A DNA stretch of 52,227 nucleotides from assembly GCA_003135555.1 (NCBI GenBank), contig PLCF01000056.1, positions 173-52,399 of the forward strand. The letters are read 5' to 3'. Shown piece by piece: positions 1-52,227 of the stretch; position 1 is the stretch's first letter, and every line of letters starts with the position of its first letter. The notes under the pieces were generated by a model. The model was not told the origin of the DNA, did no database searches, and saw only the letters and a program-made list of their open reading frames with translations. Origin of the DNA: Vulcanimicrobiota bacterium. GTDB taxonomy: Bacteria; Vulcanimicrobiota; Vulcanimicrobiia; Vulcanimicrobiales; Vulcanimicrobiaceae. The position numbers were made by a program, and so were the translations under genes.

Positions 1-2
1 CC

Positions 3-683
3 GCGGTCGAAGCCGTGATGCGCATGGGGGTTACCGACCAAGAAGCGCGCGGGCTGCTGGGCCGGCTCAACCTCGGCGGCGACGCCGGCGACAAGCCGGT
101 CGAAGCATTCTCGGGCGGCGAGCGGCGCCGCATCATGCTGGCGCGGCTCATGGCGCAGCGCGCGGATTGCCTGTTCCTCGACGAACCGACCAACGATCTC
201 GACATCCCCAGCCGTGAAGCGCTCGAAGACGTCCTAGCCGACTACGACGGCGCGCTGTTCGTCGTCTCGCACGATCACTATCTGCTCAAGCGTCTGGGCG
301 AACGCGTCGTCGCGATTCGCGACGGTGCGGCGCACGTGGTTCCGGCCGACTACGAGACCTACGAACGCCGGCTGCACGCGCCCGCGGCGCCGCCCGCACC
401 GGCCAACGGGGCCGCCGAAACGCAGAAACCCGGCCGCCACGTTGCGCACGAGGCGAAGCTCGCGGCCGGGCGGCGCAAACGCGCCGTTACGGAAACCGAA
501 GCGCGCGTCGCGCAGCTCGACGCCGAACGCAAGCTGCTCGAAGATCAGTTCGCCGCGTCGGCCCTGTACGACGATCCCGAGCGCGTCGTCGAGTTAGGGC
601 GCGAGCTGGAGCGCGTGCGCGAAGCGACCGACGCCGCGATGGCCGCCTGGGAAGCAGCCGTCGCAGCGTTCGACGCGGGGTGA
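3..683 (+). CDS. ABC-F family ATPase (Uup-like), C-terminal part; 5' end outside the window
   Basis: Signature FSGGERRR, Walker B LFLDEPTNDLD, H-loop VVSHD, C-terminal coiled coil; the frame is open from the window start. Confidence 0.9.
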   Translation, partial: AVEAVMRMGVTDQEARGLLGRLNLGGDAGDKPVEAFSGGERRRIMLARLMAQRADCLFLDEPTNDLDIPSREALEDVLADYDGALFVVSHDHYLLKRLGERVVAIRDGAAHVVPADYETYERRLHAPAAPPAPANGAAETQKPGRHVAHEAKLAAGRRKRAVTETEARVAQLDAERKLLEDQFAASALYDDPERVVELGRELERVREATDAAMAAWEAAVAAFDAG

Positions 684-3600
684 CTACGGCGCAGGCGTCG
701 GCGTCGCCGGCGGCGCCGCTGGTTCGGGCGGCGGCGCGGTCAAATAGAACCCGAAGCGGTCGCTGAAGCCGATCGCACCGGGACGCCGCCCGTCGTCGAT
801 CCCCGCGGTCTGCAGGTGCGCGATCGGTACGGCCGCGACGTGCAAGCACTGGATCACCGCGCCTTGCGCAAGCATGTCGGTGGGCTTGATCTCGAGCCAG
901 CCCTGCGGCGCCGCGCCGTGCGCGACGATCTGGGCAACATCGGCCGGCGGCGGCGGCGACGCGCCCGAACGCTGCGCGTTACGCGCCGCCTTCACCGCCG
1001 CGACGATCGCGTCGGCGATCGGCTTCGAAGCGGTCGGACACGCGGGCGCGGGACGCTGCGCGTACGGATCCGCGGGCGCCGCAGCCGGTTCGGGGTCGGT
1101 GGAGACTCGAACGCCGACCGCTCCGCGCTCGACGACCTGCGGCGGGACGAGATAGACCCCCAGTCGCGGCGTGTAGGCGATGAAGAAACCGCGCGCCCCC
1201 GCCGCGGGGATGTAGGGGTGATATTTCTCGCGGTCGTCCGGGTTGGCGATTCCGAGCCGCGCGCAGTTCATGAACGCGGCCGACAAACGCAGGTCGCCGC
1301 CGATCGTCACCACGTACCGTGCGCCGTCGTCGTAGGAAAGGTACTCGAGGGCGACGCCGCTGACCGTTTGGCGCCCCCGCGGAAGCGTCGCCGGATAGCG
1401 CCCGCCGGTCTTTGCCGCCTCCGCGGCGGCGGAGATCCGGCCCAGCGCATCCATCACCGGCTGCGCGATGCGCGCCGCGGCCGGCGTGCACGCGTCGTTG
1501 TCGGGATCGATCTGCAGCGCGTCGGGATGGTCGCCTTCGCGCAGCGGACTGGCCTGAATGTGAACCTCGATAACGTGCCCTTCACCGCCGGCATTGGACG
1601 CGTCGGCGTTTCCGGCGCCGCTGCCGGTCGCACCCACGCGCCCGACTCGCACCGTGTAGGTCAGATTCAGCGCGCGCGGCGCGAGCGGTGTGGCCGGCAG
1701 CGCGAGGGGCGGACCGCCGGCGCGCGGCAGCGCCACGGCTTGCGCGCTCGACACGAACGGTCCGGCATGGACGTTGCCCAGGTTCGTCCCGATCAGCGCC
1801 AGCGAACCCTCGCGCAGCGGCGTGGCGAAACCGGCGTTCACAACGGTGTACGCGGGCAGGCGGCTGGGATTGTTGGCCGCGGTGTAGCTGACGTTCGCGA
1901 GCACGTCGACGACGCGGCCCAGCTTCGCCGTTGCGACCAGTCCCGCACGGTGCAGCGGCGTGCCCGGCACTTGTGCGCCGACCGGAGAGAGCGCCGCCGT
2001 GGCCGGCGTCGCCGCGGTCACAAAGCGGGACTGCACGCTGACGAAGCCGGCGAACAGCGCCTTGCCGGCCTCGAGCGTACCGGCCAGCGTCGCGCCGCGA
2101 TTGAGCTGATCGGCGGGCTGATACGATGTGAACGCGAGAGACCCGATCGTGGGCGAGCCGCAGACGTACGGCGATGACGCGAACGCACCGACCGCGGCGA
2201 GGTATGCGGGCGGTAATCCGAGGGTGGTGCCGTCGACCGCGGTGAGCACCGGCGCACCGGTGAGCCGCGCGTTCCATGCGGTCAGCGCGATCCGTCCGCG
2301 TCGGCCCGAACGCTCGACCGACGCCCGCAGCGACGACGAACGCTGGCGCGCTGCGTTGTTCGACGGAAGGTTACCGTACGCGAGCCCGTTCGCGCAGTCG
2401 AACGTCAGCGACCGCGGGTCGGGAAATGCGGTGCCGCTGACGACGAGGCCGGCGCCGGAATCGCCGGCCGACGCGGTGAGCCCGTAGGCGACGTTGCGGG
2501 TGGGCTGCCAGCGCAGATCCAAGCCGCTCGCGAACGCGGTCGAGCCGTCACTGCCGTTGACGCCGGCGCGCCCGATCAGCGTGAGCCGCGCGTTAGGATG
2601 ATAGCGGTCGATCACCGATGCGCCGTGATACGAGGTCCGCTGCGCGATGGGAAAGGTGCCCAGCGTCGTGGTGGTGCTGCCGTCGAACGCCAGCCCGTAG
2701 CTCTGCGCGGCCAGCGAGATGTCGTGACGGTCGCCGCCCGGCAGCTGCACGCCCAGGTTGAACCCGCGCGCGTTCGCGCTGAGCACGTCGCTCTGCGGCG
2801 CCGGAACGCCGGCCAGCGCGCGGCCGGGCTCATCTGACGTGTTGCGCGATGCATTCGCGAACGCACCGATCGAAACGGTGGTCGCGCCGATCGTCGCATT
2901 TTCCGACAGGGTGACCAGCCCGCTGCGCGAGTGTCCGACAGCTGCGGGGCCGTAGCCGCACGGAAAGAGCGCGACGAGCTGGCCGCACACGAGGCCGTTC
3001 TCGCCGGTGGTCCCCGTCGCGGTGAGCGTCAGCGTCTGCGAGATCGAGGGGGCCCAGCGCAGCTTCACCAAATCGCCCGATAGCAAGCGATCCCCGTCGT
3101 GACGGTACGTGAGCGCGGTCTGGTCGGTGAAGTCCAGGCCGGTGAACGGGCTGGTGCGGCCGCGCGTCGCGTGTTCGAGGACGTAGCCGAGGTTGCGCAT
3201 CGAACCCCGCGCGACGACCAGGGCCGACGAGGAGTTGTCGCTGCCGAACTGAAGCGTCGCCTGCTGTTGCGGGAAGCGCGTCGGCTGCAGCGTACGAAAG
3301 CCGACGTTCCCGCCGAGCGCGCCGTTCTGCGCGCCCGAGCTCACGCTCGCGCCGCCGAACAAGTCGGCGTTGAGCCCGCGGTCGGCCAGCGAACCGCCGA
3401 CGCCCGGGATCTGCACCCCGTCCAGACTCGTTCCCGTCTGCGAGGCGTCGTTGCCGTCGACCATCAAACCGTCGCCGCTCGACGTCACGCCCGGAAGGTC
3501 GCCTAGGGCGTCGCGCAGCGAGCTGTCGAGGAAGCGCAGCGCGTCGTCTTGCCCGACCTCGCGCGACGCGCGCGCCGGCGAGCTGGTCACTGCCACGCTG

Positions 3601-3998
3601 CCGATCTTCGTCAACGTTCCCGTCCGCTGCATTCGCACCCGGACGTTCGACGTGCGGTTGAGCGCCACGTCGAAGAGCGACGAGCGAGCCGCGACGAAAC
3701 CCCGCTTGACCACCATCGCGCGGTACGCGCCCGTCGCTACCGATTCGAAGCGCGCGTGCCCGTCGGCATCGGTGTAACCGATGACGCCGGTCTCGCCCTG
3801 CAGCAAGACGCGTGCCAAGGCGACCGGCGCGCCGGTCGCGGCGTCGACGACATCGACAACGACGTCGCTCGCATCGCCGGCGGCCGGCGCCGGGACACCG
3901 GTGCACAGCACCAGCATCAGCAGCGTGAGCAAGGCGCAAGCCGCGCGGGGCATATCTCGAACAGACCGCCGTCGCGGCGGGTGCGTGGAACGGGCCAT
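684..3998 (-). CDS. TonB-dependent receptor-like outer-membrane protein with N-terminal carboxypeptidase-regulatory-like domain and a long C-terminal extension
   Basis: Signal peptide; VVDAATGAPVALARV..TDADG..F..V..G.Y domain; plug-like SLRDALGDLPGV..GG.VGFRT; barrel-end motifs LPAYTVVNAG, NL.N, PRALNLTYT. Confidence 0.75.
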   Translation of the reverse strand: MARSTHPPRRRSVRDMPRAACALLTLLMLVLCTGVPAPAAGDASDVVVDVVDAATGAPVALARVLLQGETGVIGYTDADGHARFESVATGAYRAMVVKRGFVAARSSLFDVALNRTSNVRVRMQRTGTLTKIGSVAVTSSPARASREVGQDDALRFLDSSLRDALGDLPGVTSSGDGLMVDGNDASQTGTSLDGVQIPGVGGSLADRGLNADLFGGASVSSGAQNGALGGNVGFRTLQPTRFPQQQATLQFGSDNSSSALVVARGSMRNLGYVLEHATRGRTSPFTGLDFTDQTALTYRHDGDRLLSGDLVKLRWAPSISQTLTLTATGTTGENGLVCGQLVALFPCGYGPAAVGHSRSGLVTLSENATIGATTVSIGAFANASRNTSDEPGRALAGVPAPQSDVLSANARGFNLGVQLPGGDRHDISLAAQSYGLAFDGSTTTTLGTFPIAQRTSYHGASVIDRYHPNARLTLIGRAGVNGSDGSTAFASGLDLRWQPTRNVAYGLTASAGDSGAGLVVSGTAFPDPRSLTFDCANGLAYGNLPSNNAARQRSSSLRASVERSGRRGRIALTAWNARLTGAPVLTAVDGTTLGLPPAYLAAVGAFASSPYVCGSPTIGSLAFTSYQPADQLNRGATLAGTLEAGKALFAGFVSVQSRFVTAATPATAALSPVGAQVPGTPLHRAGLVATAKLGRVVDVLANVSYTAANNPSRLPAYTVVNAGFATPLREGSLALIGTNLGNVHAGPFVSSAQAVALPRAGGPPLALPATPLAPRALNLTYTVRVGRVGATGSGAGNADASNAGGEGHVIEVHIQASPLREGDHPDALQIDPDNDACTPAAARIAQPVMDALGRISAAAEAAKTGGRYPATLPRGRQTVSGVALEYLSYDDGARYVVTIGGDLRLSAAFMNCARLGIANPDDREKYHPYIPAAGARGFFIAYTPRLGVYLVPPQVVERGAVGVRVSTDPEPAAAPADPYAQRPAPACPTASKPIADAIVAAVKAARNAQRSGASPPPPADVAQIVAHGAAPQGWLEIKPTDMLAQGAVIQCLHVAAVPIAHLQTAGIDDGRRPGAIGFSDRFGFYLTAPPPEPAAPPATPTPAP

Positions 3999-4007
3999 CG
4001 GAAACCT

Positions 4008-5297
4008 CTAGCGGGGCGTTACTTCGAGCGACTTCGTCAAACGATCGAGCTCAGCGCGGTTCACATGTGTGGCAAGCCGGTTGAGGATGGCGGCGGCTTC
4101 GCCTGGGGTGCGCCCGGAAAACAGCGTTTGGACGTCATCGCCGGACTTGAGCACGAACACGGCGGCGCCGCGCACGGTCGTGCGTTTACCGTTGGGGCCT
4201 AACACGTACATCTCGGTCTTGCGGATCTCGGTGATACGCTGCGAACCAGCGACCGCGATCGTCGGCGCCAGCGGCATCGCTACGCCGACGACACCGAGAG
4301 AAATCGCGAGCACCAGCGTCACCGGAACGACCGCAACGCGATGCGGAGTGATGCGGCCGTGAGCCAGCACCTCTTCGACGCGCAGCGAGAGTTGGCGGCG
4401 GGTGACGAAGATCGCCGAAGCCGCGATGCGCCGATGCGGCCAGGCCGTCGATTCCGCCATGCGCGTCAGGCCGACGGCGTACGAACGTACGTCCGCGGTC
4501 GCTTCGACGACCCGGGCGTCGCACGCGATCTCGCGCTCGAGATCGAGGCGCCGTGCGATAATGTGTACCGCGGGGTTGAAGAACAATGCTACTTGCGCCA
4601 GGCGCTGCACGGCCGTGGTCCAGTCGTCGCGCCGTTCCAAGTGCGCCAGCTCGTGGAGCACGAAACGGTCGACATCGGCGGCGTCGAACTCGTCGAGCAC
4701 GCGTTGCGGCAGCACGATCATGCCGTCGAAGAGGCCGACCGCGACCGGAACCTCGACGCGGTCTGAAACGCACAAACGAATCCGCCGTCCGCGGGCGGAT
4801 TGGGAATGAGCGCGCCACAGCGGCAACGCGTTGCGGCGGTCTGGGCTCAGTGGAAGCGCATCGCGCTTGAGGCGCGCCAGCACGACCACGCCTGCGGCGA
4901 AGCGTGCGGTCCCGGCGAGCACGAACAGCAGCCAGAGCGCCGCCGCCCCGTAGGCGGCCACCGGGGGCACGGCGATGCGCGGACGCTCGTGCCCAAATGA
5001 CGCCGGCGTAAGCGGGCCGGCACGAGAGCCGCCGGGTTGGCTGACGAACACCTCGAGATGGGCCGCCGCGCGCGACTGCGTCGCAACGGTCGTGACCAGC
5101 GGCCCGAGCAGTGCGGCGATGAGCGCGACGTACCACACCGCGTAGCGCGCCCCCGCGTCGAGCGGTCGCACGAGCCGCACGATGAGCGCGGCCAGCACGG
5201 TGACGATCGCACCCATCCAAAGCGCCGTGATCAGGTACGTGAGCACCCAGCGCGCGACCGATTCGTATGGCGCGAGAGCGGACAGCAGAGCGTTCAT
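4008..5297 (-). CDS. M56 family (BlaR1/MecR1-like) membrane metallopeptidase with no penicillin-binding domain
   Basis: N-terminal TM helices, RYAVW, HELAHLERRD zinc motif, FFNP, REIACD, LSLRV; overlaps the blaI-like gene by 4 nt. Confidence 0.9.
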   Translation of the reverse strand: MNALLSALAPYESVARWVLTYLITALWMGAIVTVLAALIVRLVRPLDAGARYAVWYVALIAALLGPLVTTVATQSRAAAHLEVFVSQPGGSRAGPLTPASFGHERPRIAVPPVAAYGAAALWLLFVLAGTARFAAGVVVLARLKRDALPLSPDRRNALPLWRAHSQSARGRRIRLCVSDRVEVPVAVGLFDGMIVLPQRVLDEFDAADVDRFVLHELAHLERRDDWTTAVQRLAQVALFFNPAVHIIARRLDLEREIACDARVVEATADVRSYAVGLTRMAESTAWPHRRIAASAIFVTRRQLSLRVEEVLAHGRITPHRVAVVPVTLVLAISLGVVGVAMPLAPTIAVAGSQRITEIRKTEMYVLGPNGKRTTVRGAAVFVLKSGDDVQTLFSGRTPGEAAAILNRLATHVNRAELDRLTKSLEVTPR

Positions 5298-5680
5298 CGC
5301 CTGTCCTCCTCGTAACGCTCGATCAGCGCGCGCAGCTGTCGCAGCTCTTCGGGCAAGGGCCGGTCGCGTTCGACCAGCCGCATCGCCAGATCGAGCGGCT
5401 TGCCGGCGAAGAACCGCTTGAGGACGTGGCCGACGTCTTTGTTCGCCGCTTCGTCGCGCGCGATGACCGGCCGGTACACGTACGCCCGGTTGACCTCGTG
5501 GTGCGCGGCGTAGCCTTTGCGCTCGAGGATCCGCAGCATCGTGAGCACCGTGCTGTACGAGAGCGGCGGCGTGCCGGTATGCCCGACGACCTCGCTCACG
5601 GTCGCATTCGGCCGCTTCCAGAGGATCTCCATGAGCCGAAGCTCCGCGTCCGTGAGGACCGGAGAACCACGTCGCGCCAA
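5294..5680 (-). CDS. BlaI/MecI/CopY family transcriptional repressor
   Basis: LTDAELRLMEILW..YSTVLTMLRILERKG..AYVYRP..FFAG; TTG start with GGAGG upstream. Confidence 0.92.
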   Translation of the reverse strand: MARRGSPVLTDAELRLMEILWKRPNATVSEVVGHTGTPPLSYSTVLTMLRILERKGYAAHHEVNRAYVYRPVIARDEAANKDVGHVLKRFFAGKPLDLAMRLVERDRPLPEELRQLRALIERYEEDRR

Positions 5681-5697
5681 GGCCGCCTCCCGAATGT

Positions 5698-5760
5698 CCG
5701 CTAAAGAATTAATAGGACGATAACACGGCCCGCGCGGCGTGTCAATTAATTCTTTAGCGG
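5698..5760 (-). promoter_or_regulatory. Sigma70-type promoter of the blaI operon flanked by two inverted 16-bp operator copies
   Basis: Minus strand TTGACA (5745-5740), 17 bp, TATCGT (5722-5717) with extended TG; perfect inverted repeat CCGCTAAAGAATTAAT at 5698-5713 and 5745-5760. Confidence 0.8.
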
Positions 5761-5768
5761 CGCTGCTT

Positions 5769-6116
5769 TCAGTGGGGTCGTACGGTCAAGCGGAACTGCG
5801 CGGACTTGCTGTTGAGACGATCGACGTACGTATACGACCCGATCCCGTTCTGCATGAGGGTGATGCTGCTGCCTTTGCCCTCGAGCACGTTGGGGGCCAG
5901 TTCACCTGAATCGGGACCGCTCGCTTTGGCGATTTGATGCGGCTTGTGATCGCGAACCGTGAAGCGGACGCGGTCGCCGTAGGCGATCGTCGACGCCGCC
6001 GGCGAGAAACCCGTGCCGGTGAGGTGGACGACGACCTCGCGCCCGATCGGCGCGGCGAGCGCTACGCTCGTGGTGGCGGCCACGAGGGCCGCGATGACGA
6101 TGGGTGGGACGCGCAT
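5769..6116 (-). CDS. Secreted cupredoxin-fold-like protein, apparently lacking the type-1 Cu ligands
   Basis: Signal peptide; GFSP..TI..GDRVRF..HQI..GSYTY pattern, but YVDRLN where C-x2-H-x2-M is expected. Confidence 0.55.
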   Translation of the reverse strand: MRVPPIVIAALVAATTSVALAAPIGREVVVHLTGTGFSPAASTIAYGDRVRFTVRDHKPHQIAKASGPDSGELAPNVLEGKGSSITLMQNGIGSYTYVDRLNSKSAQFRLTVRPH

Positions 6117-6279
6117 GACGAACCCTCCGGCCACCGGATGACGGGCGCTCCGTACGCACCCGTACAAAGCTGGCGTTCGTCGCGCGTATGAAGGCCCCCC
6201 TAACGGAAGCCTGCGCTTGGCGAACTATCGAATTAGTGGCCCAGGACCACCGCGACGCGCGTGGGAACGCACGCGCTCG

Positions 6280-7005
6280 ATGTCGCGTCCGCTCTTCACC
6301 ATCGCGTCGTGCCTCGCGCTGTGGGGTGTCGGGGGCGCGCTCGCCGGCGCCCAAAGCTCCGATGCGCCGCCGGCCTGTGCGCAACCGAAGGCGCCGGCGC
6401 GCGTGCTGCAGGCTGCGCAACCGGTGGTGCTGCCCGAGCAGACGCACTACGGGATCGGCGGCAGCGTTCGCGTCGCGGTTTCGGTCGACGCGGGCGGTGC
6501 GGTCCGGGCCGCCGATGCAACGTCGTCTTCGATCCCGCTCTTCGTCGCGCCGGCGCTCACGGTCGCACGCGCGACACGGTTCGCGCCGGAGGTCCGCAAC
6601 TGCGTCCCGGTCGCCGGCCGGTTCTTGTTCGACGTCGACTACGATCTCCCCAACCAGATCCCGCCGCAGCGGGTCGATCCCGTCGCCTACTTGCCGGGTG
6701 CGTGGCGCTGCACCGCGCCCGATGCCGGCGCGCGCACGCTGATTTTCGTGCGGAGCGGTAAGGGACTCATCGAGAGCGACGGCGCCACGACGATGCTGCT
6801 CGAGCCGGATCGGTATCGCATCTGGCGTCTGCGCGGCGACGCGTACAGCGGCTGGGCCTTCCCGTGGGTCGACGAAACGTGGGCCTTGAGCACGCACCTC
6901 GCCAAGGACAGCGCGGCGCGGCTGCAGCGCATCGACGATGCCACGTTCGCCCTCGCGACCACCGCGCAGGCCGAGCGGTGCACCCGCGTGGCGGCGGCCC
7001 CATGA
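6280..7005 (+). CDS. Exported protein: N-terminal TonB_C-like domain plus C-terminal beta domain
   Basis: Signal peptide; GSVRVAVSVDAGGAV..SS..AL..AR.TRFAPEVRNC.PV; second domain begins YLPGAWRC. Confidence 0.65.
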   Translation: MSRPLFTIASCLALWGVGGALAGAQSSDAPPACAQPKAPARVLQAAQPVVLPEQTHYGIGGSVRVAVSVDAGGAVRAADATSSSIPLFVAPALTVARATRFAPEVRNCVPVAGRFLFDVDYDLPNQIPPQRVDPVAYLPGAWRCTAPDAGARTLIFVRSGKGLIESDGATTMLLEPDRYRIWRLRGDAYSGWAFPWVDETWALSTHLAKDSAARLQRIDDATFALATTAQAERCTRVAAAP

Positions 7006-7775
7006 GGTCGCGCGCAGCGGCGTGCGCGTTGCTCCTGCTCGCGCCGCTGTTGATCGGCGCGTCGCCCGAGCCCGTGGCGTCGCCGCCCGCGGATCACGTG
7101 TACGCGCTCGCCGCGCGCTGGACGTGCCGCACGATCCTGCGGTCGCAGACGCGCTTGGTCGGAACGCGCAGCGGCGACGTCATCGACGTGAGCGACGAAC
7201 TCAGGCCCGTCGGCGACACCCGCCACCTGCTGCGCGACCACTACGAGTTCGACGCCGCAGCCGGTCTGTGGCACGTGCAAACCGCGGTCGGCTCGTCGGT
7301 CGCGGTGCGCGCGATCGCGCCGCCGTGGACGGGTCCGACCTGGGACGTCATCGGGCGCGGGCCGTCGGACCGCGCGTTCCGCATCCGGTACGAGTTGCTT
7401 CCCGGCGGCGATCTGCGACGTACCTTTGCCGACGACGTTCCGGGGCAGGGCATTTTCCACGTTACCGGAGGCGAGCGCTGCAGCCCGGGCGATACGCCGC
7501 CGCCCGCCGACGCCTGCATCGTCGAGAACTTCCCCGCGCACACGCTCGTCGCGGTCGAGCCGCGCGTCGATATGTTCGGCCTGCCCGGCGGCACCGTGCA
7601 GGTCGTCGTCGCGCTGGACGCGGCCTCGAACGTCGTGTCGACGGCCATCGCGAGCAGCCCGTCGGCCGCGTTCAACAAGGTCGCGCTCGACACCGCGCGC
7701 GATTCGAGTTTTCAAACCGAGGTTCGCGGCTGTAAACCGGTCGCCGCGAAGTACATCTTCTCGGTCAGCTTCTGA
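7002..7775 (+). CDS. Exported protein: N-terminal beta domain plus C-terminal TonB_C domain
   Basis: ATGA overlap with the previous gene; ALAARWTC domain, then GTVQVVVALD..SSPSAAFNKVALDTARDSSFQTEVRGCKPV..Y.F.V.F. Confidence 0.7.
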   Translation: MRSRAAACALLLLAPLLIGASPEPVASPPADHVYALAARWTCRTILRSQTRLVGTRSGDVIDVSDELRPVGDTRHLLRDHYEFDAAAGLWHVQTAVGSSVAVRAIAPPWTGPTWDVIGRGPSDRAFRIRYELLPGGDLRRTFADDVPGQGIFHVTGGERCSPGDTPPPADACIVENFPAHTLVAVEPRVDMFGLPGGTVQVVVALDAASNVVSTAIASSPSAAFNKVALDTARDSSFQTEVRGCKPVAAKYIFSVSF

Positions 7776-8295
7776 GCGGGTCACCGCGCCAAACGGCGAG
7801 GACTTGCGGCGCGGCCTCCCGCGCGCGGGCGTCGAGCTGCTCGGCAGTGAGCGTGCTGAGCGGGTGCATGACCACCACGGGCCGCAGCCCGTCCATCCCC
7901 AGCGCCGCTCGCTGAACCGCCGCCTCGTGTTCGAAGACCGTCGTCACGATGACGGCGGCGGGCAGACCGGACTCTTCCAACCGGACGGTGTCGTACGTAC
8001 AGCACGACGTGCAGCTGCCTCAATCACCGATGCCGACGAGCGCGACGTCGTTCTCGGCGACGATGCGCGCGATCAACTCGGGCTCGGCGTTGACCGAGAA
8101 GCTCTCTTTCTTGTAGCGGGTGACCGACGCAAACGGCGTCTGCTCGCCCAGGATCGCCGCGGTGCGCTCGAGCACCCGCCAGCCGTTCCACTTGGTGTTG
8201 TCGAGCACGCCGAGCCGCAAGCCCGCCGCCGAGCCGACGCGCGGCGCGATTTCGCGGTGCTCGGCGTGGACGACGCCGCGCGGATCGTAGATCAC
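7765..8295 (-). CDS. UGSC-family selenoprotein (in-frame UGA = Sec at codon 92)
   Basis: GTG start overlaps the upstream stop (GTGA). Reading through TGA at 8022-8020 joins two ORF-track fragments into 176 aa: LGVLDNTKWN..VALVGIGD-U-GSCTSCCTYDTVRLEESGLPAAVIVT..HPLS. A SECIS-like hairpin follows the UGA. Confidence 0.88.
7990..8008 (-). promoter_or_regulatory. Candidate bacterial SECIS hairpin
   Basis: Minus strand GUCGUGC-UGUAC-GUACGAC: 7-bp stem with one G-U pair, GU in the loop, starting 11 nt after the UGA. Confidence 0.65.
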
Positions 8296-9407
8296 AGCGC
8301 GCACGTTCCGTCGGCGCACATCGCGCCGGCGCCGGCGGTGCCGTCGATCTTGCGCAGCACCGGGCTGGTCATGCGGCCCCAGCCGGGGATGAAGGCCGAG
8401 AAGCGGCCGGCCGCGCCGCCGGCGACGAAGAGATGGATGTCGTCGGGCGTCGGCACGATCGGGATGCGCGCGCCCGTCTCGCGCTTGTACCAGGCCGGAA
8501 GCGCCTTGTTGTACACCTTGCCGCCGCCGGCGTAGCGGTCGTTGAAGCTGACCTCGCCCCAGGTGTTGCCGGCGTTCATCCAGAGATAGCTGCGCACGTC
8601 GAGGCGGGTGAAGCCTGACGCGGCGATGGTGTCGGCGTGCTCGGGGCCGATGACGACCGCGCACGACCCGCTCGCAACGGCGTTGTTGTGCGCGATCGTG
8701 CTCATCGCCGAGACGATGCTGTCGAGCACGCCCTGCGCGTCGTTCGCAACGTGGTTCACCACGCTGTGCGGGGGCTCGGCCGCGATCACGAAGACGGTGC
8801 TGTCCTCGGGCGCCATCCCGTGTTCGACGTGATACGGCGCCCAGGGGCTGAGCTCTTCGTTCTCGGCGATGCAGTATGTGTACTTGCCCGGGTGGCCCAG
8901 CGTGCTCTTGTCGAGATCGCCCGGCGTCGCGCCGCCGACGGTGAGCAGGATCAGGCGGATCGCGCGCCCGATCGTCGCGTTGGCGCGGTTGCCCGAACCG
9001 AACACGTTGTGTCCGGCGTTCATCCCGATCGCGTTGCGAATCGGCCCGTTGACGACCAGCAGCGGCGCCGCCATGTGCGTGGTCGCTTGCACGCCGTTGA
9101 GGTTCCATTGTTTCGTGCACAGCGCCAGCATCGCAGCACGCACCACCGGCGCGTACTCGGGCTTGCAGCCCGCCATCACCATGTTGATCGCGAGCACCTG
9201 ACGCGTGAGCGTCCCGCGCCGCGGCGGGATCACCGCTTCGGGAAACTCGGGCTCCCCGCCGAGCGCCTCGACCATCGCGTCGATCTTGTGCGGCGTCGGC
9301 GGCACGACCGGCAGCCCGTCGCTCCACGCTTGCTCGAAGTAGTGCTCGATCGGATCGATCGGTGCGCGCGCCGGCGCATCTGCGCCGTTCATCATCGTCG
9401 AGCTCAT
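8292..9407 (-). CDS. Conserved partner protein of the UGSC selenoprotein, function unknown
   Basis: WSDGLPVVPPT, NMVMAGCKPEY, NRANATIGRAIRL, ENEE.SPW motifs; C-terminal CADGTC; translationally coupled to the UGSC gene. Confidence 0.8.
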   Translation of the reverse strand: MSSTMMNGADAPARAPIDPIEHYFEQAWSDGLPVVPPTPHKIDAMVEALGGEPEFPEAVIPPRRGTLTRQVLAINMVMAGCKPEYAPVVRAAMLALCTKQWNLNGVQATTHMAAPLLVVNGPIRNAIGMNAGHNVFGSGNRANATIGRAIRLILLTVGGATPGDLDKSTLGHPGKYTYCIAENEELSPWAPYHVEHGMAPEDSTVFVIAAEPPHSVVNHVANDAQGVLDSIVSAMSTIAHNNAVASGSCAVVIGPEHADTIAASGFTRLDVRSYLWMNAGNTWGEVSFNDRYAGGGKVYNKALPAWYKRETGARIPIVPTPDDIHLFVAGGAAGRFSAFIPGWGRMTSPVLRKIDGTAGAGAMCADGTCAL

Positions 9408-9449
9408 GCTCGACGGGTACGACGCCCGCCCGAACTTCCCCGCGCTGAG

Positions 9450-10478
9450 CTAGCGCACGAAGAACAGGCCGGCGATTCCGACGACGTACAGCACGAGGAC
9501 CAGCAGCGAGTCGAGCCCGGCGCCCAGCAGCATGCGCTTCGAGCGCAGGATGACACCGATGCAGTAGACCGCGGTCAGCAGCGCGCCCAGCGCCGCGAGA
9601 TAGAGATCGGGACCCTGCGCATCGGGCAGCAGCGGCTTGTTGCTGAGCAGCGTGCCGAGCAGAAACAGCACCGGCAGGAACGCGTTGCCGGCGATGATGT
9701 CGCTCATCGCGAGCTCGTAGCGGCCCGCCTTGACCGCGTAGAGGCCGGTCGTGACCTCCGGCAACGCCGTTACCGCGGCGAGGATCGTCGCGCCGAAGAT
9801 CACGCCTTGCACGTGGAAGCGCGTCGCGATGACGTCGCTGCTCAGCGCGAGGATCACACCGGCGACGAGCGTCGCGAGCGCCGCGATCGCGAAGAGCACA
9901 AAGACCTGCGAGATCGGCCGCCGCTTCGGTGCCACCAGGGTCGACACTTCGGCAATCTCCTCACGCGCGCTCTGCCAGCCCTGGTCGTCTTCGTGGTGGC
10001 GGATCATGAACAGGCTGCCGATCCAGGCGACGAGGATCGCGAGCTCGGCCGGCGTGGTGCGCGCGTAGATGAGGCTCGGCGGCGAGAGCGCGCCGAGCAC
10101 GCAGAGCATGAGGATTCCGATCAGCACCAAGCCCTCCAGCGCGATCGTCAGCGATGAGACCAGCGAGGAGAGGGGGACGCGCGAGCGCAGTCCGGGACCG
10201 TCGAGCAGCACCAGGACCACGGTCTGGATCGCGATCCCGCCCAGGATGTTGCCGACCGCGAGCCCGAGGCTGTGCGTGTAGGCGGCGCCGGCGATGATCG
10301 CGACCTCGGGCAGATTCGTGGCGATCGCCAGGAAGACGGCGCCGCCGAGCCCCTCGCCCCAGCCGAAATGCGCGTCGATCGCATCGGTCGACGCGGCGAG
10401 GATCCCCCCTGCCCACCAGATCAGCGCACCGGCCACGACGAACATCGCCAGCACGACCGGAGTCCCGAGAGCATGCAC
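9450..10478 (-). CDS. Na+/Ca2+ (cation:H+) antiporter, CaCA family
   Basis: Two alpha repeats ATNLPE and VTALPE; GNILG and DIIAGN; about 10 TM helices. Confidence 0.9.
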   Translation of the reverse strand: MHALGTPVVLAMFVVAGALIWWAGGILAASTDAIDAHFGWGEGLGGAVFLAIATNLPEVAIIAGAAYTHSLGLAVGNILGGIAIQTVVLVLLDGPGLRSRVPLSSLVSSLTIALEGLVLIGILMLCVLGALSPPSLIYARTTPAELAILVAWIGSLFMIRHHEDDQGWQSAREEIAEVSTLVAPKRRPISQVFVLFAIAALATLVAGVILALSSDVIATRFHVQGVIFGATILAAVTALPEVTTGLYAVKAGRYELAMSDIIAGNAFLPVLFLLGTLLSNKPLLPDAQGPDLYLAALGALLTAVYCIGVILRSKRMLLGAGLDSLLVLVLYVVGIAGLFFVR

Positions 10479-10548
10479 GTCGGCAGTGTTCCCGCTGGGC
10501 TGAGGATTTCACGGCGGCGTTCCGGACCCCGAGCGCGAAGAGCCCGGC

Positions 10549-10857
10549 ATGATTCACGTTATCGCGGTGATCACCGCCAAGCCCGGACGGCGCGCCGAAG
10601 TGCTCGACGCATTTCGGGCCAACGTTCCGGCCGTGCGAGCCGAGCCGGGCTGCATCGAGTACGGGGCGGCCGTCGACCTCGAGGGGTTCGGCGCGTTCCA
10701 GGCGGCGCTGGGCCCCGACGGTATCATCGCGATCGAGAAGTGGGAGAGTGCCGAAGCGTTGCGCGCCCACGCCGCCGCCCCGCACATGGCGGCCTACGTC
10801 GCGAAGACGAAAGACGCGGTCGCGAGCCGGGCGATCCACGTCCTCGAACCGGCTTAG
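10549..10857 (+). CDS. Putative quinol monooxygenase (ABM/YgiN-like)
   Basis: MIHVIAVITAKPG..VRAEPGCIEY..IEKWES..L.AH..APHM. Confidence 0.88.
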   Translation: MIHVIAVITAKPGRRAEVLDAFRANVPAVRAEPGCIEYGAAVDLEGFGAFQAALGPDGIIAIEKWESAEALRAHAAAPHMAAYVAKTKDAVASRAIHVLEPA

Positions 10858-10871
10858 GGGCGCAGCACGCG

Positions 10872-11294
10872 ATGACGGTATCGAGCAAGGATCAGGTCGC
10901 GGTCGGCGGGATCGTCGCGGATCTCGAAGCGGCGTGGAATACGGCCGACGGCGCGGCGTTTGCCGAGTCGTTCACCGACGATGCCGAGTTCGTGAACATC
11001 TACGCGATGCACGCAACCGGGCGTGACGAGATCGCCAAAGCGCACCAGATGCTCTTCGACTCGGTGTACAGCGGAAGCCGCAATCACTTCCACCTCGTCA
11101 AGCTGCGCCGGCTATCGGACGACGTGATGGTCGCGCACATCTCCGCGGAGCTGCACGTGCCGCAAGGCCCGATGGTGGGCGATCTCAAAGCACTCGCGAC
11201 CGCCGTCTTGGTCCACGAGGGCTCGGACTGGAAGATCGTGGCGTTCCACAACACGCGCGAACAAGCGCCGCCCGCGCCTACCCCTGAGCCCTGA
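10872..11294 (+). CDS. SgcJ/EcaC family NTF2-like protein
   Basis: AAWN..D..FA..FT.DA.FVN..GR.EI..H..WKI.AFHNT. Confidence 0.85.
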   Translation: MTVSSKDQVAVGGIVADLEAAWNTADGAAFAESFTDDAEFVNIYAMHATGRDEIAKAHQMLFDSVYSGSRNHFHLVKLRRLSDDVMVAHISAELHVPQGPMVGDLKALATAVLVHEGSDWKIVAFHNTREQAPPAPTPEP

Positions 11295-11679
11295 ACGACG
11301 GCCACGCGTCGACGAGGTAGAACCCGAACGGGAGCCACCAGATGAAGTCGTTGGTGACGCTCAGCACCAGCGTCGCGGGCGGCCACGCGCCGCGCGCGAT
11401 GAGGACGACGATGCCGATCGGCCCCAGCACTTTCCCCGTGAGCCCGACCGCGGCGATGAGCCAACCGCGCTCGGGGATGCGTGCGACCTCGAGGTAGAGG
11501 ATGCCGTACAAGGCGATGACCATGCCCAAGCACACGAAGATCGCGGGCTGCGTGGGCAGCGGCATCGCAGCGAAGCGGAACAGCCACTGCGGATCGACCG
11601 CGGCGTACAGACCCCAGCAGATGTTGTACGCACCGGCGAGGAGAAACACGATCCGGTAGAGCCGACGCCTCTTCACCAT
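11278..11679 (-). CDS. Small 4-TM membrane protein
   Basis: AGAYNICWG..CLGMVIALYG..GLTGKVLGPIG..NDFIWW; hydrophobic. Confidence 0.75.
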   Translation of the reverse strand: MVKRRRLYRIVFLLAGAYNICWGLYAAVDPQWLFRFAAMPLPTQPAIFVCLGMVIALYGILYLEVARIPERGWLIAAVGLTGKVLGPIGIVVLIARGAWPPATLVLSVTNDFIWWLPFGFYLVDAWPSFRAQG

Positions 11680-12199
11680 GCAACTGTATCAGCGACTCCT
11701 CGGAGCATCCTTCGAGCGCCTCCCGCCGGCGCTGCGGCGCTTTCACGCGCAGCCCGGCGGCACGGCGACGTTCGCGCTCGCGGTAACGCGCGAACCGGGG
11801 TTCCTTCACGCCGCCGCGGCGGCGCTGATGGGGTTGCCCGGCGCGAGCGCGCGGGCGCAGGGGACGCTGGTCGTGCGCGCCGAGGGCGACCGCGAGGTGT
11901 GGGAGCGTTCCTTCCCCGATACGACGCTGACCACCGTGCAGTGGATCGACCGCGGGCGACTCGTCGAGGCGCGCGGTCCGATGCAGGTCCTGTTCGATGT
12001 GACGGCCGACGAAGGTGGGATGCGGTTCGAGCCGGTCGCCTGCCGCTGCCTGGGGGCGTGGATCCCGCGCCCGTTCGCGCCGCGGTTCTCCTCGACGGTG
12101 CGCGGCGCTGCGACGAGCTGGGACCTGTTGGTGACGATCGCCGTGCCGGGGCTCGGGCCGCTCGCATCCTATCGCGGCGCCGTGACGCCGCTGCCGTGA
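11678..12199 (+). CDS. DUF4166-like protein
   Basis: LYQRLLG.SF.RLPP.LRRFH..EVWERSF..LVE..GP..P.LG.L..YRG. Confidence 0.75.
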   Translation: MQLYQRLLGASFERLPPALRRFHAQPGGTATFALAVTREPGFLHAAAAALMGLPGASARAQGTLVVRAEGDREVWERSFPDTTLTTVQWIDRGRLVEARGPMQVLFDVTADEGGMRFEPVACRCLGAWIPRPFAPRFSSTVRGAATSWDLLVTIAVPGLGPLASYRGAVTPLP

Positions 12200-12714
12200 C
12201 CTACGCGCTGTACGCGCTCGCGGTGATGGGCGCAATGGGTGCGTACGATACGCTCGTCTACCACGAGCTGGTCGCGCGGCTCCCGCACCGGTCGACCGCG
12301 CGGCGCGAGCTGCAACTGCATGCGGCCCGCGACTTCGTCTACCTGACGCTCTTCGCCACGCTGGCCTGGCTCGAGCCGCATGGCGCGCTGGTGCTCGTCC
12401 TGGGCGCGTTGCTGCTGACCGAGATCGGGATCACGCTGTCGGACTTCATCGTCGAGGACAAGACGCGCGCGCTCGCGGCGGGGGAGCGGTCGATGCATGC
12501 GATCATGGGGATCACCTATGGCATCTTCCTGACGCTGCTAGTTCCGTCGCTGGCCGGCTGGTATCACGAGCCGCTCGGATTCGCCGCCTCCGAACACGGG
12601 TGGCTGTCGTGGCTCCTGAGCGCCTTCGCGGCCGGCATCGCACTCTCAGGGATCCGTGATATCCTCGCGGCTGCCCGGCTCGGACGCCGGCTGACCCGTT
12701 CCGCGGAGGGCTGA
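12196..12714 (+). CDS. Membrane protein, similar to the N-terminal TM module found on some TIGR01777-type proteins
   Basis: GTGA overlap; MGAYDTLVYHE..EL.LHA.R..EI.ITL.DF..ED..R.L..ER..H. Confidence 0.65.
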   Translation: MTYALYALAVMGAMGAYDTLVYHELVARLPHRSTARRELQLHAARDFVYLTLFATLAWLEPHGALVLVLGALLLTEIGITLSDFIVEDKTRALAAGERSMHAIMGITYGIFLTLLVPSLAGWYHEPLGFAASEHGWLSWLLSAFAAGIALSGIRDILAAARLGRRLTRSAEG

Positions 12715-12716
12715 AG

Positions 12717-13943
12717 ATGTCGAAGCGATTCGCCTTGCCCATAGTCGCCGCTGCGCTGCTGTGCTTTGCGGGGCCGGCTCGCAGTCAAGCCGTGCTGCCC
12801 GACGGTGCGGGGCGAGACCTTGTCGCGGCGACGTGCGCGCAGTGTCACGCGCTGAGCCGCGTGACGAGCTCCGGCTACGACCGGGCCGGCTGGCGCAACG
12901 ACGTCGCGATGATGGTCAACGTGGGCGCGAAGCTGACGCCCGGTCAAGTGGACACCGTCGTCGACTACTTGACCGCGCACTTCCCGCCCAAGGCGGCGCC
13001 GGCGGCGGTCGTGGTCCCCGGCAACGTCGAGGTGACGATTCGAGAGTGGCTGGTCCCGACGCCCGGCTCGCGCCCGCACGATCCGCTGGCCGCGCCCGAC
13101 GGTTCGATCTGGTACACCGGGCAGATGGCGAACGCGTTGGGGCGCCTCGATCCCAAGACGGGCACGTTCAAGGAGTATCATCCCCCGGTTGCGGGCTCGG
13201 GCCCGCATGGCTTGGTGATGGACCGCGACGGCAACGTCTGGTTCACCGCGAACTTCAAAGCCTACATCGGGAAGCTCGATCCGCGCACCGGCACGTTCAA
13301 GGAGTACGCCCTCGATCCGGCGGCGCGCGATCCGCACACGCCGATCTTCGATCGCAACGGCACGCTGTGGTTCACCGCGCAAAGCGCGAACATGGTCGGC
13401 CGGCTCGTCCCGGCCACCGGTGACGTTAAGCTCGTCACGGTGCCGACACCGCGCGCCAACCCGTACGGCATGGTGGTGGATTCGAAGAACGTGCCGTGGT
13501 TCGTCGAGTTCGGGAGCAACAAGATCGCCAGCATCGATCCGCAAACGATGGCGATCCGCGAGTATCCGCTGCCCAACGCCGGCGCACGTCCGCGCCGCAT
13601 CGCGATCGCTGCGGACGACGTGATGTGGTACTCCGACTACGCGCGCGGGTATCTCGGCCGCTTCGATCCCAAGACCGGCAACGTCACCGAATACGCCTCG
13701 CCGGGCGGCCCCAACTCGCGCCCATACGCCATCGCGATCCTCAAGAACGCCGTGTGGTACAGCGAATCCGGCGTCGAGCCCAACACCCTGGTCCGCTTCG
13801 ATCCGGCCACGCAGAAGTTCCAGAGTTGGACGATCCCATCGGGCGGCGGGGTCGTGCGCAACATGATGGTCACGACCGACGGCAACGGCTTGGTGCTGGC
13901 GTGCAGCGGGGTCAATCGGGTGGCGCTCGTCGCGGTGAAGTGA
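12717..13943 (+). CDS. Exported cytochrome c fused to a Vgb-like beta-propeller
   Basis: Signal peptide, heme motif CAQCH, repeated PH/PY..DG..W.T..GRLDP.TG...EY blades. Confidence 0.85.
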   Translation: MSKRFALPIVAAALLCFAGPARSQAVLPDGAGRDLVAATCAQCHALSRVTSSGYDRAGWRNDVAMMVNVGAKLTPGQVDTVVDYLTAHFPPKAAPAAVVVPGNVEVTIREWLVPTPGSRPHDPLAAPDGSIWYTGQMANALGRLDPKTGTFKEYHPPVAGSGPHGLVMDRDGNVWFTANFKAYIGKLDPRTGTFKEYALDPAARDPHTPIFDRNGTLWFTAQSANMVGRLVPATGDVKLVTVPTPRANPYGMVVDSKNVPWFVEFGSNKIASIDPQTMAIREYPLPNAGARPRRIAIAADDVMWYSDYARGYLGRFDPKTGNVTEYASPGGPNSRPYAIAILKNAVWYSESGVEPNTLVRFDPATQKFQSWTIPSGGGVVRNMMVTTDGNGLVLACSGVNRVALVAVK

Positions 13944-14060
13944 GCAAGCGCCAGGTGTGGTTGAGGTAACTCGTGCCGTGTTCCGCCACGTTACCGGGCG
14001 GCGGTACAGTCGGTCAAGCGGCCGGAGTGGGTGGTCCAGGCTTGCCCTTCCAGACGGCGG

Positions 14061-16151
14061 ATGACAACACGAATGCCCGATACGACCACGGCGAGCGCCC
14101 GAACGCTACACGGTGAGGAGCCCTTCGCGACTCACCTCGATTCCGTGATCATCTTCGACGCTCAGACCCAACGTTGCATCGCGGTGAACGCGGCGGCGAT
14201 TCGTAGCTACGGCTACTCGCGCGCCGAATTCGTCGGTCTGACCGCTGAGGCGCTGTGCGCCCCCGGGCGCGTCTCCGCAATCGCGAGCGACGGCGCCGAC
14301 GGCCGCGGGACGATCACGACTGCACATCGCCGTAAGGACAATTCCGAGGTCGACGTCGACGAGACGGTTCTCGATTTCGTGTGGAACGGCGCACCGGTTG
14401 CGGTGCTGTTCGCGACCGACGTTACGCAGCGTGTCCAAGCGGAACGCGAACAGCGCGAATCGCTCAGCGCGCACTCGCGCGTACACCGCCTCATGGATCT
14501 GGGGCATTTTCGCGTAGAACTCGCCACCGGCCACACGACCTGGTCGGACGAGCTCTTTGCGTTGACGCGCATGCCGGTTCCGGCCGACTCGTGCCCCGGA
14601 AACGGCGCTCAGTCAATCCGCCGCCATGCACACCCCGACGATCAAGAACGGATCTTGACGATGTTCAAAGACGTCGTCGACACCGGCCGTGGGCAGCGCA
14701 TCGAATATCGAGCCGTGCGCGGCGACGAGGCGATACGCTGGGTGGAGATGGTAACCATACGCGAGGACGATCTCGCGGGGCAGCCGGTACGCCTCGTCGG
14801 GACCATCGTCGACATCACGCAGCGCAAGATCGCGCACGAGCAACTCGAGTTCAACGCTCGGCACGACTCTCTGACCGGGCTGCCGAACCGCATGCAGCTC
14901 CACGAGGTTCTCCAGGCCATCTGCTCCGGCGGGACCGCGCACTCCCGCGCTGCCGTCCTGTCCCTCGACCTCGACCATTTCAAGCGGATCAACGATACCC
15001 TAGGGCATTCGGCGGGCGACTTGTTCCTCCAAAGCGTCGCGGACCGGCTGCGGGCGGCGACGCGCGAGGGAGATCTCGTTGTACGCACCGGCGGCGATGA
15101 GTTCGCGGTCGTACTCTTGGAAGCCGGCTCGAGTGACGCGGCGGCCGCGGCGCGCGCCATCATCCGCGCGCTGGGCGAACCGCTGCACGTCGCCGGCCGG
15201 AGCCTCGTCGTAAGCGCGAGCATCGGCGCCGCGTGCTATCCTGACGACGGTGCAGACGTCGAATCGCTCTATCGAAGCTCCGCCACAGCGATGTATCATG
15301 CCAAGCGCGGCGAGCGCGGCTCCTACCGGATGTTCGAAGCGTCGATGCACGAATCAGCGGTGCGCCGCTTCGGCATGGAATCCGGGCTGCGCTACGCCCT
15401 CCAGCGCGACGGCCTGCTCGTGCACTACCAACCCATCGTCTCGATCGACGGGCGCCTCATCGGCTCGGAAGCGCTGGTTCGCTGGCCGCATCGCGACCGG
15501 CTGATCAGCGCCGCGGAGTTCATCCCCATCGCCGAGGACACCGGCTTGGTCATCCCGCTCGACTCCTACGTCCTCACCGAGGCCTGCCGGCAGAACGCGG
15601 CCTGGCAGCAGGACGGGCGGCGACTGCGGGTGGCCGTCAACGTCTCGGCACACAGCATCGTCCGACCGGATTTCACCGCAAGCGTGCGCGCTGCGCTGCG
15701 TGACTCGGGCCTGGATCCGTCGCTGCTGGAGCTCGAGCTGACCGAGAGCGCCATGCAAGGCGACCTCGCCGACACGGCGCGCAAGGTCGCGGAGCTGCGC
15801 GCGCTGGGCATTGGGGTCGCCCTCGATGACTTCGGGACGGGCTACAATTCACTCTCGATCTTGCGCTCGTGTCGCTTCGACACCCTGAAGCTGGATCAAA
15901 CCTTCGTCAGCGACATCGAGACCCACGACGCCGACTCGATCATCGCCGAGGCCGTCATCTCGGCCGCCCATCGCTTGGGCGCGCACGTCGTCGCGGAGGG
16001 CGTCGAAACCGAACAGCAGCTCGCGGCGCTGGCGGACCTGAATTGCGATCACGCGCAAGGGTACCTGTTCGGTGCCGCGCTTTCGCCGGCCGACTTCGGC
16101 TCGCGTTTCGTGGTCCCCGGGCTCCGCGGCACGATCGGCAAGGTCGCGTGA
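14061..16151 (+). CDS. PAS-PAS-GGDEF-EAL diguanylate cyclase/phosphodiesterase (start uncertain, 14031-14073)
   Basis: HDSLTGLPNR, RTGGDEF, SEALVRW, DDFGTGY, EGVET. Confidence 0.93.
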   Translation: MTTRMPDTTTASARTLHGEEPFATHLDSVIIFDAQTQRCIAVNAAAIRSYGYSRAEFVGLTAEALCAPGRVSAIASDGADGRGTITTAHRRKDNSEVDVDETVLDFVWNGAPVAVLFATDVTQRVQAEREQRESLSAHSRVHRLMDLGHFRVELATGHTTWSDELFALTRMPVPADSCPGNGAQSIRRHAHPDDQERILTMFKDVVDTGRGQRIEYRAVRGDEAIRWVEMVTIREDDLAGQPVRLVGTIVDITQRKIAHEQLEFNARHDSLTGLPNRMQLHEVLQAICSGGTAHSRAAVLSLDLDHFKRINDTLGHSAGDLFLQSVADRLRAATREGDLVVRTGGDEFAVVLLEAGSSDAAAAARAIIRALGEPLHVAGRSLVVSASIGAACYPDDGADVESLYRSSATAMYHAKRGERGSYRMFEASMHESAVRRFGMESGLRYALQRDGLLVHYQPIVSIDGRLIGSEALVRWPHRDRLISAAEFIPIAEDTGLVIPLDSYVLTEACRQNAAWQQDGRRLRVAVNVSAHSIVRPDFTASVRAALRDSGLDPSLLELELTESAMQGDLADTARKVAELRALGIGVALDDFGTGYNSLSILRSCRFDTLKLDQTFVSDIETHDADSIIAEAVISAAHRLGAHVVAEGVETEQQLAALADLNCDHAQGYLFGAALSPADFGSRFVVPGLRGTIGKVA

Positions 16152-18145
16152 TGGACGCCGTCGCTTCGGCCGCCAACTCGGTCATCGTCTTCGACGCCGC
16201 CGAGCACCGCTGCATCTGGGTCAACGACGCCGCGCTGCATACCTACGGTTACAGTCGTGCGGAGTTTGTCGGGCTCGCCGCAGAGACGCTGCGCGGCGCC
16301 ACTGCGGCGGTGCACCGCCGCAAGGACGGCTCCGAATTCGACGCCGACGAGACCACGTTCGACACCGTCTGGGACGGCCTGCCCGCGACGATCCTGCTGA
16401 TCAAAGACGCCAGCGAGCGCGCTCGAACGGAGCTCAAGGCGCGCGAGTCGATGGAAGCGCTCGCACGCGTGCACCGGCTCGTCTCCTTCGGTCACTGGTG
16501 GACCGACCTGACGACGGGCGTGATCACCTGGTCGGACGAGATGTGGGGCGCCGCGCGCATGGTGAAACCGCCGAATTCGTCGTCGCCGGGCACCGGGTAC
16601 GAGATCGTCAAGCGTCACATGCACCCTGAGGACCGTGACCGCGTCATCGCGGATTTCAACGACACGATCAGCACGGGCCGCGTGCATCGCATCGAGTACC
16701 GGAGCTTCCGGGCAGACGGCACCGTGCACTGGCAAGAAGTGATCGTCGCGCGCGAGGACGACGCCGCAGGGAAGCCGGTCCGGATCGTCGGGACGTGCAT
16801 CGACATCTCGGAGCGCAAGGAAGCATCGGAGCGGCTCGCGCTCAGCGCCCGGTCCGATGCGCTCACCGGGCTGGCAAATCGGATGCTCCTCAACGAGCGG
16901 CTCGGCGCCGCCTGTTCGGCCGCGAAGCGGCGTAACTCCGAGCTGGCGATCCTCTTCATCGACCTCGACGATTTCAAGGGCGTCAACGATTCGCTCGGCC
17001 ATCTCGTCGGCGACTTGTTGCTCCAGAGCGTCGCCGCGCGGCTGCGCAGCTTGACCCGCGAAGAAGACGTGGTTGCGCGCACGGGCGGCGACGAGTTCGT
17101 GATCCTGCTCGAGGATCCGGCCTCGGTCGACGCGGCCGCGACCGCGCAACGGATCGTCGACGGCTTTCGCGAGCCGCTGCAGGTCGGCGATCGGACGCTG
17201 AACATGAGCTTGAGCATCGGCGTGGCATCGTTCCCGGCCGACGGGACCGACGTCGAGACGCTGCTGCGCAATGCCGACACCGCGATGTACCACGCCAAGC
17301 GCTCCGAGCGCGGGTCGTACCGCATGTTCGAGGAGTCGATGCACGAGTCGGTGGTGCATCAATTCCATCTGGAGTCCGAGCTGCGCGGAGCGCTCAGTAG
17401 CAACTCGCTTCTCGTCCACTATCAACCGCTGGTCACGATCGACGGACGCCTCATCGGCACCGAAGCGCTCGTGCGCTGGCCGCACCAGGGCACGCTGCTC
17501 CCGGCGGCGGACTTCATCCCGATCGCCGAGAAAACCGGCCTCATCGTCCCGCTGGACAACTTCGTGATGCGCGAAGCGTGCCGGCAGAATGCGAGCTGGC
17601 TGCGCGGAGGCCATCGCCTCACCGTTGCGGTCAACGTTTCCGCGCACTCGATCGCGAAGCCGGATTTCACCGCGACCGTGCGGGCCGCGATCGAGGATGC
17701 TGGCCTCGATCCGACGTTGCTGGAGCTCGAGTTCACCGAGAGCGCTCTGCAAGGCGACTTGGCCGATGTAGCACGCAAGGTCAACGAGGTACGCGCGCTC
17801 GGCGTCCGGGTAGCCCTCGACGATTTCGGGACCGGCTACAACTCGCTGGCAATTCTACGGTCGTGTGAGTTCGACACGGTGAAGCTGGACCGCACCTTCG
17901 TGAACGGCCTCGCGACGAACACCGCCGACAAGGTCATCGCATCGGCAGTGATCTTCGCCGCGAACGGCCTCGCCGCGCGCGTGGTCGCCGAAGGCGTGGA
18001 GACCGAAGAGCAGCGAGCGGCGCTGGCGGTACTTCAGTGCGACGCCGCGCAAGGCTACTATTTCGCCTCCGCAATGTCGCCCACAGCATTCGCCGACCTC
18101 CTAAACGCTGGAATGCCCTCCCCCTCACTCGGCAAAGTCGCCTAA
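16151..18145 (+). CDS. PAS-PAS-GGDEF-EAL diguanylate cyclase/phosphodiesterase, tandem paralog
   Basis: TGATG coupling; DALTGLANR, RTGGDEF, TEALVRW, DDFGTGY, EGVET; collinear with the upstream gene. Confidence 0.93.
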   Translation: MDAVASAANSVIVFDAAEHRCIWVNDAALHTYGYSRAEFVGLAAETLRGATAAVHRRKDGSEFDADETTFDTVWDGLPATILLIKDASERARTELKARESMEALARVHRLVSFGHWWTDLTTGVITWSDEMWGAARMVKPPNSSSPGTGYEIVKRHMHPEDRDRVIADFNDTISTGRVHRIEYRSFRADGTVHWQEVIVAREDDAAGKPVRIVGTCIDISERKEASERLALSARSDALTGLANRMLLNERLGAACSAAKRRNSELAILFIDLDDFKGVNDSLGHLVGDLLLQSVAARLRSLTREEDVVARTGGDEFVILLEDPASVDAAATAQRIVDGFREPLQVGDRTLNMSLSIGVASFPADGTDVETLLRNADTAMYHAKRSERGSYRMFEESMHESVVHQFHLESELRGALSSNSLLVHYQPLVTIDGRLIGTEALVRWPHQGTLLPAADFIPIAEKTGLIVPLDNFVMREACRQNASWLRGGHRLTVAVNVSAHSIAKPDFTATVRAAIEDAGLDPTLLELEFTESALQGDLADVARKVNEVRALGVRVALDDFGTGYNSLAILRSCEFDTVKLDRTFVNGLATNTADKVIASAVIFAANGLAARVVAEGVETEEQRAALAVLQCDAAQGYYFASAMSPTAFADLLNAGMPSPSLGKVA

Positions 18146-18192
18146 CGCCTCAGCCGAGGGGGATTTCGGAGCCGGTACCGTACCGGCGCTCC

Positions 18193-18852
18193 ATGATCCG
18201 CTTACGAATCGCCGTTCTCTCGGCGTCTCTTGCCGCGGCATCGATCGCCGCCTTCTCGTCGAGCAACGTCCTTGCAGCTCCGAGCCTCTACGCTGTGAAC
18301 CTTGTCGTCAACGGCGACGCAGAGAGCGACACCGGCGCGCCTAACAGCACCACCATCGTCCCACCGAAAGGCTGGGTGACGACGGGCCAGGTCACCGCCG
18401 TGAAATACGGGGCCTCGGGTGGATACCCGGATGCGACGTCGCCGGGACCAAAGGAGCGGGGCCGCAACTTTTTCTCCGGCGGAAACGTCGAAAAGTCGAC
18501 GGCGACACAGAGCATCGCCCTCGCGGCAGCCGCGGCCGACGTTGACGCGGGCACGGTCACGTACGCATTCTCCGCGTGGCTCGGCGGTTATTCTACGCAA
18601 GACGACAACACCGTCGCAACAGTCACGTTCGCCGACGCGAACGGTACGTCGCTAGGCGCGGCGAAGCTCGGTCCGGTGATTCCGGCAGACCGCAAGGCGA
18701 TCACGGGCCTGTTGTCGCGGCAGCAATCGGGTGCTGTCCCAAAGGGCGCTCGCTCCGCAGTTGTCACGCTGGTGATGACGCGGTTGGAAGGAACGGCCAA
18801 CGACGGTTACGCCGACAACGTGTCGCTGGTGCTCGCGAAGGCCACAAAATAA
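18193..18852 (+). CDS. Secreted protein with a carbohydrate-binding-like jelly-roll domain
   Basis: Signal peptide; NLVVNGDAE..W..SAWLGGY..VP.GARS..V.L..NDGYADNVSL. Confidence 0.7.
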   Translation: MIRLRIAVLSASLAAASIAAFSSSNVLAAPSLYAVNLVVNGDAESDTGAPNSTTIVPPKGWVTTGQVTAVKYGASGGYPDATSPGPKERGRNFFSGGNVEKSTATQSIALAAAAADVDAGTVTYAFSAWLGGYSTQDDNTVATVTFADANGTSLGAAKLGPVIPADRKAITGLLSRQQSGAVPKGARSAVVTLVMTRLEGTANDGYADNVSLVLAKATK

Positions 18853-18858
18853 CCTAAG

Positions 18859-19488
18859 CCCGGATTCACCGGATGAGCGTCGAAGCAGCCTGAGCAGCTT
18901 GGCCCGATTTGCCGTATAATTAGCGTATGAGCGACGATCTCGACGGGCCAAAAGCGGTGAACCCGGCGGGTGAAGCGCCAGAAGGCATCCTTCGACTGGA
19001 TTTCGACCGCCGCGTCATGGCCCAGTTTCGGGGATCGCTCGTCACGTCAGATGCAGGTCTACTTGCATATCGGGAGCTCGACGATGCCCTCGGCTTGAGT
19101 GATCTTGCAGGCGAACGGCTTGCCGACGGACGCACCGGGAAGAATGGCCGTCATGCGTTGGTCGGCCTGCTGCGACAATCGGTCTTCGGCCGCTTAGCCG
19201 GGTACGAGGACGTGAACGATGCTGATCGCCTACGGCACGATCCGGCAATGCGCTGGATAGTCGGCGGCAAGGCGGCCAAAGGACGTGCGGCTTCACCGAG
19301 TCAGATGGGCCACCCCACGACGGGCGATTTGCGCCCAAATGAGCAGGTTGTCGGCTCTTTCGCTCTCGGGCCGCCGGAACGGTGCTCAAGAGACCGTCAG
19401 CGACGCCGGCGGAAACCGCGCACCGTGCGGATTTGGCCGGAGGAAGGTAACCGGGCGGCGAATTGGCCAGCCATATGGGGAATCCCGG
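18859..19488 (+). mobile_element. Internally deleted IS1380-family element (630 bp)
   Basis: Terminal IRs CCCGGATTCACCGGAT and (reverse complement) CCGGGATTCCCCATAT, 12/16 match; encodes only the transposase N-terminus. Confidence 0.8.
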
Positions 19489-19493
19489 CTTAA
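18927..19493 (+). pseudogene. Truncated IS1380-family transposase
   Basis: LRLDFDRR..QFRGS.VTSDAGLLAYRELDD..LLRQSVFGRLAGYEDVNDADRLRHDP..ASPSQMG, then homology is lost; most of the DDE core is absent. Confidence 0.88.
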
Positions 19494-19561
19494 GCAAATC
19501 GCGGGCTAAGCTAGGTTCTTTGGTAGACTCAAGTCCGGACAGTTTGGAAGTAATGTAACAC

Positions 19562-19945
19562 ATGGACAATGCGCTAACCCGCGACAAAGCAGACGAAACT
19601 GAAAACCTGCAACGCGATGATACCAATATGGTAGGTCCCGCCGCAATCGTTTGGCGCGCGCGAAAAGTTCGTTCCTCTGTCAGGCGCCCAACACGGGATA
19701 AATGGCCGGAGTGCAAAACGTGTAAGAATAAGGCGGACTTTTTCGTACGGTTCCACGATCACATTTCGTATTGGTCGTCGTGCAAGGCGTGTCTGGGCGC
19801 TTTCGTCCTCGAGGCTTTCGACGAGATTGAGGCGGCCGAGACCGACGATGAAAGCGTGGACCTCGAGGCTTTAAAAAGGTCGGTCGAAAAGGCGAAAGAA
19901 CTGTTGCATTCCGATGATCTCGATGTCGGTAGTGGTCCTGGATGA
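19562..19945 (+). CDS. Hypothetical protein with CxxC..CxxC (possible Zn finger) and acidic C-terminus
   Basis: CKTC and CKAC; lower-GC context. Confidence 0.4.
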   Translation: MDNALTRDKADETENLQRDDTNMVGPAAIVWRARKVRSSVRRPTRDKWPECKTCKNKADFFVRFHDHISYWSSCKACLGAFVLEAFDEIEAAETDDESVDLEALKRSVEKAKELLHSDDLDVGSGPG

Positions 19946-20202
19946 TGGACTCTCCAGCGGGACGACGATCGCAGGCCAACGTCAAATAGCAGTATGTAGA
20001 GGTGACATATGCGAGATCTCTTTCGCTGCACTAAGGAATGAGGTACTTCGTTCGCAAGCGTTGCAGCAGACGAATACAACCAAGTAGAAGGCTATCTCGA
20101 AGACTTGAGTCTACGGGATCAGGATCTGCGTGGTGAAGAATCGAGTTCTTCAAAGGCTGCTCTTTGGTTTAGAGGCTGGTATTTTCTTTGGCTACTAAAC
20201 AC

Positions 20203-22911
20203 ATGTCTGACGCGCTGTCCTTTGTGGTGCTCCGAGATGAGCCGGCCGAGCGCCGCGATGCGCTTTGTCGGCGCTTTTATGCTGAAATCTATAAGGACGC
20301 CTTCCCTAACCCAGACGAGGCGGAGGGACCCGATACGTGGCTACCCTTGATGACCGACGATGTCCCTGTGGGGCAGCCCTTCGTTCACATCATTTTGGCA
20401 TGTGATTCCGACGAGCAAATCGGGGGCGGAATCATCTTCGAACACTATCGCGTGAGCGATTGCTGGCTGGCAACGTACATCGCGGTTCGTCCCGAAAAGC
20501 GGCATCAGGGAATCGGTAGAGATCTCCTCGCTCAAGCCGTCAAAACCATGGCAAAGCAAACCGAGAATATAATCCTTTTCGCGGAGACGGAAATTCCCGG
20601 TCGGCTTTCTACGCCGAACAAGCGCAAGTGGGCGTGGGATCGCCTCAAAGTGCTGACAACATTTGGCTTGCGCAGGCTCCCGATCGATTACTGGCAGCCG
20701 GCGCTCTCACCCGAGAAGCATCCCATCGATACTCTCTACTTGCTTCTTTACGTCGGGGAGAAGGAGCAGAGCTGCATTCCATCATCGAGGCTCGTCACAT
20801 TTCTCACAGAATTTTACCAGGCGCTTCACCAGCCGTCCTCGCCTATATTGAAAAAGATGCGCGATGCTCTTCAGCGCCGGCCATTTCTCGAGACGCAGAA
20901 CCTTCGCGACGCGACGCTGGGTAGCTGCGCTAGCGTCTCCCTACGGATAATGTTTCTGAAACAGTTGACCGGTGACCAAGCGACCGAGTCTAAGGAGCCA
21001 ACGACAATCGACGTCAGCTCGTTGCGCGACATTCTGCGAGGCAACGGGAATCTCAACGATTCCCTCTGCGTACCGGTAGCTTCGTTCTTTAACGACGTCG
21101 TCACGCCGTACAGCGTACCGGATAGTTTACCCCTAATCGTTTTATGCGAACCGTTCGACAAGAACGAGAATGACACCGAGGATCCAGACGACGACGAGCC
21201 GGAGGACGACGACGAGCCGGAGGACGACGACGTGCCCGACCTCCCGCGGCCCGGCACGCAGCCTCCCCGCTGCGTGGCCATCACTTTACCGACGATATTC
21301 ACGATGGTCTGGGAAAAACAACGTAGTTCCTCCGTGCACTTTACGACAACGACGAGGGACGCAAAATTGGTCGACAGCGTGACTTTTTTTGAGAGCGGCC
21401 TCGTTGCGTACTCCGTGTCTTTTGTTTTTGACGCGGCCGACTCCCGCGACGTCATCACCTTAGATCAGGATCTGCTGCTCGTTCTTTCAGCGATCGCGCA
21501 ACCCGCCGGAAAGGTCGATGAAGCTTCCGTTGTGGACTTTTTTCTCACGGGCGAAGGGGATAGTGTAGGGCAGCCGTTGATGGACTTCCTTGGAGCACGC
21601 CTTCGTCAGTTAGCGACGGATGATTCGGGCCAGACTATATTCTCGTTGCTTACGATGAACAAGATCTCCCAACAAGCACACCTACGTAAACATCTGCTAA
21701 CTTTCTTCCCCCAAGGACCTGGCCGAGGTGCGTTCGCCGGTAGAATCTTACTCGACATGGAAATACTCGGCGGCTCACGTCACAAAGAGGTGCTCGAGTA
21801 CGCCGCCTTGTCCGAAACGCGCGAAGCCGAATGCGACCGTTTTTCGCGGAGGCTGGCTGGACTTACTCAAAATGTTCTGGATTATAGAGAGCAAGACCGG
21901 GAGGAGATACACGATTCACTTGCCAGGCCTGTAAGGCTCGGAAGCGACATAACGTTCATCAGTAAGGACGTCGCTACGAAATTTTGCGAAAGCTCCCGTG
22001 TGACTAGAACGATGCGCAATGTCATTGGCGGCTCCCCCTATTGGATGTTCGTACAGCTTGTGATGGGGCACAACGAAGCGTTGTTATCGAACCTTAGCGA
22101 AAATATCGAGCACAACTACCCCGCCGGCCTGATTCAAAAGCTACTCGGTACTCCAACGCGAGACAGCAACAAATTCGTAGACGAGATCGAGCGGGGCGCT
22201 AAGCGAAAGATGAGGCTGGCTCACTACATTCCGAACGTGTTCCCCTATCTCACGGAACAGCTCTTGTACAGCGTTTACTCAGAGAAGCGCGGGCTCAAAA
22301 TACGTCACGCGTACCTCGTCGATTCGGAGGCAGCGTGGGACAACGCGGTCCATGAAAAAGCAGCGGCGGCGAAAGAACAACATGACGAAACGAAGGCCCA
22401 ACACGACGAGTCATTTTCGAAGACCTTGATCGCGATCGGGGTGATCCAGATCGGCGGTGTACTGGCCGCAATTGCAGCCATAAACTCCCTAGATTATTAT
22501 CATTTCTTACACCACATACTTGACCTCACCAACACTCAGGCAGTTTGGAACGTAGGGCGATCGATCCTTGGCTTGGATAATGGAAGACAAGACGAGGATG
22601 TTTCGACAGTGTGGGCGCTTTTATTTGCGCTAGCCTTTATTTGTGGCGGATGCGTGATGCTGGCGAAGGTGCTCCTAGGGTCACCAGCGACAAAGTCTAG
22701 CACGCAAATGTGGTTGAAGAGATGCGCCTATGCCGTTCCTTGCCTGGTTCTTTCTCAAGCCTTCGTTTGCGCCATTCCTCTCCAAGTCTTCTTCCACCCG
22801 AGACGAGCCGTTGCTCTGGCTATTGTAGGCGTCTCGTTGCTCGCGTTGGTGCACTCTAGAAAGAAAGTCATAAGCACAGCGCAGAAGGCAGCCCTTAGAT
22901 TTGGATCGTGA
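20203..22911 (+). CDS. Large fusion: N-terminal GNAT acetyltransferase, uncharacterised central domain, C-terminal TM helices
   Basis: YIAVRPEKRHQGIGRDLL acetyl-CoA motif, ILFAETE, DYWQPAL; coiled coil followed by about 4 hydrophobic segments; lower GC. Confidence 0.75.
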   Translation: MSDALSFVVLRDEPAERRDALCRRFYAEIYKDAFPNPDEAEGPDTWLPLMTDDVPVGQPFVHIILACDSDEQIGGGIIFEHYRVSDCWLATYIAVRPEKRHQGIGRDLLAQAVKTMAKQTENIILFAETEIPGRLSTPNKRKWAWDRLKVLTTFGLRRLPIDYWQPALSPEKHPIDTLYLLLYVGEKEQSCIPSSRLVTFLTEFYQALHQPSSPILKKMRDALQRRPFLETQNLRDATLGSCASVSLRIMFLKQLTGDQATESKEPTTIDVSSLRDILRGNGNLNDSLCVPVASFFNDVVTPYSVPDSLPLIVLCEPFDKNENDTEDPDDDEPEDDDEPEDDDVPDLPRPGTQPPRCVAITLPTIFTMVWEKQRSSSVHFTTTTRDAKLVDSVTFFESGLVAYSVSFVFDAADSRDVITLDQDLLLVLSAIAQPAGKVDEASVVDFFLTGEGDSVGQPLMDFLGARLRQLATDDSGQTIFSLLTMNKISQQAHLRKHLLTFFPQGPGRGAFAGRILLDMEILGGSRHKEVLEYAALSETREAECDRFSRRLAGLTQNVLDYREQDREEIHDSLARPVRLGSDITFISKDVATKFCESSRVTRTMRNVIGGSPYWMFVQLVMGHNEALLSNLSENIEHNYPAGLIQKLLGTPTRDSNKFVDEIERGAKRKMRLAHYIPNVFPYLTEQLLYSVYSEKRGLKIRHAYLVDSEAAWDNAVHEKAAAAKEQHDETKAQHDESFSKTLIAIGVIQIGGVLAAIAAINSLDYYHFLHHILDLTNTQAVWNVGRSILGLDNGRQDEDVSTVWALLFALAFICGGCVMLAKVLLGSPATKSSTQMWLKRCAYAVPCLVLSQAFVCAIPLQVFFHPRRAVALAIVGVSLLALVHSRKKVISTAQKAALRFGS
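21187..21236 (+). repeat. 18-bp in-frame tandem repeat encoding DDDEPE
   Basis: GACGACGACGAGCCGGAG twice plus a partial third copy. Confidence 0.85.
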
Positions 22912-23177
22912 GGAGAGCTGGCCCCGAGTAGTCGGCCAGTCGGATAAGTGGTGACTCTGCTCATGAGCCTCACCCCGTTCGTAGACCGGGACCAACGTTA
23001 GAAAATCGGCTTCCTTGTTGGATTCGGGCTCTCACAGCCGGGATCCCCGGATAGCGAAGCAATTCGCAGCCCGATTGCTTCTTTCCGGCTCGATTGGCAA
23101 ACCGCGGAATGCCGCATCGAGAGCCATCCGCCGGAAACGAGACTCAATATGCGCCCTAAGACGACAGCGCGCGTTAG

Positions 23178-23789
23178 CTACTGCGGCGTTACGGCAGCCA
23201 TTTCGTCGAGGGCGTAGGATGCGCCGTGCAGCAGTTTCACCTGCGCGGCGTCGATTCTTGCTCGCAGCGCAGGATCGTGTCGTGCACGCTCGCGCATCGG
23301 CTTCTGCAGGGAAGCGAAGGACTGCATCTGCTTCGTCATCCCTCGCAACATCATCGGAATCGGCGATGGCCCCGCCGCTCGCGTGTAAGCCTGTCGTTCC
23401 CGATATTCCCGCGGACGCACTGGAAACGCGAGGGCGGCGCTCGTCAGATCTCCACGCTCCGGCGGGAAACACTTCAGCGTCGCGTGGACCTTGCGGAGGA
23501 TCCCGCGACCCAGCGGATCCGCGACCGCGAGAACGAGGTCGTTGCCCTTGCGGCTCCCGCTCACGGCCGCGGACTGACGGACCGAGGGCGCTCCGACGTC
23601 AACATCGAGGTTCCATGCATAGTAACGGAACGCACCACTGATCTCACCGGCCCGATCGTGCAGATCCCAAAAGTAGAACGAGAACGCGTTGCCCGCCGAG
23701 AAGACGCCAGTCACCGTGCACGGTTTCGCGGCCGCAACACTGGTACACGACAAGACGAATCCGGCGACCAACCGGGTGGTCCAACGCAT
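23178..23789 (-). CDS. Hypothetical secreted protein
   Basis: N-terminal signal-like sequence MRWTTRLVAGFVLSCTSVAAA; no recognised domain. Confidence 0.55.
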   Translation of the reverse strand: MRWTTRLVAGFVLSCTSVAAAKPCTVTGVFSAGNAFSFYFWDLHDRAGEISGAFRYYAWNLDVDVGAPSVRQSAAVSGSRKGNDLVLAVADPLGRGILRKVHATLKCFPPERGDLTSAALAFPVRPREYRERQAYTRAAGPSPIPMMLRGMTKQMQSFASLQKPMRERARHDPALRARIDAAQVKLLHGASYALDEMAAVTPQ

Positions 23790-23861
23790 GGCTGCACAAC
23801 AGTATAACAGCAGGCAGTCCGTGTCTACACTACAACCAGAAAGCTTTGCTACGACCCGCCG

Positions 23862-23883
23862 TGAAATCGTCGACTATCACTAG
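23862..23883 (+). pseudogene. 3' stub of higB (EIVDYH*)
   Basis: Identical to 28962-28983, the end of the intact higB; the upstream sequence is unrelated. Confidence 0.8.
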
Positions 23884-23893
23884 GAGTTCCACG

Positions 23894-24253
23894 ATGAATC
23901 GTCCGTTGACTATCCCGACGCATCGCCGCCCGGTCCCGCCCGGAGAGATCCTTCTGCGTGAGTTTCTCGAGCCGCTAGAGATCGCGCAAGCGGCTTTTGC
24001 CAAACGCATCGGCGTCACGGCAGCGCGGCTGTCGGAGATCATCCACGGTAAGCGGCCCGTCACGATGGATACCGCCCTGCGTCTCGAACGAGCGCTCGGG
24101 ATGAAGGCGGAGTCTTGGTTGCGCATGCAATTGGCCGTCGACATGTACGATGCGCTGCACGGTCCGGCCGCGCGGGCCGTGGCAAGCATCAAACCGCTCG
24201 TGACCACGACAAGAAACGGGACCACCGCCCGTCCCCGCGCCGTCAGACGATAG
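23894..24253 (+). CDS. higA: HigA family antitoxin, orphan copy
   Basis: PPGEILLREFLEPL..A..IGV..RLSEIIHGKR.VT.DTALRL..ALG..WL..Q; AGGAG RBS. Confidence 0.92.
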   Translation: MNRPLTIPTHRRPVPPGEILLREFLEPLEIAQAAFAKRIGVTAARLSEIIHGKRPVTMDTALRLERALGMKAESWLRMQLAVDMYDALHGPAARAVASIKPLVTTTRNGTTARPRAVRR

Positions 24254-24261
24254 AGGGTACC

Positions 24262-26328
24262 CTACCAGATCTGGCAGCTATCCTTGCGGACCATCGCCGT
24301 GCCGGCCGCGCACATGAACGCCGCCCGGAACTCGGGCATGTTCGAGAGCGTGCCGATCACGCGCAGGCGCGGGTTGGGGTGCGGGTCGGTGAGGGCGGCC
24401 TGACGGATCGCCGCCTCGGTCTGCGAACCGCGCCAGACTTGCGCGTAGGCGAGGAAGAACCGCTGCTCGGGAGTGTAGCCGTCGATCATCTTGTGCGCCT
24501 TAGCTTGCGGCGTGCGCTCGAAGGCTTTGTACGCGATGGTGAGCCCGCCGAGGTCGGCGATCGCCTCGCCCTGGAGGTTCACGCCTTTCGCGTGCACGCC
24601 GGGGAGCGGCTCGAGCGCACTGTACTCGTCGACGATGCACTGCGCGCGCTTCTTGAACGCCGCGGTGTCGGCAGCCGTCCACCAGTCGCTGAGGTTACCG
24701 CTGGCGTCGAACTGGCGGCCCTGATCGTCGAAGCCGTGCGTCATCTCGTGGCCGATCACCGCGCCGATCCCGCCGTAGTTGATTGCGTCGTCGGCCTTCG
24801 CGTCGAAGAACGGCGGCTGCAGGATCCCGGCCGGGAACACGATCTCGTTGTTCGAGGGGTTGTAGTAGGCGTTAACGGTCGCAGGGGTCATGCCGAAGAT
24901 CGAGCGATCCGTCGGCGTGCCGATGCGCTTGATGTTGCGCGCGGTCTGGAAGCGGCGCACGGCCATGACGTTGGCGGCGTATGGACCGTCGACGACGGTG
25001 ACCGGCGAGAAGTCGACCCACTTGTCGGGATAGCCGATTTTCTTGGTAAACGCGCTGAGCTTCTCGATCGCGCGCGCTTTGGTCGGCGCGCTCATCCAGT
25101 CGAGCGTCTCGATGTCGTCGTGCAGGACTGCCTGCAAGTTGTTGACCAGCGCCAGCGCGCGGGTTTTCGCGGCCGGTGGGAAAGCTCGTTCGACATAGAC
25201 TTTGCCGAGCACGTCGCGCAACGACGCGTCGGTAGCGGCGGTGCAGCGCTGGTTGCGCGGCAGCTGTTCTTTCACGCCGGCGAGCGTCGTGGCACGGAAG
25301 GCGAAGCTGGCGTCGGCGAATCGCTTGGGCAGCGTGCCCGCGTACGAGTCGGCGACTTTGTAGCGCAGGTACGCCTTCCAGGTCGGCAGCGGCGTCCCGG
25401 CGAGCAGGCCGTCGTAGGCGGTGACGTACGCCGGGATGGCGATGTCGATGATGCTGAACGACGTGGCGTTGTGCGCGGCGAAGTACGCCGACCACGGCAC
25501 GTGCGGCGCGAGCGTCGCCAGTTGCGCGACGGGCGTGGGATGATAGGTCGCGGCCGGATCGCGCAGTTCTTCGCGCGGCGGGGTCGCCTTCGCGAGCACC
25601 GTTTCGAGCGCGATGATGGCGTCGGCGTCGGTCTCGGCGGCGGGTTGCGCCTCCCCGAGATTCATGAGTTGGGTCGCGACGTAGGTGTGGTACGCCTTGC
25701 GGATCGCTACGAAGCGCTCCGTGTCCTTGATGTAGTAGTCGCGATCGGGGAGGCCGGTGCCGCCCAGCCCGAGCGACGCGATTTGCTTGGACGAGTCCTT
25801 GGTGTCGGAGTCCGAAGAAAAGCCGAGACCACCATTGACGCCGACCAGGTGCAGCTTGCCGATCTCGGTCACCAGCGCGGGGATCGTGCTCACGCCGTTG
25901 ATGTCGGCCAGCAGCGAGTCCACCGGCCCGGTGCCGGCCTTTTCGATCCCGGCTTCGTCCATGCACGAGCGGTAGAACGCGCCGATCTTCTGGGTGTCGC
26001 TGCCCGCGGGGGCGTTCGTGACCTTAGCCGCGTCCTCGAGGATCGAGGTCAGGACGGCGCGGTTCTCGTCGGAGAGCTGGGCGCCCGCCCCCCATCCGGC
26101 GTGGCCCGGCGGGATCGGGTTCTTCTTGAGCCACCCGCCGGTCGCGAACTGATAGAAGTCGTCGCAGGGCTTGCAGGTCGGGTCGAGGTTGGCCAGGTCG
26201 AGCGGCTTCGCATCGGCGGCCGGGCCACCGGCGGTCGCCCCAACGGCGAGATGCGGGATCGAGGTCGCGACGAGCGCGGAAAAGGCAACGGCACCAAGGA
26301 GGCGCACGCCGAGGCGAATCAACTGCAC
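24262..26328 (-). CDS. M13 family (neprilysin/PepO-like) metallopeptidase, exported
   Basis: PCDDFYQFATGGW, LPDRDYY, VNAYY, FPAGILQPPFF, GHEMTHGFDD, GEAIADLGG, C-terminal CQIW; GTG start after GGAG. Confidence 0.95.
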   Translation of the reverse strand: MQLIRLGVRLLGAVAFSALVATSIPHLAVGATAGGPAADAKPLDLANLDPTCKPCDDFYQFATGGWLKKNPIPPGHAGWGAGAQLSDENRAVLTSILEDAAKVTNAPAGSDTQKIGAFYRSCMDEAGIEKAGTGPVDSLLADINGVSTIPALVTEIGKLHLVGVNGGLGFSSDSDTKDSSKQIASLGLGGTGLPDRDYYIKDTERFVAIRKAYHTYVATQLMNLGEAQPAAETDADAIIALETVLAKATPPREELRDPAATYHPTPVAQLATLAPHVPWSAYFAAHNATSFSIIDIAIPAYVTAYDGLLAGTPLPTWKAYLRYKVADSYAGTLPKRFADASFAFRATTLAGVKEQLPRNQRCTAATDASLRDVLGKVYVERAFPPAAKTRALALVNNLQAVLHDDIETLDWMSAPTKARAIEKLSAFTKKIGYPDKWVDFSPVTVVDGPYAANVMAVRRFQTARNIKRIGTPTDRSIFGMTPATVNAYYNPSNNEIVFPAGILQPPFFDAKADDAINYGGIGAVIGHEMTHGFDDQGRQFDASGNLSDWWTAADTAAFKKRAQCIVDEYSALEPLPGVHAKGVNLQGEAIADLGGLTIAYKAFERTPQAKAHKMIDGYTPEQRFFLAYAQVWRGSQTEAAIRQAALTDPHPNPRLRVIGTLSNMPEFRAAFMCAAGTAMVRKDSCQIW

Positions 26329-26450
26329 CTCCGTATCTTTGCGGAGTGTTCCGCGAACTACTGCCGGGCGTGCGCCCGGCGGGCGCAGGAGCACTGGTGG
26401 GCGGCGAGCATAGACTCGCGGTACACCACCGGGTCGACGACGGAGGAGCC

Positions 26451-28250
26451 GTGCGAGTCTTCGCAGTCGTGCTGAGCGTTTTGTACGCCCTCGCTTTCGG
26501 CGTACCCACGGTGCTCGCGCTCAACGGCTACTACGGTAAGACCGGTGTGGTCAAAGCCGGCGCGACCGGGACGCTTGCGCCGAGCATCGACGTGAACACC
26601 GTCGGCGAGGTCCTTGCGGGCTCGCCCGCCGCGCGCGCGGGGATCGTCCCCGGCGATGTGGTGGTTCCGCTCGACGCCGAGCATGCGCTGCCCGTGCAGC
26701 AGTTGTTCCACCGCGTCGCCGCCGGCCAACCGTTACCCTACGCAGTGATCCATCACGGACAACGGCGCGTCGTGTCGATCGTACCAGTCCCCGACCGCAG
26801 GTTTGCGCCCGACAGCGCGCTTATCGTCGCGCAACTCATCCGAGGCTTCCTGATCGTCCTCATGGGCGCGGTACTGGTGCTACTCCGACCCAGCATCATG
26901 ACGGCGGCATTTTTCGTCCTCTGCCTGCAGTTCGGCGAGCTCGCGCACCCAACGGCCAACATGGAGCTGGTCGTCGCCGTCCCCTTCTTCTGGAAGCCCC
27001 TTTTCCTCGTGCTGACGTGCATCGTGACGGGCGCGGGACCGGCCGTCGCAGCGATCTTCTGCATGCGCTTCCCCACCGGTGAGCCGCTCCCGTCGTGGCG
27101 ACGGTGGGAGCGGGTGATGATCGCGCTCGCCTCGTTCACCGTTCTCGACTACTTTTTCGCGCTCGTCACCGGCGCAACGTACACCCAACTCGGAACGACA
27201 CTCTACCGCATCTTCACCGTTGCGTCGTGGCTGAGCTACGCGATCGCGACGGTGGCGTTCTTGGTGCGCTACCGCAACGCGTCAGGCGAGGACCGCGCAC
27301 GGTTGCGCTGGGTCGCGATCGGCCTGGGGAGCTTTCTCCTGAGCTACCTGCTGTTCTGGATATCGCAGAACGTGCCGAGCGCGCCGAACGAGCTCAATAC
27401 CTGGTCGCAGTTCATCAACGTGCTTCCAATGACGGTGCTGTACGCGGTCGTCCGACACCACGTGATCGACGTCCGTCTGGCCGGAGGCCGCGCGATCGCA
27501 TATGCGACGCTGTCGGCGGTTCCGGTGGGCGCGTTCAGCATCATCGACTGGGCGCTGAGCAACCAGCTGCAGCAGACACGGTTCGGCGTGCTCGTCGAGG
27601 TGTGCGTGGCAATTGCGTTCGGATTCTGGGTGAACTCGTTACAGCACCGCATCGACAATGTTATCGAGTCGCTCTTCTTTCGGGCCCGGCGGATCGCCGA
27701 AGAACGGCTGCGTAGCGTCGGCCGGCGAATCGTGCACATCACCGAGCGCGCGCCGCTCGATGAGACGCTCGTGCGCGAGCCGTTCGAGTCGCTCGGGCTG
27801 ACGTCGAGCGCGCTGTTCCGCAGCATCGGCGGGACGTATATACGCGTCGCGCAGCGCAACTGGCCCGACGACGAACTGAAGGAGATCGACTCCAACGACG
27901 ATCTCATGCTCGAGCTGGTCGCTACCCGTGCGCCGGTGATTCTCGACAAGATCGGATGGTGCGGCTACGTCGCCGGCACGCAGCGTCCGGTGCTCGCCTA
28001 CCCCATTCTCGTGAGACAGGAGCTCGTCGGGCTGCTCCTGCTCGGCGCAAAGCGCGACGGTGAGCCGTTCGATGCGCTCGAGCAGGCCGCGCTCCAAAAC
28101 CTCGTCGAGTCGGCTGCGATGACCTACGACCACCTCGAGGCGATCGAGCAGCGGTATCTTGCCGACGAGCTGCAGCGCGCGCTCGAGGAGACCCTGCGCG
28201 AGAACTTGGCGCTTCGCGAACTGCGCGCCCACGAAGCCTCGGACACGTAG
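26451..28250 (+). CDS. Membrane sensor-like protein: PDZ, multi-TM, GAF-like domain, short coiled coil
   Basis: GGAGGAG RBS; V..V.AGSPAARAGI.PGD (PDZ); RARLRWV; LYAVVRHHVIDV; LAYPI..ELVGLLLLG.K..GEPF. Confidence 0.75.
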   Translation: MRVFAVVLSVLYALAFGVPTVLALNGYYGKTGVVKAGATGTLAPSIDVNTVGEVLAGSPAARAGIVPGDVVVPLDAEHALPVQQLFHRVAAGQPLPYAVIHHGQRRVVSIVPVPDRRFAPDSALIVAQLIRGFLIVLMGAVLVLLRPSIMTAAFFVLCLQFGELAHPTANMELVVAVPFFWKPLFLVLTCIVTGAGPAVAAIFCMRFPTGEPLPSWRRWERVMIALASFTVLDYFFALVTGATYTQLGTTLYRIFTVASWLSYAIATVAFLVRYRNASGEDRARLRWVAIGLGSFLLSYLLFWISQNVPSAPNELNTWSQFINVLPMTVLYAVVRHHVIDVRLAGGRAIAYATLSAVPVGAFSIIDWALSNQLQQTRFGVLVEVCVAIAFGFWVNSLQHRIDNVIESLFFRARRIAEERLRSVGRRIVHITERAPLDETLVREPFESLGLTSSALFRSIGGTYIRVAQRNWPDDELKEIDSNDDLMLELVATRAPVILDKIGWCGYVAGTQRPVLAYPILVRQELVGLLLLGAKRDGEPFDALEQAALQNLVESAAMTYDHLEAIEQRYLADELQRALEETLRENLALRELRAHEASDT

Positions 28251-28294
28251 AAACGCGCGGAAGGTTGGTGGCTCGGCGCCTCGTAGACTGGCGC

Positions 28295-28573
28295 ATGTTC
28301 CTCCACATGTCGGTTCACACGCCACATCCGCAGGCGGTCGAACCGTTGATCGACTCCATGCGCCGCTTCGGCGAGGCGCTCCGCACGCAGCCGGGCCTCG
28401 TCGAAACCCACGTCTTCAAGACCGACGACGGCCGGCTGATCGGCCTCGCGCTATGGGAATCGCGCGACGCGTTCGAAGGCGGACGCCACGCCGGCCGCGA
28501 CGCCGTCCGCGACGATCCGTTCGACGAGTGGGAATCGGAGCCGGTGACAGGCTACGCAGCGGAGAGCGTTTGA
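28295..28573 (+). CDS. ABM-like dimeric alpha/beta barrel protein
   Basis: QPGL..V..LIGLALWESRDAF. Confidence 0.65.
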   Translation: MFLHMSVHTPHPQAVEPLIDSMRRFGEALRTQPGLVETHVFKTDDGRLIGLALWESRDAFEGGRHAGRDAVRDDPFDEWESEPVTGYAAESV

Positions 28574-28660
28574 AGCGGGCGTGTTTGGTGCAGCTTTTGC
28601 GCCCTTGCCGACGGGCGTGTGACGAATGACCCGGCCGCTCTGAGGCGGCGGCCTTATCGC

Positions 28661-28689
28661 TTGACGATATTATCGCCGTATGATAAGAT
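28661..28689 (+). promoter_or_regulatory. higBA promoter with overlapping inverted-repeat operator
   Basis: TTGACG, 17 bp, TAAGAT with extended TG; TTATC-N7-GATAA palindrome at 28670-28686. Confidence 0.7.
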
Positions 28690-28695
28690 CGGGGC

Positions 28696-28983
28696 GTGGA
28701 CTTCGCCGATCGCGCGACCGCCGATCTCTACAACGGCGTCGATTCCAAGGGTGCGCGGCGCCTCGTTCCAGCGGCCCTTCGGCAGAAGGCGCTGGACAAG
28801 CTAACTCTCCTAGATGCCGCAGTCAGCCTCGATCAGCTGCGTGTGCCGCCCGGGAACCGCCTCGAATTGCTTCGAGGCAACCGAGGCGGACAACACTCAA
28901 TTCGCATCAACGATCAATACCGAATCTGCTTCCGGTGGACCGTCGCCGGGCCTACCGATGTTGAAATCGTCGACTATCACTAG
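28696..28983 (+). CDS. higB: HigB (RelE/ParE superfamily) toxin
   Basis: LRVPPGNRLE.LRG.R.GQHSIRINDQYRICFRW..DVEIVDYH. Confidence 0.95.
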   Translation: MDFADRATADLYNGVDSKGARRLVPAALRQKALDKLTLLDAAVSLDQLRVPPGNRLELLRGNRGGQHSIRINDQYRICFRWTVAGPTDVEIVDYH

Positions 28984-28993
28984 GAGTTCCACG

Positions 28994-29347
28994 ATGAATC
29001 GCCCACTGACCATCCCGACGCATCGCCGTCCGGTCCCGCCCGGAGAGATCCTTCTTCGCGAGTTCCTCGAGCCGCTACAGATCACGCAAGCGGCTTTTGC
29101 GAAACGCATCGGCGTCACGGCGGCGCGGCTGTCGGAGATCATCCACGGGAAGCGCCCCGTCACGATGGACACCGCGCTGCGTCTCGAACGAGCGCTCGGG
29201 ATGAAGGCAGAGTCATGGCTGCGTATGCAACTGACCGTCGACATGTACGACGCGCTGCGCGGTCCGGCTGCGCGAGTCGTCGCTAGCATCAAACCTGTCC
29301 TGACCAGGACCGGGACCGCCGCCCGGCCCCGCGCCGTCAGCCGATAA
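28994..29347 (+). CDS. higA: HigA family antitoxin
   Basis: Follows higB; HTH motif; near-identical to 23894-24253. Confidence 0.95.
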   Translation: MNRPLTIPTHRRPVPPGEILLREFLEPLQITQAAFAKRIGVTAARLSEIIHGKRPVTMDTALRLERALGMKAESWLRMQLTVDMYDALRGPAARVVASIKPVLTRTGTAARPRAVSR

Positions 29348-29354
29348 GGTTACC

Positions 29355-29386
29355 CTACCAGATCTGGCAGCCGCCCTTGGGGACCA
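29355..29386 (-). repeat. Copy 2 of the M13 peptidase 3' end (degenerate)
   Basis: 28/32 nt match to 24262-24293. Confidence 0.85.
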
Positions 29387-29573
29387 CGGCCTTCGTCACC
29401 GCCGGCCCGTATGTCACAACGATCGCCGGCGCCTCACACCTCGACGTACCCACCCGCGACCGCCCAGACCTCGACGGCTCGCGCTAGCGGATCGTCGCGG
29501 CGTGCGGGGCGCACCTTGACTGCCGCCTTGCGCCGAGGTACCGTGCGGAGACAGTTCATCGAGGTACCAAGTC

Positions 29574-30038
29574 ATGCCGCGACCGCCCCTACCGCCGTTC
29601 ACTCGCGAGACTGCCACGCAGAAGGTGCGGATGGCGGAAGACGCCTGGAACACGCGCGAGCCCGAGCGCGTCGCGCTCGCCTACACCGAGGACAGCCGGT
29701 GGCGCAATCGCTCGGAATTCTTTGCGGGCCGAGACGCGATCGTCGCGTTTTTGCAGCGCAAGTGGGCGCGCGAGCTCGACTACCGGCTCATCAAAGAGCT
29801 GTGGGCGTTCGACGGTAATAGGATCGCGGTGCGCTTCCAATACGAGTGCCACGACGATGCGGGGAAGTGGTTTCGCGCGCACGGCAACGAACAGTGGGAG
29901 TTCGACGAGCAGGGTCTGATGCGGCGCCGCGAGGCAAGCATCAACGACGTGCCCATCAGCGAAGGCGAGAGCAAGTTCACCTGGCCGCTCGGTCCGCGCC
30001 CAAACGGCTTCCCAGGACTCACCGAGCTCGGGCTCTGA
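29574..30038 (+). CDS. DUF1348 / SnoaL-like NTF2 protein
   Basis: [57 protein letters not shown]. Confidence 0.92.
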
Positions 30039-30041
30039 GGG

Positions 30042-30076
30042 CTACCAGATCTGGCAGCTGTCTTTGCGCACCATCG
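30042..30076 (-). repeat. Copy 3 of the M13 peptidase 3' end
   Basis: 32/35 nt match to 24262-24296; the three differences are synonymous (MVRKDSCQIW*). Confidence 0.88.
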
Positions 30077-30183
30077 TGGGACAACGAAGGGCCCGGGAAA
30101 GAATAGTTTCCCCGTCGTGACGGAGAACGCTGCGCTGAATGCAGTCGTGGTGACGTGCCGCCCTCGGACTATACGAACAAACA

Positions 30184-30861
30184 ATGGACCGCATATTCCT
30201 CAGCTACCATTTCGCCCCCCGCTCTGATGTTGTTCCGCTGGTGGCGGACATTGTCGAGAGTCATGGGCTTCACGTTGACGATGGGGTCGATCTAGGCGGG
30301 GGCACGCTGACGGCCGAAATAAGGCGCCGTATACAATCCGCAGGCGCGCTCGTTTCGGTGTTCACACCCGATGAGGAGCTTCTGCGCGGGGGATTTCGAT
30401 CCGCCCCATGGGTTGAAAGCGAGTTTCAATATGCGAAAGACATTGACAAACGCGCAATAGCAGTAGCAGTCGACGGGGTAGCCGTTGCGGGTATGTACTC
30501 CGCGGACGAGATGATTATTCTGAACAGCGCGGCGCCGATCGATGCTTTCCTAAAATTGAACAGAATAGTGGGCCTTTGGGTCCGCGAGGCGGGACGAACC
30601 GTTCGCGTACGGTTGGAGGCGGAAACCATCGCGGACGTCCTTGAGGAGGACCTGACAACCTGCTCCTACAGGCTGCAGGAACGCGGCGAAATACAGGGTT
30701 GGGCCATTGCTGCTATTATCCGTGAACCAGGTGGCTATTTTATCTTTGTGCCGAGTGTTCGTGAAGGGCACTCTGTTCAGGTAAGGCTCACTACACGAAG
30801 AGGTGTGTGGGAGTCAGCGTTTACACCACAACATATGGTGACTGTTTTGGAGCCTCGGTAG
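30184..30861 (+). CDS. TIR-like domain plus uncharacterised beta-rich C-terminal domain
   Basis: RIFLSYHF..V..IVESHG..I...I..A.ALVSV..PWVESEFQYA....K; lower GC. Confidence 0.7.
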   Translation: MDRIFLSYHFAPRSDVVPLVADIVESHGLHVDDGVDLGGGTLTAEIRRRIQSAGALVSVFTPDEELLRGGFRSAPWVESEFQYAKDIDKRAIAVAVDGVAVAGMYSADEMIILNSAAPIDAFLKLNRIVGLWVREAGRTVRVRLEAETIADVLEEDLTTCSYRLQERGEIQGWAIAAIIREPGGYFIFVPSVREGHSVQVRLTTRRGVWESAFTPQHMVTVLEPR

Positions 30862-30863
30862 CC

Positions 30864-31526
30864 ATGCCCGATAATCTCATCCTGGCTCAAGATGTCGAGC
30901 GCACGAGCGCCAACCGGTGGCGCTGGAGCGTTTGGCTGGTCGGTCCAAACGAGATTTTGGATCAGGTGCGCCACGTCGTGTACTTGCTTCACCCCACGTT
31001 CAAGGAACCTGTGCGGCCCGTCAGCGACCGATCAACTGCGTTCCGCTTGACGTCAGCGGGATGGGGAGATTTCACCATACGTGCACGCGTCTTCTTCGAG
31101 AGCGGCGAGGAAACGCTGCTCACTCATCGCCTGCGACTACACGACGAGCGAGGACCTGAGACCGCTCCATCTGTCTTCCTATCGTATGGGAGCGCTGATC
31201 GTGAGATCGCCGACAGAATCCGCGGAGAGCTGCAGCAGCGGGGCATCAGAATCGTCGACCCCGTTACAGCGCCCGCGCTCTTAGTTTCAGAGGCGGTTGA
31301 AAGTGCCCTTGATGAGGTGAACGCAGTCTTCGTTATTTACGGGCTCTCACGATCGCCAAACGTCATCTTCGAAGCCGGCTTTGCGCGCGCGCTTGGCAAA
31401 CCGGTCATCATCGCATTTCCTGCTGAAACGTCGGCGATGCTTCCTTCGGACCTACATGGCCTTCAGTACTATCGCGATTATGACGACGCGATCGTCGCCC
31501 TCGAACGAGCTCTTGCCGCAAGATAG
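30864..31526 (+). CDS. pYEATS-TIR fusion protein
   Basis: W.WSVWL.G..LDQV..VVYLLHPTF..PVR..F.L...GWGDF.I.A (YEATS), then SVFLSYGSAD..A..I...L...GI..SPNVIFEAGFARALGKPVII (TIR). Confidence 0.85.
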   Translation: MPDNLILAQDVERTSANRWRWSVWLVGPNEILDQVRHVVYLLHPTFKEPVRPVSDRSTAFRLTSAGWGDFTIRARVFFESGEETLLTHRLRLHDERGPETAPSVFLSYGSADREIADRIRGELQQRGIRIVDPVTAPALLVSEAVESALDEVNAVFVIYGLSRSPNVIFEAGFARALGKPVIIAFPAETSAMLPSDLHGLQYYRDYDDAIVALERALAAR

Positions 31527-31662
31527 CGCGATGACGTAGAGCAGCATATGCCGCACGTACTACGCGCCGCCAGGCCTTATAGAGCCCGGCGGCATTCCAG
31601 GACGACAGTACTGCTCTAGCCAGGTTTAATACCGACTTACCGCGAGCCTTGAGTCTCTCGGT

Positions 31663-32391
31663 TCAGTCGACGATCCGTTCATTCATACGGATCTGATCAC
31701 TAGCGGCCGCGACCGTTGTGTTCCATAGTTTCGACAGCGACTCGATCGTCCGCCCAACAGCGGATGGCATCGTAGGTCTACCATCGTTCGTCGTTAAAGG
31801 CCCGTCCGTTTCGACCAATATGCGATCACGTGGAAGAGACAGGGTAAGGTCTCGGCCAGCCTCTGTGGAAAGCATGATGTGATTCACAGAGAAGTAGCAA
31901 CCAAGCTCCGACGCGCGGGCTCCTTCCTTTTTCGATCCACTGAACCAGTGCAATATCTTCGTCGTCGTACGATCCGAGCAGACCTGTTCTAAATCGTCCA
32001 ACACATGCCTGACGGCACGCGCTGAGTGAATTGACATCACTTTGTCCTGAGCTCGGCACAGTGTTAAAATCGTTCGGAACACATCCCGTTGGCGCTCTAA
32101 CGAATGAAATGCTTGTGGACGTGCATCTAGGCCGATTTCGCCGATATACTGCGCGCCGGGTGCGAGCCGTGTGAACAGGTCAAGGTCCGCCTCTCGGGAC
32201 GCGGCAAGCTCAGGATGAAGGCCAAGCGCGACGCGAAATCGATTGTCGTCGCCAAACCGCAACAGGTTTCCGTTATAAGCTCGCGGTGTCGTGGTTACGG
32301 CGATCACGTTGACTCCGGACTCGTGCACATCTCGCCGGAGGGCCACAACGTCGCTGTAGAGGTCGGCGTGGCAATGAACATCCCAGGACAT
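31663..32391 (-). CDS. qatD: QatD, TatD-family nuclease
   Basis: DVHCH, ALGLHP, IGEIGLD, SIHS, ILHWFSG, ILVETDGP; last gene of the qat operon. Confidence 0.92.
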   Translation of the reverse strand: MSWDVHCHADLYSDVVALRRDVHESGVNVIAVTTTPRAYNGNLLRFGDDNRFRVALGLHPELAASREADLDLFTRLAPGAQYIGEIGLDARPQAFHSLERQRDVFRTILTLCRAQDKVMSIHSARAVRHVLDDLEQVCSDRTTTKILHWFSGSKKEGARASELGCYFSVNHIMLSTEAGRDLTLSLPRDRILVETDGPLTTNDGRPTMPSAVGRTIESLSKLWNTTVAAASDQIRMNERIVD

Positions 32392-32402
32392 CGAGCAGTT
32401 AC

Positions 32403-33719
32403 TCAGGCCCGCGTCCGCACGCGCTCGAGAAGGCTATGCACCTCCGCCATTCCTCGCTGATAGACGGACACGTACTCATCTAGGTGGTCATGAACATCCA
32501 CCATCGGACCCGACCTAAATATATCGATGCTGGCGTTGCTCGGATGCTCCGTAACGCGCTGGGCAGCCGCCTTGAAGGCTCGAATATCTTTGCCTTCCTT
32601 CGCAGTTGCATCTAATACATGGCCGAAGAGGTCAGGTACCGTGTGATAGTCGGTTGGGTCCGCAAGGTTATATCCGGCGCGTATCGCTGCTCGTCGGATG
32701 ATACACGCCGGACAGCAACCGCAGTGGTTCGCCGCAGTTCCTTCTCGGTTCGGCGGTTTGGCGCAGGATACTGACGCGCACACTATCCGTTCTAGGTACT
32801 GCGGCAGAGCACACTGCTGCAGCATTTCGCCTTTCGTAAGAAAGCGGTAAGGCTCACGAATTACAACATCGAATTCGGCTCCTCGCAATAGTTCAGCGAA
32901 ACGGCGCAAGAAATACGGGTGCGCCGTCTTGGTGCTGTTTGAGCCAAGACGATTTACATTTAATGGCACGTTTAGTGCTATCAATCCGTTTTCAGGCACT
33001 ATCAGTTCAATTTGACGCCGATAGCATGACGCCAGAAACGCAGCAAAACTGAGAAATAGGAACGAGCGAGCGCGTTGCGATGGCTCTCGTTGATGATGCA
33101 GACGTTGCGGCGCACGTACTGAAAGCTTTGTGTGCGCAAACACGCCGCGAAAACCCGGCTCAAGTATTCCACGAATGCGATTTTGAGGCCCGCCTACGGT
33201 ACGTGTATCGCTTGAGGAAATACTTGCCGCCATAAGATTCGAACCGTTACTTAAGGCGTCCAAGGCCCCGATGGCGCTGTCGAGCCCCCCAGAGAGGAGC
33301 GTTATCCGCGACGTTTCGAAGCGCGCCTGTTCGATCACCCTGAAACCCATCTGTTCTGAGGTCGCAACGCGTCTCTCAAATCGAAATCGCCAGCGATCAC
33401 TCGAAACGAAGTTCAGGCCGCGAACTAATATGTCCGTCAGGCCTTCCCAGAGCTCCGGTTCATGAACCTCAGCTACCACGTCTAGGTGACGTGTCCAGCC
33501 GTCATCTCCCCATTCAGCGCGGCTAGTCACGGCGTCAGCGAAGTAAACTCCCAACGCCACGGTGAGCAGATCGAGGCCCAGCTCGGTGGGGGAGAGTCCG
33601 AGACGGCGTAGCTCTGACTGGAGTGCTGCAAAGCTGAAGTCTCGGCCGTCTCCGAGTTGGATACTGGTCCGGCCGACGGCGGGCCTCCCGGAACCGATAT
33701 ACAGCTGCTTAACCGCCAT
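32403..33719 (-). CDS. qatC: QatC, QueC-like protein
   Basis: DDGWTR, LLSGGLDS, QRARSFLF, PENGLIALNVPL, T.HPY, TKGEM, SC..HCGCCPACIIRR. Confidence 0.92.
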   Translation of the reverse strand: MAVKQLYIGSGRPAVGRTSIQLGDGRDFSFAALQSELRRLGLSPTELGLDLLTVALGVYFADAVTSRAEWGDDGWTRHLDVVAEVHEPELWEGLTDILVRGLNFVSSDRWRFRFERRVATSEQMGFRVIEQARFETSRITLLSGGLDSAIGALDALSNGSNLMAASISSSDTRTVGGPQNRIRGILEPGFRGVFAHTKLSVRAPQRLHHQREPSQRARSFLFLSFAAFLASCYRRQIELIVPENGLIALNVPLNVNRLGSNSTKTAHPYFLRRFAELLRGAEFDVVIREPYRFLTKGEMLQQCALPQYLERIVCASVSCAKPPNREGTAANHCGCCPACIIRRAAIRAGYNLADPTDYHTVPDLFGHVLDATAKEGKDIRAFKAAAQRVTEHPSNASIDIFRSGPMVDVHDHLDEYVSVYQRGMAEVHSLLERVRTRA

Positions 33720-34602
33720 CGTCGAGGCTTTCCAGAATGCTCCACGCCGCGGCGAACACATCCGTCATGGTGGATTCTGTAAAGGCGATATCTAGTGGTT
33801 GATGTTTCTCCATTGCGCGAGACACTCTTGTCTGCACAGAAATCTCAATATATCGCCCTACGTTTTCGTCAACTGCGGCGTATGCACCATCGGATTGGGC
33901 ATGGCCCCGACCACGCTCACTGACATCAACAAGGTAGCGTCTCTCAATTGCCTTGCAAATGAATAAAGCATAGAAGTTGGAAATCTGGACCTCATTCAAT
34001 TCCGCTAGGTCCACGATCTGCTCTTCGCTCAGCGAAAGCAGGCTGTCCAACAGAGCCTGTTTCGCAATATCATCGTCAATTGTCTCGACGCGCGAGCAGA
34101 CGACGTCAATTATCGCGGCAAAGATCTCGCGAGTCGATCGCCCGATCAGGGCGCCGAGATTGAGGTCTCGAAGAGCAGCCTCAATGCCGCGCGTCTGGAT
34201 ATCGCGGAGGACGCCGATCGAGCCTAGGGCCGCGCGGGACGCTCCTCGCATTCGGCCTGCGGCATTCGCCGAGCCGCGAAGGCCCTCGCGGGCATACCGT
34301 CCGAGGGAACGCCGAAGGCCTCGCCCTGTAGCGGAGCGGCGACGTGAGCCGGCGACGCTCGGCGCAGATGGCATTTCAGCACCATCCGCGACCCACGCGG
34401 TAAAGTTTCGGCGGGCCGCCTCAAAGCGCAACGTCGGCGCGGCGGCCGCATCGGCCTGTGCCGCCGCGTCCGGTCCGTCACCGTTTGCCGCGTCTTCGGG
34501 AGAAGAATCGCTTGCCACCGTATCGGTAGGACTGTCATCCAAAAAGGCCGGGATCAGTGAAGCCTTATTGGGTGTCCCACCAAATGATGCAGACGTTCCC
34601 AC
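33709..34602 (-). CDS. qatB: QatB
   Basis: N-terminal MGTSASFGG..LIP, RF..AR.NFT; position between the KAP NTPase and QueC genes. Confidence 0.85.
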   Translation of the reverse strand: MGTSASFGGTPNKASLIPAFLDDSPTDTVASDSSPEDAANGDGPDAAAQADAAAAPTLRFEAARRNFTAWVADGAEMPSAPSVAGSRRRSATGRGLRRSLGRYAREGLRGSANAAGRMRGASRAALGSIGVLRDIQTRGIEAALRDLNLGALIGRSTREIFAAIIDVVCSRVETIDDDIAKQALLDSLLSLSEEQIVDLAELNEVQISNFYALFICKAIERRYLVDVSERGRGHAQSDGAYAAVDENVGRYIEISVQTRVSRAMEKHQPLDIAFTESTMTDVFAAAWSILESLDDGG

Positions 34603-36458
34603 TAGAGGGCCTTTACCAGTTGAACAGCACCTTCAGCGGCCTTCGCCAGCGTTGCATTCTCCGTCTGAGCGATCCAGCGTTTAAGCAATTCGGTTAACTT
34701 CGGTTTGGACGCTTCGCTGGTAGCGATTTGGACGGCAAACGCCGGTGCCCAGACACCAAGAGCAGATATTGGTAGCTGATCGAGAAACGTTACTGCGCGC
34801 GCCTCAAGCGTCGGGCGGCTCCTCAACAACACGTCTAGCACCCTAAATTCAGGAGGCTGCGCCGTATACTCGCCACGTTGCGAGACCCGCTCTATTAACG
34901 AATCCAGAATCGCGCCAGCGTTGTCCGCAGATAGCGCATCGATTCTCTGTTGTTGCCTGCCAACGGAGAGCCGCTGTCCGCTTGAAAAGAGGCGTACCAA
35001 CGATTCGAGTTCACCAGAAATGGCGTCGCTAACGCCGAACTGGACAAGACGTTCTCGCGAGACAAAGAAATACGGAGCTAGGTCCTCGCCTCCAACTACT
35101 GGATCGATAGTCGCCCAAATGCTCACCCATTCCGATCGTTCCCTCCCAAACAGGGCCTCTGAGGACTGCTCAGCAGCAGTTTCATCGTTCGCGCGTACTG
35201 CGGTTTCCATGGCTGCCAGCTGGGGAACGGTACCGTCAGCGCTCTCCGCAACGGCTCGCGATAAGTTCGTGTATGCCTCAGGTTCGCGGCGCTCCAGAAG
35301 CATCAACTTGGCAAGCGTTGCCATTTTTACACGCGCTCGTAAACGGTACGACTTCGCGACTTCGATTCGAATCATTAGCGTGTTCAAAAAGCGCTTGACC
35401 TGCCGGGGATTCCCTACGTACTTGTCAGCTAGTGGTCGCGCAATCTGCCCAGCAAGGACTACATGTTCTAACAAGGTTTCTCGCGTACTCTTGTCAATGC
35501 CTAACGGTTCAGCCGCCTCCAGAATTAGCTGCCGTAAATCTAGCTCTTTCCACGGATCTCTATCGCTAGCTTGAACGCGTTGGAGCAACGAGTCAAAAGC
35601 GCCAGGTACTTGTCGCAGTGCGTCTTCGACCAGGAGTAGAGTAATGTAGCGGCGAGTCTCTCCAGCCGTCAGCTGTGGAAGACGAATCGGAATCTGAATG
35701 AGCTTTTCGAGATAGTTCCTTGTGAACTTGTCGGATGCGGCGGAAGCCGTAAGGTCGGGGAAGTGCCGCCGCACCGAGTATTCGATCATGCCTTCGTCAG
35801 CGCCAATTACAAATACCGTCTTGTCGACTGACAAAAACAATCGAATTGCTTCTAATGTACCTATCGCGGTGTCGGGCAGGCACCTGTCAAGATCGTCGAC
35901 GAAGATCACTAAGCGAGTCAGCTCAGCCTTATTGATCGCCTCTGTAAATGCACGGCGAAATTCGTGGATGTGCCTGAAGGCCGCGTCTTCCTCGGCATCC
36001 CTTAACAGGGACTCATCGTCTTCCTTGCTCGCGTCGCCGCTCGCAATGAGCTTCGTAAAGTCTGGAACACCGGTAGAAAGAGTGACCGCGAGGCCAGCTA
36101 CTTTGCGCGCAACCTTAAACCAACGAACACGCCGCGCGAGCGCTACCAACTCATCCTTTGCCTTCGTTACGATTGATCTGTTCGTAGCGAGCTCGCTGAG
36201 CACGGAATCCATGAGTGCAATCTTGGCGTCCTCGAAGCCTTCGAAAGCCCAGCCGTTAAATGAAAGTGATATGACGCCCTTACGGTCGTTTAGCTCGCGC
36301 TGCACCATTTGCAACACACTGGATTTTCCATACCCCCAATCACCGTGAACGCCAATCGTTAGCGGGCTCATGTGCTGGCTCAGAATAAGATTGGTTATGG
36401 TGCTGGCGATGCCGCCAAAATTGACTAAGTCGCGATCCGTTTCAGAGTCAACCCACAT
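34602..36458 (-). CDS. qatA: QatA, KAP-family P-loop NTPase
   Basis: MWVDSET..D.VNF, Walker A GDWGYGKS, FNGW.FEGFEDAK, Walker B IFVDDLDRCLP, YLEKLIQIP, GNPRQVKRFLN. Confidence 0.93.
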   Translation of the reverse strand: MWVDSETDRDLVNFGGIASTITNLILSQHMSPLTIGVHGDWGYGKSSVLQMVQRELNDRKGVISLSFNGWAFEGFEDAKIALMDSVLSELATNRSIVTKAKDELVALARRVRWFKVARKVAGLAVTLSTGVPDFTKLIASGDASKEDDESLLRDAEEDAAFRHIHEFRRAFTEAINKAELTRLVIFVDDLDRCLPDTAIGTLEAIRLFLSVDKTVFVIGADEGMIEYSVRRHFPDLTASAASDKFTRNYLEKLIQIPIRLPQLTAGETRRYITLLLVEDALRQVPGAFDSLLQRVQASDRDPWKELDLRQLILEAAEPLGIDKSTRETLLEHVVLAGQIARPLADKYVGNPRQVKRFLNTLMIRIEVAKSYRLRARVKMATLAKLMLLERREPEAYTNLSRAVAESADGTVPQLAAMETAVRANDETAAEQSSEALFGRERSEWVSIWATIDPVVGGEDLAPYFFVSRERLVQFGVSDAISGELESLVRLFSSGQRLSVGRQQQRIDALSADNAGAILDSLIERVSQRGEYTAQPPEFRVLDVLLRSRPTLEARAVTFLDQLPISALGVWAPAFAVQIATSEASKPKLTELLKRWIAQTENATLAKAAEGAVQLVKAL

Positions 36459-36676
36459 GTCGTCCGCCTAACCCAAGCTCGCCACCAGCACACTGTGACG
36501 CCATATAATCGCGACAACAGCACGGAGGGAACCGGGACGACGTCATGAGTAGTGTGCGGACCGCTGCACAATGGGTTTCAGAGCGCGCGGATATCCATCG
36601 CGCCGGAGATCCTCTGTTAGCAGAGAATCGGTCTAGGCTCGATTCGGTTAATAGGAGCGGCGGCGATACGAGGCAT

Positions 36677-39600
36677 TCACGTCTCGGTGAACGCTTCCCG
36701 AACGACCCTCTCTTGCTCGACGGTGTGAGCACCCGGATACCCCTCTGACGGACTCGCCCGATACGGCCGGCCGGTATATTCGACATCGGCTAAGCCGTTC
36801 GGCAACCGTTCCACTAGGCGCCGCCGCACATGCGCGCGAGCCCCCATGTTTTTCGGCTCTTCCTGGACCCATATGGCGTGCCTGGCGTTCGGATACGTCG
36901 CGATCGTCCGTAGGATCTCCTCGGTCGGGAGGGGACTCAGCAGTTCGATGCGCACGATCGCCGTTTTCGTTGCTTGCTCATAGAGCGGACTCGTGGTGAG
37001 GTCGAAGTAGATGTGCCCGCTGGTCAGCAGCACGCGTTCCACACCGGACTTGTCGCCACCGGCGTAGCGCGGGTCGTCGATCACCTCGTGGAACTCGCCG
37101 GTCGCCAACTCGTCGATCGTGCCATATGCCGCGCGATTGCGAAGCAGCGACTTCGGCGTCATCACCACAAGCGGATATGCCTGGGCCGCCTTCGCCTGCG
37201 TCCGCAACAGATGGAAATACTGCGCGGCGATCGAGCAATTCGCCACGCGGATGTTGCCTTCGGCCGAGATTTGCAAGAACCGTTCCAGCCTCGCGCTCGA
37301 GTGCTCGGGACCGGCACCCTCGTACCCGTGCGGCAGCAGTAGCGTGAGCCGGGTCGTCTGGCCCCACTTGGCCGCGCCGGCGGCGATGAACTGGTCGATG
37401 ATGATCTGGGCGCCGTTGTTGAAGTCGCCGAACTGCGCCTCCCACAGCACCAGCGCGTTGGGGATCTCGAAGCCGTATCCGTACTCGAACCCCAGGCACG
37501 CGTACTCGCTCAGCGGTGAGTTGTAGATCTCGAACGATGCCTTGGCGTCCTTGAGATGCTGCAACGGCACGTGCTTTGCGTTGGTGCGAGCGTCGTGCAG
37601 CACGGCGTGGCGGTGCGAGAACGTCCCGCGTTCGGTGTCCTGACCGCTCAGGCGAATCGGCGTCCCTTCGCTCAGCAGCGACGCGAACGCGAGCGCCTCG
37701 GCCATCCCCCAGTCGACCTCGCCGGTCTCCTTGAGCGCCTGCGCGCGCTTCTGGAACTGCGCCACGAGCTTGCGGTTGGGCACGAAGCCTTGCGGCGCGC
37801 GCACGACGTCCTCGCTCCAGCGCAGCAGCGCAGCCTTGTCGACCTTCGTGTCGGGCGGCGCCTCGCTGACGTTCGGGTACACCGCAACCTTGATCAGCTT
37901 GCTCTTGAACTTGCCGCTCTTGACCTTCTTGTGAGCCTCGGTCATCCGCAGCGTCGCAGTGTCCTGCATCTCCTTGGACTGCTCGTTGGTGAGCACGCCG
38001 TGCGCGACGAGTTGCGCGGCGTAGAGCTCGCGCACCGTCGGGTGCTGCTTGATGAGCTCGACTTGGCGCGGCTGGGTGTACGCCGGCTCGTCCTGCTCGT
38101 TGTGGCCGAAGCGGCGGTAGCCGATCAGGTCGACGACCACGTCGCGGCCGAACTTGCGGCGGTAGTCGATCGCCAGGTGCACCGCGGCGATCGAGGCGTC
38201 GACGTCGTCGGCGTTGACGTGCACGATCGGCAAGTCGTAGCCCTTGGCCAGATCGCTGGCGTACCGCGTCGAGCGCGCTTCGCTGGGATCGGTCGTGAAG
38301 CCGACCTGGTTGTTGGAGATGATGTGGATCGTGCCGCCGGTCGAGTAGCCCGCCAGCCCCTGGAGATTGAGCACCTCGGCGACCACGCCCTGTGCCGCGA
38401 ACGCGGCGTCGCCGTGGATGAGGATCGGCGCGGCGACTTCGTGGTTGAGCGTGGCGGGGTTGACGCTGTGGTCGGTCTGCAGGCAGCGCGTCATCCCCTC
38501 GACCACGCCGTCGACGGCCTCGAGGTGCGACGGGTTGCTGGCGAGTTCGACCGCGACTTTGGTGCCCAGCGGCGTCACGTACTCACCGTGCGCGCCGTGG
38601 TGGTACTTCACGTCGCCGGTCGCGTCGGCGTCGCCGCCGTCGGCCGACGGTGACTCCTCGCGCAGCGCAGCCGACTCGAACTCCGCGAGCAGTTCTTCGT
38701 ACGGCCGGTTGACCACGTGCGCGATCGTCGAGAGACGGCCGCGATGCGCCATCCCGAGCACCACGGTCTTGGTGCCGTCCTCGGCCAGGAGCGAGATCGT
38801 CTCTTCGAGCATCGGGACCATCACGTCGAGCCCTTCGATCGAGAAGGTCTTCTGCGACATGAACTGCTTGCGGAAGTAGCGCTCCATCGTCTCGACCTTG
38901 GTGAGACGGAGCAGCAGCTGCACGCGGCGCTGTGGGGTGAGCGCGCGGCGGTGGCGGCCGGTTTCGATGTACTCGCGCAGCCATTCGCGCTGCTGCGTGT
39001 TGGAGATGTGCTCGATCTCGTACGCGATCGTGGAGCTGTACGTTTCGCGCAGGCGTGGCAACACGTCGGCGAGCGTCTTGCCCGCCACCTTGACGCCCAG
39101 CACCGAGGCCGGGATCGCTTGCATCATCGCCGGCGTGAGGTTGTAGTGCTTGGGATCCAGCGACGGATCGTTGGGCGGCTCGGTGCCCAGCGGGTCGAGC
39201 GTCGCGCCGAGGTGGCCGTGACGGCGATACGCCGAGACGACCTGCATCCCCGCGGCGATCGCGCGCAGCATCTCTTCCGACGGCAAGCCCGAGATATCGG
39301 CGGTGACGGCTTCGTGCTCCGCGCGCAGCGTCGGTTGCGCGCCGTTGGCACTCGTCGCAACGCCGCGGATGTTCGCGCTCACCCCGAGCTGCGCGAAGAG
39401 CGTTTCGTAGAACTCGTCGGCGCCGCCCAACAGCTCGTCGACGCGGCGCAGGTACTCGCCCGACTGCGCGCCTTGGATGACGCGGTGGTCGTAGGTCGAG
39501 GTCAGCGTCATGACCTTCTCGACGCCGAGCTGCTCGAGCGTCGCGCGCGAGGCGTGCGCGAAGCCGGGCGGGTACGCGATCGCGCCCGCGGCGATGATCG

Positions 39601-40792
39601 CGCCTTGGCCGATCATGAGGCGCGGCACGGACGCGACGGTGCCGATCCCGCCGGGGTTGGTCAGCGTGAACGTCGCGCCGGTCTGCTCCTCGACCGTCAG
39701 CTTGTTGTCGCGGGCTTTGGCGACGAGCTCTTCGTACGCCGTGCGGAACGCGGCGAAGTCGAGATCGCCCGCGCCTTTGAGCACCGGCACGACGAGGAAT
39801 CGCGAGCCGTCCTTCTTCTGCGCATCGACGGCTAAGCCGAGATTGATCCCGGCTTCGATCTTCTGCGGCTTGCCGTCGGTGCGGCGGAACGACGCGGTGA
39901 TCTCCGGCTGTTCCTTCGCCGCACGCGCGAGCGCGAAGGCGATGATGTGCGTGAACGAGATCTTCTCGGTGCGGCCCGCCGCTTTGAGCGCGGCGTTGAG
40001 CTCGGCGCGGCGTTGCTCCATCGTGCCGACGTGCAGCGTGCGGAACGACGTCGCCACTGGGATCGAGAGCGACTGCTCCATGTACGTCGCGAGGTTCGCA
40101 ACCGAACCCTTGAGGTCGGTGACCTTTGCTTCCGCCGCGATCGGCGGGTAATTGACGGCGCCCTTCGACGGCGCATCGCCCTTCGACGGGCTCAGGGTGA
40201 CACCGGAGGCCTTCCCCGACGCAATTGCAGCTTCGACGTCTTCGCGCAGCACGAGCCCGTCGGGACCGGTGCCGGTGAGTTTCGCGGCGTCGATGTGCAG
40301 CCGGTCGACGAGCCGCCGCGCGTGGTGCGAGAGGGTGCCGCCGGGCTTGCCGTTGGTGGCCGGGCTCGGCGCGTCGGCCTTCGGGGCGGCGGGCGGCGGG
40401 GATTGTGGCTGACCCTTCGACGGGCTCAGGGTGACACTGGGATTCGACGGGCTCAGGGTGACAACAGGGGTGACATCGGGGCCGGGCTCGCCCGTGACGC
40501 CAGGGCCCGTCGCCGCTTTGGCGTCCGTCGTGCCTTCGGGCTTGGCTGCGGTGGTGTCGATTTCGACGAGGACGGTGCCGACGGGGACGGTTGCGCCTTC
40601 GTCGCCGTGCAGCGCCGCGACGACGCCGCTCGCGGTGGAGGGCACCTCGACGTCGACCTTGTCGGTCGTCACGTCGACGAGGGTCTCGCCTTCGTCGACC
40701 CAGTCGCCGACTTTCTTACGCCACTCGACGATCGAGCCTTCGCTGACCGACTCGCCCATCTCGGGCAGGGTGACGTTCACGAGCGTTTGCAA
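36677..40792 (-). CDS. sucA: Multifunctional 2-oxoglutarate dehydrogenase: lipoyl, E3-binding, E2 succinyltransferase and E1 (TPP) domains
   Basis: LPEMGESV..TDKVDVEVPS, GTGPDG.V.REDV, TYDHRVIQGA, GMAHRGRL, HGDAAF, LWEAQFGDF, GPEHSSARLER; TTG start after GGAG. Confidence 0.95.
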   Translation of the reverse strand: MQTLVNVTLPEMGESVSEGSIVEWRKKVGDWVDEGETLVDVTTDKVDVEVPSTASGVVAALHGDEGATVPVGTVLVEIDTTAAKPEGTTDAKAATGPGVTGEPGPDVTPVVTLSPSNPSVTLSPSKGQPQSPPPAAPKADAPSPATNGKPGGTLSHHARRLVDRLHIDAAKLTGTGPDGLVLREDVEAAIASGKASGVTLSPSKGDAPSKGAVNYPPIAAEAKVTDLKGSVANLATYMEQSLSIPVATSFRTLHVGTMEQRRAELNAALKAAGRTEKISFTHIIAFALARAAKEQPEITASFRRTDGKPQKIEAGINLGLAVDAQKKDGSRFLVVPVLKGAGDLDFAAFRTAYEELVAKARDNKLTVEEQTGATFTLTNPGGIGTVASVPRLMIGQGAIIAAGAIAYPPGFAHASRATLEQLGVEKVMTLTSTYDHRVIQGAQSGEYLRRVDELLGGADEFYETLFAQLGVSANIRGVATSANGAQPTLRAEHEAVTADISGLPSEEMLRAIAAGMQVVSAYRRHGHLGATLDPLGTEPPNDPSLDPKHYNLTPAMMQAIPASVLGVKVAGKTLADVLPRLRETYSSTIAYEIEHISNTQQREWLREYIETGRHRRALTPQRRVQLLLRLTKVETMERYFRKQFMSQKTFSIEGLDVMVPMLEETISLLAEDGTKTVVLGMAHRGRLSTIAHVVNRPYEELLAEFESAALREESPSADGGDADATGDVKYHHGAHGEYVTPLGTKVAVELASNPSHLEAVDGVVEGMTRCLQTDHSVNPATLNHEVAAPILIHGDAAFAAQGVVAEVLNLQGLAGYSTGGTIHIISNNQVGFTTDPSEARSTRYASDLAKGYDLPIVHVNADDVDASIAAVHLAIDYRRKFGRDVVVDLIGYRRFGHNEQDEPAYTQPRQVELIKQHPTVRELYAAQLVAHGVLTNEQSKEMQDTATLRMTEAHKKVKSGKFKSKLIKVAVYPNVSEAPPDTKVDKAALLRWSEDVVRAPQGFVPNRKLVAQFQKRAQALKETGEVDWGMAEALAFASLLSEGTPIRLSGQDTERGTFSHRHAVLHDARTNAKHVPLQHLKDAKASFEIYNSPLSEYACLGFEYGYGFEIPNALVLWEAQFGDFNNGAQIIIDQFIAAGAAKWGQTTRLTLLLPHGYEGAGPEHSSARLERFLQISAEGNIRVANCSIAAQYFHLLRTQAKAAQAYPLVVMTPKSLLRNRAAYGTIDELATGEFHEVIDDPRYAGGDKSGVERVLLTSGHIYFDLTTSPLYEQATKTAIVRIELLSPLPTEEILRTIATYPNARHAIWVQEEPKNMGARAHVRRRLVERLPNGLADVEYTGRPYRASPSEGYPGAHTVEQERVVREAFTET
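40161..40475. repeat. REP-like repeat CCCTTCGACGGGCTCAGGGTGACA in-frame in the sucA linkers
   Basis: Copies at 40179-40203, 40413-40437 and 40443-40463, partials at 40161-40171 and 40464-40475; encode VTLSPSK/N. Confidence 0.8.
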
Positions 40793-41034
40793 AGCTTCTC
40801 CGGGGGCGCCTTCCGACGGGGATTCGGGGTGGGTTCGGGTTGGCCGCAACGGCGGGCCTCCCGCACGACCGCCTTCCATGATACTGCTGGGCCACGCAGG
40901 GTGGCACCGACCTAAGCCGGGCGGTCGGCTACGGCCCCGACCCGGGCGGCCTCACCGGCCCCTTTCATGGTTTCGTCACGGCGTCGTCGTAGAACCACAG
41001 AACCGGAACCGGGCTTTGAGCCGTTAGGAAGATC

Positions 41035-41421
41035 ATGCGCAGACTCGTTCTCTTGCTCGGCATCGTACTGGCGCTCGCCGGCGGCGTCGCCCTGGTCAGC
41101 GGACACGGCACGCCGGCCGCCGCCCAAGGCGCACCCGCAACGCCCGCCGCTGCTCCGGCGCCCGAACCGTCGCCGATCTCGGTCATCCACATCAAGAACT
41201 TCGCGTTCGTCCCCGACACGGTGACGATCCACCCCGGGCAAACGGTGCGCTGGGTCCAAGACGACGAGACCGCGCACACGGTGACCGCCGCCGACAAGTC
41301 GTTCGATAGCGGCAACCTCGACCAAAAAGCGACCTACAAGCACACCTTCGCTGCGGCAGGCACGTTCGCATACACTTGCGCGTACCATTCGATGATGAAG
41401 GGCACGGTCATCGTCAAGTAA
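41035..41421 (+). CDS. Plastocyanin/amicyanin-like blue copper protein
   Basis: Signal peptide; HTVT..CAYHSMM type-1 Cu ligands. Confidence 0.9.
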   Translation: MRRLVLLLGIVLALAGGVALVSGHGTPAAAQGAPATPAAAPAPEPSPISVIHIKNFAFVPDTVTIHPGQTVRWVQDDETAHTVTAADKSFDSGNLDQKATYKHTFAAAGTFAYTCAYHSMMKGTVIVK

Positions 41422-41426
41422 CGCGG

Positions 41427-41846
41427 TCAGCCGTGTGCGTGTGAGCGAATCATCACCGTCGCGACGACGTTGAAGATGAGCGCGCCGGTGATGCCCAGAC
41501 CGAAACCGAAGGCGGTCGTCGTCGCAACGACGAGCAGGATGCGGCCCACGGTCGGGTTTTCGATCCGCGCCACGCCGAAGCGCCACGCGATCGCCCAGCC
41601 CACCGTCGCCTCGACCAAGCCGGTGGTCGCGCCGATCGCTTCGACCAGCCGTACATCGAGCACGGCCAACATCGCAAAGAATCCGATGATGACGTAGAGC
41701 CCGAACTGCAGCGGCCACAGCGTCGCGTGGCGGAACGACGGATGCGCGCGCGCGTACGCGGCGCCAGCGATATCGTACACGAGGATGAGCACGACGGCGC
41801 CCACCAGCGTGAGCGGGAAAGCGACCGAGAGCGGCCAAGGCGTCAC
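41427..41846 (-). CDS. Hypothetical 4-TM membrane protein
   Basis: Four hydrophobic segments. Confidence 0.6.
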   Translation of the reverse strand: MTPWPLSVAFPLTLVGAVVLILVYDIAGAAYARAHPSFRHATLWPLQFGLYVIIGFFAMLAVLDVRLVEAIGATTGLVEATVGWAIAWRFGVARIENPTVGRILLVVATTTAFGFGLGITGALIFNVVATVMIRSHAHG

Positions 41847-41854
41847 GCTGTAGG

Positions 41855-42259
41855 ATGGTTTTCAGCAGCGAGGTCTTCCTGTTTGCGTTCCTGCCGGCGG
41901 TCCTCGCGCTGTACTCTCTCGCGCCCGGGGACCGGCCGCGCAACATGGTCCTCGCGCACCGCTCGCGCGACGTCGACGAACCGCTCGACGCCGCCGGCCC
42001 CGAGCTGGCGGGCTTCGCGCGTCACGTGACGGTGATCGACCGTTCGACCTTCCCCAAAGCCGTGATCTTCGGAGACTCGTTCAGCGAGCAGATCCGGCCG
42101 TTCTTCGGCGAGAGCCTCCGCCGCGTCGTCAACCTGCACCACATCAGGCCGATCGACCCGCAGTTCGACACGCGCTTCCTCGAACGCGAGAAGCCGGACG
42201 TCGTCATCCAGCAGCTCGTCGAGCGCGGCCTCGTGTCGGGCGCAGAGTTCAAGCCCTAG
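41855..42259 (+). pseudogene. Chimeric remnant: AlgI/MBOAT N-terminus fused to AlgJ/AlgX-like C-terminus
   Basis: MVFSSEVFLFAFLP..LALY..RN.VL joined in frame to IFGDSF..PFF..EKPDVVIQQLVER. Confidence 0.7.
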
Positions 42260-42760
42260 TTAGGCCCCGCCGCAATCGTGTTCGCTATTGGTCCCGTTGT
42301 ATTGCGCCCGCTGGCGGTAGTCCCAAACCCGGTACAGCCGCCCGCGCGAATCCGTGTCAGGATTACAGAACTGCGTCGGGGCCGGCGCCGAGAGAAAACA
42401 GACCTGCACGCGGTCGCCGCGATGTTCCGCCATCATCGTGGCGTTCCCGGCGCTGTCCTGATAGTGAACCACGCCGGCGAGCCCGGGCGGTCCCACCGGA
42501 TCGGCGCCCAGCCGGGTGTTGAACGTTACCGCGACCCCACTCTGCAGGAAGTCGCTCCGCGAGTACGTCGTCTGGCCGGCGCTCCCCAGTCGCGGCGTCA
42601 CGGATTTGACGGTGGTATCGACGCACGCAATCGAGCGATAGTGCCACGGCCCAGACTTGTACTGAGGCGCGTTTTGCGCGCCGGCCGGAACGGCGGTTCC
42701 GACGATGCACGCGACGAGCGTATAGGCAGCAGTTTTCAGCACGGCGATCTCCTTTGGCAC
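42260..42760 (-). CDS. Hypothetical secreted Cys-containing protein
   Basis: Signal peptide; GDRVQVC..P..C..D.RGR.Y..D..NSEH.CGGA. Confidence 0.65.
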   Translation of the reverse strand: MPKEIAVLKTAAYTLVACIVGTAVPAGAQNAPQYKSGPWHYRSIACVDTTVKSVTPRLGSAGQTTYSRSDFLQSGVAVTFNTRLGADPVGPPGLAGVVHYQDSAGNATMMAEHRGDRVQVCFLSAPAPTQFCNPDTDSRGRLYRVWDYRQRAQYNGTNSEHDCGGA

Positions 42761-42964
42761 TCAGTCGTTGTCCGGCTCGACCATCACGTAGACGCGGACG
42801 AGCTCGGAACCGTGGTATTCGAAGCTCCGGTGGCGACAGACATATGGCATCTCGTTGAACTCGACGACGTCGCCCGCGGCCGGCAGCGGGATCGCGGGAT
42901 CGTACGCGGTCGGCACGCCGAGCGTGTCGTGCGCCCGAAAGTTTCGCAGCTCGACCGTGATCAT
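42761..42964 (-). CDS. Small hypothetical protein
   Basis: ATGA coupling with the upstream gene; PLP.AGD.V.F..Y.C..R.F.Y. Confidence 0.55.
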   Translation of the reverse strand: MITVELRNFRAHDTLGVPTAYDPAIPLPAAGDVVEFNEMPYVCRHRSFEYHGSELVRVYVMVEPDND

Positions 42965-43434
42965 GTCGCGCTCGGCGAACCCGCGGTCGCGGTCCGGTTT
43001 CGTTCGTCGCGCCGGAACAACGGGTAGAAGATGGGCATCACGGCGCTATTGTACAAGAACTTCAACACCGATGCCTTGAGGCCCGGGCCGAGCCGCCCTT
43101 CGTCCGCTTCGAGCAGCACGAAGTTGAAATTCTTGCGCCGGAACGCCGAGTTGAACGTCTCGATCTCGGCCGGACTGTGTCCGCTGCGCTCGACGAGCGT
43201 CCTCGCGACGTCGGCATCGGACGGCAGCTCCCGGACGAGCGCCGAAATCGTCGCATCGTCGGTCCGCAAAAACGCGATGAGCTGCTTGTCGATGAAATCA
43301 TTGTTGCCGTAGCAGTAGCCGTCGACCAGCCGCCCGTTCGGCGAAGCTTCGCAGTGCCGCGCCTTTTCCAACAAGCGCGGCAACCACACCAACCCGGCGA
43401 CCGAATCGCGCCCAGAACACGGCATCCAGCTCAT
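42961..43434 (-). CDS. DUF5069-like protein
   Basis: P.SGR..VAGLVWLPRLLEKAR..Y.YG..D..L..FL. Confidence 0.65.
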   Translation of the reverse strand: MSWMPCSGRDSVAGLVWLPRLLEKARHCEASPNGRLVDGYCYGNNDFIDKQLIAFLRTDDATISALVRELPSDADVARTLVERSGHSPAEIETFNSAFRRKNFNFVLLEADEGRLGPGLKASVLKFLYNSAVMPIFYPLFRRDERNRTATAGSPSAT

Positions 43435-43450
43435 AGCGTACCTTACATTC

Positions 43451-43483
43451 GAGCCCGGCCATCACTTGCGATGAACCGGGCTC
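43451..43483 (-). terminator. Hairpin downstream of tRNA-Leu
   Basis: Minus strand GAGCCCGGTTCATC-GCAAGT-GATGGCCGGGCTC; no long U tail. Confidence 0.5.
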
Positions 43484-43498
43484 TTTCGGCTTTCGACT

Positions 43499-43585
43499 TG
43501 GTGCCCAGGAAGGGACTCGAACCCCCACGACCTTGCAGTCACTAATACCTGAAACTAGCGCGTCTACCAATTCCGCCACCTGGGC
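43499..43585 (-). tRNA. tRNA-Leu(CAG)
   Basis: GCCCAGGTGGCGGAATTGGTAGACGCGCTAGTTTCAGGTATTAGT..GGTTCGAGTCCCTTCCTGGGCACCA; long variable arm, encoded CCA. Confidence 0.97.
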
Positions 43586-43601
43586 GCGGAACGACCGAGG
43601 T

Positions 43602-44819
43602 TCAGCCCGTGCGGGTGACGGACCTGCCCGGCGCTGCGAGGTGCGTGCGCAGCCAGAGCACGGGGATAACGCCGACCAATGCCAGCGCGGACGTTGCCAA
43701 CCAGGCAACGCGCAGCGACGTGTGGTCGGCGAGTGCGCCGAACGCGGTCGGTGCGGCCGACGACGCGAAGAAGATCGCGGTGAGCGCGATTCCCAGCGCG
43801 CTGGCGGCGCGCTCCGGGCCGCCGACCTCGGCGAGCGCCGCCGCCATGAGCCCGTTCCAGCCCGCGCCGCTGAAGCCGAGCACGATCGCAGCGAAGAACA
43901 GCGCGGGCACCGCGCCGTGTCCGAGCATCGCGAGCGCCGCGGTCGCTCCGGCGGCCAGCACGCAGATGATCGCAAACGGGATGAGCCGCTCCCCGTGCAG
44001 CACGCGATCGCTCAGGTAGCCCCAGCCCAACCGTCCGCAGACCGCCGCGCCTTGCGCGCAAGCGAACGCCAAGGCCGCCACCGCCGGTGACACTCCGACG
44101 GTGACCACGCCGGTGACGGTCAGAAACGCGTTGAGCGACAGCTGCACGCCGACCAGGATCATGCAGGTCAGCGTGACGCCGATCAAGCGTGGATCGCGTG
44201 CCAGCGTGCGCATCCCGCGCGCGACCGAAGCGATCGTCGAGGCCGGTACGGACTCGTCGCGCACCTCGCGATACGGCAGGTAGGCGATCAGCGTCGTCGC
44301 CGCGACGATCGCCGCCGCGAACACGAACGCGGCGCGGTAGCCGTACGCGTGCGCGACCAGCGGTAGCGTCAGCGCGCCGAACAACCCGCCGACGGGGACG
44401 CCGGTCTGCCGGATCCCCATCGCGAAGCCGCGGTCGCGATCGAACCAGGCCAGCACGGCGCGGCCGCCGGCCGGCGTCGAGGCGGCGTAGCTCGCCCCGA
44501 ACACCGCGATGCAGGCGACGATCCACGGGTAGGTCGGAAACACCGTCGCAGCGAGCAGCGCGACGGTCATCGCCATCCCCGAGAGCAGCACCATGCGCCG
44601 CTCGCCCCAGCGGTCGGTCAGCAAGCCCGCCGCGGCGACGAAGCACGCCGAGCCCAGCATCAGCGCCGTGAAGACGATGCCGAGCTGCGCTTTGGAGAGC
44701 ACGAACGTCGCGACGAGGATCGGCGACAGCGACCCCAGCGCCTGCTGGACGACCGAAGCGCCGGCCTGCGCGGTCGTCATCAGCGTGAGGACGCGCCAGC
44801 GTTCGGTCATCGCGTCCAC
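43602..44819 (-). CDS. MFS transporter
   Basis: G.LTDRWGERR motif A, WF..DRG.AMGIRQTG, WG.LSDR; about 12 TM helices. Confidence 0.92.
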   Translation of the reverse strand: MDAMTERWRVLTLMTTAQAGASVVQQALGSLSPILVATFVLSKAQLGIVFTALMLGSACFVAAAGLLTDRWGERRMVLLSGMAMTVALLAATVFPTYPWIVACIAVFGASYAASTPAGGRAVLAWFDRDRGFAMGIRQTGVPVGGLFGALTLPLVAHAYGYRAAFVFAAAIVAATTLIAYLPYREVRDESVPASTIASVARGMRTLARDPRLIGVTLTCMILVGVQLSLNAFLTVTGVVTVGVSPAVAALAFACAQGAAVCGRLGWGYLSDRVLHGERLIPFAIICVLAAGATAALAMLGHGAVPALFFAAIVLGFSGAGWNGLMAAALAEVGGPERAASALGIALTAIFFASSAAPTAFGALADHTSLRVAWLATSALALVGVIPVLWLRTHLAAPGRSVTRTG

Positions 44820-44863
44820 TCCTACGGGAAGGCGCGCGGCGGTTCCCGCGGTACTACGCCGTC

Positions 44864-46303
44864 ATGCGCACGCCGCCGTCGCGCCACATGCTTCCGGCGC
44901 TGCTCTGGATCGGCGCCGTGCTGTTGCTCGTCGCCGTCGTAGCGGCAGTGCCGTACGCGCGCCGGCACGTCTACACTCCGACCTCGCTGGGCGGCTTCGC
45001 CGCGTTCGCGTGCGGGGGCCGGGTACTGCGCGAGGGTGCCGACCCGTATCGCACCGAGCCGCTACGCGCCTGCGAGCAGGCGCTGCCGTCGTATCACTAC
45101 GGCGCGGCGGGCGTGGTCGAACCCGCGCCGTTCCCACCGGTCGTGCTGCTGGCGTTCGCGCCGTTGAGCCGCTTGCCGTTCGGCGCGGCGTTCGTGCTGT
45201 ACGCCGCGCTCGCACTCGTCGCGATCGGGGTCGCGACCTGGGCGCTGACGCGCCTGACCGGGTTCTCCGTGACGTTCATCGGCGCGTCGCTCGTCGTCGC
45301 CGCGCTGTACCAGAACCTCAAGTTCGGCCAGCTTCCGCCGCTGGTCATCGGGATTCTGTGCGGCGCGGCGCTGCTGCTCGAGCGCGGACGCGCCGGATGG
45401 GCGGTCGCGGTCGCAGCGCTCGCGCTCGTCGAGCCGCACGTCGCGGCGCCGGTGCTCGTCGCGCTCCTGGTCGCCTCCAAGCCGGCGCGCCTGCCGGTCG
45501 TCGTCGCCGGCGTCGTGCTCGCCGGATTGTCGCTGGTGTTCGTCGCGCCCGCGACGACGCTCGAATATTTCCTGAACGCGCTACCGGCGCACGCCGCGTC
45601 GGAGGTCGGCGCGGCCGATCAGTACAGCGTCACCTGGCTCGCCCATCAGGCCCACGTCTCGGACGCCGTCGCGCTGCGGCTGGGCGGCCTGTCGTACCTC
45701 GTCGCGGCGACGCTGGGCATCATCCTCGCCATGCGGCTGGCGCAGCGTTTCGGCCGGCCGGCATTCTTGGTGCTGGTGCCGGCCGCATTCGCGATGATCG
45801 GCGGGACGTTCATCCACGACATCCAGCTCCCCATCGCGCTCCCGGCGGCGCTGTTGCTGCTCGCGGTCGCGCAGGGCCGTGCGCGCGTCGCGGCACTCGT
45901 CGCGGTGATGGGGCTCGCCGTCTCGTGGTTCGACGACTCCACCGCGTTGCTCGGCCTCGCGGCGCTCGCGGTGCTGGCTTGGACCTCGCCGCTCGCGGCC
46001 GCGGCACCGCGACGGCGTGTCGCCGTCACGCTCGCAGTATGCGCGGGGTACGCACTGGTCATCGTCGCGTTTCACCGGCTGCCCGCTGCCGTGGCGATGG
46101 CCTTACCGGCGCATCCCGATGTCGGCGGTCCGCCCGGCGAGCTCGCGTCGGAGGTGTGGGGGCGCTTCGTGCGCGCGACGCCGTACGGCTACGCGTCGCT
46201 GCGCACCGTCGCCGAGAAGGTGCCACTCTTCGGCGCCCTGCTCGTGCTCGCGTGCGCGACGTTCACGACCGCCGGCCGCACGGTGCGTCGCGATCCGGGT
46301 TGA
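44864..46303 (+). CDS. GT87-like (GT-C) membrane glycosyltransferase
   Basis: G.DPY..PFPP..L.FAPLS.LP..GQ..L.EPH; multi-TM. Confidence 0.7.
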   Translation: MRTPPSRHMLPALLWIGAVLLLVAVVAAVPYARRHVYTPTSLGGFAAFACGGRVLREGADPYRTEPLRACEQALPSYHYGAAGVVEPAPFPPVVLLAFAPLSRLPFGAAFVLYAALALVAIGVATWALTRLTGFSVTFIGASLVVAALYQNLKFGQLPPLVIGILCGAALLLERGRAGWAVAVAALALVEPHVAAPVLVALLVASKPARLPVVVAGVVLAGLSLVFVAPATTLEYFLNALPAHAASEVGAADQYSVTWLAHQAHVSDAVALRLGGLSYLVAATLGIILAMRLAQRFGRPAFLVLVPAAFAMIGGTFIHDIQLPIALPAALLLLAVAQGRARVAALVAVMGLAVSWFDDSTALLGLAALAVLAWTSPLAAAAPRRRVAVTLAVCAGYALVIVAFHRLPAAVAMALPAHPDVGGPPGELASEVWGRFVRATPYGYASLRTVAEKVPLFGALLVLACATFTTAGRTVRRDPG

Positions 46304-46317
46304 TCGGGGTCGCGTCG

Positions 46318-47448
46318 CTAGCGGATGAGGCGCGCGAGCGCGAGCACGCAGCCCGCTGCGAACACCGGAAGGAGCGGCAACACGATGGTACGCTTGGACG
46401 ACGCGGGATCGGGATCGGCGACGCAACCGGCGAGCCCGCCGAGCAGCGCGCCGATCAGTAACGGCACCGCGTTGCGATGCGGCCGCGTCAGACCCGGCAG
46501 CGCGATGAGCGGCACCACCGCGAAGGCCGCGTACTTGAGCGACGCCGCGACGGTGAGCGTCACGCGCCCCGCGTACCAGCGCCCGACCGAATGCGCCGGG
46601 TCGTCGTTCAATCCGACCTTCGCAGCGAAGCGCGCCAATCGCGACGAGTCGCCGCCCAAGTCCCCGAGCCTGCGCATGCGCTCGAGATGCTCGCCCATCG
46701 AGGGCGCCCCGGCGCGCGCGACCACCGTCGCGACGGCGATCGCGCAGCCCAGCGCCAGCACCGCGATGCCGGCTCCCGCCCGCACGCGCGCGCCGTCGCC
46801 GCGCACGATCCCGCTCAGCCCGAGCGCGAGGCCCGCGGCTAGCGGCAGGTACGGCAACGGCCGCGTGAAGGACAGCGCGCCCACCGTTGCGGCGTAGCGC
46901 ACCCATCCGGTCCCCTCGTCGGCGATCTCGACCATCGCGTCGAGCGATGCGATCCACAACACCATCGCGGTGCTGTCGCCGAGCGCGTGCAGCGCGACGT
47001 CGCGCACCGCCGATTGGCGCACGTACCATAGGGTGAGGGCGAGGGCGCCGGGACGGCCGGTGAAGCGGCGCAGGAAGCGGTACAGCGCGACGGCGCCGGC
47101 GACGTACGAGACGGCCGGGACGTCGGTGAGCGCGGCGAAGCCGCGGCGCGGGAAGAGCGCGGCGGCGAGCGCCGGGTACACCACGCGCGGCGCGAACAGG
47201 GTCCACCACGCCGGCTCGCCCCCGAACGCGTCCTTCGCGTGCTTCTCTTTGCCCGGCCACGGCGGCGCGAAGAATGCGCTCGCGCGCTCGGCCGCCTCCG
47301 CACGCGCAAGCCCGCGGCGCATCAGCATGCGGATCGCGTAGTCGTACGAGTCGGGCGACCAGCGCTGCGCGCCGGCGCGCACGTCGGCGTGCAGCGTCGC
47401 GGCCGCCGCCAGCGCGACGGACGCCGCCGCGCCGAGCTCCTCGATCAT
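46318..47448 (-). CDS. Hypothetical membrane protein, possibly GT-C-like
   Basis: PDS.DY, R.VYP.L, multi-TM; ATGA-coupled to the deacetylase gene. Confidence 0.6.
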   Translation of the reverse strand: MIEELGAAASVALAAAATLHADVRAGAQRWSPDSYDYAIRMLMRRGLARAEAAERASAFFAPPWPGKEKHAKDAFGGEPAWWTLFAPRVVYPALAAALFPRRGFAALTDVPAVSYVAGAVALYRFLRRFTGRPGALALTLWYVRQSAVRDVALHALGDSTAMVLWIASLDAMVEIADEGTGWVRYAATVGALSFTRPLPYLPLAAGLALGLSGIVRGDGARVRAGAGIAVLALGCAIAVATVVARAGAPSMGEHLERMRRLGDLGGDSSRLARFAAKVGLNDDPAHSVGRWYAGRVTLTVAASLKYAAFAVVPLIALPGLTRPHRNAVPLLIGALLGGLAGCVADPDPASSKRTIVLPLLPVFAAGCVLALARLIR

Positions 47449-48407
47449 GCCGTGAGCGGTGCGCGGTCGGCGAGCGTGCTGCGCGCTCGCTCGGCGTGCT
47501 CGCCGACGGTCACGAAATCGTAGCGCGACCCGTAGCGCGCCAGCACGCGCTCCAGCCAGGCCAGCTTCTGGTTCACCGACAGCCGCATCCCGGGGAAGAA
47601 CGCGAGCGCGGGCGCTTCGGCGCCGCCGAGAAAATCGAGTGGATGCAGCAGCAACGACGGCGCCGTCTTGGTGAGCGCGCACAGCGCGAGCGCGCACTCG
47701 ACGTACGGCATCACCAGCGCCGGCAGGCGCTCGGCCAGGAACAGCAGGTAGCTGAAGTGGATCGGCAGACGCACCAGCGGCAGCGTCGTCACCGGAATCT
47801 CGACCAGCGATCCGGTCGCGCCGCTCCAGCGATAGGGGTGCAGCGGGCGAAAGCCGTCGCGCACGCTGCCGAAGAGCGCGCGGCGCTGTTCGAGCTGCTT
47901 ACCGCGCAGCCCGCTGGTGGCGAAGTAGTACGCGCGCGCTAGCGGACCGATGAACGTCGGGAGGGTCGAGGCGTCGTAACGGTAGCCGCGGCGAATCAGC
48001 GTGTCGACCACCGCGGGCGTCACGCTGTAGCCGGGCCCGCGAAAACCGACCGGGCGCATCCCGGTGGCAGCTTCGATCGCGCTCTCGGCGCGGCCGATCT
48101 CGGCGTCGAGCGCGGCCTCATCGTAGAGATGCAGCCACGGCTCGTGGTGGAACGAATGGTTGCCGATCTCGTGCCCGCGCGCAGCGATCGAGCGCAGCAG
48201 GGCCTGGTTCTGTTCGAACTCGGCATCTTGACCGACGATGAACCAGGTGATGCGCAGCCCGCGGCGGTCGAGCAGGTCGAGCGCGCGCGGCACGACCGTC
48301 GCGAGGTACGACGGATAGGTCGACCACGACGCGTCGCCGCGCGTCTTGCGGTAGGTCCACTCGTCGTCGAGGTCGAGCGAGAGGCTCGCGTAGGGCCGAG
48401 CGCTCAC
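47445..48407 (-). CDS. Polysaccharide deacetylase (NodB-like)
   Basis: SLDLD, ITWFIVG, GHEIGNHSFHH, GFRGPG, YRYDAS, LLHPLDF. Confidence 0.9.
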   Translation of the reverse strand: MSARPYASLSLDLDDEWTYRKTRGDASWSTYPSYLATVVPRALDLLDRRGLRITWFIVGQDAEFEQNQALLRSIAARGHEIGNHSFHHEPWLHLYDEAALDAEIGRAESAIEAATGMRPVGFRGPGYSVTPAVVDTLIRRGYRYDASTLPTFIGPLARAYYFATSGLRGKQLEQRRALFGSVRDGFRPLHPYRWSGATGSLVEIPVTTLPLVRLPIHFSYLLFLAERLPALVMPYVECALALCALTKTAPSLLLHPLDFLGGAEAPALAFFPGMRLSVNQKLAWLERVLARYGSRYDFVTVGEHAERARSTLADRAPLTA

Positions 48408-49729
48408 GCCGTCTCGCTCATCGCGCGCGCGACCGGGGCGGCCAGGATCTGCGGCGCCGCCGCATCGGCGAGGCCGACGGTTTCGTTGACGTTGAGGGTA
48501 CCGTCCACGATCTGCGCGGCGTTGACGACGAACAGGCCGTCGATCGAGGTGCGCACCGCCGGGAGGCGGTCGACGTAGTCCAGCGTGGGGAGCGGAAAGA
48601 CGTACGGGACGCGTGAGACGCCGAAGGCGAGGATCTCCTCGTCGCGCAGGTCCGGGTACATTCCGCGCAACCCGGCGACGAAACGTGCGCGCACGGCGGC
48701 GTCGTCGAGCCGCTGGAGCGGGTCGTCGGCGGGGCAATAGCGCGGCAGATACACGACGTGGCGGCCGCCGAATGCCGCCGGATCGACCAACGCCGTCATC
48801 TCGATCACGGCGCTGAACGGTACGGGGTCGCAGATGTTGGTGACGTAGTAGGGCGACAGCGCGCGGGTCAGCAGCAGCGACGCGCAGACGATCCCCTGAT
48901 ACTCCACGCCGCGCAAGCGCGCCAACTCCGGCTCCGACAGCGTCGAGCATAGCCGCGCCGCGAGCGGTGCGGGAGCGGTCACGATCACGCGGTCGAAGGC
49001 GTAGGACGCGTCGGCGGTGGAGACGCACAGCGCGCCGTTCGCAGCGGTGGCGACGGAACGCACCGGCGTACGCGTTTGCACGCTCACGCCGCGGCCGGCC
49101 AGCAGCTCGGCGAAGCGTCCCAGCACGACGGCGTAGCCGCCGCGCACGTACCCGAACCGCTCGCGGTCGAGCCCGCTGCGCCGGGCGGCGTACAACCGCG
49201 CCACGGTCGCACGGATGAACGACGCGGCAGCCCGCTCGTGCGCATCGCCGAGCTTGGCCTTGAGCAGCGGCAGCCAGATGCGTTCGTAGGTCTTGCGGCC
49301 CGACCACTTGCGCAGCCACGTGCCGACCGGAACGTGCGCGAGATCGCCGGCCGGGTCGTCGCGTGAGGCCCGCAAGATCGTCGCCGCGAGGCGCAGCTTG
49401 TCGAGCGGTCCGAGCGGCGGAAATAGCGCGAACTCCAACGCGTTGGAAAGCGAGAGCAGCCGCCCGTCGACGTAGAACCCGGTGCGCGTCGTCGACCAGA
49501 CCAGCTCGTCCTCGAGCCCCAGCTCGGCGACGAGCGCGCGGGTCGCGCGGTCGGAGAACAACGTGACGTGGTAGTGGCGGTCCCAGGTGATGTCGCCCAA
49601 GCGCCACGGCGCGGCGAGGCCGCCGATCTCGGGCGCCGCCTCGAAGACGGTAACGTCGTCGCCGGCGGCGCGCATGTGCAGCGCCAGCTTGAGCCCCAAC
49701 AGCCCGCCGCCGACGATCGCGCAACGCAC
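48404..49729 (-). CDS. FAD-dependent oxidoreductase (protoporphyrinogen/amine oxidase-like)
   Basis: AIVGGGLLGL..VFEA..IGGLA..WDRHYH. Confidence 0.88.
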   Translation of the reverse strand: MRCAIVGGGLLGLKLALHMRAAGDDVTVFEAAPEIGGLAAPWRLGDITWDRHYHVTLFSDRATRALVAELGLEDELVWSTTRTGFYVDGRLLSLSNALEFALFPPLGPLDKLRLAATILRASRDDPAGDLAHVPVGTWLRKWSGRKTYERIWLPLLKAKLGDAHERAAASFIRATVARLYAARRSGLDRERFGYVRGGYAVVLGRFAELLAGRGVSVQTRTPVRSVATAANGALCVSTADASYAFDRVIVTAPAPLAARLCSTLSEPELARLRGVEYQGIVCASLLLTRALSPYYVTNICDPVPFSAVIEMTALVDPAAFGGRHVVYLPRYCPADDPLQRLDDAAVRARFVAGLRGMYPDLRDEEILAFGVSRVPYVFPLPTLDYVDRLPAVRTSIDGLFVVNAAQIVDGTLNVNETVGLADAAAPQILAAPVARAMSETA

Positions 49730-49730
49730 G

Positions 49731-50336
49731 TTAGACGCGCTCCGTGACCGCGTCGACGAAGCGGCCCTCGCGCACGGCGAAGGGACGCCCGCAGGTGCCG
49801 CACGCGCCCTGCGCGTCGTCCGCGCCGCGCGCGACGGGCTCACCGCAGCGGCACACGAAGCCCAGCAGGCGCGCCGGGTTGCCGACCACCAGCGCGTGAT
49901 CGGGCACGTCGCGCGTGATCACCGCGCCCATCCCGACCATGGCGAAGGCGCCGATGGTGAGGTCGCAGCCGATGGTGCAGTTCGCGCCGATCGTCGCGCC
50001 GCGGCGGACCAACGTCGGCCGGGTGTGCTCGTCGATCGCCGATGAGCGCAGCGCGCGCACGTCGGGGTCGGTGGCGCGCGGAAAGCGGTCGTTGGTGAAC
50101 ACCGTATGCGCCGCGATCATGACACCGTCTTCGATGGTGACCGAGGAGCACACGTACACCGCGGCGTTCAGCTTGCAGAGATCGCCGATGCGCGCTTGCG
50201 GGGCAACGTAGGTCTTCTCACCGATGATGCAGTTCGCGCCGATCACCGCGCCGCGCCGGATGTGCGCGGCGTCCCAAACGGCCGTCCCCGCGCCGACGAT
50301 CGCGCCGTCCTCCACGATCGCGGTCGGATGGATCAT
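49731..50336 (-). CDS. Hexapeptide-repeat sugar N-acetyltransferase (WlbB/WbpD-like)
   Basis: IHPTAIVE.GA.VG.GT.VW, FTND..PR, GATIGAN, VVGNPAR..G..C.CG. Confidence 0.9.
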   Translation of the reverse strand: MIHPTAIVEDGAIVGAGTAVWDAAHIRRGAVIGANCIIGEKTYVAPQARIGDLCKLNAAVYVCSSVTIEDGVMIAAHTVFTNDRFPRATDPDVRALRSSAIDEHTRPTLVRRGATIGANCTIGCDLTIGAFAMVGMGAVITRDVPDHALVVGNPARLLGFVCRCGEPVARGADDAQGACGTCGRPFAVREGRFVDAVTERV

Positions 50337-51352
50337 GCCGCCGTGCCGGACCGCACCGCGGCGCACCGCGCCTCACGCACCGTGACCCAGCGATCCGCGC
50401 GCAGCGCCGCATAGGCGCTCTCGATGACGTGCACCGAGGCCAGCGCGTCGATCGGACCGATCGCCAACTCCTCGTCGCCGCGGATCGCGGCGGCGAAGTT
50501 CTCGTGCTGGGCGCGGAACGCGGCGACCTTGTCGTAACCCGTTCCGAACACGTGCCACTTGCCGTTGCCGGTGCGTACGCGCGAGGACGCCCAACCGACC
50601 TCGATGGTTCCGCGCGCCCCGTACAGCCGCACGAACGACGGGATCTCCTTGCGCAGGCTCCACGACAGGTCGATGATCCCCGTCGCCAGGCTGCGGGTGC
50701 GCACGGCGACGTGCACCGTGTCTTCAACGGTCAGCGGCTGGATGCGCTTGGCGGCGAAGGCACGGACCTCGTCGATGGGTCCGAGCAGGTAGCGAACCAG
50801 ATCGACGGAGTGGGTGCCGTTATCGATGAGCACGCCGCCACCGCTGATTTCGGGGTCGGCGTTCCAGCGTCCGGCCATGTCGACATACGACGCGAAGGTG
50901 TTCTCGAATGCGATGATCTCGCCGACCGCGCCGTCGGCGACGAGCCGGCGCGCGCGGCAGACGTCGGCGACGTAGCGAAACTTCGACGCCATCGTGAGCA
51001 GGCGGCCGGCCTTGGAGGCGGCGGTGAGCATGCGCTGCGCGCTGGCGTTGGTGATCGCGAACGGTTTCTCGCACAGCACGTGCAGCCCGCGCGCGAGCAG
51101 CGCCAACACCAGCGGCTCGTGAGTGACCGGCGGCGTGCAGACGATCGCCGCCGCGGCGTCGAGCGCGGCCGGCAGCTGGCCGACGTCGCGGTAGGCCGGG
51201 ACGCCGGCCTCGGCGGCGAGCTCGTGCGCGCGTTCGGGGCACGGGTCGACGACGGCGCGCAGCGCCACGTGCGGCGAGGCGAGGATCGCGTTGACGTGCG
51301 TGCGCGCGATCGCTCCCGCGCCGACTAGGACGATGCCGAGCGGGGCGTTCAC
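50333..51352 (-). CDS. Gfo/Idh/MocA oxidoreductase (WlbA/WbpB-like)
   Basis: VGAGAIA, CTPP..H, HVLCEKP, GGGVLIDNGTH.VD. Confidence 0.9.
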   Translation of the reverse strand: MNAPLGIVLVGAGAIARTHVNAILASPHVALRAVVDPCPERAHELAAEAGVPAYRDVGQLPAALDAAAAIVCTPPVTHEPLVLALLARGLHVLCEKPFAITNASAQRMLTAASKAGRLLTMASKFRYVADVCRARRLVADGAVGEIIAFENTFASYVDMAGRWNADPEISGGGVLIDNGTHSVDLVRYLLGPIDEVRAFAAKRIQPLTVEDTVHVAVRTRSLATGIIDLSWSLRKEIPSFVRLYGARGTIEVGWASSRVRTGNGKWHVFGTGYDKVAAFRAQHENFAAAIRGDEELAIGPIDALASVHVIESAYAALRADRWVTVREARCAAVRSGTAA

Positions 51353-52227
51353 GCGCGGAGCTCGCGGGTTGCGTCGAGGAGCGCGGCGGCGATGTAGTCG
51401 ACGTGCTCGGAAGTGTAGCGCTCGTTCCAGGGCAGCACCAGCACCTGCTCGAGCGCCTTGAAGGTCCCCGGGAACCGCGCGGGGTCGTAGTCCAGCGCGC
51501 TCGGATCGGCGAGCGTAAAGGGCCAGCCGCTGGTGCCGAAGGTGACCTGGTCGCGGATCACCGCACATTGGAACGCCGGCTTCTGAATGTAGCGCGGCGC
51601 GCTGGCGATCCCGCGTTCCTTGAGCTTGGCGCCCAAGGCGACGGCCCCGCCCGCGATCGCGGCGGGATCGACCATCACGATGTACTTCCAGTAGACGTGG
51701 GTCGCGTCGTCGGCAACGAGCGGCGGCGTGATCCCCGCGACGTCGCGCAGCCGTTGCGTCAGCACCGCGGCGGTCGCGCGGCGCGCATCGACGCAGCCGC
51801 GCAGCTTTGCGAGCTGCGCCAACCCGACCGCGCCTTGCAGCTCGGTGAGCCGATAGTTGAGCGCGAGGAAGTAGTGATCGGGCTGCGCGTCGCCGTAGCC
51901 CCAAGCCTTGTTCACGAACAGGAACACCCGCCGCGCGAGCGCGTCGTCGTTGGTCGCGACGAAGCCGCCCTCACCGGTGGTGATGTGCTTTCCTTGCTGC
52001 AGGCTGAAAGCCGCGATGTCGCCCCAGGTGCCGACCGTGCGGCCGCCGGCGGTCGCCAAGTAGGCCTGGGCGCAATCCTCGATGAGCATGATCCCGCGCT
52101 CGTCGGCGAGCGCGCGCAACCCGGCCACGTCGCAGGGGTTGCCGAACAGGTGCGTGGCGACGATCGCCCGCGTGCGCGGCGTGATCCGCGCGGCGACCGC
52201 GGCGGTGGTGACGTTGCACGTCTGCGG
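51349..52227 (-). CDS. DegT/DnrJ/EryC1/StrS PLP aminotransferase; 5' end outside the window
   Basis: THLFGNPCD, IEDCAQA, FSLQQGKHITTGEGG, NYRLTELQGAVG. Confidence 0.93.
   Translation of the reverse strand, partial: PQTCNVTTAAVAARITPRTRAIVATHLFGNPCDVAGLRALADERGIMLIEDCAQAYLATAGGRTVGTWGDIAAFSLQQGKHITTGEGGFVATNDDALARRVFLFVNKAWGYGDAQPDHYFLALNYRLTELQGAVGLAQLAKLRGCVDARRATAAVLTQRLRDVAGITPPLVADDATHVYWKYIVMVDPAAIAGGAVALGAKLKERGIASAPRYIQKPAFQCAVIRDQVTFGTSGWPFTLADPSALDYDPARFPGTFKALEQVLVLPWNERYTSEHVDYIAAALLDATRELRA

Follow-up and report, generated by a model that had tools for sequence, protein, structure and literature searches.

Prokaryotic YEATS (pYEATS) domains, together with a TPR scaffold for NAD+-derived signals, were reportedly introduced by Burroughs & Aravind in 2020, and their study may already depict a pair of TIR-Ig and pYEATS-TIR genes. 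A later preprint credits Burroughs & Aravind (2020, J Bacteriol) with the first in-silico description of the Tir/Tpr system and reports that E. coli carrying the Tir/Tpr operon of B. cereus is protected from phage (bioRxiv 10.1101/2023.05.26.542521). According to the same preprint, B. cereus Tpr is the NADase of that system and produces a cADPR isomer, acting via N82 and E86; BcTir has a Lys at the TIR Glu position; and the Tpr-centred assemblies listed number 78, with Tir-Tpr, Patatin-Tpr and caspase types among them (bioRxiv 10.1101/2023.05.26.542521). A further preprint regards the pYEATS domain of TIR-ParA systems as a sensor that binds a ligand (bioRxiv 10.64898/2026.10.19.760177). Our literature search found no experimental study of a pYEATS system and no 'YEATS' paper that also describes the Tir/Tpr system.

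Here we describe a two-gene operon in a 52-kb stretch of DNA, referred to below as the window. We see about even chances that this operon is a two-subunit TIR module forming an elaborate pYEATS-sensing front end of Tir/Tpr-type anti-phage NAD signalling, with its effector uncoupled at this locus. More generally, the pair probably serves as the sensor component of an anti-phage system that has received little study.

A two-gene operon in a lower-GC island

The pair and the island around it have the following coordinates.

30184..30861, + strand: gene 1, an open reading frame for a TIR domain plus an Ig/FN3-like beta-sandwich, unnamed family
30864..31526, + strand: gene 2, an open reading frame for pYEATS plus TIR, start set by alignment
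30040..36600, no strand: lower-GC island with both systems inside, defined by GC bins and flanking genes

Gene 1 extends from ATG 30184 to TAG 30861 and encodes 225 aa. After a gap of 2 nt, gene 2 begins at ATG 30864, with GGAG 11 nt upstream of the start, and encodes 220 aa. A longer gene-2 frame from GTG-30807 is the alternative, and we preferred ATG-30864 because the N-termini of 12-13 relatives align there. GC content is 0.53-0.58 in 500-nt bins from 30000 to 36499, except for a single bin of 0.66, and 0.61-0.70 in the flanks. The island is bordered by a DUF1348 gene and a fused E2-E1 2-oxoglutarate dehydrogenase gene. No tRNA gene bounds it (the nearest is at 43499), and no long direct repeat or att-like repeat was found flanking it.

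The original prediction of two genes separated by 2 nt, lying in a lower-GC island and facing a complete qatABCD in convergent orientation, agrees with the coordinates, the GC bins and PADLOC. The pair is a genuine two-gene operon of two TIR proteins, one of which has a YEATS-type pocket.

Gene 1 encodes a TIR domain and an unnamed beta-sandwich

Three features were assigned within gene 1.

30184..30594, + strand: TIR domain, aa 1-137, from the fold model, VIA and Foldseek, with a sub-cut-off Pfam score
30421-30423, + strand: codon of the putative catalytic Glu80, from the SARM1 motif alignment
30595..30858, + strand: C-terminal beta-sandwich, aa 138-225, no family name, from the domain model

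Pfam TIR_2 scored 23.3 bits on gene 1, under the cut-off of 28. Despite this score, the model (pLDDT 93) has a TIR fold over aa 1-137, which was recognised both by VIA (SfSTING TIR 7un8_A, Z 16.1, rmsd 2.3, 128 aligned) and by Foldseek (SARM1 TIR 6o0u_A, 1.4e-5). The family profile aligns WVrdE with WVHKE of SARM1/TIR-1, and gene 1 has the catalytic Glu of the W-x-x-x-E helix (E80). Both Glu80, within WVESE, and F5 are invariant in 98/98 family members, in line with the earlier proposal of a TIR domain with an xFLSY strand and a WVESE Glu. W173, W209 and S211 are nearly invariant in the family.

Gene 1 had also been predicted to end in an unrecognised beta-rich domain of ~90 aa. Its C-terminal 88 aa indeed form a beta-sandwich (domain-model pLDDT 88.5) with no match in Pfam. 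The top VIA hit was 4q1z_A (Z 6.8), followed by FN3 and Ig domains; Foldseek returned no match at E<=1e-3, and the Atlas look-alikes are generic sandwiches. A hidden YEATS domain was considered for this region and rejected, as hhalign against the pYEATS alignment gave 0.2% and the fold matches were only generic Ig/FN3.

Gene 2 combines a YEATS-type pocket with a second TIR domain

Gene 2 contains two domains.

30918..31133, + strand: pYEATS domain, aa 19-90, PF20305, with motifs LHPTF (H43, F46) and GWGDF (W67, F70)
31173..31475, + strand: TIR domain, aa 104-204, TIR_2 and CAP12-PCTIR_TIR, with Glu170 of NVIFE

The N-terminal YEATS domain with LHPTF and GWGDF had been anticipated in the original prediction, and it was clearly recovered: pYEATS PF20305 scored 80.7 bits over aa 19-90 against a cut-off of 26.9, and YEATS PF03366 scored 54.9 bits. 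The pYEATS profile matched the human YEATS2 structure at 1e-13, with LHPtF falling on LHPSY and GWGeF on GWGEF, and also matched Yaf9 (about 1e-11) and Taf14 (about 2e-9). The residues W19, W21, W24, G27, L42, H43, F46, R56, F60, G66, W67, G68 and F70 are invariant in 13/13 relatives. In YEATS domains, the His and Phe of LHxxF and the Trp or Tyr, Gly and Phe of GWGxF make up the acyl-lysine pocket.

Over aa 104-204, gene 2 matched TIR_2 at 28.6 bits (cut-off 28) and CAP12-PCTIR_TIR at 28.3 bits (cut-off 24.7). Glu170, the Glu of the NVIFE motif named in the original prediction, lies at the TIR Glu position, a column that is E in 8/10 complete relatives. Four residues before Glu170, gene 2 has N where other relatives have W. 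The TIR scores, sub-cut-off for gene 1 and just 0.6 bits above the cut-off for gene 2, count against the reading as a Tir/Tpr-type front end. Both proteins have a TIR domain with Glu at the catalytic position, and the YEATS-type aromatic pocket of gene 2 is intact. Prediction of a complex between the two proteins, run without controls on alignments A2 and A6, gave a score of 0.00 in both runs, which is evidence neither way.

The two genes are inherited together across phyla

Among 1.84 billion representatives, the gene-1 family gave 1235 matches at E<=1e-3 and 165 clusters at E<=1e-30. Members are mostly 220-240 aa and matched over their full length, and those looked up carry the name 'hypothetical protein'; gene 1 is an unnamed family. 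A word-index protein search returned five proteins for gene 1, the query included, and the query alone for gene 2. In tblastn searches against plasmids, gene 1 had no match and gene 2 matched a single pYEATS protein, itself unrelated, encoded on a Stanieria plasmid; no relative was found in viral contigs scanned with alignment A5.

A pYEATS gene follows the gene-1 relative at -4 to +16 nt in 15/15 judgeable loci. These comprise the window, two genomes of another phylum (L008 and L013, a betaproteobacterial MAG being among the loci), both with the pYEATS gene in place, and 12 metagenome loci with downstream DNA, where the count is 12/12. Ten of these 12 are independent, since L018/L019 and L020/L021 are near-duplicates. 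Three loci were dropped from the count, two at a contig edge (L025 and L028) and one (L027) in which gene 1 breaks off at about 156 aa, next to transposases; a 60-residue match (L009, E 8e-4) lay outside the examined loci. Because the related loci were found with the narrower alignments A3 and A5, they share one gene-1 motif, and the 14 loci other than the window are a biased slice of the family, mostly found via that motif. These loci show that the two genes have been passed on as a unit in different phyla. Conservation of the pair and its presence among defence genes had been proposed as checks on the original prediction. Both checks come out positive: the pairing holds in every judgeable locus, and genes of the SIR2-TIR, nSTAND, caspase, patatin and TIR-WD40 types are found among the neighbours.

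Variation within the family was also observed. The pYEATS protein of L013 has no TIR, so some lineages can do without the second TIR, a point that weighs against the Tir/Tpr-type reading. In one protein (P0013), a gene-1-like part is joined to a TIR that aligns with the gene-2 TIR (hhalign 97.8%, E 1e-12), and in four others (P0101, P0110, P0130 and P0132) a canonical TIR_2 lies N-terminal to the gene-1-like part. Six other pYEATS genes in the phylum occur in different contexts and have no gene-1 partner.

The pair could instead have a non-immune role, its TIR proteins acting in regulation or NAD metabolism, or be no more than an inactive remnant in a mobile island, a reading that we regard as improbable. 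The weak TIR scores and the N in place of the conserved W in the gene-2 TIR would fit this explanation, and the sequencing runs listed for the locus are DNA only (three, from one peat-metagenome study). Nevertheless, both reading frames are intact, and the catalytic Glu and pocket residues are kept among sequences only 25-45% identical. The distribution, sparse and patchy across phyla with genome counts of 1/401 and 2/401, is typical of conflict systems, as are the surroundings rich in defence and mobile genes.

The adjacent Qat system is complete without the pair

PADLOC identified the neighbouring genes as a Qat system.

31663..36458, - strand: qatDCBA, complete Qat system (PADLOC)
31663-32391, - strand: QatD (PADLOC 9.6e-81)
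32403-33761, - strand: QatC (PADLOC 1.2e-115)
33709-34602, - strand: QatB (PADLOC 6.8e-50)
34602-36458, - strand: QatA (PADLOC 6.9e-174)

The original prediction had suggested that the pair possibly cooperates with Qat. The two systems share the lower-GC island and are convergent across only 136 nt, which would suit an accessory or sensor role of the pair for QatABCD. However, convergent genes are not co-transcribed, QatA-D is complete without the pair, which lies outside the Qat gene set, and no KAP-NTPase, QueC(-like) or TatD gene was present among the ORFs scanned beside the other 14 pairs. We therefore consider an accessory role for Qat extremely unlikely.

Tpr/TPR-S genes recur beside related pairs

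Of the relatives with >=4 kb of flank, 4/5 have TPR-S genes within about 5 kb of the pair (L008, L013, L015 with two such genes, and L023), and each of these four loci has a core Tpr gene. The TPR-S/Tpr neighbour is often accompanied by patatin, protease or hydrolase genes. In L023, the order is hydrolase, gene 1, pYEATS-TIR, TPR-S and patatin; all five genes run in one direction, and the last four are spaced by 0, 12 and -4 nt. In L016, whose flanks extend about 4.5 kb upstream and 2.6 kb downstream, a ThsB-like TIR and a caspase stand in the place of Tpr, and the neighbours in L018 and L019 include NUDIX and TIR-WD40 genes. Proximity alone does not establish function, because defence genes cluster anyway.

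No Tpr gene was found in the window, and PF20308 had no match on the window's contig. Both genes here carry TIR domains, so the TIR-bearing companion gene typical of Tir/Tpr is present. Elsewhere in the same genome, PF20308 matched only contigs C52 (78.9-81.9 bits) and C54 (29.9 bits). The C52 operon encodes TPR-S, a SLATT_3-like protein and patatin; its TPR-S protein shares 39% identity over 467 aa with the TPR-S protein encoded close to the L015 pair and matches the ASK1 TPR region at 2.4e-15. In an alignment of four Tpr proteins, N86, N88 and E92 are invariant. A trans link between the pair and the C52 operon is weak, as C52 could be served by any of five further TIR_2 genes in this genome. 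Furthermore, TPR-S matches occur in 116/401 genomes of the phylum sample (83 over the cut-off), and four same-genus genomes without gene 1 (G053, G198, G265 and G366) have strong TPR-S genes.

The original prediction had regarded the pair as a stand-alone TIR system, which the TPR-S/Tpr genes within about 5 kb in 4/5 long-flank relatives make doubtful. Its interpretation without Qat is the main rival to a Tir/Tpr-type front end: self-contained abortive infection, in which pYEATS would sense infection and the two TIRs would assemble and deplete NAD+ with no separate effector. NAD+ depletion by TIR domains alone is an accepted defence mode (SARM1-like, TIR-STING, SPARTA). No effector gene adjoins the pair in the window, the Glu is kept in both TIRs, fusions of a gene-1-like part to a second TIR exist without any further domain, and several short contigs show the pair only, although these are too short for judging neighbours. 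Set against this, Tpr, often with patatin, protease or hydrolase, stands beside the pair in those 4/5 relatives, L023 has Tpr within the same gene string, and the L013 pYEATS protein has no TIR at all. Self-contained action appears possible but doubtful.

Proposed mechanism

Under the Tir/Tpr-type reading, the pYEATS pocket, and perhaps also the sandwich, would bind an infection cue, which might be an acyl-amide-bearing peptide or small molecule. Binding could lead the two TIR domains to assemble and process NAD+. The TIR output would then be read by, or would regulate, Tpr, with its N-terminal NADase-type glycosidase and ASK1-like TPR-S scaffold. Tpr-linked effectors could include a patatin phospholipase, a SLATT-like membrane protein, and a protease or hydrolase, and the outcome would be abortive infection. 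As no Tpr gene adjoins the pair here and the only strong candidate operon is on C52, the pair would have to act in trans or on NAD+ alone.

A more far-reaching version is that pYEATS reads an infection-linked protein acylation mark or an acyl-amide metabolite and activates a heteromeric two-gene TIR enzyme, whose new NAD+-derived messenger would be read out by the ASK1-like TPR-S scaffold of Tpr and so set off patatin or SLATT effectors, with parts that can sit at separate loci. We consider this version unlikely. If true, it would represent a bacterial forerunner in which a single immune pathway unites two eukaryotic modules, the YEATS reader and the scaffold of the ASK signalosome.

TIR signalling is common to bacterial, plant and animal immunity, and the triggers of bacterial TIR systems are mostly unknown. 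As the eukaryotic relatives of this sensor read acyl-lysine and the pocket is strictly conserved, the pair offers a concrete, mutable trigger hypothesis. The sensor is obligately paired with a second, TIR-Ig protein, and this pairing marks out at least 165 clusters, labelled 'hypothetical', as a family that could be added to defence-finding tools. The recurrent Tpr/TPR-S link ties the pair to a system with one experimental study, a preprint, so far, and the separate loci of pair and Tpr in this genome are a natural test of in-trans function.

Comparison with known systems

PADLOC v2.0 has no specific model for gene 1 or gene 2, which gave weak generic TIR matches (best 7.9e-5); the PycTIR and CBASS TIR-effector models reached only 1e-3 to 5e-4 on the pair, and no specific model matched the L023 and L015 relatives at 1e-5. 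Consistent with the original prediction that no ThsA, cyclase or Argonaute partner is adjacent, the window ORFs scanned contained no ThsA-like, cyclase or Argonaute domain. The further claim that the pair is not a named system holds in part: PADLOC has no model for it, but pYEATS is a Pfam conflict-system family, and the Tpr core belongs to the Tir/Tpr system tested in the 2023 preprint.

In Thoeris, by established logic, a TIR protein that senses infection produces an NAD+-derived signal to which a separate effector responds, and the pair is likewise proposed to signal through NAD+. However, ThsB_TIR (PF08937) has no match in the pair or the whole genome, PADLOC detected no ThsB, no ThsA-type (SIR2-SLOG or Macro) gene occurs among the window ORFs, and it is Tpr/TPR-S that recurs as a partner. 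Common ground with SARM1 / TIR-1, TIR-STING, TIR-SAVED and SPARTA lies in the TIR fold and the W-V-x-x-E catalytic motif, but SARM1 and the bacterial TIR NADases have other sensor domains, and the pair has no STING, SAVED, APAZ or Argonaute.

Gene 2 shares its fold and pocket motifs with the eukaryotic YEATS readers (YEATS2, AF9, ENL, Yaf9 and Taf14), but its domain has no chromatin context and is fused to an enzyme domain. It is a clear member of the pYEATS conflict-system fusions at 80.7 bits, and its obligate upstream partner, a TIR plus Ig-like sandwich, falls outside the TIR-ParA description.

The closest resemblance is to Tir/Tpr as described in the 2023 preprint. Both have a TIR-bearing gene linked to Tpr (N-terminal glycosidase plus TPR), as found beside 4/5 long-flank relatives of the pair, with patatin and caspase as further companions, NAD+-based chemistry and an anti-phage role, both of which are predicted for the pair. 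The differences are that the pair has two TIR genes, both with Glu, instead of one TIR gene (with Lys in BcTir), that it adds pYEATS and Ig-like domains, and that no Tpr gene is adjacent in the window. In our reading, what is known is Tir/Tpr itself, predicted in 2020 and anti-phage in the 2023 preprint, and what is new is a two-TIR, pYEATS-sensing variant of Tir/Tpr-type NAD signalling immunity.

Locus and genomic island

The two-gene TIR/pYEATS-TIR locus described in the original prediction was confirmed, with gene 1 (TIR plus beta-sandwich) and gene 2 (pYEATS plus TIR) arranged as follows.

30184-30861, + strand: gene 1, ATG to TAG, 225 aa
30864-31526, + strand: gene 2, ATG start, 220 aa
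31663-36458, convergent with the pair: qatD, qatC, qatB and qatA, matching PADLOC Qat models at 9.6e-81, 1.2e-115, 6.8e-50 and 6.9e-174, respectively

The genes are spaced by 2 nt, and a GGAG sequence lies 11 nt 5' of the gene-2 start. A longer gene-2 frame can be read from GTG 30807; in an alignment, however, it is the ATG start that matches the N-termini of 12 relatives. GC content is 0.53-0.58 over 30000-36499, except for one bin at 0.66, and 0.61-0.70 in the flanks. This lower-GC island holds only gene 1, gene 2 and qatDCBA. It is bordered by a DUF1348 gene on one side and a fused E2-E1 2-oxoglutarate dehydrogenase gene on the other, and no tRNA gene or att-like repeat was found as its boundary.

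The surroundings showed several further features. The fused gene (36677-40879, - strand) encodes one 1400-aa polypeptide, with lipoyl, E3-binding and E2 acyltransferase domains joined to a complete 2-oxoglutarate dehydrogenase E1. The DUF1348 gene, directly upstream of gene 1, is flanked by copies of a 32-nt direct repeat (29355-29386 and 30042-30073; 84% identical) that contains the palindrome CCAGATCTGG and could be an operator, terminator or REP-like element. A HigA-family antitoxin gene (28814-29347, + strand; TIGR02607, 99.5 bits) has an N-terminal extension of ~70 aa, and the short ORF directly upstream of it (28619-28804) could encode the matching toxin. A second lower-GC block (19000-23000; GC 0.53-0.57) encodes a 907-aa protein in which only a GNAT acetyltransferase was recognised, at the N-terminus, along with several ORFs lacking family matches. 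A tandem of two overlapping PAS-GGDEF-EAL genes, for proteins of 706 and 758 aa, occupies 14031-18145 (+ strand).

Domain architecture

Neither gene is covered by a specific model in PADLOC v2. In gene 1, Pfam detected TIR_2 only below threshold (23.3 bits). With a profile of five sequences, full HMMER searching retrieved 1235 representatives at E<=1e-3, 165 of them at E<=1e-30. Nearly all are 220-240 aa long and match end to end; every member looked up, including one from a Kofleriaceae MAG, was labelled 'hypothetical protein'. F5 and E80 are invariant across 98 aligned members. In a model built on this 98-member alignment (pLDDT 93.0), residues 1-137 fold as a TIR domain, with a VIA Z of 16.1 against the TIR of SfSTING and a Foldseek hit at 1.4e-5 to that of SARM1. 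The family profile places WVrdE opposite WVHKE of SARM1 and TIR-1, a motif that contains the catalytic Glu of SARM1. Modelled separately (pLDDT 88.5), residues 138-225 form a seven-to-eight-stranded sandwich that at best resembles generic FN3/Ig-type domains (VIA Z<=6.8), with nothing at E<=1e-3 in Foldseek. At the profile level, this sandwich does not resemble pYEATS.

Gene 2 matches pYEATS, an existing Pfam family, at residues 19-90 (80.7 bits; YEATS, 54.9 bits), followed by TIR_2 (28.6 bits) and CAP12-PCTIR_TIR (28.3 bits) at residues 104-204. Thirteen positions (W19, W21, W24, G27, L42, H43, F46, R56, F60, G66, W67, G68 and F70) are invariant in an alignment of 13 relatives. The alignment profile matches the human YEATS2 domain structure at 1e-13, Yaf9 at ~1e-11 and Taf14 at ~2e-9, with LHPtF opposite YEATS2 LHPSY and GWGeF opposite GWGEF; in eukaryotic YEATS readers, these motifs line the acyl-lysine pocket. 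In the TIR domain, the column of Glu170 (NVIFE) is Glu in 8/10 complete relatives, and Asn replaces Trp four residues before it.

Conservation of the pair

A gene-1 relative was followed by a pYEATS gene in all 15 judgeable loci, the window included, and the two genes are -4 to +16 nt apart (L025, L027 and L028 were left out as unjudgeable). The original prediction was right in seeing here an unnamed module that is conserved and combines two TIR proteins with a sensor of YEATS type. These loci cover only part of the gene-1 family because most were retrieved through one gene-1 motif; the window and G517 loci were reached by other routes.

L008, betaproteobacterial MAG: gene-1 relative and pYEATS-TIR gene overlap by 4 nt
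L013, genome G517, second genome of the L008 phylum: 100-aa pYEATS protein without TIR, 3 nt after the gene-1 relative
15 metagenome loci: downstream DNA in 12, with a pYEATS gene in 12/12

The 12 include two near-duplicate pairs (L018/L019 and L020/L021). TIR_2 was detected in eight of their pYEATS genes (weakly in L024), three run off the contig end, and none was detected in the full-length L026 protein. One protein, P0013, joins a gene-1-like part to a TIR aligning to that of gene 2 (97.8%), and four others carry a canonical TIR_2 N-terminal to the gene-1-like part. These fusions speak for a joint function of gene 1 and gene 2.

Full-length gene-1 matches are sparse, occurring in 1/401 genomes sampled from the window's phylum and 2/401 from the phylum of genome G401. 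pYEATS is broader, with 7/401 genomes in the window's phylum; the six besides the window's own genome lack gene 1 and show different contexts. Two loci of the window's genus (L033 and L034) encode proteins with a ~130-aa unassigned N-terminal part and a C-terminal pYEATS, adjoining HicA/HicB toxin-antitoxin genes.

Neighbours of the pair

The suggested cooperation with Qat was not borne out, as Qat-type genes were seen beside no pair other than the window's. Of the five relatives whose flanks reach 4 kb or more, four have TPR-S (PF20308) genes near the pair.

L008: TPR-S-trypsin near the pair, patatin farther along
L013: TPR-S near the pair, patatin close by
L015: two TPR-S genes near the pair, one joined to an alpha/beta hydrolase
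L023: co-directional hydrolase, gene 1, pYEATS-TIR, TPR-S and patatin

The patatin neighbours match CBASS phospholipase-effector models (1e-36 to 1e-46). The abstract of Burroughs & Aravind 2020 reportedly names YEATS domains of prokaryotes, together with a TPR scaffold for signals derived from NAD+. In place of a TPR-S gene, L016 carries a ThsB-like TIR and a caspase. There, a 123-aa ThsB-like TIR gene and a Peptidase_C14 gene immediately follow the pair (L016:5988-7340), an arrangement that may be a separate neighbouring system. NUDIX and TIR-WD40 genes follow the pair in L018 (2471-2971) and L019 (2680-4647), where the NUDIX enzyme could degrade ADP-ribose-type signals. The other neighbours (SIR2-TIR, nSTAND1, a T4SS coupling protein and transposases of the Tn3 and IS types) are of the kinds that defence or mobile regions usually contain.

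Given as stand-alone in the original prediction, the pair probably is not. The main rival reading, a self-contained NADase system, would fit the Glu-bearing TIR domains of both genes and sits less easily with the TPR-S neighbours; we consider it rather unlikely.

Tpr in the window's genome and comparison with Tir/Tpr

The contig that holds the window gave no TPR-S match; C52, another contig of the same genome, gave a strong one.

C52, about 17.9-21.9 kb (L031:5876-9938), - strand: TPR-S/ASK1-like Tpr (468 aa), SLATT_3-like protein (566 aa), patatin phospholipase (411 aa)

The C52 TPR-S protein shares 39% identity (467 aa) with a TPR-S protein near the L015 pair and matches the ASK1 TPR region at 2.4e-15; its N-terminal domain has N86, N88 and E92, which are invariant across it and three relatives. 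No TIR gene was detected beside the operon, and the genome has five further TIR_2 genes. TPR-S matches occurred in 116/401 genomes of the phylum, a tally that takes in a weak match in G248, and 83 were above the cut-off; four genomes of the window's genus have strong TPR-S genes without gene 1. A trans link between the pair and the C52 operon is thus only suggestive. The operon may be an independent defence system.

Literature searches found no experimental work on any pYEATS system. For Tir/Tpr, a 2023 preprint describes a B. cereus operon that protected E. coli from phage, its prediction being credited to Burroughs & Aravind 2020 (10.1101/2023.05.26.542521). According to the preprint, Tpr combines an N-terminal MilB-like glycosidase with a TPR domain and is the NADase and the producer of a cADPR isomer via N82 and E86, and BcTir, in which Lys occupies the position of the catalytic Glu, both binds Tpr and regulates it (10.1101/2023.05.26.542521). 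It lists 78 Tpr-centred assemblies, among them Tir-Tpr (28), Patatin-Tpr (4) and caspase types (10.1101/2023.05.26.542521); the C52 operon is of the Patatin-Tpr type. With about even confidence, we read the pair as a variant of NAD+ immunity of the Tir/Tpr type that has two TIR proteins, senses through pYEATS and, in this genome, stands apart from its Tpr-effector operon.
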